Assembly: GCA_964036045.1 (NCBI GenBank)
Contig: OZ038379.1
Span: forward strand, 71,486,001 to 71,550,000
Reading direction: 5' to 3'
Length of the DNA: 64,000 nucleotides
DNA from: Eutreptiella sp. 'Long Island Sound 2002'
Lineage: Eukaryota > Protista > Euglenida
The stretch's first letter is position 1; the number at the start of each line of letters is the position of its first letter. The notes beneath the pieces are model-generated. The model was not told the origin of the DNA, made no database searches, and was given only the letters and a program-made list of their open reading frames with translations. The translations under genes were made by a program, and so were the position numbers. This document shows positions 1 through 64,000 of this stretch, piece after piece.

Positions 1-748
1 TCCGATTCTTATCAAACGCCACACGCATGCACCGAAAAATAGTGTCTCCAACGCATTTCGTGTTGGAAGTCTTGTCTGCAGTGAAACCATCACTCCTACT
101 TTCATGGGGCACCAAATGCTTCTCAAAAGTGTCATCTAAAGCAGTAGCTATGCGGAGCGAGGTACGAGCGGTAAGGAGGAGAGCGATCTGTGTATGATCA
201 TCGGTATCCTATGCAGGCATATTGAAAAAAGCACCATCAGGTTTCTGCCACGAATCCTCCGCAAACATCGTTCAGGTGGTGCCAAACCATGCCGGCCCCG
301 ATTAACTCTGGGTTGGATTGACTCAGTCAAGTTAGTCAGCAGTCACCAATTTTTGACTCAGTCAAGTCAAGTCACGAGTCACACCGTTGGGGGGGCACAA
401 TTGGGCGACTTGCACGCTTGATTACTCCCCAGGACCATGGGACTAGGGGAGGTGCAGAGGAGGAGCGAAGGCACCAAAGCAATGGTGAGGTCCTCACGAT
501 TGAATAGGGGCCTGAGCGAGTCCTCCGGCAGAGGGCGGGAGGGTCCGCAATCAAGTTAGTAGGGGTGCGCCCAGGCCATGCCCAGGTTAGGGTGATTTGC
601 CGAACTCCGAGGCTTTTGCGCCCGTGGGTCACAGTCGCGGTGATTTCTCAAAATTTTTTTTGGATCTGCAGGATTTTTTTCACTTGGCCCCGGCAGGGCC
701 GCGGTATTCTTCTGGTCGCGTGGGGGATGGGCGGGAATGGCTATGCAG

Positions 749-750
<2 letters not shown>

Positions 751-788
<38 letters not shown>
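751..788. repeat. (CT)19 microsatellite abutting the 5' terminus of the first Helitron
   Basis: 38-nt perfect CT run, read as (TC)18 at 752-787, directly followed by TTATTAATATATTTAATTG, the element 5' motif. Confidence 0.97.
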
Positions 789-792
<4 letters not shown>

Positions 793-3461
793 AATATATT
801 TAATTGTGGTAAGGTTCGTCGTCGTTCGTCATACACGAAAAATCCTCCCAATTGTGCACGCTGCTGCTGGCGCGCGCGCGTGCCCGTCAAATGGCATCTG
901 GCGGATTTCGATTTCGATTTCTGGCACGAGAAATCGATCTGAAATCATGGAATCATGTGTTGTGGACATCTGTATGTACTGTACAATCGATTATCCGGGT
1001 GTCTGCACGAATAATCCCGCCTGTTGACTTTTGGCGATTTTAGCCAACAGGCAGCAGTGGCGACAGTTCTCTCGCTTATAGAGTACGGGATATGAGGTTT
1101 GAGACATGAGTCATGAGGTACGGGATACGAGGTACGGGATATGCGGTTTGTTGTACGCACTGTGAGGTATGGGTGATGTGTTTGGAAATATGGATTATGC
1201 GAATCGAGGTGTCAAATGTGGTGTCAGAGTACAGTTTAGGAGGGATAAATTTCACTCATAGAGTACGGGATATGATGTTTGAGACATGAGTCATGTGGCA
1301 CGGGATATGAGGTACGGGACATGAGGTGTGTTGTATTGGGTATGCGAAATGCGGTGCGGTGTGAGATATGGTGCTATGGTGATATGGTGATATGGGGCGA
1401 TTTTAGCCAACACGCAGCACTGGCGACAGTTCTCTCGCTTATAGAGTACGGGATATGAGGTTCGAGACATGAGTCATGAGGTACGGGATACGAGGTACGG
1501 GATATGCGGTATGTTGTACACAGTGTGAGGTATGGGTGATGTGTTTGGAAATATGGATTATGCGAATCGCGGTGTCCAATGTGGTGTGAGAGTACAGTTT
1601 ATGAGGGGCAAATTTCACTCATAGAGTACAGGATATGATGTTTGTGACATGAGTCATTTCGCACGGGATATGAGGTACGCGACATGAGGTGTGTTGTATT
1701 GGGTATGCGAAATGCGGTGCGGTGTGAGATATGGTGCTATGGTGCTATGGTGATATGGCCCGCGCTTTAAGCGCGGGCATTCGCACTAGCTATTATATTT
1801 AATTGTGCTATGGTTCGTCGTTCGTCGTTCGTCGTCGTCGTTCGTCATACCAAAAAATCCGCCCAATTGTGCACGCTGCTGCTGGCGCGCGCGCGTGCCC
1901 GTCAAATGGCATCTGGCGGATTTGCGATTTCGATTTCTGGCACGAGAAATCGATCTGCAATCACGGAATCATGTAATCTGAATGTAATGTGAGGTATGGG
2001 TGATGTGTTTGGAAATATGGATTATGCGAATCGAGGTGTCAAATGTGGTGTCAGAGTACAGTTTAGGAGGGATAAATTTCACTCATAGAGTACGGGATAT
2101 GATGTTTGAGACATGAGTCATGTGGCACGGGATATGAGGTACGGGACATGAGGTGTGTTGTATTGGGTATGCGAAATGCGGTGCGGTGTGAGATATGGTG
2201 CTATGGTGATATGGTGATATGGGGCGATTTTAGCCAACATGCAGCACTGGCGACAGTTCTCTCGCTTATGGAGTACGGGATATGAGGTTCGAGACATGAG
2301 TCATGAGGTACGGGATACGAGGTACGGGATATGCGGTATGTTGCACACAGTGTGAGGTATGGGTGATGTGTTTGGAAATATGGATTATGCGAATCGCGGT
2401 GTCCAATGTGGTGTGAGAGTACAGTTTATGAGGGGCAAATTTCACTCATAGAGTACAGGATATGATGTTTGTGACATGAGTCATTTCGCACGGGATATGA
2501 GGTACGCGACATGAGGTGTGTTGTATTGGGTATGCGAAATGCGGTGCGGTGTGAGATATGGTGCTATGGTGCTATGGTGATATGGCCCGCGCTTTAAGCG
2601 CGGGCATTCGCACTAGCTATTATATTTAATTGTGCTATGGTTCGTCGTTCGTCGTTCGTCGTCGTCGTTCGTCATACCAAAAAATCCGCCCAATTGTGAA
2701 CGCTGCTGCTGGCGCGCGCGCGTGCCCGTCAAATGGCATCTGGCGGATTTGCGATTTCGATTTCTGGCACGAGAAATCGATCTGCAATCACGGAATCATG
2801 TAATCTGAATGTACTGTACAATCGATTATCCGGGTATCTGCACGAATAATCCCGCCTGTTGACTTTTGGCGATTGTAGCCAACAGGCAGCAGTGGCGACA
2901 GTTCTCTCGCTTATAAAGTACGGGATATGAGGTTTGCGACATGAGTCATGAGGTACGGGATACCAGGTACGGGATATGCGGTATGTTGTACACAGTGTGA
3001 GGTATGGGTGATGTGTTTGGAAATATGGATTATGCGAATCGCGGTGTCAAATGTGGTGTCAGAGTACAGTTTAGGAGGGGTAGGTTTCACTCATAGAGTA
3101 CGGGATATGATGTTTGAGACATGAGTCAGGTGGCACGGGATATGAGGTACGGGACATGAGGTGTGTTGTATTGGGTATGCGAAATGCGGTGCGGTGTGAG
3201 ATATGGTGCTATGGTGATATGGTGATATGGCCCGCGCTTCAAGCGCGGGCATTCGCACGGTAAATACAGTTTGAGAGGGGTAAATTTCACCCATAGAGTA
3301 CGAGATATGCTGTTTGAGACATGAGTCAGGTGGCACGGGATATATGAGGTACGGGACATGAGGTGTGTTGTATTGGGTATGCGAAATGCGGTGCGGTGTG
3401 AGATATGGTGCTATGGTGATATGGTGATATGGCCCGCGCTTCAAGCGCGGGCATTCGCACT
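786..3461 (+). mobile_element. Cluster A: three short non-autonomous Helitrons (786-1789, 1790-2616, 2617-3461)
   Basis: Each has the 5' motif, a (TCG)n/(GTTC)n tract and GC-rich GCGCGCGCGTGC, internal GT-rich subrepeats and the 3' hairpin. CTAG at 1786-1789 and 2613-2616; the third ends CACT at 3461. No coding capacity. Confidence 0.9.
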
Positions 3462-3953
3462 TCTTAATATATTTAATTGTGCTATGGTCGTCGTCGTCGT
3501 TGTCGTCGTCGTTCGTCATACCCAAAAAATCCTCCCAATTGTGCTCGCTGCTGCTGGCGCGCGCGCGTGCTGCCTGTGGAACTTTTGGATTTGCAAATGC
3601 GTTTTTAGATTTGCAAATGCGATGTCTGGGAATGTTAGATTTGCAAATGTACTTTTGTTTTTCGAATACTGATACTGTGCGCAGCATTTAGGGTTTTGCT
3701 GCAGGCGGTAACGGATCCGGCCGGTCCGCAAACCGCCCGGTCAAGCGTTCTGATGCACTTGATGGGTAGTGATACAGTCCAATGTTGACAATGACTGATG
3801 ATGCATGCTATAGCGGGCAACACGTCACTCAGTGAAGATTTTTAGATTTAGATTTTGATTTGGTTAGAATGAACATGGTTAGAAAAAACAAACATGTAAC
3901 ACATGTTGAAAACCATTCTTTCTACCTCCTTTGCAACAGTGATCGTAATCGAA

Positions 3954-4081
3954 AATGTTGAGCTTCTTGAATGCCAAAAAGGTTGAAGAGGAGCAAAAGG
4001 CCAAGGAAGAGGAAAAGAAGCAGTTGGAGGAGGAAGAAAAGGACATGGATGGAGAGGAGATGAAGAAGAGAACAGAGGTGC
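3954..4081 (+). pseudogene. Captured K/E-rich exon fragment (..KAKEEEKKQLEEEEKDMDGEEMKKRTE) ending at a GT donor at 4078; probably an upstream exon of the CCAR1-like gene (copy in U2 at +13840)
   Basis: 4052-4081 matches 60213-60242 at 29/30 nt. In U4 that sequence is the exon end preceding the CCAR1-like intron. Confidence 0.5.
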
Positions 4082-4557
4082 CTCAAAACCAACGACGAAC
4101 TATTGGCCGCGCTGAAAGAAACGTCGGACGTGTTGAAAAACTCGAAGACTACTGTGCATGACAGATGATCAGGTGTTGTTTCGAGTTGTGTTGTTCGCAG
4201 CTTGAGCTGGCGACTTGCCGTCGTTTTGACGTCGAAAGCGATCATGAGCATAACGCAGTTCTCGTTCCCACATGCCGCACATGCCGAGCTACATGATTAC
4301 ATGGGCCATTTGCTTGTGTTGACGATAATTTCCGTGACTCCTTGGAGTATTTGAGTTCGTTCTTTACTGAAAACACTGTGAAGGTATCCCACATGCCGCA
4401 CATGCCGAGCTACATGATTACATGGGCCATTTGCTTGTTTTGCCATCGAAGTGACGATGTTCGGCATGCACGGATGCACGAAACAAGCTAGGACGATTGG
4501 TTTTTACAACGTGTGTCGGCCCAAGTTTGTGACTTCCTCTTCACCTTTTCACACTAG

Positions 4558-5349
4558 GACCGGAAGAATTTGAGGGGACTTCTTGAACAAAGATCCTTGG
4601 TCCTCCACGAGAACTTCCTTGCGGAGTTCGACAAAGTGAACGAGGTCAGTGTGTGTGGTATTTTGTGTCGCTTTTGCTTCGCACCACGAATTGTACCTCC
4701 AATGTCGACCGTCATTGAGCACAACCGGCTTTCGGCCGATGTTGCGTTTTAGAGCCAATGCCGTGTTTGTTGCAACAACCAAGGGCACGAGGAATCTTTC
4801 AAATTGGTGACGACTCCTTCTCGAGTCGTCTGCACTCAGTGCTAAGTAGATCGTGGCGTCAAGTCACGCGGCCAATTTGTGCATTACTAAGGCATGTCGT
4901 CGGAAAAACTTAATACGGTGGTGCCAACGCGATCAATCATGAGTCCTTTGACATTTTTGTGGTGAGATGTATCTTGTGTAGTCTCACTATGTGCTTCAAC
5001 CTACACGACCCGCAGTTCAAATGAATCCACTGTTCAAAATGGCAGAGAGTTGCAAGCCCCATGTCATCATTGCTTATGGACCCAATGTTGTTGAGCCTAT
5101 TGGTGAGCATTGTTTCGTTATTGTTGCACACCGGCGCAACTTGGCACTTGACGCACCGCACCAGACGCACCGCACCATCACATGATCCATCTTTCTTTCA
5201 TTGCGCACTCGTAGTTGCTTGAGGCAGTGGAGAAGGATGTACACGACTTGGCGGAGGTTTGTGATGGTGTTAGTACTATGTTGAGAGAAACAAAGCAAGA
5301 AGCATCCGCTGTGGTCACGACGGCGGCCGTATTGCAATCGGAATTGCAG
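4558..5349 (+). pseudogene. COG6: Captured COG6 (conserved oligomeric Golgi subunit 6) N-terminal fragment, exons 4558-4644 and 5215-5349
   Basis: AG/GT-bounded phase-0 exons join to DRKNLRGLLEQRSLVLHENFLAEFDKVNE|LLEAVEKDVHDLAEVCDGVSTMLRETKQEASAVVTTAAVLQSELQ. This is colinear with the recalled COG6 N-terminus (RRNLRGDIERKSLAINEEF..DV...C......L...K..........LQSE.Q). Confidence 0.75.
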
Positions 5350-5824
5350 GTGGTTTTCGTTTCGTGCCACAATCTACTTGAATGTCCCATTCCCCCGAGT
5401 CTTTTGAGGGATATTGCTCGTTTTGCTTTGCATTGTGTACATATTTCATTGGTGGTAGAATTCCCGCCCACGGCCGCCATGGATCGTAAAGGAACCAACA
5501 CCGCCCATAGCCGATTGACCCGTTCCGCGACATTGCGTGCCTCTCTACGTGCCAATGGATTCTTGACTCGCGGTTATCCTAAAATCATGATTTAAAATCT
5601 ATGCTTTTGAGGTGTGGCACACCTTGCACTCAAGGCAATGGGAGGGTAGAATTACCCTGCACCGCCCTGATGTTGAGTTTTGCACGACGGAAAGAAATTT
5701 TCTGGTAGGCTAAGGTAAGCGATTGCTTCCTGATTCACTCACCTACTCAACTTGAATACGTGAGCACCGAAATGCGGGTCAATTGCTTCGGTCCGTTTTC
5801 GCGGTTCTTCTAAGTTTGAGAAGC

Positions 5825-6662
5825 CCTAACAAATCCTACAAAACACGAGTTGGCGAAGAGTGGGGACACTCGTTTTCGTTGCGTTCTACCCCCTTGGCTT
5901 TCTGTGTATGGGCGACCATGTATGTTTACGGCGAAGGAGGTAGGTTCCGGGGAAACCCGAGGAACCATCTCGATGCTTCGTTGATTGGAAGCTCGCATAC
6001 GGTAGCAATGGCAAGAACACATCCATTATTCGAAGATATTTTTGCGGGGCGATACGCGACCTCCCTTGTCAGCTTTGTGTTTTGTGAGATCAAACAAATA
6101 GGGCCTAACAAATCCTACAAAACACGAGTTGGCGAAGAGTGGGGACACTCGTTTTCGTTGCGTTCTACCCCCTTGGCTTTCTGTGTATGGGCGACCATGT
6201 ATGTTTACGGCGAAGGAGGTAGGTTCCGGGGAAACCCGAGGAACCATCTCGATGCTTCGTTGATTGGAAGCTCGCATACGGTAGCAATGGCAAGAACACA
6301 TCCATTATTCGAAGATATTTTTGCGGGGCGATACGCGACCTCCCTTGTCAGCTTTGTGTTTTGTGAGATCAAACAAATAGGGCCTAACAAATCCTACAAA
6401 ACACGAGTTGGCGAAGAGTGGGGACACTCGTTTTCGTTGCGTTCTACCCCCTTGGCTTTCTGTGTATGGGCGACCATGTATGTTTACGGCGAAGGAGGTA
6501 GGTTCCGGGGAAACCCGAGGAACCATCTCGATGCTTCGTTGATTGGAAGCTCGCATACGGTAGCAATGGCAAGAACACATCCATTATTCGAAGATATTTT
6601 TGCGGGGCGATACGCGACCTCCCTTGTCAGCTTTGTGTTTTGTGAGATCAAACAAATAGGGC
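5825..6662. repeat. 3 x 279-bp tandem repeat inside the U1 cargo
   Basis: Unit starts at 5825, 6104 and 6383; copies appear identical. Confidence 0.97.
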
Positions 6663-7697
6663 TAAGGGAGTGTTTAACATGACTTGACCTTCGACGCGCA
6701 ATCGGTGATCTTGGAGCTTCTATGTGTTTTGTAGGTTTATTACCAAAATCTGCAGCAACAATTCTCGGCATGTTACGCGCCACTACAGTTGCAAAAATCC
6801 ACCGAGATGCAATCGACAGGGGCAACCCCTTCGTCCATGTGGTCAATCCGCCACCCAAGAACAACTCTGCAGGTGAGAAGAAGGTTTGTTGCGATGCTCG
6901 AGATCGATGTTACGCCGGAGCTGGCGGCGCCGTACGCACCCGCTTGCGGCAAAGCAAGGAACACACGATCGCTCTTTGGCAATCCTTGCCGCACGGCGAC
7001 CATGTGGTTTCGGAGTAAGGTTGCTTGTCCTCTGCGCGTTCTCATTTGAGCTGCACAGCACACCCTCATAGATCAATTGGATGGGGTATGCTGGTGTCTT
7101 TGGCCCTGTAATTTTGGCACTCGCCAGTTCCCTCCATGTCTTGGCACTGCTTGTTATTTCCTCCCCATTCAGCCCAGATTGTGTTCTGTATCATCTCAGC
7201 AGCACATGATTGCTGAAGTTGAATTCTTTTCTCCTTGACCACCTGCATCGCTCTGGCAAATCGTATACGTAATTGGTTCAGACTTTTGCTTATGGTGGGT
7301 GGCACTGGAGTCAAGGGGGTGGGAACGAGCTGGATTCAGCACCTGTGGGTGCCAGGTTTTGGGTTTCACGGCTATTCGCAATGGGGAGGGGGAAGGGCTC
7401 TGCATGGGTGAGCATCAGGCTCAGACCCCCCCCCCCCCTGCTTATATCAGTTGGGGGTTTTGGGTCATCATGATTTGCAGACTTCTGTCTGCCGTTTGCT
7501 CTCAAACAGAGGTGCTTCGCTGGTTGGGTAACTCATTCCCTGTGCATGTATGCCGACACCATGCAAAAACAGTTTTGTGGCTATGGGGCGGTGATTGGTG
7601 GTCTTGACAAAGCCAAGCAGGCAGCCAGCCTCCAGGATTCGACGGTGCATCCACGCACAGTGTTTGTGAAGGGCTGTCATTTCCCTGCTTTTCATAG

Positions 7698-7983
7698 GTT
7701 GGCCAGTTACACAGTGATTGAAGAAAAGCATATTGATTTGCCTCCTGAACCTAAACCTGAGCCCCTTGCTGAGATGAAGAAGGACGATGAACCCATGGCA
7801 GAGGACGGCGAGGAAACCAAAGAGGACAGGCTAGCAGAAGAGGCTGCTGCTGAGGAAGAGGCTGCCCCTGCCACCGAGGAAGAGGCTGTTGCTGAAGAGG
7901 CTGCTGCTGAGGAGGCTCCAGCCGCAGAACCCGACACGGAGATGACGGACGCTGCGGCTGAAAATGGGGAGGCTGAGGCGTAA
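7698..7983 (+). pseudogene. Acidic C-terminal tail of the captured CCAR1-like gene, internally deleted form (also 21538-21823 and 37427-37712)
   Basis: Near-identical to 61140-61425 of U4, but fused to the upstream intron acceptor by a 770-bp deletion with GGT microhomology. Confidence 0.65.
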
Positions 7984-7992
7984 AAGGAAGTC

Positions 7993-8396
7993 TATTTGGT
8001 TCTTGCAGTCGTGGCCATCATGGCACATGAACTATGAAATTGGATCTGATTTATCAATGGCCAGGACAGTCGTTGTGGGATTCAAATGTGAATGTGTGCT
8101 TTGTACGTTTTCATTAAAATCTGCCCAATGCAAATTGCCTGCTGCTCTGTAGTTTAGATCCTGTGTTATGTGGGCTTTTGCAATCCAGGGTGTGTATTTG
8201 GTTCTTGCAGTCGTGGCCATCATGGCACATGAACTATGAAATTGGATCTGATTTATCAATGGCCAGGACATTCGTTGTGGGATTCAAATGTGAATGTGTG
8301 CTTTGTACGTTTTCATTAAAATCTGCCCAATGCAAATTGCCTGCTGCTCTGTAGTTTAGATCCTGTGTTATGTGGGCTTTTGCAATCCAGGGTGTG
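7993..8396. repeat. 2 x 202-bp tandem duplication in the captured 3'-UTR-like region (U1 and U2 only)
   Basis: TATTTGGTTCTTGCAG at 7993 and 8195; single copy in U3 (about 37722) and U4 (about 61435). Confidence 0.93.
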
Positions 8397-8985
8397 GAGT
8401 GCCCGCAGTTGATGGATGTTTGAGCGATGCACAAGTGCAACATGGATTTCATGTACATCATGGGCTGCAGCACCCTGAAGGGTAGGTCAGACCTGGGGTT
8501 GACCTGGGTGTCTGGAGTTGCCCGGCTTTGCCCGCCACCCTGAAGCTGTCCTGACGGCCTGTATGGGTAGATTCCCCACTCTGTGGGATGGACAGTGGAT
8601 GGAATGGCCAGCGCTCCTCCAGCCCCGGCTACTCAGGGCTATTTACCTTGATAGGTGCAGAGCAGGGAGTGACGCGCTGAAATTCTATGTTCCCCTCACA
8701 CTTGCAATCAAACAAAACCAGAAAAAATAGCATGCAAAAACAGCAAGCCACACACAAACTATGACATGCAAACCCATTGGACTGGCGCAAAATACTGAAA
8801 CTGACTACTTATTTACAACACCACCTCAGTGAAGGCATCGAAATAGATTAAGATTCACACCACTACTCAAAGGGAGGGAGGGCTCGCTTATGTCGTTACT
8901 CCATTGCCTGAGATTGCATTTGTGAGGTGAGATACGCTCTTTCCAGTGATACTGCACTGCTGCCAAATTGAGAGCTCTTGCACTA

Positions 8986-9185
8986 GATGTCCGGGCCCTT
9001 GGTCCAATCTCAATTGAAGTCGCAGTTGGTGGTTTGAGATATGGGCTCTGTTAAACACATTCATGTTGCAGCAAAAGTGGGTCTGGATGTCCGGTCCTTT
9101 GGTCCAATTTCAATTCAAGTGCAAGTTGGTGGTTTGAGATATGGGCCCTGTTCAACGCATTCATGCTGCAGCAGAAGGGTGTGTG
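8986..9185. repeat. Degenerate 2 x 100-bp tandem repeat shared by the long elements
   Basis: GATGTCCGG...GTTGGTGGTTTGAGATATGGG at 8986 and 9086; counterparts near 22826, 39060 and 62790. Confidence 0.8.
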
Positions 9186-10843
9186 GCTGCACAATCCTGG
9201 CCACCATGGTTTTCATTGAAATGTTTCTCTTTGTCAGTGAATCTGCCATTCCATCATTTTGGTTAAACGAATGCAATTTCGTGATGTATTCTTATGTTTT
9301 GAAGGTTCAGTAGGGACATTCATGCTCACTGAATTGATGTCGGATTTGATTTTCTGTTGTTGCTGTCGGTGGTCAGTCTGTGTATGCAGACAATGGTTTT
9401 GCAATATGCAAGATGGTCTGTTGCGTGGAAAACAGCAGCACCATGAAAAAAAAAGGCTGTCCCAAGCACATGCGATGTTGGACCCCAAAGAGAGCAAATT
9501 TGAAAAATCATCTTCATTAGTCGTTTTAACAGTGACCATTGCTTTTTTTTTTTGGTGAAGCAGCACAAGGTCAAAGGGTTATAGATCACCAACGTTCCAC
9601 ATCACGAACCATTATAGCCACTGGCATGCGGTCTCTTGAAAACGACACTTGGCTGGGGGTAGGTTGAGGAATGCAAAATGGAGGTTGGTGTAGGACATTC
9701 GGAATACAACAGAGCGATTACGTGGCTACGTACTGCGTACTACGTACTGCGGCCTTGGATGGTCGAGTGTGGCTTCGGCCCAACTCCGATTTCCATGGGC
9801 AGCCCAGCCTGGAAATCGGTGATCCTTCCGCCAAGGTGGGTTGTCATGTGCCCTTTGATCGGGGCTGCCCTTCGTGGGTAAGAGCCGAACCGCTAGGAGG
9901 GTTGGGAAATCACGTGGAAGTTACCTCCGCCTTTTGGTGGTAGGGGTGAACACGAGATGGAAACCTCCTGTAAGTCGGGCATGACGCGCAACTTCCAATT
10001 GCCAGTTTGTAAGGTAAAATGACCAGTTTGCAATCCATTCACCAGTTGTGGGTCCAGTTGGCCCAATTTTCAAAATAGACAAAAAAACAATACAAAAGCC
10101 TTGTCTTTTTGTTTGCAAAATGTCCGTGACCCCGTCCGTGACCCCGGGCCGCCTCCACACGCAAAGGTCAGCACCACGCAGGATGTCGAAATAAGGAACA
10201 TTACACCACATCTGCAACCATCTCCATTACTGTGCCTGATTGCCAGTGCGCTTATTCTCGGTGGAATCATTGGATGCTGTGCCGATCGTCTCACCCTCTG
10301 TGCGATGTAACCACATCACCTGGTGGACGGCATGCTACCCCAAGGCACCAGGCCTGGATTCTCCATTCCCCTCTTTGCGTTTGGTGGAATGCTGTGTGCC
10401 ATTGCAGCTTTGCTTGGGATTTCTTTGGGGACAGGATGGATGGTCGGGCCCCACATGTGTTTGTGGAATGATCCTGTCTCTGACGAATGCATTCAAGACT
10501 TCCCTTGGACCCTTTCTCTCCATAGGCGGTGGTGCCCATCAGCTTCTCACCACCCTTTGACCTTCCTCTTCCTCCTTGCCCTAACCTTCCCTCTCCCCTC
10601 CCCTTTCCCTTCCCTTGGCCTTTCCCTCTGTAGGCCACCGTGCCCATCGGCCTCACCACACTCCAATGTGCTATGCATACAAGGCTATGTACGCCCCAAA
10701 TACAACCAATCACTAAACATCATTCCGAGCAAAAAAACTCTAGTGCACATCCAATGTACTATGCATACAAGGCCACACTGAACAGTCTGGTTCTTGCCAT
10801 TATTGTTTCGATTTCTTCTTTTTCAAGGTTGATTTGTTGCGCC

Positions 10844-13800
10844 ATGTTGCCTGCATTATCCAACCATGACGCGGAAAGAGTGCATGCTTTCGTGCAACAG
10901 AATATGCAGTATTATCCTATCTTCAACCGTTGGATGGATGCAACTCAAAAGCGGATTACGGGTCGTCTTTTCTTTTGGCAAGCAGAAGACCACTATGCTT
11001 GGAGGGATCTTATGTCAGCAATGATGCAATCGGGGGCACTTACGGCCGTGCATGAAGCTTCCTCGCCGTCAATATCATCCATTCCTCTATCTGTACAAAC
11101 TTCAAACGTTCAACCTGGCCCATTGCCGTCACCGCTTGTGGCAACAAGCTGTACCCCATCCACTCCAAATGTACAATTTGAGGGGCGAATCCCAACGCCC
11201 GGGTCATTGTCCCTCACCATGCCTCTAGGTTCCAGTGCCGTTGCGTCTCCGGGTGTCAATCGCATGGCGGTCAATTACACACCAACAGCTTTACTATCCC
11301 AAGCTCAGCCATACTTCCCTCCATATCTTGCAATGCCCCCACGAAACGTTCCCAACCATCCTTGGATTGATCCATCTTCCTACCAAAGCTTTGCGAGGAC
11401 TCCGCCCCTTTGCTCAGGCCAATTAGGGTTGAACCCACATATGGTCCCCACCTTTGGCCAGCCGGCTAGCAGTGCATCACGTGCACTCGAATCTCCAAAT
11501 GTGATCGCACAACCCATTCTTGCGGACACGCATGGCGTAGAGGCCAGAAAAAAGCGACAACGAGAACCACATTTGGACCCAAATGCAGTGGAAAGCAATG
11601 ACTGTCACGCCGAAAAACGAGCACGATGCACGCAAAGCAAGGAAGAAATCCATAAGCAAAGACGCGAACGATATCAAGAGGTCAAGGACGAAGTCAATAA
11701 GCAAAGACGAGAACGATATAAACAGCTGTACGCGCAAAAGAAGGACAGCATCAATGCGCGAAGACGGGAGCGATATCAAGAGGCAAACAAGGACAACATC
11801 AATGAGCAAAGACGGCAGCGATATCAAGAGGCGGACAAGGACACCATCAATGAGCAAAGACGGGAGCGATATCAAGAGGCGGACAAGGACAGCATCAATG
11901 AGCAAAGACGGGAGCGATATCAAGAGGCGGACAAGGACATTATCAATGAGCAAAGACGGGAGCGATATCAAGAGGCAGACAAGGACAGCATCAATGAGCA
12001 AAGACGGGAGCGATATCAAGAGGCAGACAAGGACAACATCAATGACCAAAGACGGGAGCGATATCAAGAGGCGGACAAGGACAACATCAATGAGGAAAGA
12101 CGGCAGCGATATCAAGAGGCAGACAAGGAAAACATCAATGAGCAAAGGCGAGCGCGGAGGGCTCATGCATTGGAAATGCAAAGGTTGCGCCACGAATGCT
12201 TGTTTAGATCAAAGGCCGATGAGGATATTACCCACATCAAGCGCCACATCCTTGACAACATGGAAGTGGAGTGTGAACATTGTCACGCTTTACGTTGGAG
12301 TGCCGAGCGACCTACCATTTGTTGCCGTGGCGGACAAGTGAAACTTCCCATTCTGCTTGATCCACCGGAACCGCTCAAAACCCTATTGACCGAGCAAACT
12401 GGACAGGGACGCCATTTTCGGCAAAACATTCGGAAGTACAACTCAGCCTTCACCATGGCCTCTCTTGAAGCAAATATCGACATGCGGTTCACGAAAGGGC
12501 CAATGGCGGGTGGCCCTCACCAGTTTCGGGTGTCTGGAAATGTGTATCACCGCATGGGTCCCCTGACGCCGGGAGAAAATCAACCACCCCGGTTTGCACA
12601 GGTGTACATTTTGGAAACCGAAGATCAACTGAAGGCATGGCAAGGACTTCCACTGTCATCGGAATTGAGAGAGGATCTACTCCGCCAACTGGGAGCTATG
12701 CTGAACACACACAACGCCTATGTACAGGTTTTTCAACACGCGGCTAAACTTGAGGTCCCCAACGTGACCATCTTGCTGCGGTGCAATGCCAACGTTGACC
12801 CACGCATCTACAATGTTCCCCGTGTCAGCGACATTGCAGCATTCATTCCGGATGGCAGTCATGTTGCCGCTCCTCGTAGCATTGCGGTCCGCATGCATGG
12901 GGGTGGGGTCAAGCGTATCACCGACCTGAACTCTGCCTACGATCCTTTACACTTTGTACTCCTTTTTCCGCGCGGTGAGCAAGGCTGGACAACTGACATT
13001 CCCCTGAATGTCACTTATCGGCGTCAGCGCGGCGCATGCGAAAATCTAGAGCAAGGCAATGCCCCAAAGGCCAAAAGCCGTCAGACGGTTACAGCCCGAG
13101 ACTTTGCCGCCTTCTACCTCATGCAACGTCCGGAATCGTACACTGGAAATTATTTGCAAAGATGTCAAAAATTGTACGAAGAATACATCGTGGACCAGTA
13201 CTGCAAAGTGGAATCTCAACGCTTGCAATATGTCTCCCAGAACCAGTCCAAATTGCGCACACATTTGTATTCGGGTGTTGAAGATGCCAGCAAAAAAGGT
13301 GATCGCGACGCTTCATCCGTTGGAAAGCGGGTAATTTTGCCAAGCTCTTTTGGCGGGAGTCCGCGCGCTCTTCATGCCGCTTTTCAGGATGGGATTGCTA
13401 TTTGTAGCAAACGGGGCAAGGCAGACCTGTTCATTACCATGACAGCCAATCCCAATTGGCCGGAGGTGGAGGCCGCTCTACTGCCAGGACAAAAACCAAA
13501 TGATCGTCCCGATTTGATTACCCGCGTTTTCAAGCTGAAGCTGCAGTCTTTGTTAGAAGACCTTCTGAAGGATGGCTGTCTTGGTCGCACAATCGGCCAC
13601 ATGTATGTCATCGAATTTCAAAAACGTGGGCTACCACATGCACATATCCTGGTTATCTTTGCCGCCGGCTACAAATTGCTCACACCTGACGATTATGATT
13701 CCGTCATCTGTGCTGAGATTCCAGACGAGGATGAGGACCCGGAGCTGTACGAGATTATTGCAAAATGCTACATGCACGGTCCATGTGGTTCCCTCGACCC

Positions 13801-16408
13801 GAACTGTGCATGCATGAAGGATGGACATTGTAAGAATCGGTACCCGAAGGAATTTCAAGATGTGACCACGAACAGCGAGAATGGATATCCTCTTTATCGC
13901 CGTCGCAACAACGGCCGCACTATAACATGCAGGGGGCATGACCTTGATAATCGTTGGGTGGTTCCACATGTGCGTGCGTTGGCCAGAAAATATGCTTGCC
14001 ACATCAACGTGGAGTACTGTGCCTCACTTGCGGCTATCAAATACTTGCACGAGTATATTTACAAGGGGTTTGACCGGGGCGACGCCACCCTACGAGACGA
14101 TCAAGTCAATGAAGTTGTGGAGTTCGTGGAGGGCCGGTACATTTGCACATCTGAAGGAGTGTGGAGACTATTGGCATTTGACTTACATGAGCAATTTCCC
14201 GCGGTATTGCGGCTACCAGTTCACTTAGAAAACCAGCAGCACGTTCGATGGCACGACCAACAACATCTTACTGACATCGTTGGAGATGGACCCCCCGACA
14301 CGCCACTGACCGCTTGGTTGAAGTCCAACGCCAAACCGGATCATGCTTTCGGTAAGCACTTGCTGTACACCGACTATGCCGAGCGGTTCACGTATGATGC
14401 AAAGACCAAAGAATGGAAAATTCGGAAGAGAGGACTGAACACGGTAATTGGTCGCATGTACTTTGTGCTCCCGAATGCGGGCGAAGTATACTTTCTCCGA
14501 CTATTGTTACACCATGTTGCTGGTGCAACCTCTTTCCAAGATTTGCGTACCGTTAACGGCAACCTATGTGCCACTTTTCAAGAAGCATGCGTATGTCGCG
14601 GCCTTCTAGAAGATGACACCGAGTGGGAACAATGCCTGAACGAGGCAAAAATGTACTACAAATCCGGCCGACTACGACTTCTTTTTTGCACCATCTTGGA
14701 GTACAACTCCCCAAAAGATCCCTACAAGCTGTGGTTAAAGTACGAGGAAGAGTTCATCAGCGACATTCGTTGGAATTGGCAACGTACACATCCTGGCACA
14801 AAAAACGAGCCAACGCATGCCGAGATTGTGAATGAAGCCCTATTGCGGGTCGAGAGCATGCTACAAAAGCAAGGACTTTCTCTTCGCTCGTTTCCTTCTA
14901 TGCCGTTTCCGGTGCCCAGTGCAATGTCCGATAAGCCTGGCGGTCAGGACGAAGGGTATGATGTTGCACACTTGCGACGTGTCGTTGAGGATGGTGTGCC
15001 AACCTTGACAGAGCAGCAACGCAACATCTACGACCAGGTCACTGCGAGTACACATTTGGACAACAACGACGCAAAGTGCTTCTTTATTTTGAGTTGCGGT
15101 GGTTGCGGAAAGACTTACGTGAACAATTTGATGTTGGCCTATGTACGTAGTCAGGGACGACGGGCGATTGCGGTTGCCTCAAGTGGCATCGCTTCTCTTC
15201 TTTTGGATGATGGTTCAACTGCGCACTCAGCTTTTGGTATTTCGCCGCAAAAGGGCGGAACATCATCCATTCCTGTGGAGAGCAAACGTGCCGCGGAACT
15301 TCATGAGTGCCAACTCATTGTGTGGGATGAGGCTCCCATGGCAGACAACGATTGCTTCCGTGTATTGGATGAATTGCTCAAAGATATCATGGGTGCCAAT
15401 GATGAAGCAGTGCGACTTGTTCCCTTCGGGGGCAAGACCGTCGTCATGACGGGGGATTGGAGGCAAATTTTGCCTGTTGTACCTCGTGGCTCTCGAGCGG
15501 CCGTGATAGCAGCTACCCTCAAGAAATCCTACCTCTGGCCCTATTTCAAAACACTCGAATTGACGACCAATATTCGGGTGCGAGGCACTTCTCAAGTTGA
15601 CAATGACGAGACCCGTGACTTTGCACGCTGGTTGCTATCCGTTGGGGAAGACACCATCGACAATCCGTTGCCCATACCAGAAGACATGTTGATCCCAAGC
15701 GATGACCCCTGGCCACTGGTAAACCACGTCTTTCCAACCATGAGCAAGGAGGAATTTATGTCTGGTTGTATCCTGGCACCCCGAAATCAAGAAACCAATG
15801 CTATCAACGAAGCGGCGCTGCAGAGCTTGCCTGGAGAGGAGTTTCTTTATGTTAGTGCGGACTATTTTGGTGCCGATTGCCAAGAAGATGCAGCTACCTA
15901 TCCTCCGGAACTCTTGAACAAGCTTGAGCCTCCGGGCATGGCACGTCACGAGCTCAAGCTTAAGGTGGGGGCCCCTATCATTCTACTGCGCAATCTCAAC
16001 CGTACGGAGGGCTTGATGAATGGAACACGCTTGTTGGTAACAAAGTGCCTGGATTTCAACATCCAAGCAGAAATTGTCTCAGGTCCCCGAAAAGGCAACG
16101 TTGTGCTCATTCCACGCATCAATTTGACGTGTGGTGATTCTGAAATGTTGTCGATCAGATTTATTAGGCGACAATTTCCAATAAAGTTGGCTTTCGCCTT
16201 GACGATTAATCGTTCCCAAGGGCAGTCGTTTGAAAGGTTGGGGTTGCTCTTGGAGAATCCTGTTTTTGCCCATGGACAGCTATATGTTGGCTTTTCCCGG
16301 GTTACCTCACGCCGTGGCGTTCGCGTCATTTTAGGGGAACGTGCTTGGGGGGATGTAACTAAGGAAGCAAACACTCCGAACATTGTATGGTCTGAAATTT
16401 TTTCTTGA
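10844..16408 (+). CDS. Helitron RepHel transposase (HUH Rep nuclease + PIF1-family SF1B helicase), 1854 aa, intronless
   Basis: Zn-binding CEHC..CCRGGQV; helitron-like N region (IRKYNSAFTMAS, YDPLHFVLLFPRGEQGW); Rep motifs FITMTANPNW, VIEFQKRGLPHAH, KYLHEYIYKG; helicase motifs GGCGKT, VASSGIA, DEAPM, FGGKTVVMTGDWRQILPV, QFPIKLAFALTINRSQGQS, HGQLYVGFSRV. ATG 10844 is preferred to GTG 10640 because of its GCC-ATG context and because U4 has a 1-nt deletion just upstream of the equivalent ATG. Confidence 0.97.
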   Translation: MLPALSNHDAERVHAFVQQNMQYYPIFNRWMDATQKRITGRLFFWQAEDHYAWRDLMSAMMQSGALTAVHEASSPSISSIPLSVQTSNVQPGPLPSPLVATSCTPSTPNVQFEGRIPTPGSLSLTMPLGSSAVASPGVNRMAVNYTPTALLSQAQPYFPPYLAMPPRNVPNHPWIDPSSYQSFARTPPLCSGQLGLNPHMVPTFGQPASSASRALESPNVIAQPILADTHGVEARKKRQREPHLDPNAVESNDCHAEKRARCTQSKEEIHKQRRERYQEVKDEVNKQRRERYKQLYAQKKDSINARRRERYQEANKDNINEQRRQRYQEADKDTINEQRRERYQEADKDSINEQRRERYQEADKDIINEQRRERYQEADKDSINEQRRERYQEADKDNINDQRRERYQEADKDNINEERRQRYQEADKENINEQRRARRAHALEMQRLRHECLFRSKADEDITHIKRHILDNMEVECEHCHALRWSAERPTICCRGGQVKLPILLDPPEPLKTLLTEQTGQGRHFRQNIRKYNSAFTMASLEANIDMRFTKGPMAGGPHQFRVSGNVYHRMGPLTPGENQPPRFAQVYILETEDQLKAWQGLPLSSELREDLLRQLGAMLNTHNAYVQVFQHAAKLEVPNVTILLRCNANVDPRIYNVPRVSDIAAFIPDGSHVAAPRSIAVRMHGGGVKRITDLNSAYDPLHFVLLFPRGEQGWTTDIPLNVTYRRQRGACENLEQGNAPKAKSRQTVTARDFAAFYLMQRPESYTGNYLQRCQKLYEEYIVDQYCKVESQRLQYVSQNQSKLRTHLYSGVEDASKKGDRDASSVGKRVILPSSFGGSPRALHAAFQDGIAICSKRGKADLFITMTANPNWPEVEAALLPGQKPNDRPDLITRVFKLKLQSLLEDLLKDGCLGRTIGHMYVIEFQKRGLPHAHILVIFAAGYKLLTPDDYDSVICAEIPDEDEDPELYEIIAKCYMHGPCGSLDPNCACMKDGHCKNRYPKEFQDVTTNSENGYPLYRRRNNGRTITCRGHDLDNRWVVPHVRALARKYACHINVEYCASLAAIKYLHEYIYKGFDRGDATLRDDQVNEVVEFVEGRYICTSEGVWRLLAFDLHEQFPAVLRLPVHLENQQHVRWHDQQHLTDIVGDGPPDTPLTAWLKSNAKPDHAFGKHLLYTDYAERFTYDAKTKEWKIRKRGLNTVIGRMYFVLPNAGEVYFLRLLLHHVAGATSFQDLRTVNGNLCATFQEACVCRGLLEDDTEWEQCLNEAKMYYKSGRLRLLFCTILEYNSPKDPYKLWLKYEEEFISDIRWNWQRTHPGTKNEPTHAEIVNEALLRVESMLQKQGLSLRSFPSMPFPVPSAMSDKPGGQDEGYDVAHLRRVVEDGVPTLTEQQRNIYDQVTASTHLDNNDAKCFFILSCGGCGKTYVNNLMLAYVRSQGRRAIAVASSGIASLLLDDGSTAHSAFGISPQKGGTSSIPVESKRAAELHECQLIVWDEAPMADNDCFRVLDELLKDIMGANDEAVRLVPFGGKTVVMTGDWRQILPVVPRGSRAAVIAATLKKSYLWPYFKTLELTTNIRVRGTSQVDNDETRDFARWLLSVGEDTIDNPLPIPEDMLIPSDDPWPLVNHVFPTMSKEEFMSGCILAPRNQETNAINEAALQSLPGEEFLYVSADYFGADCQEDAATYPPELLNKLEPPGMARHELKLKVGAPIILLRNLNRTEGLMNGTRLLVTKCLDFNIQAEIVSGPRKGNVVLIPRINLTCGDSEMLSIRFIRRQFPIKLAFALTINRSQGQSFERLGLLLENPVFAHGQLYVGFSRVTSRRGVRVILGERAWGDVTKEANTPNIVWSEIFS
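11770..12153 (+). repeat. 8 x 48-bp coding repeat (RYQEADKDxINEQRRE) in the RepHel N-terminus, preceded by degenerate copies from about 11640
   Basis: Direct count of eight RYQEA units in the translation. Confidence 0.95.
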
Positions 16409-17269
16409 TTTCGGCCGTCGTCCGTTGCCTTGCTGGATGACGTGTGGCTCCACTCGACACCGGCGTGTGTCTTGTTCACATTCCATTTACATCTGAAACC
16501 AACCGTTTTCTACATATATTTGAAACCAATCCTCACCTTGAGCCTTGCCCTAACCCTAACTACAACTTTGGTGCTAAGTCAACCTCTATCCCTAACGGCG
16601 CAGCCGCTGACAATGTACATTATGCCGTACAAGCCGTGTTAGTGTAGGAACATGTGCTTGGGGCGACGCCAGCAAGTAGGCAAACGCTTTGAACCTTGTA
16701 TGATGCGAGATTCAACTTTCATGTAGCTATTGTCTGTTGGCATTCTTGTTGGTGTGTGGGTGAACTTGCCTCCAAAGTGAATATTGTCAAGGGTCTATTT
16801 GCCTGAACATATGTTTGGTCCCATTGAATAGCAAAACAATTTTCAAACGCAATTATTTGCCACCTTGTGTCTGGTAAACACCTTCATTCCCTTCGGGTAA
16901 GGAAGTTGGTCATAATTCTTTTCAGGTTCTCCTAAAGAGCAATGGCTTGCTACTATAAGCCCGTCAATTTTCAAAGCCTCGACAACTTCCAAGTACAATT
17001 GAAGCAGGCGGCGTTACGTGGTGCCTTTAAACTGTCCTCCTCATTACTTTTTTTTTTCAAAATTCGTTAGCTACAATGCTACAAACATGCAAACAGCGAA
17101 TACTTTACCGCAAAAAGGATAATGCCCATTAGAAGTGTTTTGCGTCCACCTAATAGATGTTGCACTTTGCAACGTGGTAAAAATCCATTTGCAACACTCC
17201 ATTCAACGAAAGGTACGGATTCCTCAAAGGGGCCAAATTCATGAGTATAGCTGCCCTGTTGTCGGTACG

Positions 17270-17301
17270 GCCCGCGCTTCAAGCGCGGGCATTTACACTA
17301 G
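17270..17301 (+). terminator. Helitron 3' terminal signal: 10-bp inverted repeat, 7-nt spacer, CTAG (representative copy)
   Basis: GCCCGCGCTT-C-AAGCGCGGGC-ATTTACA-CTAG. A subterminal hairpin plus CTRR is the established Helitron 3' end. Confidence 0.95.
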
Positions 17302-18397
17302 TCTTAATATATTTAATTGTGCTATGGTCGTCGTCGTCGTTGTCGTCGTCGTTCGTCATACCCAAAAAATCCTCCCAATTGTGCTCGCTGCTGCTGGCGC
17401 GCGCGCGTGCTGCCTGTGGAACTTTTGGATTTGCAAATGCGTTTTTAGATTTGCAAATGCGATGTCTGGGAATGTTAGATTTGCAAATGTACTTTTGTTT
17501 TTCGAATACTGATACTGTGCGCAGCATTTAGGGTTTTGCTGCAGGCGGTAACGGATCCGGCCGGTCCGCAAACCGCCCGGTCAAGCGTTCTGATGCACTT
17601 GATGGGTAGTGATACAGTCCAATGTTGACAATGACTGATGATGCATGCTATAGCGGGCAACACGTCACTCAGTGAAGATTTTTAGATTTAGATTTTGATT
17701 TGGTTAGAATGAACATGGTTAGAAAAAACAAACATGTAACACATGTTGAAAACCATTCTTTCTACCTCCTTTGCAACAGTGATCGTAATCGAAAATGTTG
17801 AGCTTCTTGAATGCCAAAAAGGTTGAAGAGGAGCAAAAGGCCAAGGAAGAGGAAAAGAAGCAGTTGGAGGAGGAAGAAAAGGACATGGATGGAGAGGAGA
17901 TGAAGAAGAGAACAGAGGTGCCTCAAAACCAACGACGAACTATTGGCCGCGCTGAAAGAAACGTCGGACGTGTTGAAAAACTCGAAGACTACTGTGCATG
18001 ACAGATGATCAGGTGTTGTTTCGAGTTGTGTTGTTCGCAGCTTGAGCTGGCGACTTGCCGTCGTTTTGACGTCGAAAGCGATCATGAGCATAACGCAGTT
18101 CTCGTTCCCACATGCCGCACATGCCGAGCTACATGATTACATGGGCCATTTGCTTGTGTTGACGATAATTTCCGTGACTCCTTGGAGTATTTGAGTTCGT
18201 TCTTTACTGAAAACACTGTGAAGGTATCCCACATGCCGCACATGCCGAGCTACATGATTACATGGGCCATTTGCTTGTTTTGCCATCGAAGTGACGATGT
18301 TCGGCATGCACGGATGCACGAAACAAGCTAGGACGATTGGTTTTTACAACGTGTGTCGGCCCAAGTTTGTGACTTCCTCTTCACCTTTTCACACTAG

Positions 18398-19189
18398 GAC
18401 CGGAAGAATTTGAGGGGACTTCTTGAACAAAGATCCTTGGTCCTCCACGAGAACTTCCTTGCGGAGTTCGACAAAGTGAACGAGGTCAGTGTGTGTGGTA
18501 TTTTGTGTCGCTTTTGCTTCGCACCACGAATTGTACCTCCAATGTCGACCGTCATTGAGCACAACCGGCTTTCGGCCGATGTTGCGTTTTAGAGCCAATG
18601 CCGTGTTTGTTGCAACAACCAAGGGCACGAGGAATCTTTCAAATTGGTGACGACTCCTTCTCGAGTCGTCTGCACTCAGTGCTAAGTAGATCGTGGCGTC
18701 AAGTCACGCGGCCAATTTGTGCATTACTAAGGCATGTCGTCGGAAAAACTTAATACGGTGGTGCCAACGCGATCAATCATGAGTCCTTTGACATTTTTGT
18801 GGTGAGATGTATCTTGTGTAGTCTCACTATGTGCTTCAACCTACACGACCCGCAGTTCAAATGAATCCACTGTTCAAAATGGCAGAGAGTTGCAAGCCCC
18901 ATGTCATCATTGCTTATGGACCCAATGTTGTTGAGCCTATTGGTGAGCATTGTTTCGTTATTGTTGCACACCGGCGCAACTTGGCACTTGACGCACCGCA
19001 CCAGACGCACCGCACCATCACATGATCCATCTTTCTTTCATTGCGCACTCGTAGTTGCTTGAGGCAGTGGAGAAGGATGTACACGACTTGGCGGAGGTTT
19101 GTGATGGTGTTAGTACTATGTTGAGAGAAACAAAGCAAGAAGCATCCGCTGTGGTCACGACGGCGGCCGTATTGCAATCGGAATTGCAG
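18398..19189 (+). pseudogene. COG6: Captured COG6 fragment, U2 copy (exons 18398-18484 and 19055-19189)
   Basis: Same sequence as the U1 copy. Confidence 0.75.
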
Positions 19190-19664
19190 GTGGTTTTCGT
19201 TTCGTGCCACAATCTACTTGAATGTCCCATTCCCCCGAGTCTTTTGAGGGATATTGCTCGTTTTGCTTTGCATTGTGTACATATTTCATTGGTGGTAGAA
19301 TTCCCGCCCACGGCCGCCATGGATCGTAAAGGAACCAACACCGCCCATAGCCGATTGACCCGTTCCGCGACATTGCGTGCCTCTCTACGTGCCAATGGAT
19401 TCTTGACTCGCGGTTATCCTAAAATCATGATTTAAAATCTATGCTTTTGAGGTGTGGCACACCTTGCACTCAAGGCAATGGGAGGGTAGAATTACCCTGC
19501 ACCGCCCTGATGTTGAGTTTTGCACGACGGAAAGAAATTTTCTGGTAGGCTAAGGTAAGCGATTGCTTCCTGATTCACTCACCTACTCAACTTGAATACG
19601 TGAGCACCGAAATGCGGGTCAATTGCTTCGGTCCGTTTTCGCGGTTCTTCTAAGTTTGAGAAGC

Positions 19665-20502
19665 CCTAACAAATCCTACAAAACACGAGTTGGCGAAGAG
19701 TGGGGACACTCGTTTTCGTTGCGTTCTACCCCCTTGGCTTTCTGTGTATGGGCGACCATGTATGTTTACGGCGAAGGAGGTAGGTTCCGGGGAAACCCGA
19801 GGAACCATCTCGATGCTTCGTTGATTGGAAGCTCGCATACGGTAGCAATGGCAAGAACACATCCATTATTCGAAGATATTTTTGCGGGGCGATACGCGAC
19901 CTCCCTTGTCAGCTTTGTGTTTTGTGAGATCAAACAAATAGGGCCTAACAAATCCTACAAAACACGAGTTGGCGAAGAGTGGGGACACTCGTTTTCGTTG
20001 CGTTCTACCCCCTTGGCTTTCTGTGTATGGGCGACCATGTATGTTTACGGCGAAGGAGGTAGGTTCCGGGGAAACCCGAGGAACCATCTCGATGCTTCGT
20101 TGATTGGAAGCTCGCATACGGTAGCAATGGCAAGAACACATCCATTATTCGAAGATATTTTTGCGGGGTGATACGCGACCTCCCTTGTCAGCTTTGTGTT
20201 TTGTGAGATCAAACAAATAGGGCCTAACAAATCCTACAAAACACGAGTTGGCGAAGAGTGGGGACACTCGTTTTCGTTGCGTTCTACCCCCTTGGCTTTC
20301 TGTGTATGGGCGACCATGTATGTTTACGGCGAAGGAGGTAGGTTCCGGGGAAACCCGAGGAACCATCTCGATGCTTCGTTGATTGGAAGCTCGCATACGG
20401 TAGCAATGGCAAGAACACATCCATTATTCGAAGATATTTTTGCGGGGCGATACGCGACCTCCCTTGTCAGCTTTGTGTTTTGTGAGATCAAACAAATAGG
20501 GC
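19665..20502. repeat. 3 x 279-bp tandem repeat, U2 copy
   Basis: As in U1; the second unit carries C>T at 20169. Confidence 0.97.
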
Positions 20503-23500
20503 TAAGGGAGTGTTTAACATGACTTGACCTTCGACGCGCAATCGGTGATCTTGGAGCTTCTATGTGTTTTGTAGGTTTATTACCAAAATCTGCAGCAACA
20601 ATTCTCGGCATGTTACGCGCCACTACAGTTGCAAAAATCCACCGAGATGCAATCGACAGGGGCAACCCCTTCGTCCATGTGGTCAATCCGCCACCCAAGA
20701 ACAACTCTGCAGGTGAGAAGAAGGTTTGTTGCGATGCTCGAGATCGATGTTACGCCGGAGCTGGCGGCGCCGTACGCACCCGCTTGCGGCAAAGCAAGGA
20801 ACACACGATCGCTCTTTGGCAATCCTTGCCGCACGGCGACCATGTGGTTTCGGAGTAAGGTTGCTTGTCCTCTGCGCGTTCTCATTTGAGCTGCACAGCA
20901 CACCCTCATAGATCAATTGGATGGGGTATGCTGGTGTCTTTGGCCCTGTAATTTTGGCACTCGCCAGTTCCCTCCATGTCTTGGCACTGCTTGTTATTTC
21001 CTCCCCATTCAGCCCAGATTGTGTTCTGTATCATCTCAGCAGCACATGATTGCTGAAGTTGAATTCTTTTCTCCTTGACCACCTGCATCGCTCTGGCAAA
21101 TCGTATACGTAATTGGTTCAGACTTTTGCTTATGGTGGGTGGCACTGGAGTCAAGGGGGTGGGAACGAGCTGGATTCAGCACCTGTGGGTGCCAGGTTTT
21201 GGGTTTCACGGCTATTCGCAATGGGGAGGGGGAAGGGCTCTGCATGGGTGAGCATCAGGCTCAGACCCCCCCCCCCCCTGCTTATATCAGTTGGGGGTTT
21301 TGGGTCATCATGATTTGCAGACTTCTGTCTGCCGTTTGCTCTCAAACAGAGGTGCTTCGCTGGTTGGGTAACTCATTCCCTGTGCATGTATGCCGACACC
21401 ATGCAAAAACAGTTTTGTGGCTATGGGGCGGTGATTGGTGGTCTTGACAAAGCCAAGCAGGCAGCCAGCCTCCAGGATTCGACGGTGCATCCACGCACAG
21501 TGTTTGTGAAGGGCTGTCATTTCCCTGCTTTTCATAGGTTGGCCAGTTACACAGTGATTGAAGAAAAGCATATTGATTTGCCTCCTGAACCTAAACCTGA
21601 GCCCCTTGCTGAGATGAAGAAGGACGATGAACCCATGGCAGAGGACGGCGAGGAAACCAAAGAGGACAGGCTAGCAGAAGAGGCTGCTGCTGAGGAAGAG
21701 GCTGCCCCTGCCACCGAGGAAGAGGCTGTTGCTGAAGAGGCTGCTGCTGAGGAGGCTCCAGCCGCAGAACCCGACACGGAGATGACGGACGCTGCGGCTG
21801 AAAATGGGGAGGCTGAGGCGTAAAAGGAAGTCTATTTGGTTCTTGCAGTCGTGGCCATCATGGCACATGAACTATGAAATTGGATCTGATTTATCAATGG
21901 CCAGGACAGTCGTTGTGGGATTCAAATGTGAATGTGTGCTTTGTACGTTTTCATTAAAATCTGCCCAATGCAAATTGCCTGCTGCTCTGTAGTTTAGATC
22001 CTGTGTTATGTGGGCTTTTGCAATCCAGGGTGTGTATTTGGTTCTTGCAGTCGTGGCCATCATGGCACATGAACTATGAAATTGGATCTGATTTATCAAT
22101 GGCCAGGACATTCGTTGTGGGATTCAAATGTGAATGTGTGCTTTGTACGTTTTCATTAAAATCTGCCCAATGCAAATTGCCTGCTGCTCTGTAGTTTAGA
22201 TCCTGTGTTATGTGGGCTTTTGCAATCCAGGGTGTGGAGTGCCCGCAGTTGATGGATGTTTGAGCGATGCACAAGTGCAACATGGATTTCATGTACATCA
22301 TGGGCTGCAGCACCCTGAAGGGTAGGTCAGACCTGGGGTTGACCTGGGTGTCTGGAGTTGCCCGGCTTTGCCCGCCACCCTGAAGCTGTCCTGACGGCCT
22401 GTATGGGTAGATTCCCCACTCTGTGGGATGGACAGTGGATGGAATGGCCAGCGCTCCTCCAGCCCCGGCTACTCAGGGCTATTTACCTTGATAGGTGCAG
22501 AGCAGGGAGTGACGCGCTGAAATTCTATGTTCCCCTCACACTTGCAATCAAACAAAACCAGAAAAAATAGCATGCAAAAACAGCAAGCCACACACAAACT
22601 ATGACATGCAAACCCATTGGACTGGCGCAAAATACTGAAACTGACTACTTATTTACAACACCACCTCAGTGAAGGCATCGAAATAGATTAAGATTCACAC
22701 CACTACTCAAAGGGAGGGAGGGCTCGCTTATGTCGTTACTCCATTGCCTGAGATTGCATTTGTGAGGTGAGATACGCTCTTTCCAGTGATACTGCACTGC
22801 TGCCAAATTGAGAGCTCTTGCACTAGATGTCCGGGCCCTTGGTCCAATCTCAATTGAAGTCGCAGTTGGTGGTTTGAGATATGGGCTCTGTTAAACACAT
22901 TCATGTTGCAGCAAAAGTGGGTCTGGATGTCCGGTCCTTTGGTCCAATTTCAATTCAAGTGCAAGTTGGTGGTTTGAGATATGGGCCCTGTTCAACGCAT
23001 TCATGCTGCAGCAGAAGGGTGTGTGGCTGCACAATCCTGGCCACCATGGTTTTCATTGAAATGTTTCTCTTTGTCAGTGAATCTGCCATTCCATCATTTT
23101 GGTTAAACGAATGCAATTTCGTGATGTATTCTTATGTTTTGAAGGTTCAGTAGGGACATTCATGCTCACTGAATTGATGTCGGATTTGATTTTCTGTTGT
23201 TGCTGTCGGTGGTCAGTCTGTGTATGCAGACAATGGTTTTGCAATATGCAAGATGGTCTGTTGCGTGGAAAACAGCAGCACCATGAAAAAAAAAGGCTGT
23301 CCCAAGCACATGCGATGTTGGACCCCAAAGAGAGCAAATTTGAAAAATCATCTTCATTAGTCGTTTTAACAGTGACCATTGCTTTTTTTTTTTGGTGAAG
23401 CAGCACAAGGTCAAAGGGTTATAGATCACCAACGTTCCACATCACGAACCATTATAGCCACTGGCATGCGGTCTCTTGAAAACGACACTTGGCTGGGGGT

Positions 23501-24683
23501 AGGTTGAGGAATGCAAAATGGAGGTTGGTGTAGGACATTCGGAATACAACAGAGCGATTACGTGGCTACGTACTGCGTACTACGTACTGCGGCCTTGGAT
23601 GGTCGAGTGTGGCTTCGGCCCAACTCCGATTTCCATGGGCAGCCCAGCCTGGAAATCGGTGATCCTTCCGCCAAGGTGGGTTGTCATGTGCCCTTTGATC
23701 GGGGCTGCCCTTCGTGGGTAAGAGCCGAACCGCTAGGAGGGTTGGGAAATCACGTGGAAGTTACCTCCGCCTTTTGGTGGTAGGGGTGAACACGAGATGG
23801 AAACCTCCTGTAAGTCGGGCATGACGCGCAACTTCCAATTGCCAGTTTGTAAGGTAAAATGACCAGTTTGCAATCCATTCACCAGTTGTGGGTCCAGTTG
23901 GCCCAATTTTCAAAATAGACAAAAAAACAATACAAAAGCCTTGTCTTTTTGTTTGCAAAATGTCCGTGACCCCGTCCGTGACCCCGGGCCGCCTCCACAC
24001 GCAAAGGTCAGCACCACGCAGGATGTCGAAATAAGGAACATTACACCACATCTGCAACCATCTCCATTACTGTGCCTGATTGCCAGTGCGCTTATTCTCG
24101 GTGGAATCATTGGATGCTGTGCCGATCGTCTCACCCTCTGTGCGATGTAACCACATCACCTGGTGGACGGCATGCTACCCCAAGGCACCAGGCCTGGATT
24201 CTCCATTCCCCTCTTTGCGTTTGGTGGAATGCTGTGTGCCATTGCAGCTTTGCTTGGGATTTCTTTGGGGACAGGATGGATGGTCGGGCCCCACATGTGT
24301 TTGTGGAATGATCCTGTCTCTGACGAATGCATTCAAGACTTCCCTTGGACCCTTTCTCTCCATAGGCGGTGGTGCCCATCAGCTTCTCACCACCCTTTGA
24401 CCTTCCTCTTCCTCCTTGCCCTAACCTTCCCTCTCCCCTCCCCTTTCCCTTCCCTTGGCCTTTCCCTCTGTAGGCCACCGTGCCCATCGGCCTCACCACA
24501 CTCCAATGTGCTATGCATACAAGGCTATGTACGCCCCAAATACAACCAATCACTAAACATCATTCCGAGCAAAAAAACTCTAGTGCACATCCAATGTACT
24601 ATGCATACAAGGCCACACTGAACAGTCTGGTTCTTGCCATTATTGTTTCGATTTCTTCTTTTTCAAGGTTGATTTGTTGCGCC

Positions 24684-27600
24684 ATGTTGCCTGCATTATC
24701 CAACCATGACGCGGAAAGAGTGCATGCTTTCGTGCAACAGAATATGCAGTATTATCCTATCTTCAACCGTTGGATGGATGCAACTCAAAAGCGGATTACG
24801 GGTCGTCTTTTCTTTTGGCAAGCAGAAGACCACTATGCTTGGAGGGATCTTATGTCAGCAATGATGCAATCGGGGGCACTTACGGCCGTGCATGAAGCTT
24901 CCTCGCCGTCAATATCATCCATTCCTCTATCTGTACAAACTTCAAACGTTCAACCTGGCCCATTGCCGTCACCGCTTGTGGCAACAAGCTGTACCCCATC
25001 CACTCCAAATGTACAATTTGAGGGGCGAATCCCAACGCCCGGGTCATTGTCCCTCACCATGCCTCTAGGTTCCAGTGCCGTTGCGTCTCCGGGTGTCAAT
25101 CGCATGGCGGTCAATTACACACCAACAGCTTTACTATCCCAAGCTCAGCCATACTTCCCTCCATATCTTGCAATGCCCCCACGAAACGTTCCCAACCATC
25201 CTTGGATTGATCCATCTTCCTACCAAAGCTTTGCGAGGACTCCGCCCCTTTGCTCAGGCCAATTAGGGTTGAACCCACATATGGTCCCCACCTTTGGCCA
25301 GCCGGCTAGCAGTGCATCACGTGCACTCGAATCTCCAAATGTGATCGCACAACCCATTCTTGCGGACACGCATGGCGTAGAGGCCAGAAAAAAGCGACAA
25401 CGAGAACCACATTTGGACCCAAATGCAGTGGAAAGCAATGACTGTCACGCCGAAAAACGAGCACGATGCACGCAAAGCAAGGAAGAAATCCATAAGCAAA
25501 GACGCGAACGATATCAAGAGGTCAAGGACGAAGTCAATAAGCAAAGACGAGAACGATATAAACAGCTGTACGCGCAAAAGAAGGACAGCATCAATGCGCG
25601 AAGACGGGAGCGATATCAAGAGGCAAACAAGGACAACATCAATGAGCAAAGACGGCAGCGATATCAAGAGGCGGACAAGGACACCATCAATGAGCAAAGA
25701 CGGGAGCGATATCAAGAGGCGGACAAGGACAGCATCAATGAGCAAAGACGGGAGCGATATCAAGAGGCGGACAAGGACATTATCAATGAGCAAAGACGGG
25801 AGCGATATCAAGAGGCAGACAAGGACAGCATCAATGAGCAAAGACGGGAGCGATATCAAGAGGCAGACAAGGACAACATCAATGACCAAAGACGGGAGCG
25901 ATATCAAGAGGCGGACAAGGACAACATCAATGAGGAAAGACGGCAGCGATATCAAGAGGCAGACAAGGAAAACATCAATGAGCAAAGGCGAGCGCGGAGG
26001 GCTCATGCATTGGAAATGCAAAGGTTGCGCCACGAATGCTTGTTTAGATCAAAGGCCGATGAGGATATTACCCACATCAAGCGCCACATCCTTGACAACA
26101 TGGAAGTGGAGTGTGAACATTGTCACGCTTTACGTTGGAGTGCCGAGCGACCTACCATTTGTTGCCGTGGCGGACAAGTGAAACTTCCCATTCTGCTTGA
26201 TCCACCGGAACCGCTCAAAACCCTATTGACCGAGCAAACTGGACAGGGACGCCATTTTCGGCAAAACATTCGGAAGTACAACTCAGCCTTCACCATGGCC
26301 TCTCTTGAAGCAAATATCGACATGCGGTTCACGAAAGGGCCAATGGCGGGTGGCCCTCACCAGTTTCGGGTGTCTGGAAATGTGTATCACCGCATGGGTC
26401 CCCTGACGCCGGGAGAAAATCAACCACCCCGGTTTGCACAGGTGTACATTTTGGAAACCGAAGATCAACTGAAGGCATGGCAAGGACTTCCACTGTCATC
26501 GGAATTGAGAGAGGATCTACTCCGCCAACTGGGAGCTATGCTGAACACACACAACGCCTATGTACAGGTTTTTCAACACGCGGCTAAACTTGAGGTCCCC
26601 AACGTGACCATCTTGCTGCGGTGCAATGCCAACGTTGACCCACGCATCTACAATGTTCCCCGTGTCAGCGACATTGCAGCATTCATTCCGGATGGCAGTC
26701 ATGTTGCCGCTCCTCGTAGCATTGCGGTCCGCATGCATGGGGGTGGGGTCAAGCGTATCACCGACCTGAACTCTGCCTACGATCCTTTACACTTTGTACT
26801 CCTTTTTCCGCGCGGTGAGCAAGGCTGGACAACTGACATTCCCCTGAATGTCACTTATCGGCGTCAGCGCGGCGCATGCGAAAATCTAGAGCAAGGCAAT
26901 GCCCCAAAGGCCAAAAGCCGTCAGACGGTTACAGCCCGAGACTTTGCCGCCTTCTACCTCATGCAACGTCCGGAATCGTACACTGGAAATTATTTGCAAA
27001 GATGTCAAAAATTGTACGAAGAATACATCGTGGACCAGTACTGCAAAGTGGAATCTCAACGCTTGCAATATGTCTCCCAGAACCAGTCCAAATTGCGCAC
27101 ACATTTGTATTCGGGTGTTGAAGATGCCAGCAAAAAAGGTGATCGCGACGCTTCATCCGTTGGAAAGCGGGTAATTTTGCCAAGCTCTTTTGGCGGGAGT
27201 CCGCGCGCTCTTCATGCCGCTTTTCAGGATGGGATTGCTATTTGTAGCAAACGGGGCAAGGCAGACCTGTTCATTACCATGACAGCCAATCCCAATTGGC
27301 CGGAGGTGGAGGCCGCTCTACTGCCAGGACAAAAACCAAATGATCGTCCCGATTTGATTACCCGCGTTTTCAAGCTGAAGCTGCAGTCTTTGTTAGAAGA
27401 CCTTCTGAAGGATGGCTGTCTTGGTCGCACAATCGGCCACATGTATGTCATCGAATTTCAAAAACGTGGGCTACCACATGCACATATCCTGGTTATCTTT
27501 GCCGCCGGCTACAAATTGCTCACACCTGACGATTATGATTCCGTCATCTGTGCTGAGATTCCAGACGAGGATGAGGACCCGGAGCTGTACGAGATTATTG

Positions 27601-30248
27601 CAAAATGCTACATGCACGGTCCATGTGGTTCCCTCGACCCGAACTGTGCATGCATGAAGGATGGACATTGTAAGAATCGGTACCCGAAGGAATTTCAAGA
27701 TGTGACCACGAACAGCGAGAATGGATATCCTCTTTATCGCCGTCGCAACAACGGCCGCACTATAACATGCAGGGGGCATGACCTTGATAATCGTTGGGTG
27801 GTTCCACATGTGCGTGCGTTGGCCAGAAAATATGCTTGCCACATCAACGTGGAGTACTGTGCCTCACTTGCGGCTATCAAATACTTGCACGAGTATATTT
27901 ACAAGGGGTTTGACCGGGGCGACGCCACCCTACGAGACGATCAAGTCAATGAAGTTGTGGAGTTCGTGGAGGGCCGGTACATTTGCACATCTGAAGGAGT
28001 GTGGAGACTATTGGCATTTGACTTACATGAGCAATTTCCCGCGGTATTGCGGCTACCAGTTCACTTAGAAAACCAGCAGCACGTTCGATGGCACGACCAA
28101 CAACATCTTACTGACATCGTTGGAGATGGACCCCCCGACACGCCACTGACCGCTTGGTTGAAGTCCAACGCCAAACCGGATCATGCTTTCGGTAAGCACT
28201 TGCTGTACACCGACTATGCCGAGCGGTTCACGTATGATGCAAAGACCAAAGAATGGAAAATTCGGAAGAGAGGACTGAACACGGTAATTGGTCGCATGTA
28301 CTTTGTGCTCCCGAATGCGGGCGAAGTATACTTTCTCCGACTATTGTTACACCATGTTGCTGGTGCAACCTCTTTCCAAGATTTGCGTACCGTTAACGGC
28401 AACCTATGTGCCACTTTTCAAGAAGCATGCGTATGTCGCGGCCTTCTAGAAGATGACACCGAGTGGGAACAATGCCTGAACGAGGCAAAAATGTACTACA
28501 AATCCGGCCGACTACGACTTCTTTTTTGCACCATCTTGGAGTACAACTCCCCAAAAGATCCCTACAAGCTGTGGTTAAAGTACGAGGAAGAGTTCATCAG
28601 CGACATTCGTTGGAATTGGCAACGTACACATCCTGGCACAAAAAACGAGCCAACGCATGCCGAGATTGTGAATGAAGCCCTATTGCGGGTCGAGAGCATG
28701 CTACAAAAGCAAGGACTTTCTCTTCGCTCGTTTCCTTCTATGCCGTTTCCGGTGCCCAGTGCAATGTCCGATAAGCCTGGCGGTCAGGACGAAGGGTATG
28801 ATGTTGCACACTTGCGACGTGTCGTTGAGGATGGTGTGCCAACCTTGACAGAGCAGCAACGCAACATCTACGACCAGGTCACTGCGAGTACACATTTGGA
28901 CAACAACGACGCAAAGTGCTTCTTTATTTTGAGTTGCGGTGGTTGCGGAAAGACTTACGTGAACAATTTGATGTTGGCCTATGTACGTAGTCAGGGACGA
29001 CGGGCGATTGCGGTTGCCTCAAGTGGCATCGCTTCTCTTCTTTTGGATGATGGTTCAACTGCGCACTCAGCTTTTGGTATTTCGCCGCAAAAGGGCGGAA
29101 CATCATCCATTCCTGTGGAGAGCAAACGTGCCGCGGAACTTCATGAGTGCCAACTCATTGTGTGGGATGAGGCTCCCATGGCAGACAACGATTGCTTCCG
29201 TGTATTGGATGAATTGCTCAAAGATATCATGGGTGCCAATGATGAAGCAGTGCGACTTGTTCCCTTCGGGGGCAAGACCGTCGTCATGACGGGGGATTGG
29301 AGGCAAATTTTGCCTGTTGTACCTCGTGGCTCTCGAGCGGCCGTGATAGCAGCTACCCTCAAGAAATCCTACCTCTGGCCCTATTTCAAAACACTCGAAT
29401 TGACGACCAATATTCGGGTGCGAGGCACTTCTCAAGTTGACAATGACGAGACCCGTGACTTTGCACGCTGGTTGCTATCCGTTGGGGAAGACACCATCGA
29501 CAATCCGTTGCCCATACCAGAAGACATGTTGATCCCAAGCGATGACCCCTGGCCACTGGTAAACCACGTCTTTCCAACCATGAGCAAGGAGGAATTTATG
29601 TCTGGTTGTATCCTGGCACCCCGAAATCAAGAAACCAATGCTATCAACGAAGCGGCGCTGCAGAGCTTGCCTGGAGAGGAGTTTCTTTATGTTAGTGCGG
29701 ACTATTTTGGTGCCGATTGCCAAGAAGATGCAGCTACCTATCCTCCGGAACTCTTGAACAAGCTTGAGCCTCCGGGCATGGCACGTCACGAGCTCAAGCT
29801 TAAGGTGGGGGCCCCTATCATTCTACTGCGCAATCTCAACCGTACGGAGGGCTTGATGAATGGAACACGCTTGTTGGTAACAAAGTGCCTGGATTTCAAC
29901 ATCCAAGCAGAAATTGTCTCAGGTCCCCGAAAAGGCAACGTTGTGCTCATTCCACGCATCAATTTGACGTGTGGTGATTCTGAAATGTTGTCGATCAGAT
30001 TTATTAGGCGACAATTTCCAATAAAGTTGGCTTTCGCCTTGACGATTAATCGTTCCCAAGGGCAGTCGTTTGAAAGGTTGGGGTTGCTCTTGGAGAATCC
30101 TGTTTTTGCCCATGGACAGCTATATGTTGGCTTTTCCCGGGTTACCTCACGCCGTGGCGTTCGCGTCATTTTAGGGGAACGTGCTTGGGGGGATGTAACT
30201 AAGGAAGCAAACACTCCGAACATTGTATGGTCTGAAATTTTTTCTTGA
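24684..30248 (+). CDS. Helitron RepHel transposase, U2 copy, 1854 aa
   Basis: The ORF-track translation appears identical to U1. Confidence 0.97.
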   Translation: MLPALSNHDAERVHAFVQQNMQYYPIFNRWMDATQKRITGRLFFWQAEDHYAWRDLMSAMMQSGALTAVHEASSPSISSIPLSVQTSNVQPGPLPSPLVATSCTPSTPNVQFEGRIPTPGSLSLTMPLGSSAVASPGVNRMAVNYTPTALLSQAQPYFPPYLAMPPRNVPNHPWIDPSSYQSFARTPPLCSGQLGLNPHMVPTFGQPASSASRALESPNVIAQPILADTHGVEARKKRQREPHLDPNAVESNDCHAEKRARCTQSKEEIHKQRRERYQEVKDEVNKQRRERYKQLYAQKKDSINARRRERYQEANKDNINEQRRQRYQEADKDTINEQRRERYQEADKDSINEQRRERYQEADKDIINEQRRERYQEADKDSINEQRRERYQEADKDNINDQRRERYQEADKDNINEERRQRYQEADKENINEQRRARRAHALEMQRLRHECLFRSKADEDITHIKRHILDNMEVECEHCHALRWSAERPTICCRGGQVKLPILLDPPEPLKTLLTEQTGQGRHFRQNIRKYNSAFTMASLEANIDMRFTKGPMAGGPHQFRVSGNVYHRMGPLTPGENQPPRFAQVYILETEDQLKAWQGLPLSSELREDLLRQLGAMLNTHNAYVQVFQHAAKLEVPNVTILLRCNANVDPRIYNVPRVSDIAAFIPDGSHVAAPRSIAVRMHGGGVKRITDLNSAYDPLHFVLLFPRGEQGWTTDIPLNVTYRRQRGACENLEQGNAPKAKSRQTVTARDFAAFYLMQRPESYTGNYLQRCQKLYEEYIVDQYCKVESQRLQYVSQNQSKLRTHLYSGVEDASKKGDRDASSVGKRVILPSSFGGSPRALHAAFQDGIAICSKRGKADLFITMTANPNWPEVEAALLPGQKPNDRPDLITRVFKLKLQSLLEDLLKDGCLGRTIGHMYVIEFQKRGLPHAHILVIFAAGYKLLTPDDYDSVICAEIPDEDEDPELYEIIAKCYMHGPCGSLDPNCACMKDGHCKNRYPKEFQDVTTNSENGYPLYRRRNNGRTITCRGHDLDNRWVVPHVRALARKYACHINVEYCASLAAIKYLHEYIYKGFDRGDATLRDDQVNEVVEFVEGRYICTSEGVWRLLAFDLHEQFPAVLRLPVHLENQQHVRWHDQQHLTDIVGDGPPDTPLTAWLKSNAKPDHAFGKHLLYTDYAERFTYDAKTKEWKIRKRGLNTVIGRMYFVLPNAGEVYFLRLLLHHVAGATSFQDLRTVNGNLCATFQEACVCRGLLEDDTEWEQCLNEAKMYYKSGRLRLLFCTILEYNSPKDPYKLWLKYEEEFISDIRWNWQRTHPGTKNEPTHAEIVNEALLRVESMLQKQGLSLRSFPSMPFPVPSAMSDKPGGQDEGYDVAHLRRVVEDGVPTLTEQQRNIYDQVTASTHLDNNDAKCFFILSCGGCGKTYVNNLMLAYVRSQGRRAIAVASSGIASLLLDDGSTAHSAFGISPQKGGTSSIPVESKRAAELHECQLIVWDEAPMADNDCFRVLDELLKDIMGANDEAVRLVPFGGKTVVMTGDWRQILPVVPRGSRAAVIAATLKKSYLWPYFKTLELTTNIRVRGTSQVDNDETRDFARWLLSVGEDTIDNPLPIPEDMLIPSDDPWPLVNHVFPTMSKEEFMSGCILAPRNQETNAINEAALQSLPGEEFLYVSADYFGADCQEDAATYPPELLNKLEPPGMARHELKLKVGAPIILLRNLNRTEGLMNGTRLLVTKCLDFNIQAEIVSGPRKGNVVLIPRINLTCGDSEMLSIRFIRRQFPIKLAFALTINRSQGQSFERLGLLLENPVFAHGQLYVGFSRVTSRRGVRVILGERAWGDVTKEANTPNIVWSEIFS

Positions 30249-31142
30249 TTTCGGCCGTCGTCCGTTGCCTTGCTGGATGACGTGTGGCTCCACTCGACAC
30301 CGGCGTGTGTCTTGTTCACATTCCATTTACATCTGAAACCAACCGTTTTCTACATATATTTGAAACCAATCCTCACCTTGAGCCTTGCCCTAACCCTAAC
30401 TACAACTTTGGTGCTAAGTCAACCTCTATCCCTAACGGCGCAGCCGCTGACAATGTACATTATGCCGTACAAGCCGTGTTAGTGTAGGAACATGTGCTTG
30501 GGGCGACGCCAGCAAGTAGGCAAACGCTTTGAACCTTGTATGATGCGAGATTCAACTTTCATGTAGCTATTGTCTGTTGGCATTCTTGTTGGTGTGTGGG
30601 TGAACTTGCCTCCAAAGTGAATATTGTCAAGGGTCTATTTGCCTGAACATATGTTTGGTCCCATTGAATAGCAAAACAATTTTCAAACGCAATTATTTGC
30701 CACCTTGTGTCTGGTAAACACCTTCATTCCCTTCGGGTAAGGAAGTTGGTCATAATTCTTTTCAGGTTCTCCTAAAGAGCAATGGCTTGCTACTATAAGC
30801 CCGTCAATTTTCAAAGCCTCGACAACTTCCAAGTACAATTGAAGCAGGCGGCGTTACGTGGTGCCTTTAAACTGTCCTCCTCATTACTTTTTTTTTTTCA
30901 AAATTCGTTAGCTACAATGCTACAAACATGCAAACAGCGAATACTTTACCGCAAAAAGGATAATGCCCATTAGAAGTGTTTTGCGTCCACCTAATAGATG
31001 TTGCACTTTGCAACGTGGTAAAAATCCATTTGCAACACTCCATTCAACGAAAGGTACGGATTCCTCAAAGGGGCCAAATTCATGAGTATAGCTGCCCTGT
31101 TGTCGGTACGGCCCGCGCTTCAAGCGCGGGCATTTACACTAG

Positions 31143-33920
31143 TTATTATATTTAATTGTGCTATGGACGTCGTTCGTCGTCGTCGTCGTCGTCGTTCGTC
31201 ATACCCAAAAAATCCTCCCAATCGTGCACGCTGCTGCTGGCGCGCGCGCGTGCCTGTCAAATGGCATCTGGCGGATTCGCGATTTCGATTTCTGGCACGA
31301 CAAATCGATCTGAAATCATGGAATCACGTGTTTTAAAAATCTTTATGTACTGTGCAATCGATTATGAGCGGGTATCTGCACGAATCATCCCGCCTGTTGA
31401 CTTTTGGCGATTTTAGCCAACAGGCAGCAGTGGCGCTCTCGCTTATAGCGTACAGCAGTGGTGCTCTCGCTTATAGAGTACGGGATATGAGGTTTGGGAC
31501 ATGAGTCATGAGGTACGGGATACGAGGTACGGGATATGCGGTATGTTGTACACAGTGTGAGGCATGGGTGATGTGTTTGGAAATATGGAATATGCGAATC
31601 GCGGTGTCAAATGTGGTGTCAGAATACAGCTTAGGAGGGGTATATTTCACTCATAGAGTACGGGATATGATGTTTGATAGAGAACGTGATATGAGGTTTG
31701 AGACATGAGTCATGAGGTACGGGATACGAGGTACGGGATATGCAGTATGTTGTACACAGTGTGAGGTATGGGTGATGTGTTTGGAAATATGGATTATGCG
31801 AATTGCGGTGTCAAATGTGGTGTCACAGTACCGTTTAGGAGGGGTCAATTTCACTCATAGAGTACGGGATATGATGTTTGAGACATGAGTCATGTGGCAC
31901 GGGATATGAGGTACGGGACATGAGGTGTGTTGTATTGAGTATGTGAAATGCGGTGCAGTGTGAGATATAGTGCTATGGTGATATGGTGATATGGCTCGCG
32001 CTTCAAGCGCGGGCATTCGCACTAGTTATTATATTTAATTGTGCTATGGACGTCGTTCGTCGTCGTCGTCGTCGTCGTTCGTCTTCCCCAAAAAATCCGC
32101 CCAATTGTGCACGCTGCTGCTGGCGCGCACGCGTGCCCGTCAAATGGCATCTGGCGGATTTGCGATTTCGATTTCTGGCGCGAGAAATCGATCTGAAATC
32201 ATGGAATCGTGTGTTTTAAAAATCTGTATGTACTGTACAATCGATTATCCGGGTATCTGCACGAATAATCCCGCCTGTTGACTTTTGGCGATTTTAGCCA
32301 ACAGGCAGCAGTGGCGCTCTCGCTTATAGAGTACGGGATATGAGGTTTGCGACATGAGTCATGAGGTACGGGATACGAGGTACGGGATATGCGGTATGTT
32401 GTACACAGTGTGAGGCATGGGTGATGTGTTTGGAAATATGGAATATGCGAATTGCGGTGTCAAATGTGGTGTCAGAGTACAGTTTAGGAGGGGTATATTT
32501 CACTCATAGAGTACGGGATATGATGTTTGATAGAGTACGGGATATGAGGTTTGAGACATGAGTCATGAGGTACGGGATACGAGGTACGGGATCTGCGGTA
32601 TGTTGTACACAGTGTGAGGTATGGGTGATGTGTTTGGAAATATGGATTATGGGAATCGCGGTGTGAAATGTGGTGTCAGAGTACAGTTTAGGAGGGGTAA
32701 ATTTCACTCATAGAGTACGGGATATGATGTTTGAGTGAGGTACGGGATACGAGGTACGGGATATGCGGTATGTTGTACACAGTGTGAGGTATGGGTGATG
32801 TGTTTGGAAATATGGATTATGCGAATCGCGGTGTCAAATGTGCTGTCAGAGTACAGTTTAGGAGGGGTAAGTTTCACTCATAGAGTACGGGATATGATGT
32901 TTGAGACATGAGTCAGGTGGCACGGGATATGAGGTACGGGACATGAGGTGTGTTGCATTGGGTATGTGAAATGCGGTGCGGTGTGAGATATGGTGCTATG
33001 GTGATATGGTGATATGGCCCGCGCTTCAAGCGCGGGCATTTGCACCAGTTATTATATTTAATTGTGCTATGGTTCGTTCGTCATCGTCGTCGTTTGTCGT
33101 CGTCGTCGTTCGTCATACCCAAAAAATCCTCAAAAAATCCTCCCAATTGTGCACGCTGCTGCTGGCGCGCGCGCGTGCCCGTCAAATGGCATCTGGCGGA
33201 TTTGCGATTTCGATTTCTGGCACGAGAAATCGATCTGAAATCATTGAATCATGTGTTTTGAAAACCTGTATGTACTGCACAATCGATTATCCGGGTATGT
33301 GCACGAATCATCCCGCCTGTTGACTTTTGGCGATTTTAGCCAACAGGCAGCAGTGGCCCTCTCGCTTATAGAGTACGGGATATGAGGTTTGAGACATGAG
33401 TCATGAGGTACGGGATACGAGGTACGGGATATGCGGTATGTTGTACACAGTGTGAGGCATGGGTCATGTGTTTGGAAATATGGAATATGCGAATCGCGGT
33501 GTCAAATGTGGTGTCAGAGTACAGCTTATGAGGGGTATATTTCACTCATAGAGTACGGGATATGATGTTTGATAGAGTCCGGGATATGAGGTTTGAGACA
33601 TGAGTCATGAGGTACGGGATACGAGGTACGGGATATGCGGTATGTTGCACACAGTGTGAGGTATGGGTGATGTGTTTGGAAATATGGATTATGCGAATTG
33701 CGGTGTCAAATGTGGTGTCAGAGTACAGTTTAGGAGGGGTAGGTTTCACTCATAGAGTACGGGATATGATGTTTGAGACATGAGTCATGTGGCACGGGAT
33801 ATGAGGTACGGGACATGAGGTGTGTTGTATTGGGTACGTGAAATGCGGTGCAGTGTGAGATATGGTGCTATGGTGATACGATGATATGGCCCGCGCTTCA
33901 AGCGCGGGCATTCGCACTAG
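31143..33920 (+). mobile_element. Cluster B: three short non-autonomous Helitrons (31143-32025, 32026-33048, 33049-33920)
   Basis: Hairpin followed by CTAG at 32022-32025, CCAG at 33045-33048 and CTAG at 33917-33920; same internal subrepeats as cluster A. Confidence 0.92.
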
Positions 33921-34431
33921 TTTTATTATATTTAATTGTGCTATGGTTCGTTCGTTCGTTCGTTCGTTCGTTCGTCGTCGTCGTCGTCGTCGTTCGTCAT
34001 ACCCAAAAAATCCTCCCAATTGTGCACGCTGCTGCTGGCGCGCGCGCGTGCTGACTGTGGAAATTTTGGATTTGCAAATGCGATGCCTGGGAATTTGAGA
34101 TTTGGAAATGTAAAGTTTTGGATTTGCAAATGCGATGTTTGGGAATTTTAGATTTGCAAATGTAATTTTGTTTTTCGAATGTTGATGCGGAGCATTTAGG
34201 GTTTTGCTGTAGGTGGTACTGGTACTGATCCGGCGGCCGGCCCGCTAACGGCTTGCGGTTCCGCTCTCCAGTGCGGTTCCAATTATCGGGCCCTTTCCAA
34301 AGAAGTAGTGACAGCGTTGCGACGTCAGAGGATGATGTATTTTGGTGACATTTTACCGTTTAGGGTGTATTATTTTTGGAATTTATAATTTTTGGATACA
34401 CGATTCTTCGTTTGTCCTGGTTACATGCAGA

Positions 34432-34887
34432 GGTGACAAGTATGTATTCTTGTTGATCGAAGTCGCACTATTGCGTGCAAGATTTGGTGAAACCACAACC
34501 CTGTCGTCTGAAACGCAGATTCATCACTGGTTCGTACGATAGAAGTTGCAAAGTATGGGATACTATGACAGGTATGCTGTTGAGTTGCGCGAGATTGTCT
34601 TCGGGCTTTGTGTTGACGTGGTGAGTTCTACTGCTGCATCTCCTGCTGCCGGTCACTGCTGCAGCACGGATTTAGATGCCTTGACCAACGACATAGTGCG
34701 CTCAGAGGCGTTGATTTCCGAGGCCCGGAAGCCGCAAGTTCCGAAGCTGCTCGAGAAGCTGGTGGCTCGTATGACCTGCGATCGGAAGCAGCTTTTCTAT
34801 CTGTTTAAGATGCTTCGTGCCCACAGCTTGCCTTTGACAAGCTGTGCCTTCAACAAGTCTGGTGATAAGTATGTATTCTTGTCGAAG
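34432..34887 (+). pseudogene. DAW1: Captured DAW1/ODA16 (WDR69) fragment: exon B 34519-34571 lies before exon A 34665-34868
   Basis: Exon A: [62 protein letters not shown]. Exon B: FITGSYDRSCKVWDTMTG. Together they match recalled DAW1 (FYLFKVLRAHILPLTN.AFNKSG..FITGSYDRTCK.WDT) with a compatible phase-2 intron. Confidence 0.85.
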
Positions 34888-37800
34888 ACCTGGGGCGACT
34901 CCGCGGACAACAGCCACCAGGATCTGCACTGTCCCTGATGTATTCTCAAGCTGGTGTTCATTACGGTCGTGCTATGCTGTGTAACACTGGCACGCGGAAG
35001 GTATGCGTTGCCACACGAGCCGTTTGTGGTGTCCTCGCAGCAAGGCCGCCTGGTTGTGCCTTTCTGCAAAAGTAGTAGCAAGCGCTTTGCGTGGTGCACC
35101 ACCTCCGTGTGTCCAGGGGCGATGTAGTCGAAGTCGGATATGTGGACGAACAACAGTGCGACTCCAATGCAAATTTGGTGCTGGGTTGCATCGATACCGC
35201 CTCCAGGTTTTTCCCACTTGATATTAACTGTACCTGATTGTCAGTGAAACGTTTCTCCCTTCTACCTTGCACTTGCCTTGCCCGGCGGTGGACTTATCCA
35301 GTGACACCCCTCTATCGTAGCTTTTCACCGTGTGCGCGTCAGGGTTGGTCATATTCGTCAGTTCTCAAAGGATTTGAGGGGGTTTGTTGGTTGCTGGTTC
35401 ACCAGTTGCTTAATGTTTCAGAAATTCGGGACATAGGCCACCAAGTACAAGTGGTACCCAGTTGCAAAACACGCAAACTATGTTCACGAACAAGAAACCA
35501 ACCTCAGTTTCAACGGCCCAAGCAGGGTATAAGCTACAATACAACGAATGAATAGACATGTATGCCAAACAAGAAATGCGGAGCAGACCATAAGGTCGCA
35601 CGAAGTCGTGAGGATCCTTTGTTTGTGAGCCAGCGGTTGTTTAATTCCTCGAGATTCACGGTCTTTCAAGAAGACACACTCTTTTCACACTGTGCAGTGC
35701 AATTACCTCACTTGCATTCGACTCTTCATGTGTTCCCTTCTGTGATTCCTAAGGAGGTCGACCCCCCCCCAGTTGGAGCGAAACATTGTTGGTGGCAACG
35801 TAGAGATTGTCATTCACGAGCTTGTTAATATTTTTGTTGGTATTGGCAGCTTTCCCAGTGCCAACAGATCACTTTTTTGTACTTTTGGTGGACGCCCGTT
35901 GTTGACCCTTTTTTGCCAATGCCGAAATGGGGTTTTCAAGGCACTGGGGGACTTCACAAGGACAAGCTCGTGACGGCCTCAAAATGTCCCCGTAACCCTC
36001 CGACCTGCGGAGGGGACGGCGAAGCAGAACGCGGTGATCACAAACAAAGTAAGCAAGCCTATTACTTCACACACAGTTTTGGGCCCAATTCTCCCATTCT
36101 TTGGAAATAGAAGAAAAAATTGCCCTGTGATGCAACTCGGCATGGTAATTTGCAGGTGTTCTTTGCATGATCCGTTTTTACAGAGCTCCAACGGACGGCA
36201 TTGCTGCGGTCAAGACCCAAATGTCGCACATCTCGGTCTCGCTATACCTACTCATGTTACCTCTTCCATTCAGGAAGGTCGGTGAATTTTGCAAGAGGAC
36301 AAGGGATTGAGCAGCTTTGCATTCTTTGCCTTTTTTTTCCTCTCGCCAACAGCTGCTTTTATTTCACACAGTTGAACCCGAGGATATCAAATTGGAGAGT
36401 TTGGATGGCCAGTACCACGAGGAAAACCTTTCCAGGTCAATTGTGGCGGTGGAGATCATTACCCTGCTGGACCGCATCAGACCCGAGCAAGGAGGGCTTG
36501 AGGGTCCCAACTGGAGTTACCATGGCATGCTGCTCTGAGGGTCCCAACTGGAGTTACCATGGCATGCTGCTCTGGGTGGATCGTGGAGTACACGCTAAAT
36601 TCCACGCGACATATGTTGGAGGTGCTTCTGATCGCGTGTTCGTGCCCTGGACATCTGCCTGCAGTGATCCGCATTGCTCTGGTGGGGGATGGGGGGGGGT
36701 GGTTCAATGGTGCATTTCAAACAAGTTTGAGTGCCTGAGGTGCAGTAAGGTTGCTTGTCCTCTGCGCGTTCTCATTTGAGCTGCACAGCACACCCTCATA
36801 GATCAATTGGATGGGGTATGCTGGTGTCTTTGGCCCTGTAATTTTGGCACTCGCCAGTTCCCTCCATGTCTTGGCACTGCTTGTTATTTCCTCCCCATTC
36901 AGCCCAGATTGTGTTCTGTATCATCTCAGCAGCACATGATTGCTGAAGTTGAATTCTTTTCTCCTTGACCACCTGCATCGCTCTGGCAAATCGTATACGT
37001 AATTGGTTCAGACTTTTGCTTATGGCGGGTGGCACTGGAGTCAAGGGGGTGGGAACGAGCTGGATTCAGCACCTGTGGGTGCCAGGTTTTGGGTTTCACG
37101 GCTATTCGCAATGGGGAGGGGGAAGGGCTCTGCATGGGTGAGCATCAGGCTCAGACCCCCCCGCCCCTGCTTATATCAGTTGGGGGTTTTGGGTCATCAT
37201 GATTTGCAGACTTCTGTCTGCCGTTTGCTCTCAAACAGAGGTGCTTCGCTGGTTGGGTAACTCATTCCCTGTGCATGTATGCCGACACCATGCAAAAACA
37301 GTTTTGTGGCTATGGGGCGGTGATTGGTGGTCTTGACAAAGCCAAGCAGGCAGCCAGCCTCCAGGATTCGACGGTGCATCCACGCACAGTGTTTGTGAAG
37401 GGCTGTCATTTCCCTGCTTTTCATAGGTTCGCCAGTTACACAGTGGTTGAAGAAAAGCATATTGATTTGCCTCCTGAACCTAAACCTGAGCCCCTTGCTG
37501 AGATGAAGAAGGACGATGAACCCATGGCAGAGGACGGCGAGGAAACCAAAGAGGACGGGCTAGCAGAAGAGGCTGCTGCTGAGGAAGAGGCTGCCCCTGC
37601 CACCGAGGAAGAGGCTGTTGCTGAAGAGGCTGCTGCTGAGGAGGCTCCAGCCGCAGAACCCGACACGGAGATGACGGACGCTGCGGCTGAAAATGGGGAG
37701 GCTGAGGCGTAAAAGGAAGTCTATTTGGTTCTTGCAGTCGTGGCCATTATGGCACATGAACTATGAAATTGGATCTGATTTATCAATGGCCAGGACAGTC

Positions 37801-40800
37801 GTTGTGGGATTCAAATGTGAATGTGTGCTTTGTACGTTTTCATTAAAATCTGCCCAATGCAAATTGCCTGCTGCTCTGTAGTTTAGATCCTGAGCTATGT
37901 GGGCTTTTGCAATCCAGGGTGTGGAGTGCCCGCAGTTGATGGATGTTTGAGCGATGCACAAGTGCAACATGGATTTCATGTACACCATGGGCTGCAGCAC
38001 CCTGAAGGGTAGGTCAGACCTGGGGTTGACCTGGGTGTCTGGAGTTGCCCGCCACCCTGAAGCTGTCCTGATGGCCTGTATGGGTAGATTCCCCACTCTG
38101 TGGGATGGACAGTGGATGGAATGGCCAGCGCTCCTCCAGCCCCGGCTACTCAGGGCTATTTACCTTGATAGGTGCAGAGCAGTAAGTGACGCGCTGAAAT
38201 TCTATGATCCCCTCACACTTGCAATCAAACAAAACCAGAAAAAATAGCATGCAAAAACAGCAAGCCACACACAAACTATGACATGCAAACCCATTGGACT
38301 GGCGCAAAAAACTGAAACTGACTACTTATTTACAACGCCACCTCAGTGAAAGCATCGAAATAGATTAAGATTCACACCACTACTCAAAGGGAGGGGGCCT
38401 ACCAACAAGCAACAATCAACAATTTTGGGGGTGTCAATTTTTTTCTGCAAATAGTTGGTACGGGAGGAAGAGCAAGGTGCACAACCCAAATACGTAAGTA
38501 GTGCATAAGTGGAGTTTTTGAGTTGAAATGTTTTTGTGTGGAAGTGGTTACTTACATGCGTCCCAATGAGGGCTGCTGGCTAGAGAAAATAGCTACCCCC
38601 CAAGAGAAGGACACTGGGTTCTGAGTTGCTTAATTGTGGATGATTTTACAATGGGTGCTATTTAATGCTATTCTCTGCATGGTCCCCACAATAATTGCTG
38701 CTATGTTCCGGCTTGGTGTTAATAGTACATTTTCATGGGCGTTAGAAGTGTGTTTCACGTACGGCATGGCAAACGCAATCATTGGAGCAAAGACTTGGAG
38801 TGTTCAGGCCTGTTCCGCTGTCGAGCAGCACAATTCACATCATTCGTGCAGAAGCGCATTCCGTATCGTGAGTATGTGCCTGATGTTGGAGGACGCTTGG
38901 TCACGAAGTGTTGTGCTTGCTAAGCAGGATAGTTCCGTTGATGTGCTTGGCCGAAGCTGGCTTATGTCGTTACTCCATTGCCTGAGATTGCGTTTGTGAG
39001 GTGAGATACGCTCTTTCCAGTGATATTGCACTGCTGCCAAATTGAGACCTCTTGCACTAGATGTCCGGGCCCTTGGTCCAATCTCAATTCAAGTGCAAGT
39101 TGGTGGTTTGAGATATGGGCTCTGTTAAACACATTCATGTTGCAGCAGAAGTGGGTCTGGATGTCCGGTCCTTTGGTCCAATTTCAATTCAAGTGCAAGT
39201 TGGTCGTTTGAGATATCGGCCCTGTTCAACGCATTCATGCTGCAGCAGAAGGGTGTGTGGCTGCACAATCCTGGCCACCATGGTTTTCATTGAAATGTTT
39301 CTCTTTGTCAGTGAATCTGCCATTCCATCATTTTGGTTAAACGAATGCAATTTCGTGATGTATTCTTATGTTTTGAAGGTTCAGTAGGGACATTCATGCT
39401 CACTGAATTGATGTCGGATTTGATTTTCTGTTGTTGCTGTCCGTGACCATTGCTTTTTTTTTTTGGTGAAGCAGCACAAGGTCAAAGGGTTATAGATCAC
39501 GAAAGTTCCACATCACGAACCATTATAGCCACTGGCATGCGGTCTTTTGAAAACGACACTTGGCTGGGGTAGGTTGAGGAATGCAAAATGGAGGTTGGTG
39601 TAGGACCTTCGGAATACAACAGAGCAATTACGTGGCTACGTACTGCGTACTACGTACTGCGGCCTTGGATGGTCGAGTGTGGCTTCGGCCCAACTCCGAT
39701 TTCCATGGGCGGCCCAGCCTGGAAATTGGTGATCCTTCCGCCAAGGTGGGTTGTCATGTGCCCTTTGACCGGGGCTGCCCTTTGTGGGTAAGAGCCGAAC
39801 CGCTTGGAGGGTTGGGAAATCACGTGGAAGTTACCTCCGCCTTTTCGTGGTAGGGGTGAACACGAGATGGAAACCTCCTGTAAGTCGGGCATGACGCGCA
39901 ACTTCCAATTGCCAGTTTGTAAGGTAAAATGACCAGTTTGCAATCCATTGACCAGTTGTGGGTCCAGTTGTTGTGAAAGTACCGATTTTGTGATGCCTGG
40001 TGTCCCACACTCCTTGTGCTACCCGTTGCCTGCAATATGGGCTAAATCAACAAGGAAAGTGTGTTATTGTACTGAACAACCAATGCAATCTCGATTGGTT
40101 TTGACCGATATCATACCTAGCAATTGTTATTGCATTGTCGGCACGCAACGGTGCTTTGAAGCATTTCGTTTACACCTCCGCGGCGTGTTGAAAACACGGT
40201 CCTGAACAATCGTTTCTAGGTGTGCTGCCTCAATTTGTGCTTTTTCGCAACGGGCTAATCTCTAGGCTATACATGATTCGTCTGAGTGGTTACAACTGTT
40301 CAAATAATTTTCACCGCAAATGAGAACGATAAATAGACCGGCCCATTGGACCTTGGACGGTTGATCACAACTATAGCATCAAACTGCGTGACCGGTTACA
40401 ACCGTTCAAAAAATTTGAAGAAAGTATTTACACGGCAAATGACAAACACAAACGGACACGTCAATAGGTATTTGGATAGTTGATCACAACTACAACATCC
40501 AGCGAATGTCTGCTGGCGATGTACAATTCAATGTGTAGTTGTGGCGGTGGCACATTCCAATGTGCCTTTTAGTGAAGGCTTACTTGGCGAATGACAATTA
40601 AGAAGGCACAGCGACTAGGTGTAAAGGATGAAGTGGTAGGGGCAGGATGCCATGATAGCATTCCGAGGTTTGCCGTATGTATACTCAATCACTGGACATC
40701 ATTCCAATGTGCTATGCATACAAGGCCAGGTACGCCCAAAATACAACCAATCACTAAACACCATTCCAAGAAAAAAAATCCCAGTGCACATCCAATGTGT

Positions 40801-40884
40801 TGTGCATACAAGGCCACACCCAACAGTCTGGTTCTTGCCATTATTGTTTCCATTTCTTCTTTGTCAAGGTTGATTTGTTGCGCC

Positions 40885-43800
40885 ATGTTGCCTGCATTAT
40901 CCAACCATGACGCGGAAAGAGTGCATGCTTTCGTACAACAAAATATGCACTATTATCCCATTTTCAACCGTTGGATGGATGCAACTCAAAAGCGGATTAC
41001 GGGTCGTCTTTTCTTTTGGCAAGCAGAAGACCACTATGCTTGGAGGGATCTTATGTCAGCAATGATGCAATCGGGGATAGTTACGGCCGTGCATGAAGCT
41101 TCCTCGCCGTCAATATCATCCAATCCTCCATCTGTACACACTTCAAACGTTCAACCTGGCCCATTGCCGTCACCGCTTGTGGCAACAAGCTGTACCGCAT
41201 CCACTCCAAATGTACAATTTGAGGGGCCAATCCCAACGCCCGGGTCATTGTCCTTCACCATGCCTCTAAGTTCCAGTGCCGTTGCGTCCCCGGGTGTCCA
41301 TCGCATGGCGGTCAACTACACACCAACACCTTTACTATCCGAAGCTCAGCCATACTTCCCTCCATATCTGCCAATGCCCCCACAAAACGTTCCCAACCAG
41401 CCTTGGTTTGATCCATCTTCCCACCAAAGCTTTGCGAGGATTCCGCCACCTGGCTCAGGCCAATTAGAGTTGAACCCACATATGAACCCCACCTTTGGCC
41501 AGCCGGCTAGCAGTGCATCACGTGCACTCGGATCTGCAAATGTGATCGCACAACCCATTTCTCCGGACACGCATGGCGCAGAAGCACGGAAAAAGCGACA
41601 ACGAGAACCACATTTGGATTTAAATGCAGGGGCAAGCGATGATGGACACGCCGAAAAACGAGCACGATGCACGCAAAGCAAGGAAGAAATCGATAAGCAA
41701 AGACGCGAACGATATCAAGAGGTCAGGGACGAAGTCAATAAGCAAAGACGAGAACGATATAAACAACTGTACGCGCAAAAGAAGGACAGCATCAATGCGC
41801 GAAGACGGGAGCGATATCAAGAGGCAAACAAGGACAACATCAATGAGCAAAGACGGCAGCGATATCAAGAGGCGGACACGGACAACATCAATGAGCACAG
41901 ACGGCAGCGATATCATGAGGCGGACAAGGACAACATCCACGAGGAAAGACGGCAGCGATATCAAGAGGCGGACAAGGACAACATCAATGAGCAAAGACGG
42001 GAGCGATATCCAGAGGCAAAGGACAACATCAATGAGCAAAGACGGGAGCGATATCCAGAAGCAAAGGACAACATCAATGAGCAAAGACGGGAGCGATATC
42101 CAGAGGCGTAGGCGCAGAACAAGGACAACATCAATGAGCAAAGACGGGAGCGATATCCAGAGGCGTACGCGCAGAACAAGGACAACATCAATGAGCAAAG
42201 ACGGGAGCGATATCCAGAGGCGTACGCGCAGAACAAGGACAACATCAATGAGCAAAGACGGGAGCGATATCCAGAGGCGTACGCGCAGAACAAGGATAAC
42301 ATCAATGAGCAAAGACGGGAGCGATATCCAGAGGCGTACGCGCAGAACAAGGATAACATCAATGAGCAAAGACGGGAGCGATATCCAGAGGCGTACGCGC
42401 AGAACAAGGACAACATCAATGAGCAAAGACGGGAGCGATATCCTGAGGTGTACACGCAAAACAAAGACAACATCAATGAGCAAAGGCGAGCGCGGAGGGC
42501 TCATGCATTGGAAATGCAAAGGTTGCGCCACGAATGCTTGTTTAGATCAAAGGCCGATGAGGATATTACCCACATCAAGCGCCACGTCCTTGACAACATG
42601 GAAGTGGAGTGTGAACATTGTCACGCTTTACGTTGGAGTGCCGAGCGACCTACCATTTGTTGCCGTGGCGGACAAGTGAAACTTCCCATTCTGCTTGATC
42701 CACCGGAACCGCTCAAAACCCTATTGACCGAGCAAACTGGACAGGGACGCCATTTTCGGCAAAACATTCGGAAGTACAACTCAGCCTTCACCATGGCCTC
42801 TCTTGAAGCAAATATCGACATGCGGTTCACGAAAGGGCCAATGGCGGGTGGCCCTCACCAGTTTCGGGTGTCTGGAAATGTGTATCACCGCATGGGTCCC
42901 CTGACGCCGGGAGAAAATCAACCACCCCGGTTTGCACAGGTGTACATTTTGGAAACCGAAGATCAACTGAAGGCATGGCAGGGACTTCCACTGTCATCGG
43001 AATTGAGAGAGGATCTACTCCGCCAACTGGGAGCTATGCTGAACACACACAATGCCTATGTACAGGTTTGTCAACACGCGGCTGAACTTGAGGTCCCCAA
43101 CGTGACCATCTTGCTGCGGTGCAATGCCAACGTTGACCCACGCACCTACAATGTTCCCCGTGTCAGCGACATTGCAGCATTCATTCCGGATGGCAGTCAT
43201 GTCGCCGCTCCTCGTAGCATTGCGGTCCGCATGCATGGGGGTGGGGTCAAGCGTATCACCGACCTGAACTCTGCCTACGATCCTTTACACTTTGTACTCC
43301 TTTTTCCGCGCGGTGAGCAAGGCTGGACAACTGACATTCCCCTGAATGTCACTTATCGGCGTCAGCGCGGCGCACGCGAAAATCTAGAGCAAGGCAATGC
43401 CCCAAAGGCCAAAAGCCGTCAGACGATTACAGCCCGAGACTTTGCCGCCTTCTACCTCATGCAACGTCCGGAATCGTACACTGGAAATTATTTGCAAAGA
43501 TGTCAAAAACTGTACGAAGAATACATCGTGGACCAGTACTGCAAAGTGGAATCTCAACGCTTGCAATATGTCTCTCAGAACCAGTCCAAATTGCGCACAC
43601 ATTTGTATTCGGGTGTTGAAGATGTCACCAAAAAAGGTGATCGCGACGCTTCATCCGTTGGAAAGCGTGTAATTTTGCCGAGCTCTTTTGGCGGGAGTCC
43701 GCGCGCTCTTCATGCCGCTTTTCAGGATGGGATTGCTATTTGTAGCAAACGGGGCAAGGCAGACCTGTTCATTACCATGACAGCCAATCCCAATTGGCCG

Positions 43801-46747
43801 GAGGTGGAGGCCGCTCTACTGCCAGGACAAAAACCAAATGATCGTCCCGATTTGATCCCCCCCGTTTTCAAGCTGAAGCTGCAGTCTTTGTTAGAAGACC
43901 TTCTAAAGGATGGCTGTCTCGGTCGCACAGTCGGCCACATGTATGTCATTGAATTTCAAAAACGTGGGCTACCACATGCACATATCCTGGTTATCTTTGC
44001 CGCCGGCTACAAATTGCTCACACCTGACGATTATGATTCCGTCATTTGTGCTGAGATTCCAGACGAGGATGAGGACCCGGAGCTGTACGAGATTATTGCA
44101 AAATGCTACATGCACGGTCCATGCGGTTCCCTCGACGCGAACTGTGCATGCATGAAGGATGGACATTGTAAGAATCGGTACCCGAAGGAATTTCAAGATG
44201 TGACCACGAACAGCGAGAATGGATATCCTCTTTATCGCCGTCGCAACAACGGCCGCACTATAACATGCAGGGGGCATAAACTTGATAATCGTTGGGTGGT
44301 TCCACATGTGCGTGCGTTGGCCAGAAAATATGCTTGCCACATCAACGTGGAGTACTGTGCCTCACTTGCGGCTATCAAATACTTGCACGAGTATATTTAC
44401 AAGGGGTTTGACCGGGGCGATGCCACCCTACGAGACGATCAAGTCAACGAAGTTGTGGAGTTCGTGGAGGGCCGGTACATTCGCACATCTGAGGGAGTGT
44501 GGAGACTATTGGCATTTGACTTACATGAGCAATTTCCCGCGGTATTGCGGCTACCAGTTCACTTAGAAAACCAGCAGCACGTTCGATGGCACGACCAACA
44601 ACATCTTACTGACATCGTTGGAGATGGACCCCCCGACACACCACTAACCGCTTGGTTGAAGTCCAACGCCAAGCCGGATCATGCTTTCGGTAAGCACTTG
44701 CTGTACACCGACTATGCCGAGCGGTTCACGTATGATGCAAAGACCAAAGAATGGAAAATTCGGAAGAGAGGACTAAACACGGTAATTGGTCGCATGTACT
44801 TTGTGCTCCCGAATGCGGGCGAAGTATACTTTCTCCGACTATTGTTACACCATGTTGCTGGTGCAACCTCTTTCCAAGATTTGCGTACCGTTAACGGCAA
44901 CCTATGTGCCACTTTTCAAGAAGCATGCGTACGTCGCGGCCTTCTAGAAGATGACACCGAGTGGGAACAATGTCTGAACGAGGCAAAAATGTACTACAAA
45001 TCCGGCCGACTACGACTTCTTTTTTGCACCATCTTGGAGTACAACTCCCCAAAAGATCCCTACAAGCTGTGGTTAAAGTACGAGGAAGAGTTCATCAGCG
45101 ACATTCGTTGGAATTGGCAACGTACACATCCTGGCACAAAAAACGAGCCAACGCATGCCGAGATTGTGAATGAAGCCCTATTGCGGGTCGAGGGCATGCT
45201 GCAAAAGCAAGGACTTTCTCTTCGCTCGTTTCCTTCTATGCCGTTTCCAGTGCCCAGTGCAATGTCCCATAAGCCTGGCGGTCACGACGAAGGGTATGAT
45301 GTTGCACACTTGCGACGTGTTGTTGAGGATGGTGTGCCAACCTTGACAGAGCAACAACGCAACATCTACGACCAGGTCACTGCGAGTACACATTTGGACA
45401 ACAACGACGCAAAGTGCTTCTTTATTTTGAGTTGCGGTGGTTGCGGAAAGACTTACGTGAACAATTTAATGTTGGCCTATGTACGGAGTCAGGGACGACG
45501 GGCGATTGCGGTTGCCTCAAGTGGCATCGCTTCTCTTCTTTTGGATGATGGTTCAACTGCGCACTCAGCTTTTGGTATTTCGCCGCAAAAGGGCGGAACA
45601 TCATCCATTCCTGTGGAGAGCAAACGTGCCGCGGAACTTCATGAGTGCCAACTCATTGTGTGGGATGAGGCTCCCATGGCAGACAACGATTGCTTCCGTG
45701 TATTGGATGAATTGCTCAAAGATATCATGGGTGCCAATGATGAAGCACTGCGACTTGTTCCCTTCGGGGGCAAGACCGTCGTCATGACGGGGGATTGGAG
45801 GCAAATTTTGCCCGTTGTACCTCGTGGCTCTCGAGCGGCCGTGATAGCAGCTACCCTCAAGAAATCCTACCTCTGGCCCTATTTCAAAACACTCGAATTG
45901 ACGACCAATATTCGGGTGCGAGGCACTTCTCAAGTTGACGATGACGAGACCCGTGAGTTTGCACGCTGGTTGCTATCCGTTGGGGAGGACACCATCGACA
46001 ATCCGTTGCCCATACCAGAAGACATGTTGATCCCAAGCGATGACCCCTGGCCACTGGTAAACCACGTCTTTCCAACCATGAGCAAGGAGGAATTTATGTC
46101 TGGTTGTATCCTGGCACCCCGAAACCAAGAAACCAATGCTATCAACGAAGCGGCGCTGCAGAGCTTGCCAGGAGAGGAGTTTTTATTGTGTTAGTGCGGA
46201 CTATTTTGGTGCCGATTGCCAAGAAGATGCAGCTACCTATCCTCCGGAACTCTTGAACAAGCTCGAGCCTCCGGGCATGGCACGTCACGAGCTCAAGCTT
46301 AAGGTAGGGGCCCCTATCATTCTACTGCGCAATCTCAACCGTACGGAGGGGTTGATGAATGGAACACGCTTGTTGGTAACAAAGTGCCTAGATTTCAACA
46401 TCCAAGCAGAAATTGTCTCAGGTCCCCGAAAAGGAAACGTTGTGCTCATTCCACGCATCAATTTGACGTGTGGTGATTCTGAAATGTTGTCGATCAGATT
46501 TATTAGGCGACAATTTCCAATAAAGTTGGCTTTCGCCTTGACGATTAATCGTTCCCAAGGGCAGTCGTTCGAAAGGTTGGGGTTGCTCTTGGAGAATCCT
46601 GTTTTTGCCCATGGACAGCTATATGTTGGCTTTTCCCGGGTTACCTCACGCCGTGGCGTTCGCGTCATTTTAGGGGAACGTGCTTGGGGGGATGTAACTA
46701 AGGAAGCAAACACTCCGAACATTGTATGGTCTGAAATTTTTCCTTGA
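40885..46747 (+). pseudogene. Disrupted RepHel of U3: in-frame TAG at 42109-42111 and +1 frameshift near 46180-46190
   Basis: ORFs 40591-42111 and 42448-46194 share a frame; the C-terminus continues in 46136-46747. All Rep and helicase motifs are present. Confidence 0.9.
41800..42490 (+). repeat. Expanded coding repeat in U3 RepHel: about 4 x 48 bp, 2 x 45 bp and 7 x 57 bp
   Basis: Units RYQEADKDNINEQRR., RYPEAKDNINEQRRE and RYPEAYAQNKDNINEQRRE counted in the sequence. Confidence 0.92.
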
Positions 46748-47638
46748 TTTCGGCTCGTCCGTTGCCTTGCTGGATGACGTGTGGCTCCACTCGACACCGG
46801 CGTGTGTCTTGTTCACGTTCCATTTACATCTGAAAACAACCGTTTTCTACATATATTTGAAACCAATCCTCACCTTGAGCCTTGCCCTAACCCTAACTAC
46901 AACTTTGGTGCTAAGTCAACCTCTATCCCTAACGGCGCACCCGCTGACAATGTACATTATGCCGTACAAGCCGTGTTAGTTTAGAAACATGTGCTTGGGG
47001 CGACGCCAGCAAGTAGGCAAACGCTTTGAACCTTGTATGATGCGAGATTCAACTTTCATGTAGCTATTGTCCGTTGGCATTCCTGTTGGTGTGTGGGTGA
47101 ACTTGCCTCCAAAGTGAATATTGTCAAGGGTCTATTTGCCTGAAAATATGTTTCGTCCCATTAAATAGCAAAACAATTTTCAAACGCAATTATTTGCCAC
47201 ATTGTGTCTGGTAAACACCTTCATTCCCTTCGGGTAAGGACGTTGGTCATAATTCTTTTCAGGTTCTCCTAAAGAGCAATGGCTTGCTACTATAAGCCCG
47301 TCAATTTTCAAAGCCTCAACAACTTCCAAGTACAATTGAAGCAGGCGGCGTTACGAGGTGCCCTTAAACTGTGTTCCTCATTACTTTTTTTTTTCAAAAT
47401 TCGTTAGCTAGAATGCTACAAACATGAAAACAGCGAATACTTTACTGCAAAAAGGATAATGCCCATTAGAAGTGTTTTGCGTCCACCTAATAGATGTTGC
47501 ACTTTGCAACGTGGTCAAAATCCATTTGCAACACTCCATTCAACGAAAGGTACGGATTCCTCCAAGGGGCCAAATTCATGACTATAGCTGCCCCGTTGTC
47601 GGTACGGCCCGCGCTTCAAGCGCGGGCATTTACACTAG

Positions 47639-50600
47639 TTATTATATTTAATTGTGCTATGGTTCGTCGTCGTTTGTCGTCGTCGTCGTCGTCGTCGTTC
47701 GTCTTCCCCAAAAATCTCTTATTATATTTAATTGTGCTATGGTTCGTCGTTTGTCGTCGTTCGTCGTCGTCGTTCGTCGTCGTTCGTCATACCCAAAATC
47801 GTCGAATCGTTCGTCATACCCCAAAAATCCTCCCAATCGTGCACGCTGCTGCTGGCGCGCGCGCGTGCCCGTCAAATGGCATCTGGCGGATTTGCGATTT
47901 CGATTTCTGGCACGAGAAATCGATCTGAAATCATGGAATCACGTGTTTTAAAAATCTGTATGTACTGTACAATCGATTATCCGGGTATCCGCACGAATCA
48001 TCCCACCTGTTGACTTTTGGCGATTTTAGCCAACAGGCAGCAGTGGTGACAGTTCTTTCGCTTATAGAGTACGGGATATGAGGTTTGAGACATGAGTCAT
48101 GAGGTACGGGATACGAGGTACGGGATATGCGGTATGTTGTACACAGTGTGAGGTATAGGTGATGTGTTTGGAAATATGGATTATGCGAATCGCGGTGTGA
48201 AATGTGGTGTCAGAGTACAGTTCAAGAGGGGTAAATTTCACTCATAGAGTACGGGATATGATGTTTGAGTGAGGTACGGGATACGAGGTACGGGATATGC
48301 GGTATGTTGTACACAGTGTGAGGCATGGGTGATGTGTTTGGAAATATGGAATATGCGAATCGCTGTGTGAAATGTGGTGTCAAAGTACAGTTCAAGAGGG
48401 GTATATTTCACTCATAGAGTACGGGATATGATGTTTGATAGAGTACGGGATATGAGGTTTGAGACATGAGTCATGAGGTACGGGATACGAGGTACGGGAT
48501 ATGCGGTATGTTGTAAACAATGTGAGGTATGCGCGATGTGTTTGGAAATATGGATTATGCGAATTGCGGTGTCAAATGTGGTGTCAGAGTACAGTTTAGG
48601 AGGGGTAAGTTCACTCATAGAGTACGGGATATGATGTTTGAGACATGAGTCATGTGGCACGGGATGTGAGGTACGGGACATGAGGTGTGTTGTATTGGGT
48701 TTGCGAAATGCGGTGCGTTGTGAGATATGGCGCTATGGTGATATGGTGATATGGCCCGCGCTTCAAGCGCGGGCATTCGCACTAGTTATCTCTTATTATA
48801 TTTAATTGTGCTATGGACGTCGTTCGTCGTCGTCGTCGTCGTCGTTCGTCTTCCCCAAAAAATCCGCCCAATTGTGCACGCCGCTGCTGGCGCGCGCGCG
48901 TGCCCGTCAAATGGCATCTGGCGGATTTGCGATTTCGATTTCTGGCACGAGAAATCGATCTGAAATCATGGAATCACGTGTTTGAAAAATCTGTATGTAC
49001 TGTACAATCGATTATCCGGGTATCCGCACGAATCATCCCGCCTGTCGACTTTTGGCGATTTTAGGCAACAGGCAGCAGTGGTGACAGTTCTCTCGCTTAT
49101 AGAGTACGGGATATGAGGTTTGAGACATGAGTCATGAGGTACGGGATACGAGGTACGGGATATGCGGTATGTTGTACACATTGTGAGGTATGGGTGATGT
49201 GTTTGGAAATATGGATGATGCGAATCGCGGTGTCAAATGTGGTGTCAGAGTACAGTTTAGGAGGGGTAAATTTCACTCATAGAGTACGGGATATGATGTT
49301 TGAGTGAGGTACGGGATACGAGGTACGGGATATGCGGTATGTTGTACACAGTGTGAGGTATGGGTGATGTGTTTGGAAATATGGATTATGCGAATCGCGG
49401 TGTCAAATGTGGTGTCAGAGTACAGTTTAGGAGGGGTAAGTTTCACTCATAGAGTACGGGATATGATGTTTGAGACATGAGTCAGGTGGCACGGGATATG
49501 AGGTACGGGACATGAGGTGTGTTGTATTGGGTATGTGAAATGCAGTGCAGTGTGGGATATGGTGCTATGGTGATATGGTGATATGGCCCGCGCTTCAAGC
49601 GCGGGCATTCGCACTAGTTAATATATTTAATTGTGCTATGGTCGTCGTTCGTCGTCGTCGTCGTCGTCGTTCGTCTTCCCCAAAAAATCCGCCCAATTGT
49701 GCACGCTGCTGCTGGCGCGCGCGCGTGCCTGTCAAATGGCATCTGGCTGATTTGCGATTTCGATTTCTGGCACGAGAAATCGATCTGAAATCATGGAATC
49801 ATGTGTTTTGAAAATCTGTATGTACTGTACAATCGATTTTCCCGGTATCTGCACGAAAAATCCCGCCTGTTGACTTTTGGCGATTTTAGCCAACAGGCAG
49901 CAGTGGCGCTCTCGCTTATAGAGTACGGGATATGAGGTTTGAGACATGAGTCATGAGGTACGGGATACGAGGCACGGGATATGCGGTATGTTGTACACAG
50001 TGTGAGGCATGGGTGATGTGTTTGGAAATATGGAATATGCGAATCGCGGTGTCAAATGTGGTGTCAGAGTACAGCTTAGGAAGGGTATATTTCACTCATA
50101 GGGTACGGGATATGATGTTTGATAGAGTACGGGATATGAGGTTTGAGACATGAGTCATGAGGTACGGGATACGAGGTACGGGATATGCGGTATGTTGTAC
50201 ACAGTGTGAGGCATGGGTGATATGTTTGGAAATATGGATTATGCGAATTGCGGTGTCAAATGTGGTGTCAGAGTACAGCATAGGAGGGGTAAGTTTCACT
50301 CATAGAGTACGGGATATGATGTTTGAGACATGAGTCATGTGGCACGGGATATGAGGTACGGGACATCAGGTGTGTTGTATTGCATATGCGAAATGCGGTG
50401 CGGTGTGAGATATGGTGCTATGGTGATATGGTGATATGGCCCGCGCTTCAAGCGCGGGCATTTGCACTAGTTATATTTAATTGTGCTATGGTTGTTCGTC
50501 GTCGTCGTCGTCGTCGTTCGTCATACCCAAAAAATCCGCCCAATCGTGCACGCTGCTGCTGGCGCGCGCGCGTGCCCGTCAAATGGCATCTGGCGGATTT

Positions 50601-53600
50601 GCGATTTCGATTTCTGGCACGAGAAATCGATCTGAAATCATGGAATCATGTGTTTTGAAAACCTGTATGTACTGCACAATCGATTATCCGGGTATCTGCA
50701 CGAATAATCCCGCCTGTTGACTTTTGGCGATTTTAGCCAGCAGGCAGCAGTGGCGCTCTCGCTTATAGAGTACGGGATATGAGGTTTGAGACATGAGTCA
50801 TGATGTACGGGATACGAGGTACGGGATATGCGGTATGTTGTACACAGTGTGAGGCATGGGTGATGTGTTTGGAAATATGGATTATGCGAATCGCGGTGTC
50901 AAATGTGGTGTCAGAGTACAGCTTAGGAGGGGTATATTTCACTCATAGAGTACGGGATATGATGTTTGATAGAGTCCTGGATATGAGGTTTGAGACATGA
51001 TCATGAGGTACGGGATACGAGGTACGGGATATGCGGTATGTTGTACACAGTGTGAGGTATGGGTGATGTGTTTGGAAATATGGATTATGCGAATTGCGGT
51101 GTCAAATGTGGTGTCAGAGTACAGCTTAGGAGGGGTCAATTTCACTCATAGAGTACGGGATATGATGTTTGAGACATGAGTCATGTGGCACGGGATATGA
51201 GGTACGGGACATGAGGTGTGTTGTACTCGGTATGTGAAATGCGGTGCAGTGTGAGATATGGTGCTATGGTGATACGGTGATATGGCCCGCGCTTCAAGCG
51301 CGGCCATTCGCACTAGTTATTATATTTAATTGTGCTATGGTTCGTTCGTCGTCGTCGTCGTTTGTCGTCGTCGTCGTTCGTCATACCCAAAAAATCCTCC
51401 CAATTGTGCTCGCTGCTCCTGGCGCGCGCGCGTGCCCGTCAAATGGCATCTGGCGGATTTGCGATTTCGATTTCTGGCACGAGAAATCGATCTGAAATCA
51501 CGGAATCACGTGTTTTGAAAACCTGTATGTACTGTACAATCGATTATCCGGGTATCCGCACGAATCATCCCGCCTGTTGACTTTTGGCGATTTTAGCCAA
51601 CAGGCAGCAGTGGTGACAGTTCTTTCGCTTATAGAGTACGGGATATGAGGTTTGAGACATGACTCATGAGGTACGGGATACGAGGTACGGGATATGCGGT
51701 ATGTTGTACACAGTGTGAGGTATAGGTGATGTGTTTGGAAATATGGATTATGCGAATCGCGGTGTCAAATGTGGTGTCAGAGTACAGCTTAGGAGGGGTA
51801 TATTTCACTCATAGAGTACGGGATATGATGTTTGATAGAGTCCTGGATATGAGGTTTGAGACATGATCATGAGGTACGGGATACGAGGTACGGGATATGC
51901 GGTATGTTGTACACAGTGTGAGGTATGGGTGATGTGTTTGGAAATATGGATTATGCGAATTGCGGTGTCAAATGTGGTGTCAGAGTACAGCTTAGGAGGG
52001 GTAAATTTCACTCATAGAGTACGGGATATGATGTTTGAGACATGAGTCATGTGGCACGGGATATGAGGTACGGGACATGAGGTGTGTTGTACTCGGTATG
52101 TGAAATGCGGTGCAGTGTGAGATATGGTGCTATGGTGATACGGTGATATGGCCCGCGCTTCAAGCGCGGGCATTCGCACTAGTTATTATATTTAATTGTG
52201 CTATGGTTCGTTCGTCGTCGTCGTCGTTTGTCGTCGTCGTCGTTCGTCATACCCAAAAAATCCTCCCAATTGTGCTCGCTGCTGCTGGCGCGCGCGCGTG
52301 CCCGTCAAATGGCATCTGGCGGATTTGCGATTTCGATTTCTGGCACGAGAAATCGATCTGAAATCACGGAATCACGTGTTTTGAAAACCTGTATGTACTG
52401 TACAATCGATTATCCGGGTATCCGCACGAATCATCCCGCCTGTTGACTTTTGGCGATTTTAGCCAACAGGCAGCAGTGGTGACAGTTCTTTCGCTTATAG
52501 AGTACGGGATATGAGGTTTGAGACATGACTCATGAGGTACGGGATACGAGGTACGGGATATGCGGTATGTTGTACAGAGTGTGAGGTATGGGTGATGTGT
52601 TTGGAAATATGGATTATGCAAATCGCGGTGTGAAATGTGGTGTCAGAGTACAGCTTAGGAGGGGTAAATTTCACTCATAGAGTATGGGATATGATGTTTG
52701 AGTGAGGTACGGGATACGAGGTACGGGATATGCGGTATGTTGTACACAGTGTGAGGTATGGGTGATGTGTTTGGAAATATGGATTATGCGAATCGCGGTG
52801 TCAAATGTGCTGTCAGAGTACAGTTTAGGAGGGGTGAGTTTCACTCATAGAGTACGGGATATGATGTTTGAGACATGAGTCAGGTGGCACGGGATATGAG
52901 GTACGGGACATGAGGTGTGTTGTATTGGGTTTGCGAAATGCGGTGCGGTGTGAGATATGGTGCTATGGTGCTATGGTGATATGGCCCGCGCTTCAAGCGC
53001 GGGCATTCGCACTAGTTATCTTCTTATTATATTTAATTGTGCTATGGTTCGTCGTTCGTCGTCGTCGTCGTCGTCGTTCGTCATACCCAAAAAGTCCTCC
53101 CAATCGTGCACGCTGCTGCTGGCGCGCGCGCGTGCCCGTCAAATGGCATCTGGCGGATTTGCGATTTCGATTTCTGGCACGAGAAATCGATCTGAAATCA
53201 TGGAATCATGTGTTTTAAAAATCTGTATGTACTGTACAATCGATTATCCGGGTATCTGCACGAATAATCCCGCCTGTTGACTTTTGGCGATTTTAGGAAA
53301 CAGGCAGCAGTGGCGACAGTTCTCTCGCCTATAGAGTACGGGATATGAGGTTTGAGACATGAGTCATGAGGTACGAGATACGAGGTACGGGATATGCGGT
53401 ATGTTGTACACAGTGTGAGGCATGGGTGATGTGTTTGGAAATATGGATTATGCGAATGGCGGTGTCAAATGTGGTGTCAGAGTACAGTTTAGGAGGGGTA
53501 AATTTCACTCATAGAGTACGGGATATGATGTTTGAGACATGAGTCAGATGGCACGGGATATGAGGTACGCGACATGAGGTGTGTCGTATTGGGTATGTGA

Positions 53601-56600
53601 AATGCGGTGCAGTGTGAGATATGGTGCTATGGTGATATGGTGATATGGCCCGCGCTTCAAGCGCGGGCATTCGCACTAGTTAATATATTTAATTGTGCTA
53701 TGGACATTCGTTGTCGTCGTCGTCGTCGTTCGTCATACCCAAAAAATCCTCCCAATTGTGCACGCTGCTGCTGGCGCGCGCGCGTGCCTGTCAAATGGCA
53801 TCTGGCGGATTTGCGATTTCGATTTCTGGCACGAGAAATCGATCTGAAATCATGGAATCACGTGTTTTAAAAATCTGTATGTACTGTACAATCGATTATC
53901 CGAGATCCGCACGAATCATCCCGCCTGTTCACTTTTGGCGATTTTAGGCAACAGGCAGCAGTGGCGACAGTTCTGTTGCTTATATAGTACGGGATATGAG
54001 GTTTGAGACATGAGTCATGAGGTACGGGAAACGAGGTACGGGATATGCGGTATGTTGTACACAGTGTGAGGTATGGGTGATGTGTTTGGAAATATGGATT
54101 ATGCGAATCGCGGTGTCAAATGTGGCGTCAGAGTACAGTTTAGGAGGGGTATATTTCACTCCTAGAGTACGGGATATGATGTTTGAGTGTTGTACGGGAT
54201 ACGATGTACGGGATATGCGGTATGTTGTACACAGTGTGAGGTATGGGTGATGTGTTTGGAAATATGGATTATGCGAATTGCGGTGCCAAATGTGGTGTCA
54301 GAGTACAGTTTAGGAGGGGTAAGTTTAACTCATAGAGTACGGGATATGATGTAGGAGACATGAGTCATGTGGCACGGGATATGAGGTACGGGACATGAGG
54401 TGTGTTGTATTGGGTATGTGAAATGCGCTGCAGTGTGAGATATGGTGCTATAGTGATACGGTGATATGGCCCGCGCTTCAAGCGCGGGCATTCGCAGCAG
54501 TTAATATATTTAATTGTGGTATGGACGTTCGTTCGTTCGTTCGTTCGTTCGTTCGTTCGTTCGTTCGGTCGTTCGTCGTCGCTCGTCATACCCCAAAAAT
54601 CCTCCCAATCGTGCCCGCTGCTGCTGGCGCGCGCGCGTGCTGCCTGTGGAAATTTTGGATTTGCAAATGCAATTTGGATTTGCTTTTTGGAATTGCAAAT
54701 GCGATGTCTGGGAATTTTAGAATTGCAAATGTACTTTTGTTTTTTGAATACTGAAACTGTGCGCAGCATTTAGGGTTTTGCTGCAGGCGGTAACGGATCC
54801 GGCCGGTCCGCAAACCGCCCGGTCAAGCGTTCTGATGCACTTGATGGGTAGTGATGCAGTCCAATGATGACAATGACTGATGATGCATGCTATTAATATA
54901 TTTAATTGTGGTATGGACGTTCGTTCGTCGTCGTCGTCGTCGTTCGTCATACCCAAAAAATCCGCCCAATTGTGCACGCTGCTGCTGGCGCGCGCGCGTG
55001 CCCGTCAAATGGCATCTGGCGGATTTGCGATTTCGATTTCTGGCACGAGAAATCGATCTGAAATCATGGAATCATGTGTTTTGTAAATCTGGATGTACTG
55101 TACAATCGATTATCCGAGTATCTGCACGAATCATCCCGCCTGTTGACTTTTGGCGATTTTAGCCAACAGGCAGCACTGGCGACAGTTCTCTCGCTTATAG
55201 AGTACGGGATATGAAGTTTGAGACATGAGTCATGAGGTACGGGATACGAGGTACCGGATATGCGGTATGTTGTACACAGTGTGAGGTATGGGTGATGTGT
55301 TTGGAAATATGGATTATGCGAATTGCGGTGTGAAATGTGGTGTCAGAGTACAGTTTAGGAGGGGTAAGCTTCACTCATAGAGTACGGGATATGATGTTTG
55401 AGACATGAGTCAGGTGGCACGGGATATGAGGTACGGGACATGAGGTGTTTTGTATTGAATATGTGAAATGCGGTGCGGTGTGAGATATGATGCTATGGTG
55501 ATATTGTGATATGGCCCGCGCTTCAAGCGCGGGCATTCGCACTACTGGTTCGTCGTTTGTCGTCGTTCGTCGTCGTCGTTCGTCGTCGTCGTTCGTCATA
55601 CCCAAAATTGTTGTCGTTCGTCATACCCAAAATTGTCGTCGTTCGTCATACCCAAAAAATCCTCCCAATTGTGCACGCTGCTGCTGGCGCGCGCGCGTGC
55701 TTGTCAAATGGGATCTAGCGGATTTGCGATTTCGATTTCTGGCACGAGAAATCGATCTGAAATCATGGAATCATGTGTTTTAAAAATCTGAATGTACTGT
55801 ATAATTGATTATCCGGGTATCTGCACGAATAATCCCGCCTGTTGACTTTTGGCGATTTTAGCCAACAGGCAGCATTGGCGACAGTTCTCTCGCTTATAGA
55901 GTACGGGATATGAGGTTTGAGACATGAGTCATGAGGTACGGGATACGAGGTACCGGATATGCGGTATGTTGTACACAGTGTGAGGCATGGGTGATGTGTT
56001 TGGAAATATGGATTATGCGAATCGCGGTGTCAAATGTGGTGTCAGAGTACAATTTAGGAGGGGTAAATTTCACTCATAGAGTACGGGATATGATGTTTGA
56101 GTGAGGTACGGGATACAAGGTACGGGATATGCGGTATGTTGTACACAGTGTGAGGTATGGGTGATGTGTTTGGAAATATGGATTATGCGAATCGCGGTGT
56201 CAAATGTGGTGTCAGAGTACAGCTTAGGAGGGGTAAGTTTCACTCATAGAGTACGGGATATGATGTTTGAGTGAGGTACGGGATACAAGGTACGGGATAT
56301 GCGGTATGTTGTACACAGTGTGAGGTATGGGTGATGTGTTTGGAAATATGGATTATGCGAATCGCGGTGTCAAATGTGGTGTCAGAGTACAGCTTAGGAG
56401 GGGTAAGTTTCACTCATAGAGTATGGGATATGATGTTTGAGTGAGGTACGGGATACGAGGTATGGGATATGCGGTATGTTGTACACAGTGTGAGGTATGG
56501 GTGATGTGTTTGGAAATATGGATTATGCGAATTGCGGTGTCAAATGTGGTGTCAGAGTACAGCTTAGGAGGGGTAAGTTTCACTCATAGAGTACGGGATA

Positions 56601-57615
56601 TGATGTTTGAGACATGAGTCAGGTGGCACGGGATATGAGGTACGGGACATGAGGTGTGTTGTATTGGGTATGTGAAATGCGGTGCGGTGTGAGATATAGT
56701 GCTATGGTGATATGGTGATATGGCCCGCGCTTCAAGCGCGGGCATTCGCACTAGTTAATATATTTAATTGTGCTATGGTTCGTTCGTCGTCGTCGTCGTT
56801 TGTCGTCGTCGTCGTTCGTCATACCCAAAAAATCCGCCCACTCGTGCACGCTCCTGCTGGCGCGCGCGCGTGCCCGTCAAATGGCATCTGGCGGATTTGC
56901 GATTTCGATTTCTGGCACGACAAATCGATCTCCAATCATGGAATCATGTGTTTTGAAAACCTGTATGTACTGCACAATCGATTATCCGGGTATCTGCACG
57001 AAGAATCCCGCCTGTTGACTTTTGGCGATTTTAGCCAACAGGCAGCAGTGGCCCTCTCGCTTATAGAGTACGGGATATGAGGTTTGAGACATGAGTCATG
57101 AGGTACGGGATACGAGGTACGGGATATGCGGTATGTTGTACACAGTGTGAGGCATGGGTGATGTGTTTGGAAATATGGATTATGCGAATCGCGGTGTCAA
57201 ATGTGGTGTCAGAGTACAGCTTAAGAGGGGTATATTTCACTCATAGAGTACAGGATATGATGTTTGATAGAGTCCGGGATATGAGGTTTGAGACATGAGT
57301 CATGAGGTACGGGATACGAGGTACGGGATCTGCGGTATGTTGTACACAGTGTGAGGTATGGGTGATGTGTTTGGAAATATGGATTATGCGAATTGCGGTG
57401 TCAAATGTGGTGTCAGAGTACAGTTTAGGAGGGGTAAATTTCACCCATAGAGTACGGGATATGGTGTTTGAGACATGAGTCATGTGGCACGGGATATGAG
57501 GTACGGGACATGAGGTGTGTTGTATTGGGTATGTGAAATGCGGTGCGGTGTGAGATATGGTGCTATGGTGATACGGTGATATGGCCCGCGCTTCAAGCGC
57601 GGGCATTTGCACTAG
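47639..57615 (+). mobile_element. Cluster C: 11 short non-autonomous Helitrons plus one long-type 5' fragment (54501-54892)
   Basis: 3' termini at 48785, 49617, 50470, 51316, 52182, 53015, 53679, 54500 (GCAG), 55545 (CTAC), 56754 and 57615. Internal subrepeats of 170 bp (e.g. 56071, 56241, 56411, 56581) or about 203 bp. Confidence 0.92.
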
Positions 57616-58304
57616 TTATTATATTTAATTGTGCTATGGTTCGTTCGTCGTCGTCGTCGTTTGTCGTCGTCGTCGTTCGTCATACCCAAAAAATCCTCAA
57701 AAAATCCTCCCAATTGTGCACGCTGCTGCTGGCGCGCGCGAGTGCTCCCTGTGGAAATTTTGGATTTGCAAATGCAGTTTGGATTTGCGTTTTGGAATTG
57801 CAAATGCGATGTCTGGGAATTTTAGAATTGCAAATGTACTTTTGTTTTTTGAATGCTGATACTGTGCGCAGCATTTAGGGTTTTGCTGCAGGCGGTAACG
57901 GATCCGGCCGGTCCGCAAACCGCCCGGTCAAGCGTTCTGATGCACTTGATGGGTAGTGATGCAGTCCAATGATGACAATGACTGATGATGCATGCTATGG
58001 CGGGCAACACGTCACTCAGTGAAGATTTTTAGATTTAGATTTTGATTTGGTTAGAATGAACAATTGAGAAAAAACAAACATGTAACACATGTTGAAAACC
58101 ATTCTTTCTACCTCTTTTGTAACAGTGACCGTAATCGAAATGTTGAGCTTCTTGAATGCCAAAAAAGTGCTGAAGACCCTTCGGAAGAAGAAGAAGGAGA
58201 CAGATGATCAGGTGTTGTTTCGAGTTGTGTTGTTCGCAGCTTGAGCCGGTGACTTCCCGTCGTTTTGACCTGAAAGCGATCGTCGTGGTTTGATCCTGCC
58301 TTTG

Positions 58305-58823
58305 TGATGCGCGGCCGCAGGTATCGAACAAACAGTGTGTTCTCGGTTGCGAAGCACCTGTTTTCTTGTCGTCTTGCAGGCGTGGTTCTGTACGTTTTGC
58401 TCTGTGGGTTCTGCCCTTTCTTCGACGAATGTATACCTGCGGTGTTTGCTTCCATTACAAGCGGAAACCATTCGTTCCCTTCTCCGCCCTGGGATTCCAT
58501 TTCAGACGTATGTCCGCCACAAGTGACGCTTGTCCACGGTTTCGCCCTGCATGCCAATCAGTGTGCGAGTGCATTTTGGTGAACGCACAGGTACGTTCAC
58601 GCACAGGAGATGAGGTTGAGGTTTGCTCACATCTCCACTGCGTCCACAGGATGCGAAAGATGTGGTGCGGAGGCTGCTTCTGGTTGATCGGAACAAACGG
58701 TACACGCCGGAACAAGCGTTGAACCATCAATGGATCGTCAATAACACGATGGATCAGACCATACCTGATATCACCGAGAACTTGAAAAATTTTGAACGTC
58801 GGTCGGTCACAGGGATCGTTTGA
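58305..58823 (+). pseudogene. Captured CAMK-group Ser/Thr kinase fragment (subdomains IX-XI; exons 58380-58507 and 58650-58823)
   Basis: GVVLYVLLCGFCPFFDECIPAVFASITSGNHSFPSPPWDSISD|DAKDVVRRLLLVDRNKRYTPEQALNHQWI matches the CaMKI/DCLK-type pattern GV..Y.LLCG..PF......W..IS..AKD....LL..D..KR....AL.H.W. GT-AG introns are in compatible phases. Confidence 0.88.
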
Positions 58824-58825
58824 AC

Positions 58826-60208
58826 AATAGCGGTTCAGAGTGCACGCGTTATGTTGCTCTGAAGGTATGTCAAGGACGATGCGAAACCTGTCGATAAGTA
58901 CCGAAGGTACAGAAGGTACAGAAGGTCATGAAGACTGTGAAGGAGATGGTCAAGAAGACCGTGAAAAAGAAGGTAGGTTGCGCACCGTAGTGGTCTGATT
59001 TGCACCTGCTGTCGAGCAGCCTGTGTATCGTGTCCCACTACATTCCAGGTCACTGTTGCAAAGGAAGAGCTTTTTCGAAGGGCAAGTTCAACGAAAAAAT
59101 AATCAACAGCAACAAGGTGTCGTGCGTTTGTTTCAAATGTCTCCCAGTGGGCCATCGGAGTCGTTCAACTAACAAGTTAGCATAGGCCCCATCAAATGCG
59201 TCAAGTTTGCAAACCTTCCCAACATGGACTCAGGTATCGACCGGATTTGTAGCTTGATAACTTTTTCCGTCGTTGCCAATTTTTCCAGTGATGGCTTGGA
59301 GGGAAATGTGGAAGCTCGGACTCATCTAAGCAAGTAGCGATTCCTTCTTGCCCTAGCGAAGACCGAAAAAGGGTTCATGTCACTGTGACGGAACTTCGAA
59401 AATGCATGCCTTCTTCCTCTTTGGATACATGGGTTGCACATGGAAATCGGGTTTGGAATAGAAATCAACAGCACGTAAGTCCACAAGTTTGCTTCTCATG
59501 GTCCCTTGTTCACCAAATAGCGGTTCAGAGTGCACGCGTTATGTTGCTCTGAAGGTATGTCAAGGACGATGCGAAACCTGTCGATAAGTACCGAAGGTAC
59601 AGAAGGTACAGAAGGTCATGAAGACTGTGAAGGAGATGGTCAAGCAGACCGTGAAAAAGAAGGTAGGTTGCGCACCGTAGTGGTCTGATTTGCACCTGCT
59701 GTCGAGCAGCCTGTGTATCGTGTCCCACTACATTCCAGGTCACTGTTGCAAAGGAAGAGCTTTTTCGAAGGGCAAGTTCAACGAAAAAATAATCAACAGC
59801 AACAAGGTGTCGTGCGTTTGTTTCAAATGTCTCCCAGTGGGCCATCGGAGTCGTTCAACTAACAAGTTAGCATAGGCCCAGTCAAATGCGTCAAGTTTGC
59901 AAACCTTCCCAACATGGACTCAGGTATCGACCGGATTTGTAGCTTGATAACTTTTTTCGTCGTTGCCAATTTTTCCAGTGATGGCTCGGAGGGAAATGTG
60001 GAAGCTCGGACTCATCTAAGCAAGTAGCGATTCCTTCTTGCCCTAGCGAAGACCGAAAAAGGGTTCATGTCACTGTGACCGAACTTCGAAAATGCATGCC
60101 TTCTTCCTCTTTGGATACATGGGTTGCACATGGAAATCGGGTTTGGAATAGAAATCAACAGCACGTAGGTCCACAAGTTTGCTTCTCATGGTCCCTTGTT
60201 CACCAAAT
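58826..60208. repeat. 2 x 690-bp tandem duplication of unidentified exon/intron-like sequence
   Basis: AATAGCGGTTCAGAG at 58826/58827 and 59516/59517; AAT microhomology at the ends. Confidence 0.95.
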
Positions 60209-60212
60209 GGGT

Positions 60213-61425
60213 GAGAGGAGGTGAAGAAGAGAACAGAGGTGCAAGTGGAAGGGGGAATCGACTGTGATTTGCGCTAACGCCATGTACACGCATCATCCAG
60301 CCTCCAGGATGCGACGGTGCATCCACGCACAGTGTTTGTGAAGGGCTGTCACTTCCCTGCTTTTCATAGGTGCGTGCGAAGGCCGAAGCTGAAGCGAAAG
60401 CCAAAGAAATGGAGGAAATGAAAGCGAAGCAGGAGGAGGACCGCAAGAAACGGGAGAAGGATTTGAAGGCTAAGCGAGAGGAGGAAGAGGCAAAGCGAAA
60501 GGCTCAGGATGAGGAGGACCGGGCACGCGGATATCGTATTGTGAAGCAGACCTGATGCACGTGAATGTGGGGCTGGCAGTGCCATTGTAATATTTTGACA
60601 AACCCACGGGGGCCTCCGGGCAGATTCGACGTGATATTATTGAGGGTGTTCTGCATGCTCTTGGGGAGTTGACGCAACGCGAGGTGGACAGTTTGCTGCG
60701 CAGTGCAGGTGTTCCTCTACACCCTTTTTGTGTCGCCGCTGGTTGAAACAGGTCAGTTGCCAATGCGTTTGTGCGTTCTCGTCTGAGGATTTCCTGGACC
60801 TGCAGGCACCTAAAAGGTAGAACCTCAACTGCTGATATTCAGCACCTATCACCCTGAAGTTTTCCGTGCGTTTTCAACCTTCTCTCGCAGTTGGGCATGG
60901 AGTTGCCTAACCTCGAAGTACACAATCCCCTGTCAATTAATGGACGCCCAAGTTTTCCTCAAATACGTTCACGGGTTCCATTGATAATCTCTCCCTGCAA
61001 GTGCGATTTTGCGTCTGTTACTGTTTTTGTTCTGGTCAATTGCTTTGCCCATGCATCATTTGTCGTTTTGTGTTGATGCATCGTTTGCTTTCACAGGTGT
61101 GCAAGCTGACTGAAGCAACACACCACTGTTTTACCGTCGGTTGGCCAGTTACACAGTGGTTGAAGAAAAGCATATTGATTTGCCTCCTGAACCTAAACCT
61201 GAGCCCCCTGCTGAGATGAAGGAGGACGATGAACCCATGGCAGAGGACGGCGAGGAAACCAAAGAGGACGGGCCAGCAGAAGAGGCTGCTGCTGAGGAAG
61301 AGGCTGCCCCTGCCACCGAGGAAGAGGCTGTTGCTGAAGAGCCTGCTGCTGAGGAGGCTCCAGCCGCAGAACCCGACACGGAGATGACGGACGCTGCGGC
61401 TGAAAATGGGGAGGCTGAGGCGTAA
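60213..61425 (+). pseudogene. CCAR1: Captured 3' part of a CCAR1/DBC1-like gene (K/E coiled coil, degenerate EF-hand, acidic tail)
   Basis: Exons 60370-60708 and 61097-61425 join in phase 1. They give ..L*YFDKPTGASGQIRRDIIEGVLHALGELTQREVDSLLRSAGVQAD*SNTPLFYRRLASY.., resembling recalled CCAR1 AFVYFDQSHCGYLLEKDLEEILYTLGLHLSRAQVKKLL..CFYRKLTD. Lesions: frameshift near 60553, TAA at 60588, TGA at 61111. Confidence 0.55.
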
Positions 61426-63917
61426 AAGGAAGTCTATTTGGTTCTTGCAGTCGTGGCCATCATGGCACATGAACTATGTAATTGCATCTGATTTATCAAT
61501 GGCCAGGACAGACGTTGTGGGATTCAAATGTGAATGTGTGCTTCGTACGTTTTCATTAAAGTCTGCCCAATGCAAATTGCCTGCTGCTCTGTAGTTTAGA
61601 TCCTGTGTTATGTGGGCTTTTGCAATCCAGGGTGTGGAGTGCAAGCAGTTGATGGATGTTTGAGCGATGCGCAAGTGCAACATGGATTTCATGTTACAAT
61701 GGGCTGCAGCACCCTGAAGGGTAGGTCAGACCTGGGGTTGACCTGGGTGTCTGGAGTTGCCCGGCTTTGCCCGCCACCCTGAAGCTGTCCTGACGGCCTG
61801 TATGGGTAGATTCCCCACTCTGTGGGATGGACAGTGGATGGAATGGCCAGCGCTCCTCCAGCCCCGGCTACTCAGGGCTATTTACCTTGATAGGTGCAGA
61901 GCAGTAAGTGACGCGCTGAAATTCTGTGATCCCCTCACTGTTGCAATCAAACAAAACCAGAAAAAATAGCATGCAAAAACAGCAAGCCACACACAAACTA
62001 TAACATGCAAACCCATTGGACTGGCGCAAAAAACTGAAACTGACTACTTATTTACAACACTACCTCGGTGAAAGCATCGAAATAGATTCAGATTCACACC
62101 ACTACTCAAAGGGAGGGAGGGGTATACGAACAAGCAACAATCATGAGTTGGGGGTGTCAATTTTTTTCTGCAAATAGTTGGTACGGGAGGAAAAGCAAGG
62201 TGCATAATTGGAGTTTTTGAGTTGAAATGTTTTTGTGTGGAAGTGGTTACTTACATGTGTCCCAATGAGGGCTGCTGGTTAGAGAAGATAGCTACCCCCC
62301 AAGAGAAGGACACACCCCCGCATGGAGGTTTTGAGTTGCTTCATTGTGCATGATTTTACAATGGGTGCTTTTTAATGTTATTACGTGCATGGTCCCCACA
62401 ATAATTGCTGCTATGCGAAAATGCCCCCAAGGGTCTGGTCCTGGTGTTAATAGTAGATTTTCATGGGGGTCAGAAGTGTGGCATGGCACGGCATGGTAAC
62501 ACACAAAATTGTTGGGCAACCGCCAATGGCAAACGCAATCATGGGAGCAAAGACTTGGAGTGTTCAGGCTCGTTCCGCTGTAAAGCAGCACAATTCACAT
62601 CATTTGTGTAGAAGCGCATTCCCTATCATAAGTATGTGCCTGATGTTCACGTTCGCCCTTGGTCACAAAGTCTTGTGCTTGCTAAGCAGGGTAGATCGGT
62701 TGATCTGCTTGGTCTAAGCTGGCCATCCTTACTCCATTGCCTGAGATTGTGTTCGTGAGGTGAGATATGCCCTTTCCAGTGAGAGCTCTTTTCTCAATTC
62801 AAGTGCAAGTTGGTGGTTTGAGATATGGTGCTTGTTAAACACATTCATGTTGCAGCAGAAGTGGGTCTGGGTGTCCGGTCCCTTGGTCCTATTTCAATTC
62901 AAGTGCAAGTTGGTGGTTTGAGATATGGGCTCTATTAAACGCATTCATGCTGCAGCAGAAGTGGGTGTGACTGCACAATCCTGGCCACCATGGTTTTCAT
63001 TGAAATGTTTCTCTTTGTCATTGAATCTGCCATTCCATCATTTTGGTTAAATGAATGCAATTTCGTCATGTATTCTTATGTTTTGAAGGTTCAGTAGGGA
63101 CATTCATGCTTACACAGAACAGCAGCGGAATTGATGTCGGATTTGATTTTCTGTTGTAGCTGTCTGTGGTCAGTCTGTGTATGCAGACAATGGTTTTGCA
63201 GTTTGCAGGCTGGTCTGTTGGGTGGAAAACAGCAGTACCATGGAAAAAAAAAAACTGTCCCAAGCACATGCGATGTTGGACCCCAAAGAGAGCAAATTTG
63301 ACAAATTGTCTTCATCAGTTTTTTTACCGGTGACCATTGCTTTTTTTTTTGGTGAAGTTTGGAAAACTGCTTTTATATCAGCACAGGGTCAAAGGGTTAT
63401 AGATCACCAATGTTTCACATCACCAACCATTATAGCCACTGGCATGCGGTCTCTTGAAGACGACACTCGGCTGGGGGTAGGTTGAGGATTGCAAAATGGA
63501 GGTTGGTGCCATTCTGAATGCAACAGAGCAATTACGTGGCTACGTACTGCGTACTACGTACTGCGGCCTTGGATGGTCGAGTGTGGCTTCGGCCCAACTC
63601 CGATTTCCATGGGCAGCCCAGCCTGGAAATCGGTGATCCTTCCGCCAAGGTGGGTTGTCATGTGCCCTTTGATCGGGGCTGCCCTTCGTGGGTAAGAGCC
63701 GAACCGCTTGGAGGGTTGGGAAATCACGTGGAAGTTACCTCCGCCTTTTGGTGGTAGGGGTGAACACGAGATGGAAACCTCCTGTAAGTCGGGCATGACG
63801 CGCAACTTCCAATTGCCAGTTTGTAAGGTAAAATGACCAGTTTGCAATCCATTGACCAGTTGTGGTTCTTGCCATTATTGTTTCCATTTCTTCTTTGTCA
63901 AGGTTATTTGTTGCGCC

Positions 63918-64000
63918 ATGTTGCCTACATTATCCAACCATGATGCGGAAAGAGTGCATGCTTTCGTGCAACAGAATATGCACTATTATCCCATTTTCAA
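63918..64000 (+). CDS. 5' start of U4 RepHel (partial, runs off the window)
   Basis: GCC-ATG TTG CCT ACA TTA TCC AAC CAT GAT GCG GAA AGA GTG CAT = MLPTLSNHDAERVH, homologous to 10844 onward. Confidence 0.85.
   Translation, partial: MLPTLSNHDAERVHAFVQQNMHYYPIF

Follow-up and report, generated by a model that had tools for sequence, protein, structure and literature searches.

The IS91 family comprises bacterial rolling-circle insertion sequences that carry an HUH-type transposase without a helicase fusion. Among Helitrons, tandem arrays are usually credited to rolling-circle concatemers, and self-insertion had earlier only been suggested from a few cases. In a report on Fusarium Helitrons (FoHeli), self-insertion is proposed from few cases and left undecided against rolling-circle replication, and a model is given in which a nick at the leftmost start mobilizes chimeras that have two 5′ termini (PMC5148889). 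In plants, the centromeric Helitron arrays of Xiong et al. (2016) are summarized in two accounts as rolling-circle amplified, with truncated and near-uniform units in which 5′ ends are many and the 3′ end is single (PMC12628747, PMC11934779). Tandems that arise when one transposable element inserts again and again at the same site are attributed to McGurk and Barbash in one of these accounts (PMC12628747). The Helitrons of Paramecium chromosome ends are site-specific and target telomere-type host repeats (PMC13085455).

Here we describe a Helitron array in a 64,000-nt stretch of DNA (the window). We think it probable that the region centered on 48786-51316 is made up of canonical Helitrons nested two deep, belonging to a family that grows its arrays by inserting into its own 5′ termini. 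Nested self-insertion as such, in whichever order the elements arrived, we regard as highly probable.

Results

Elements of the array

The following features of the window were used in the analysis.

733..787, + strand: left edge of the array, with a 19-nt foreign inverted-repeat stub (733-751), (TC)18 (752-787) and the first 5′ terminus (LTS)
3462..31142, + strand: two autonomous Helitron copies (3462-17301 and 17302-31142), 13.8 kb each
48753..48785, + strand: 3′ terminus (RTS) of the preceding array member, with the hairpin GGCCCGCGC-TTCAA-GCGCGGGC, ATTCGCA and CTAG
48786..48788, + strand: putative TTA stub of the resident R, the opening 3 nt of an LTS without TC, severed at A|T
48789..48790, + strand: TC stub of E2, or a second TC brought by E3 (compare the (TC)n stacks and the filled/empty pair below)
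48791..49617, + strand: E3, the putative innermost insert, a complete non-autonomous Helitron of 827 bp (TCTTATTATATTT ... hairpin ... CTAG)
49618..50470, + strand: body of E2, 853 bp (TTAATATATTT ... CTAG), without a TC of its own
50471..51316, + strand: body of R, 846 bp (TTATATTT ... CTAG), the remainder that matches the TTA at 48786-48788
53016..53679, + strand: second insertion of a similar kind, CTAG|TTA|TC|T|TCTTATT, then a 651-bp element

Judged by their sequence, the elements of the window are canonical Helitrons, with RepHel, a TC start and a 3′ hairpin followed by CTAG. The RepHel ORF at 10640-16408 matched the Pfam domains Helitron_like_N (4.1e-53), PIF1 (7.4e-64) and Pif1_2B (1.4e-17). 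An intact 1922-aa RepHel ORF was present in each autonomous copy (10640-16408 and 24480-30248), and identity between the two copies, which meet at 17301/17302 in a precise CTAG|TC, was 99.986%. The 5′ TC was confirmed by TCTTAWTATATTT, which occurred after CTAG, after a TTA stub or after foreign flanks; a lone element at a foreign site began GGAC|TC. CTAG 3′ ends were found at 15 sites in the window, and the RTS at 49575-49617 folded into a hairpin with a 9-bp stem that stops 11 nt short of the terminus (-13.5 kcal/mol, z = -3.8). Target-site duplications were absent at every junction. The TTA^TT site is an A|T site, the step at TC^TT, CTAG^T and GGAC^TA is C|T or G|T, and across all of them the +1 T was constant and the -1 base variable. 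The three elements of the putative nest (E3, E2 and R) were 93-96% alike and differed in length (827, 853 and 846 bp). The insertion at 53016 had one extra T without explanation, and no TTATATTT remainder was found downstream of it within the window.

Junctions of the proposed nest

The upstream RTS ended in ...GCACTAG at 48785 and was followed by TTA (48786-48788), TC (48789-48790) and, from 48791, TCTTATTATATTT, so that the junction at 48786 read CTAG|TTA|TC|TCTTATT. At 49618 the junction was CTAG|TTAAT, the RTS ending at 49617 and TTAATATATTT following. The third RTS ended at 50470, and the junction at 50471 was CTAG|TTATATTT. All three had been read in a first-pass annotation of the window, and these readings proved exact, base for base. 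The two excisions reconstructed in that annotation also yielded junction types known elsewhere in the genome. Excising 48791-49617 gave CTAG TTA TC+TTAATATATTT, a string present at several other loci, and excising 48789-50470 gave CTAG TTA+TTATATTT, the commonest junction genome-wide. Both removals regained uninterrupted host sequence, as the presence of the restored strings elsewhere indicates.

In the history that we propose, the resident R would have been a non-autonomous element that had already lost its TC, with the junction CTAG|TTATTATATTT. It would have been struck between TTA and TTATATTT, and a TC together with the bodies of E3 and E2 would now separate its stub from its remainder. 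The likeliest history would begin with entry of E2 into R at TTA^TT, followed by entry of E3 into E2 at TC^TT.

Stubs and remainders across the genome

Exact RTS-LTS junctions numbered 843 genome-wide. The majority were CTAG|TTAWT without TC, and CTAG|TC was the minority. Open junctions of the form CTAG|TTA|TC..., in which a TTA stub stands before a complete TC start, were found 63 times genome-wide, and the matching remainders, or closings (CTAG|TTATATTT), 140 times. Nearly all opens (59 of 63) fit the grammar TTA + (TC or TCTTA)n + TCTTAWT, three- and four-level stacks included. Insertions at TTA^TT were found only in forward orientation (63 forward vs. 0 reverse, genome-wide).

The pairing of opens with closings had a direction. 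The closing stood at the very next junction in 15 of 40 sampled opens, against 6.55 expected from within-array shuffles (P ~1e-4), and immediately upstream in only 4 of the 40; within three junctions it was present in 26 of 40 (13.8 expected from the same kind of shuffle). On contigs C1-C8, 15 of 43 opens had an exact closing ≤1 kb downstream and 3 had one upstream, and for ≤2 kb the numbers were 25 downstream and 6 upstream; 13 of the 43 sampled opens had no closing in the surrounding DNA examined. Among the 14 adjacent open/closing pairs, none was co-paralogous with another, and their inner elements (641-865 bp) had differing relatives; because these pairs involve unrelated elements, they represent independent events. 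Only a handful of the 100 listed TC-bearing starts had non-Helitron flanks. The annotation's central claim, nested insertion into a resident 5′ terminus with self-targeting, is thus borne out by at least 63 cases at TTA^TTATATTT, in one orientation and with matching remainders downstream. The family appears to build its head-to-tail arrays largely via insertion into the starts of its own copies.

Strict closings (140) were more numerous than strict opens (63). Tandem duplication also reshapes the arrays, so the counts of stubs and remainders need not balance and the grammar permits only an approximate check.

Concatemers are how Helitron arrays are usually explained in print (PMC11934779, PMC12001565, PMC5876387). 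A rival account along these lines involves no insertion into termini: the arrays would be rolling-circle concatemers or products of unequal crossing-over, the odd junctions would be slippage indels in the AT-rich TTA-TTA-TA start, and the +TTA at 48786 and -TTA at 50471 would be complementary by coincidence. Tandem duplication is indeed real here, as in the near-identical 13.8-kb copies with their CTAG|TC join and in a four-unit higher-order repeat in array L015; moreover, TTATTA is slippage-prone, and the leftmost array start has an extra TTA. However, the direction of stub-to-remainder pairing, the exact stub grammar of the opens, multi-level stacks included, the complete termini on every insert and the independent element pairs at 14 loci argue against it. 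A concatemer should be uniform, whereas neighboring elements were only 93-96% alike and of unequal length, and the near-identical units expected of a concatemer array were seen only in the two 13.8-kb copies. The circle junction is CTAG|TC (PMC5876387), whereas most junctions here lacked TC; in addition, the window inserts were younger than their neighbors (see below). We consider an origin without insertion into termini very improbable. Collapse or mis-joining of near-identical repeats in the assembly we find hardly credible: long arrays of units 90-99% identical do assemble poorly, but the same grammar recurred, with differing pairs of elements, at dozens of loci spread over many chromosomes, and a mis-join would not yield complementary stubs and remainders.

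Ages and order of the inserts

Age was measured as the number of private substitutions, which were counted for 174 elements. Within the window, E3 and E2 had 2 each and R had 11-12; by this measure both inserts are younger than their host. The insert at 53029 had 0 private substitutions vs. 8-12 in the flanking array members. Over 25 open/closing pairs, the inner element was the younger one in 14 cases and the older one in 10, with one tie, a difference short of significance (Wilcoxon P = 0.31), and the window's own inserts alone stood out as young among the elements counted.

Within the window, these counts support the youth of the inserts relative to R, but not the annotation's expectation that the inner element would be the youngest by its closest copy. 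The best match of E3 elsewhere was 98%, that of E2 was 99% (in at least seven copies on several chromosomes) and that of R, the oldest, was 97%. With private counts tied at 2 and 2, and with closer relatives for E2, the inner E3 is not demonstrably the youngest.

The same insertion chemistry may therefore have had another history. E3 and E2 could have formed a composite elsewhere and entered TTA^TT at once, by read-through of the first CTAG, or the order could have been reversed, with E3, carrying two TCs from a (TC)n donor, arriving first and a TC-less E2 entering later at E3's CTAG^T. E2 belongs to the youngest subfamily (at least seven copies at 99%) and E3 matches at best at 98%, as such a history would have it. 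Composites do move as units, since CTAG|AAGATA(TC)n..TCTTA|TCTTATT is common to arrays L023 and L028 on two chromosomes; starts with an extra TC exist (CTAG|TC|TCTTAWT junctions); and elements with two 5′ termini recur without a matching remainder, as in the Fusarium Helitron model (PMC5148889). On the other hand, no second copy of the E3+E2 pair was found in the genome. The check for a pre-formed unit, which the annotation had named as the observation against it, found TTA|TC|TCTTATT at only three other loci, with different elements there: position by position they were 86-95% identical to those of the window, whose closest relatives elsewhere were 97.5-99.4% identical. The tied private substitutions lend the alternative no support, and its reverse-order variant would require a TC-less element to move alone. 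Against the history proposed above, two of these three loci failed to close in the order that it predicts. Taking both variants together, we judge a composite or reversed history possible but unlikely. For the proposed history, in which E2 came first and E3 followed in place, we put the chances at even.

The TC^TT site and the left edges of arrays

Of the two insertion steps claimed in the annotation, the one at the A|T site recurs at least 63 times. The step at the non-canonical TC^TT site is supported only indirectly, by stacks of TC stubs and by one filled/empty pair. Stacks of (TC)18, (TC)8 and (TC)5 were found at the left edges of arrays. The paralogous pair consists of a fixed site in L033, with an intact TC+TTTCTATT start, and the same site in L032, where a copy 99.4% identical to E2 stands between TC and TTTCTATT; the filled site has two extra T without explanation. 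Also on the side of TC^TT insertion, a hand count of one complete array (L009/L008) gave 8 TC stubs vs. 9 TC-less starts.

The 752-bp left flank of the window's array, compared by BLAST with all sampled genome DNA, matched only itself, which led to the recognition of the 19-nt inverted-repeat stub at its end. The remaining part of the foreign inverted repeat had no match after the RTS of the window Helitron family and 72 matches after any RTS. The arrays appear to be seeded at one fixed position within an inverted terminal repeat of a different transposon, and a related subfamily appears to target one position in such a repeat. The leftmost start of the window's array had an additional TTA (TCTTATTAAT, 786-795).

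Double starts of 80 bp also occur, for example at 47639-47723. They were considered as nests formed in place at an A-run|T site, and this was dropped: the remainder expected, CTAG|TCCKCCC, had no match genome-wide. In view of its absence, the double starts are read as chimeras with two 5′ termini.

Discussion

Under the model that we favor, copies would integrate in a single orientation into resident 5′ termini, within the opening five bases: before TC, after TC or after TCTTA. Arrays would grow by stacking, leaving the stubs TC, TCTTA and TTA on the left and truncated 5′ termini after each CTAG on the right. RepHel would bind a resident LTS on its top strand, as if starting a round of transposition, nick 5′ of T at offset 0, +2 or +5 and join the incoming strand there; through such nicking and strand joining, the family's own origin would act as an attachment site. 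We lean toward recognition of the LTS, rather than of a short motif, as the cause of this homing. The broader proposition is evenly balanced in our view: that the lineage's own 5′ terminus serves as attachment site, and likewise the inverted-repeat position of another transposon in the sister subfamily, with the target being strand-specific and of fixed nucleotides, and not just any AT.

If the homing reading is true, each insertion remakes the target, arrays are ordered stacks whose stubs log the sequence of arrivals, and most Helitron arrays in this genome derive from homing integration and not from rolling-circle concatemers. The family would then be a natural system for studying target selection by HUH/helicase transposases. 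The reading predicts that RepHel cleaves the LTS and transfers strands at offsets 0, +2 and +5, and the transposase would be able to use C|T and G|T sites beside its own origin.

What is new here is that Helitron self-insertion, so far as the junctions can tell, is systematic, nucleotide-precise and strand-specific. The junctions keep a record in which stubs and remainders interlock base for base, directionally and in a single orientation, over dozens of loci that are independent of each other, and they give direct sequence evidence of array growth through repeated insertion into resident 5′ termini. Sequence-specific target choice by a Helitron is relevant both to transposon biology and to tool development.

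Compared with Helibat/Helraiser (Helitron1-type), the elements described here share a RepHel with Rep and PIF1 helicase, the 5′ TC, the 3′ CTAG with its subterminal hairpin, the lack of a target-site duplication and short non-autonomous derivatives that spread replicatively; the precise CTAG|TC join of Helraiser circles is found here at 17301/17302. In contrast, the great majority of insertions here hit 5′ termini of the same family, with offsets fixed and orientation constant; of the three offsets, two are C|T or G|T and not A|T, and very few copies among the listed starts lie in non-Helitron DNA. The IS91 family is similar in its HUH-type transposase, its lack of target duplication, its tandem multimers and a target that resembles its own cleavage site, but it is prokaryotic, and its tetranucleotide target lies outside the IS91 element. 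The Helitrons of Paramecium chromosome ends are likewise narrow and strand-specific in their targeting, whereas the target here is the Helitron 5′ terminus or, in the related subfamily, a foreign inverted-repeat position.

Plant-centromere arrays also consist of head-to-tail Helitron-derived units; here, however, each unit has its own hairpin and CTAG, neighbors are diverged and junctions mostly lack TC. The tandems of McGurk and Barbash resemble the present arrays in that dimers and arrays are made by insertion-site preference and not by recombination. They concern other element classes with duplicated target sites, whereas here the element's own terminus creates the preferred site and each insertion makes a new target. 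FoHeli is a parallel in self-insertion, and its chimera model with two 5′ termini fits the 80-bp double starts. Set beside the few Fusarium cases, the present genome offers over 60 events exact to the base; they come with matching remainders, a direction borne out by statistics, a single strand and stacks of several levels.

Composition of the Helitron array

A single head-to-tail Helitron array spans the window (C2:71486001-71550000; assembly of 2.28 Gb) from approximately 790 to its end. It contains 15 Helitron 3′ termini (RTS), each made up of the hairpin GGCCCGCGC-TTCAA-GCGCGGGC (folding energy −13.5 kcal/mol, z = −3.8), ATTCGCA and CTAG; the 5′ terminus (LTS) reads TC-TTA(T/A)T-ATATTTAATTGTGCTATGG. 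Three units are 13.7-13.8 kb long; in two of them an intact ORF of 1922 aa encodes a Helitron_like_N domain (4e-53) and a PIF1 helicase domain (7e-64). The remaining units are non-autonomous (650-1150 bp), with internal 170/204-bp repeats at their core. The window elements are canonical Helitrons by all terminal and coding criteria tested.

Features of the array (RepHel, Rep plus helicase transposase; outside the LTS formula, a slash marks a join or an insertion point)
3462-17301 and 17302-31142: autonomous copies, 13.8 kb each, 99.986% identical (one mismatch and one gap), intact 1922-aa RepHel ORFs in both
33921-47638: third large copy, ~96% identical to the other two across the 3′ 5.7 kb
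47639-47723: double start, an 80-bp 5′ fragment (LTS to CCCCAAAAA) directly followed by TC/TCTTATT of a full element
48791-49617: insert E3
49618-50470: insert E2
50471-51316: resident host R

The two autonomous copies meet at 17301/17302 in a precise CTAG/TC join; this tandem arrangement arose very recently, and the 13.8-kb Helitron may be active. The longest ORF of the third large copy is just 1248 aa (42448-46194), and its coding repeat is 57 bp vs. 48 bp in the other two. Upstream of the first autonomous copy (3455-3470) the junction is GCACT/TCTTAAT, the preceding 3′ end being without the final AG of CTAG.

Reconstruction of the nested insertion

The first-pass annotation had read 48786-50480 as a Helitron inserted at A/T in the 5′ terminus of a resident, with a second one in the newcomer's TC/TT. 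Its three junction readings match the sequence exactly. The first CTAG ends at 48785 and is followed by TTA (48786-48788), TC (48789-48790) and a full start, TCTTATTATATTT, from 48791; the second ends at 49617, followed by TTAATATATTT, and the third at 50470, followed by TTATATTT. Deletion of E3 gives CTAG-TTA-TC-TTAAT, a string found at several other loci, and deletion of 48789-50470 gives CTAG-TTATTATATTT, the commonest junction of the genome. Thus, both inferred intermediates are real junction types. The nested-insertion observation is confirmed, and its interpretation as self-targeting is supported by the genome-wide junction grammar, its direction, orientation and recurrence. Either of E2 and E3 may have entered first, and the C/T step (TC^TT) is a candidate for the history of the window's own case.

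Identity to the closest copy was 98% for E3, 97% for R and 99% for E2; seven or more copies of E2, spread over several chromosomes, reach this level. Private substitutions, scored by comparison with the six closest relatives in the sample, numbered 2 each in E3 and E2 and 0 in the insert at 53029, vs. 11-12 in R and 8-12 in other neighbors. As expected of a nest, the host is clearly older than E2 and E3; the inner element did not stand out as the youngest, E2 and E3 being tied in private substitutions. Across 25 sampled pairs of opening and closing junctions (CTAG/TTA followed by a TC start, and CTAG/TTATATTT, respectively), the inner element was younger in 14, older in 10 and tied in 1 (P = 0.31, not significant). 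We take this null result as a limit of the measure, given the small sample and later array duplication, yet also as a real gap.

Genome-wide junction grammar

Exact RTS-LTS junctions numbered 843 genome-wide, and CTAG/TTAWT (no TC) accounted for about two thirds of the first 100 in the list. There were 63 opening junctions, 59 of which fit exactly TTA + (TC or TCTTA)n + TCTTAWT, including stub stacks such as TTA/TCTTA/TCTTATT, TTA/TCTTA/TC/TCTTATT and TTA/TC/TC/TC/TCTTATT. Closing junctions numbered 140.

Pairing was directional. In 28 parsed ten-kb loci around opening junctions, a closing junction came immediately next for 15 of 40 (6.55 expected from within-array shuffles, P ~ 1e-4) and within three junctions for 26 of 40 (13.8 expected); only 4 had one directly upstream. 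A coordinate-only test on C1-C8, extending beyond the parsed loci, agreed: downstream of 43 opening junctions, an exact closing junction lay within 1 kb in 15 cases and within 2 kb in 25, the upstream counts being 3 and 6. Because of tandem joins, moving composites and double-start chimeras, the two junction types are not strictly balanced.

Inner elements (641-865 bp) and hosts (649-1396 bp) of 14 adjacent pairs differed in length and in nearest relatives, and none was co-paralogous with another; these pairs are independent events rather than one copied composite. The TTA/TC/TCTTATT string of the window occurs at only three other places in the genome. A pre-formed two-element unit, which would have contradicted the first-pass reading, was sought and none was found: element by element, the three other blocks were 86-95% identical to that of the window, whereas the closest relatives elsewhere reached 98.3% (E3), 99.3-99.4% (E2) and 97.5% (R). 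The predicted closing order was absent at two of the three loci.

Orientation and homing

AT is palindromic, so target choice by the dinucleotide alone would yield both orientations; genome-wide, 0 reverse-oriented elements vs. 63 forward ones followed CTAG/TTA. One opposite-strand insertion in an LTS was seen in ~350 kb of arrays, at a different A/T site (locus L006). There, at ~5580-5600 (plus strand), plus and minus arrays stand tail to tail, with CTAG/TTATATTTAA/CTAG on the opposite strand.

Nearly all of 100 listed TC-bearing starts were preceded by CTAG, a stub or (TC)n, with non-Helitron flanks in a handful, so the family lives almost wholly in and beside its own copies. Some array ends also abut a sister Helitron subfamily at its start (TCTTTCTATTATTTTCAGACTGG), with TC present or absent, indicating that the family inserts in that 5′ terminus too.

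Sister-subfamily contacts
L002, 7277
L011, 6749
L003, 7149, minus strand
L008, 5353, minus strand
L010, 9892, minus strand

Proposed insertion at TC^TT

TC^TT is a non-canonical C/T target, and several observations favor its use. CTAG/TC/TCTTAWT junctions exist, and TC stubs are stacked at array left edges: (TC)18 at 752-787 of the window, (TC)8 in L009 and (TC)5 in L023. The (TC)18 tract, with an inverted-repeat stub on its left and the first LTS on its right, fits a stack of stubs from successive post-TC insertions; microsatellite slippage could also have made it. In the only array with both ends sampled (L009/L008), 8 TC stubs were counted by hand vs. 9 TC-less starts. A paralogous empty/filled pair was also observed: in L033 a lone sister-subfamily Helitron, its start intact (GGAC/TC-TTTCTATT), occupies a foreign site, and at the same site in L032 a copy 99.4% identical to E2 lies between TC and TTTCTATT, with two unexplained extra T. 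Extra T beside TC stubs occurs at window 53016-53028 (TTA/TC/T/TCTTATT), L032 46-56 (GGAC/T/TC/T/TCTTATT) and L023 ~117-145 (GGGAC/T/(TC)5), and may come from imprecise 5′ nicking.

Probable array seeding in a foreign inverted repeat

The (TC)18 tract is preceded by 19 nt (733-751) from the tip of a cut-and-paste transposon's terminal inverted repeat, GGGAATGGCTATGCAGGAC/TACGG.... At least about 350 copies of this motif exist genome-wide, in plus/minus pairs with 9-bp target duplications as outer flanks, and intact ends run on as ...GGAC/TACGGCTTAGG. The partner end in the window's case lies 201.7 kb away (C2:71688431-71688463, L031), with the same flank, GGGATGGGC. At 72 places the remaining part of the repeat directly follows a Helitron 3′ end (CTAG/TACGGCTTAGGAC); five or more RTS variants are represented, and some cut-and-paste elements were struck at both ends. 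These abutting ends suggest that site-specific insertion at repeat position 19/20 seeds arrays, which would later grow by insertion in Helitron starts.

Other processes shaping arrays

Tandem duplication or concatemer-like joins also occur (the 13.8-kb pair; a four-unit higher-order repeat in L015). The junction CTAG/AAGATA(TC)n...TCTTA/TCTTATT is common to L023 (~5170-5215) and L028 (minus strand, ~1821-1866) on two chromosomes: an array edge and six foreign bases travelled as a unit, as expected from 3′-end read-through. Elements with the 80-bp extra start recur at other sites, and the expected remainder, CTAG/TCCGCCC, had no match genome-wide; double starts thus seem to be chimeras that carry two 5′ termini and move as units. 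The Fusarium model, nicking at the leftmost start, predicts double starts without a remainder, as here (PMC5148889).

Proposed mechanism and comparison with known systems

To account for the junction grammar that the arrays show, with its direction, strand specificity and recurrence, we infer that RepHel would bind a resident LTS on its top strand, as in initiation, and cleave 5′ of T at offset 0, +2 or +5, where the incoming strand would be transferred. A fresh intact LTS would arrive with every insertion, renewing the target. Neither the near absence of copies elsewhere in the 2.3-Gb genome nor the strict orientation can be explained by a short motif on its own (T at +1, usually TTA).

Head-to-tail Helitron arrays in plants, bats and others are usually attributed to rolling-circle concatemers (PMC5876387, PMC11934779, PMC12001565, PMC12628747), and in maize both nesting of Helitrons and multiple termini have been described (PMC3288121). 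Tandems formed by repeated insertion at one site are a recognized route for other elements (PMC12628747). Self-insertion at the 5′ end has been proposed for a few fungal cases, undecided vs. rolling-circle replication (PMC5148889). No description of such systematic self-insertion was found in the literature searched, although one may still exist. The novelty here lies in scale and precision, with dozens of independent insertions, exact to the base and in one orientation, at fixed offsets within the family's own terminus, together with stub stacks.
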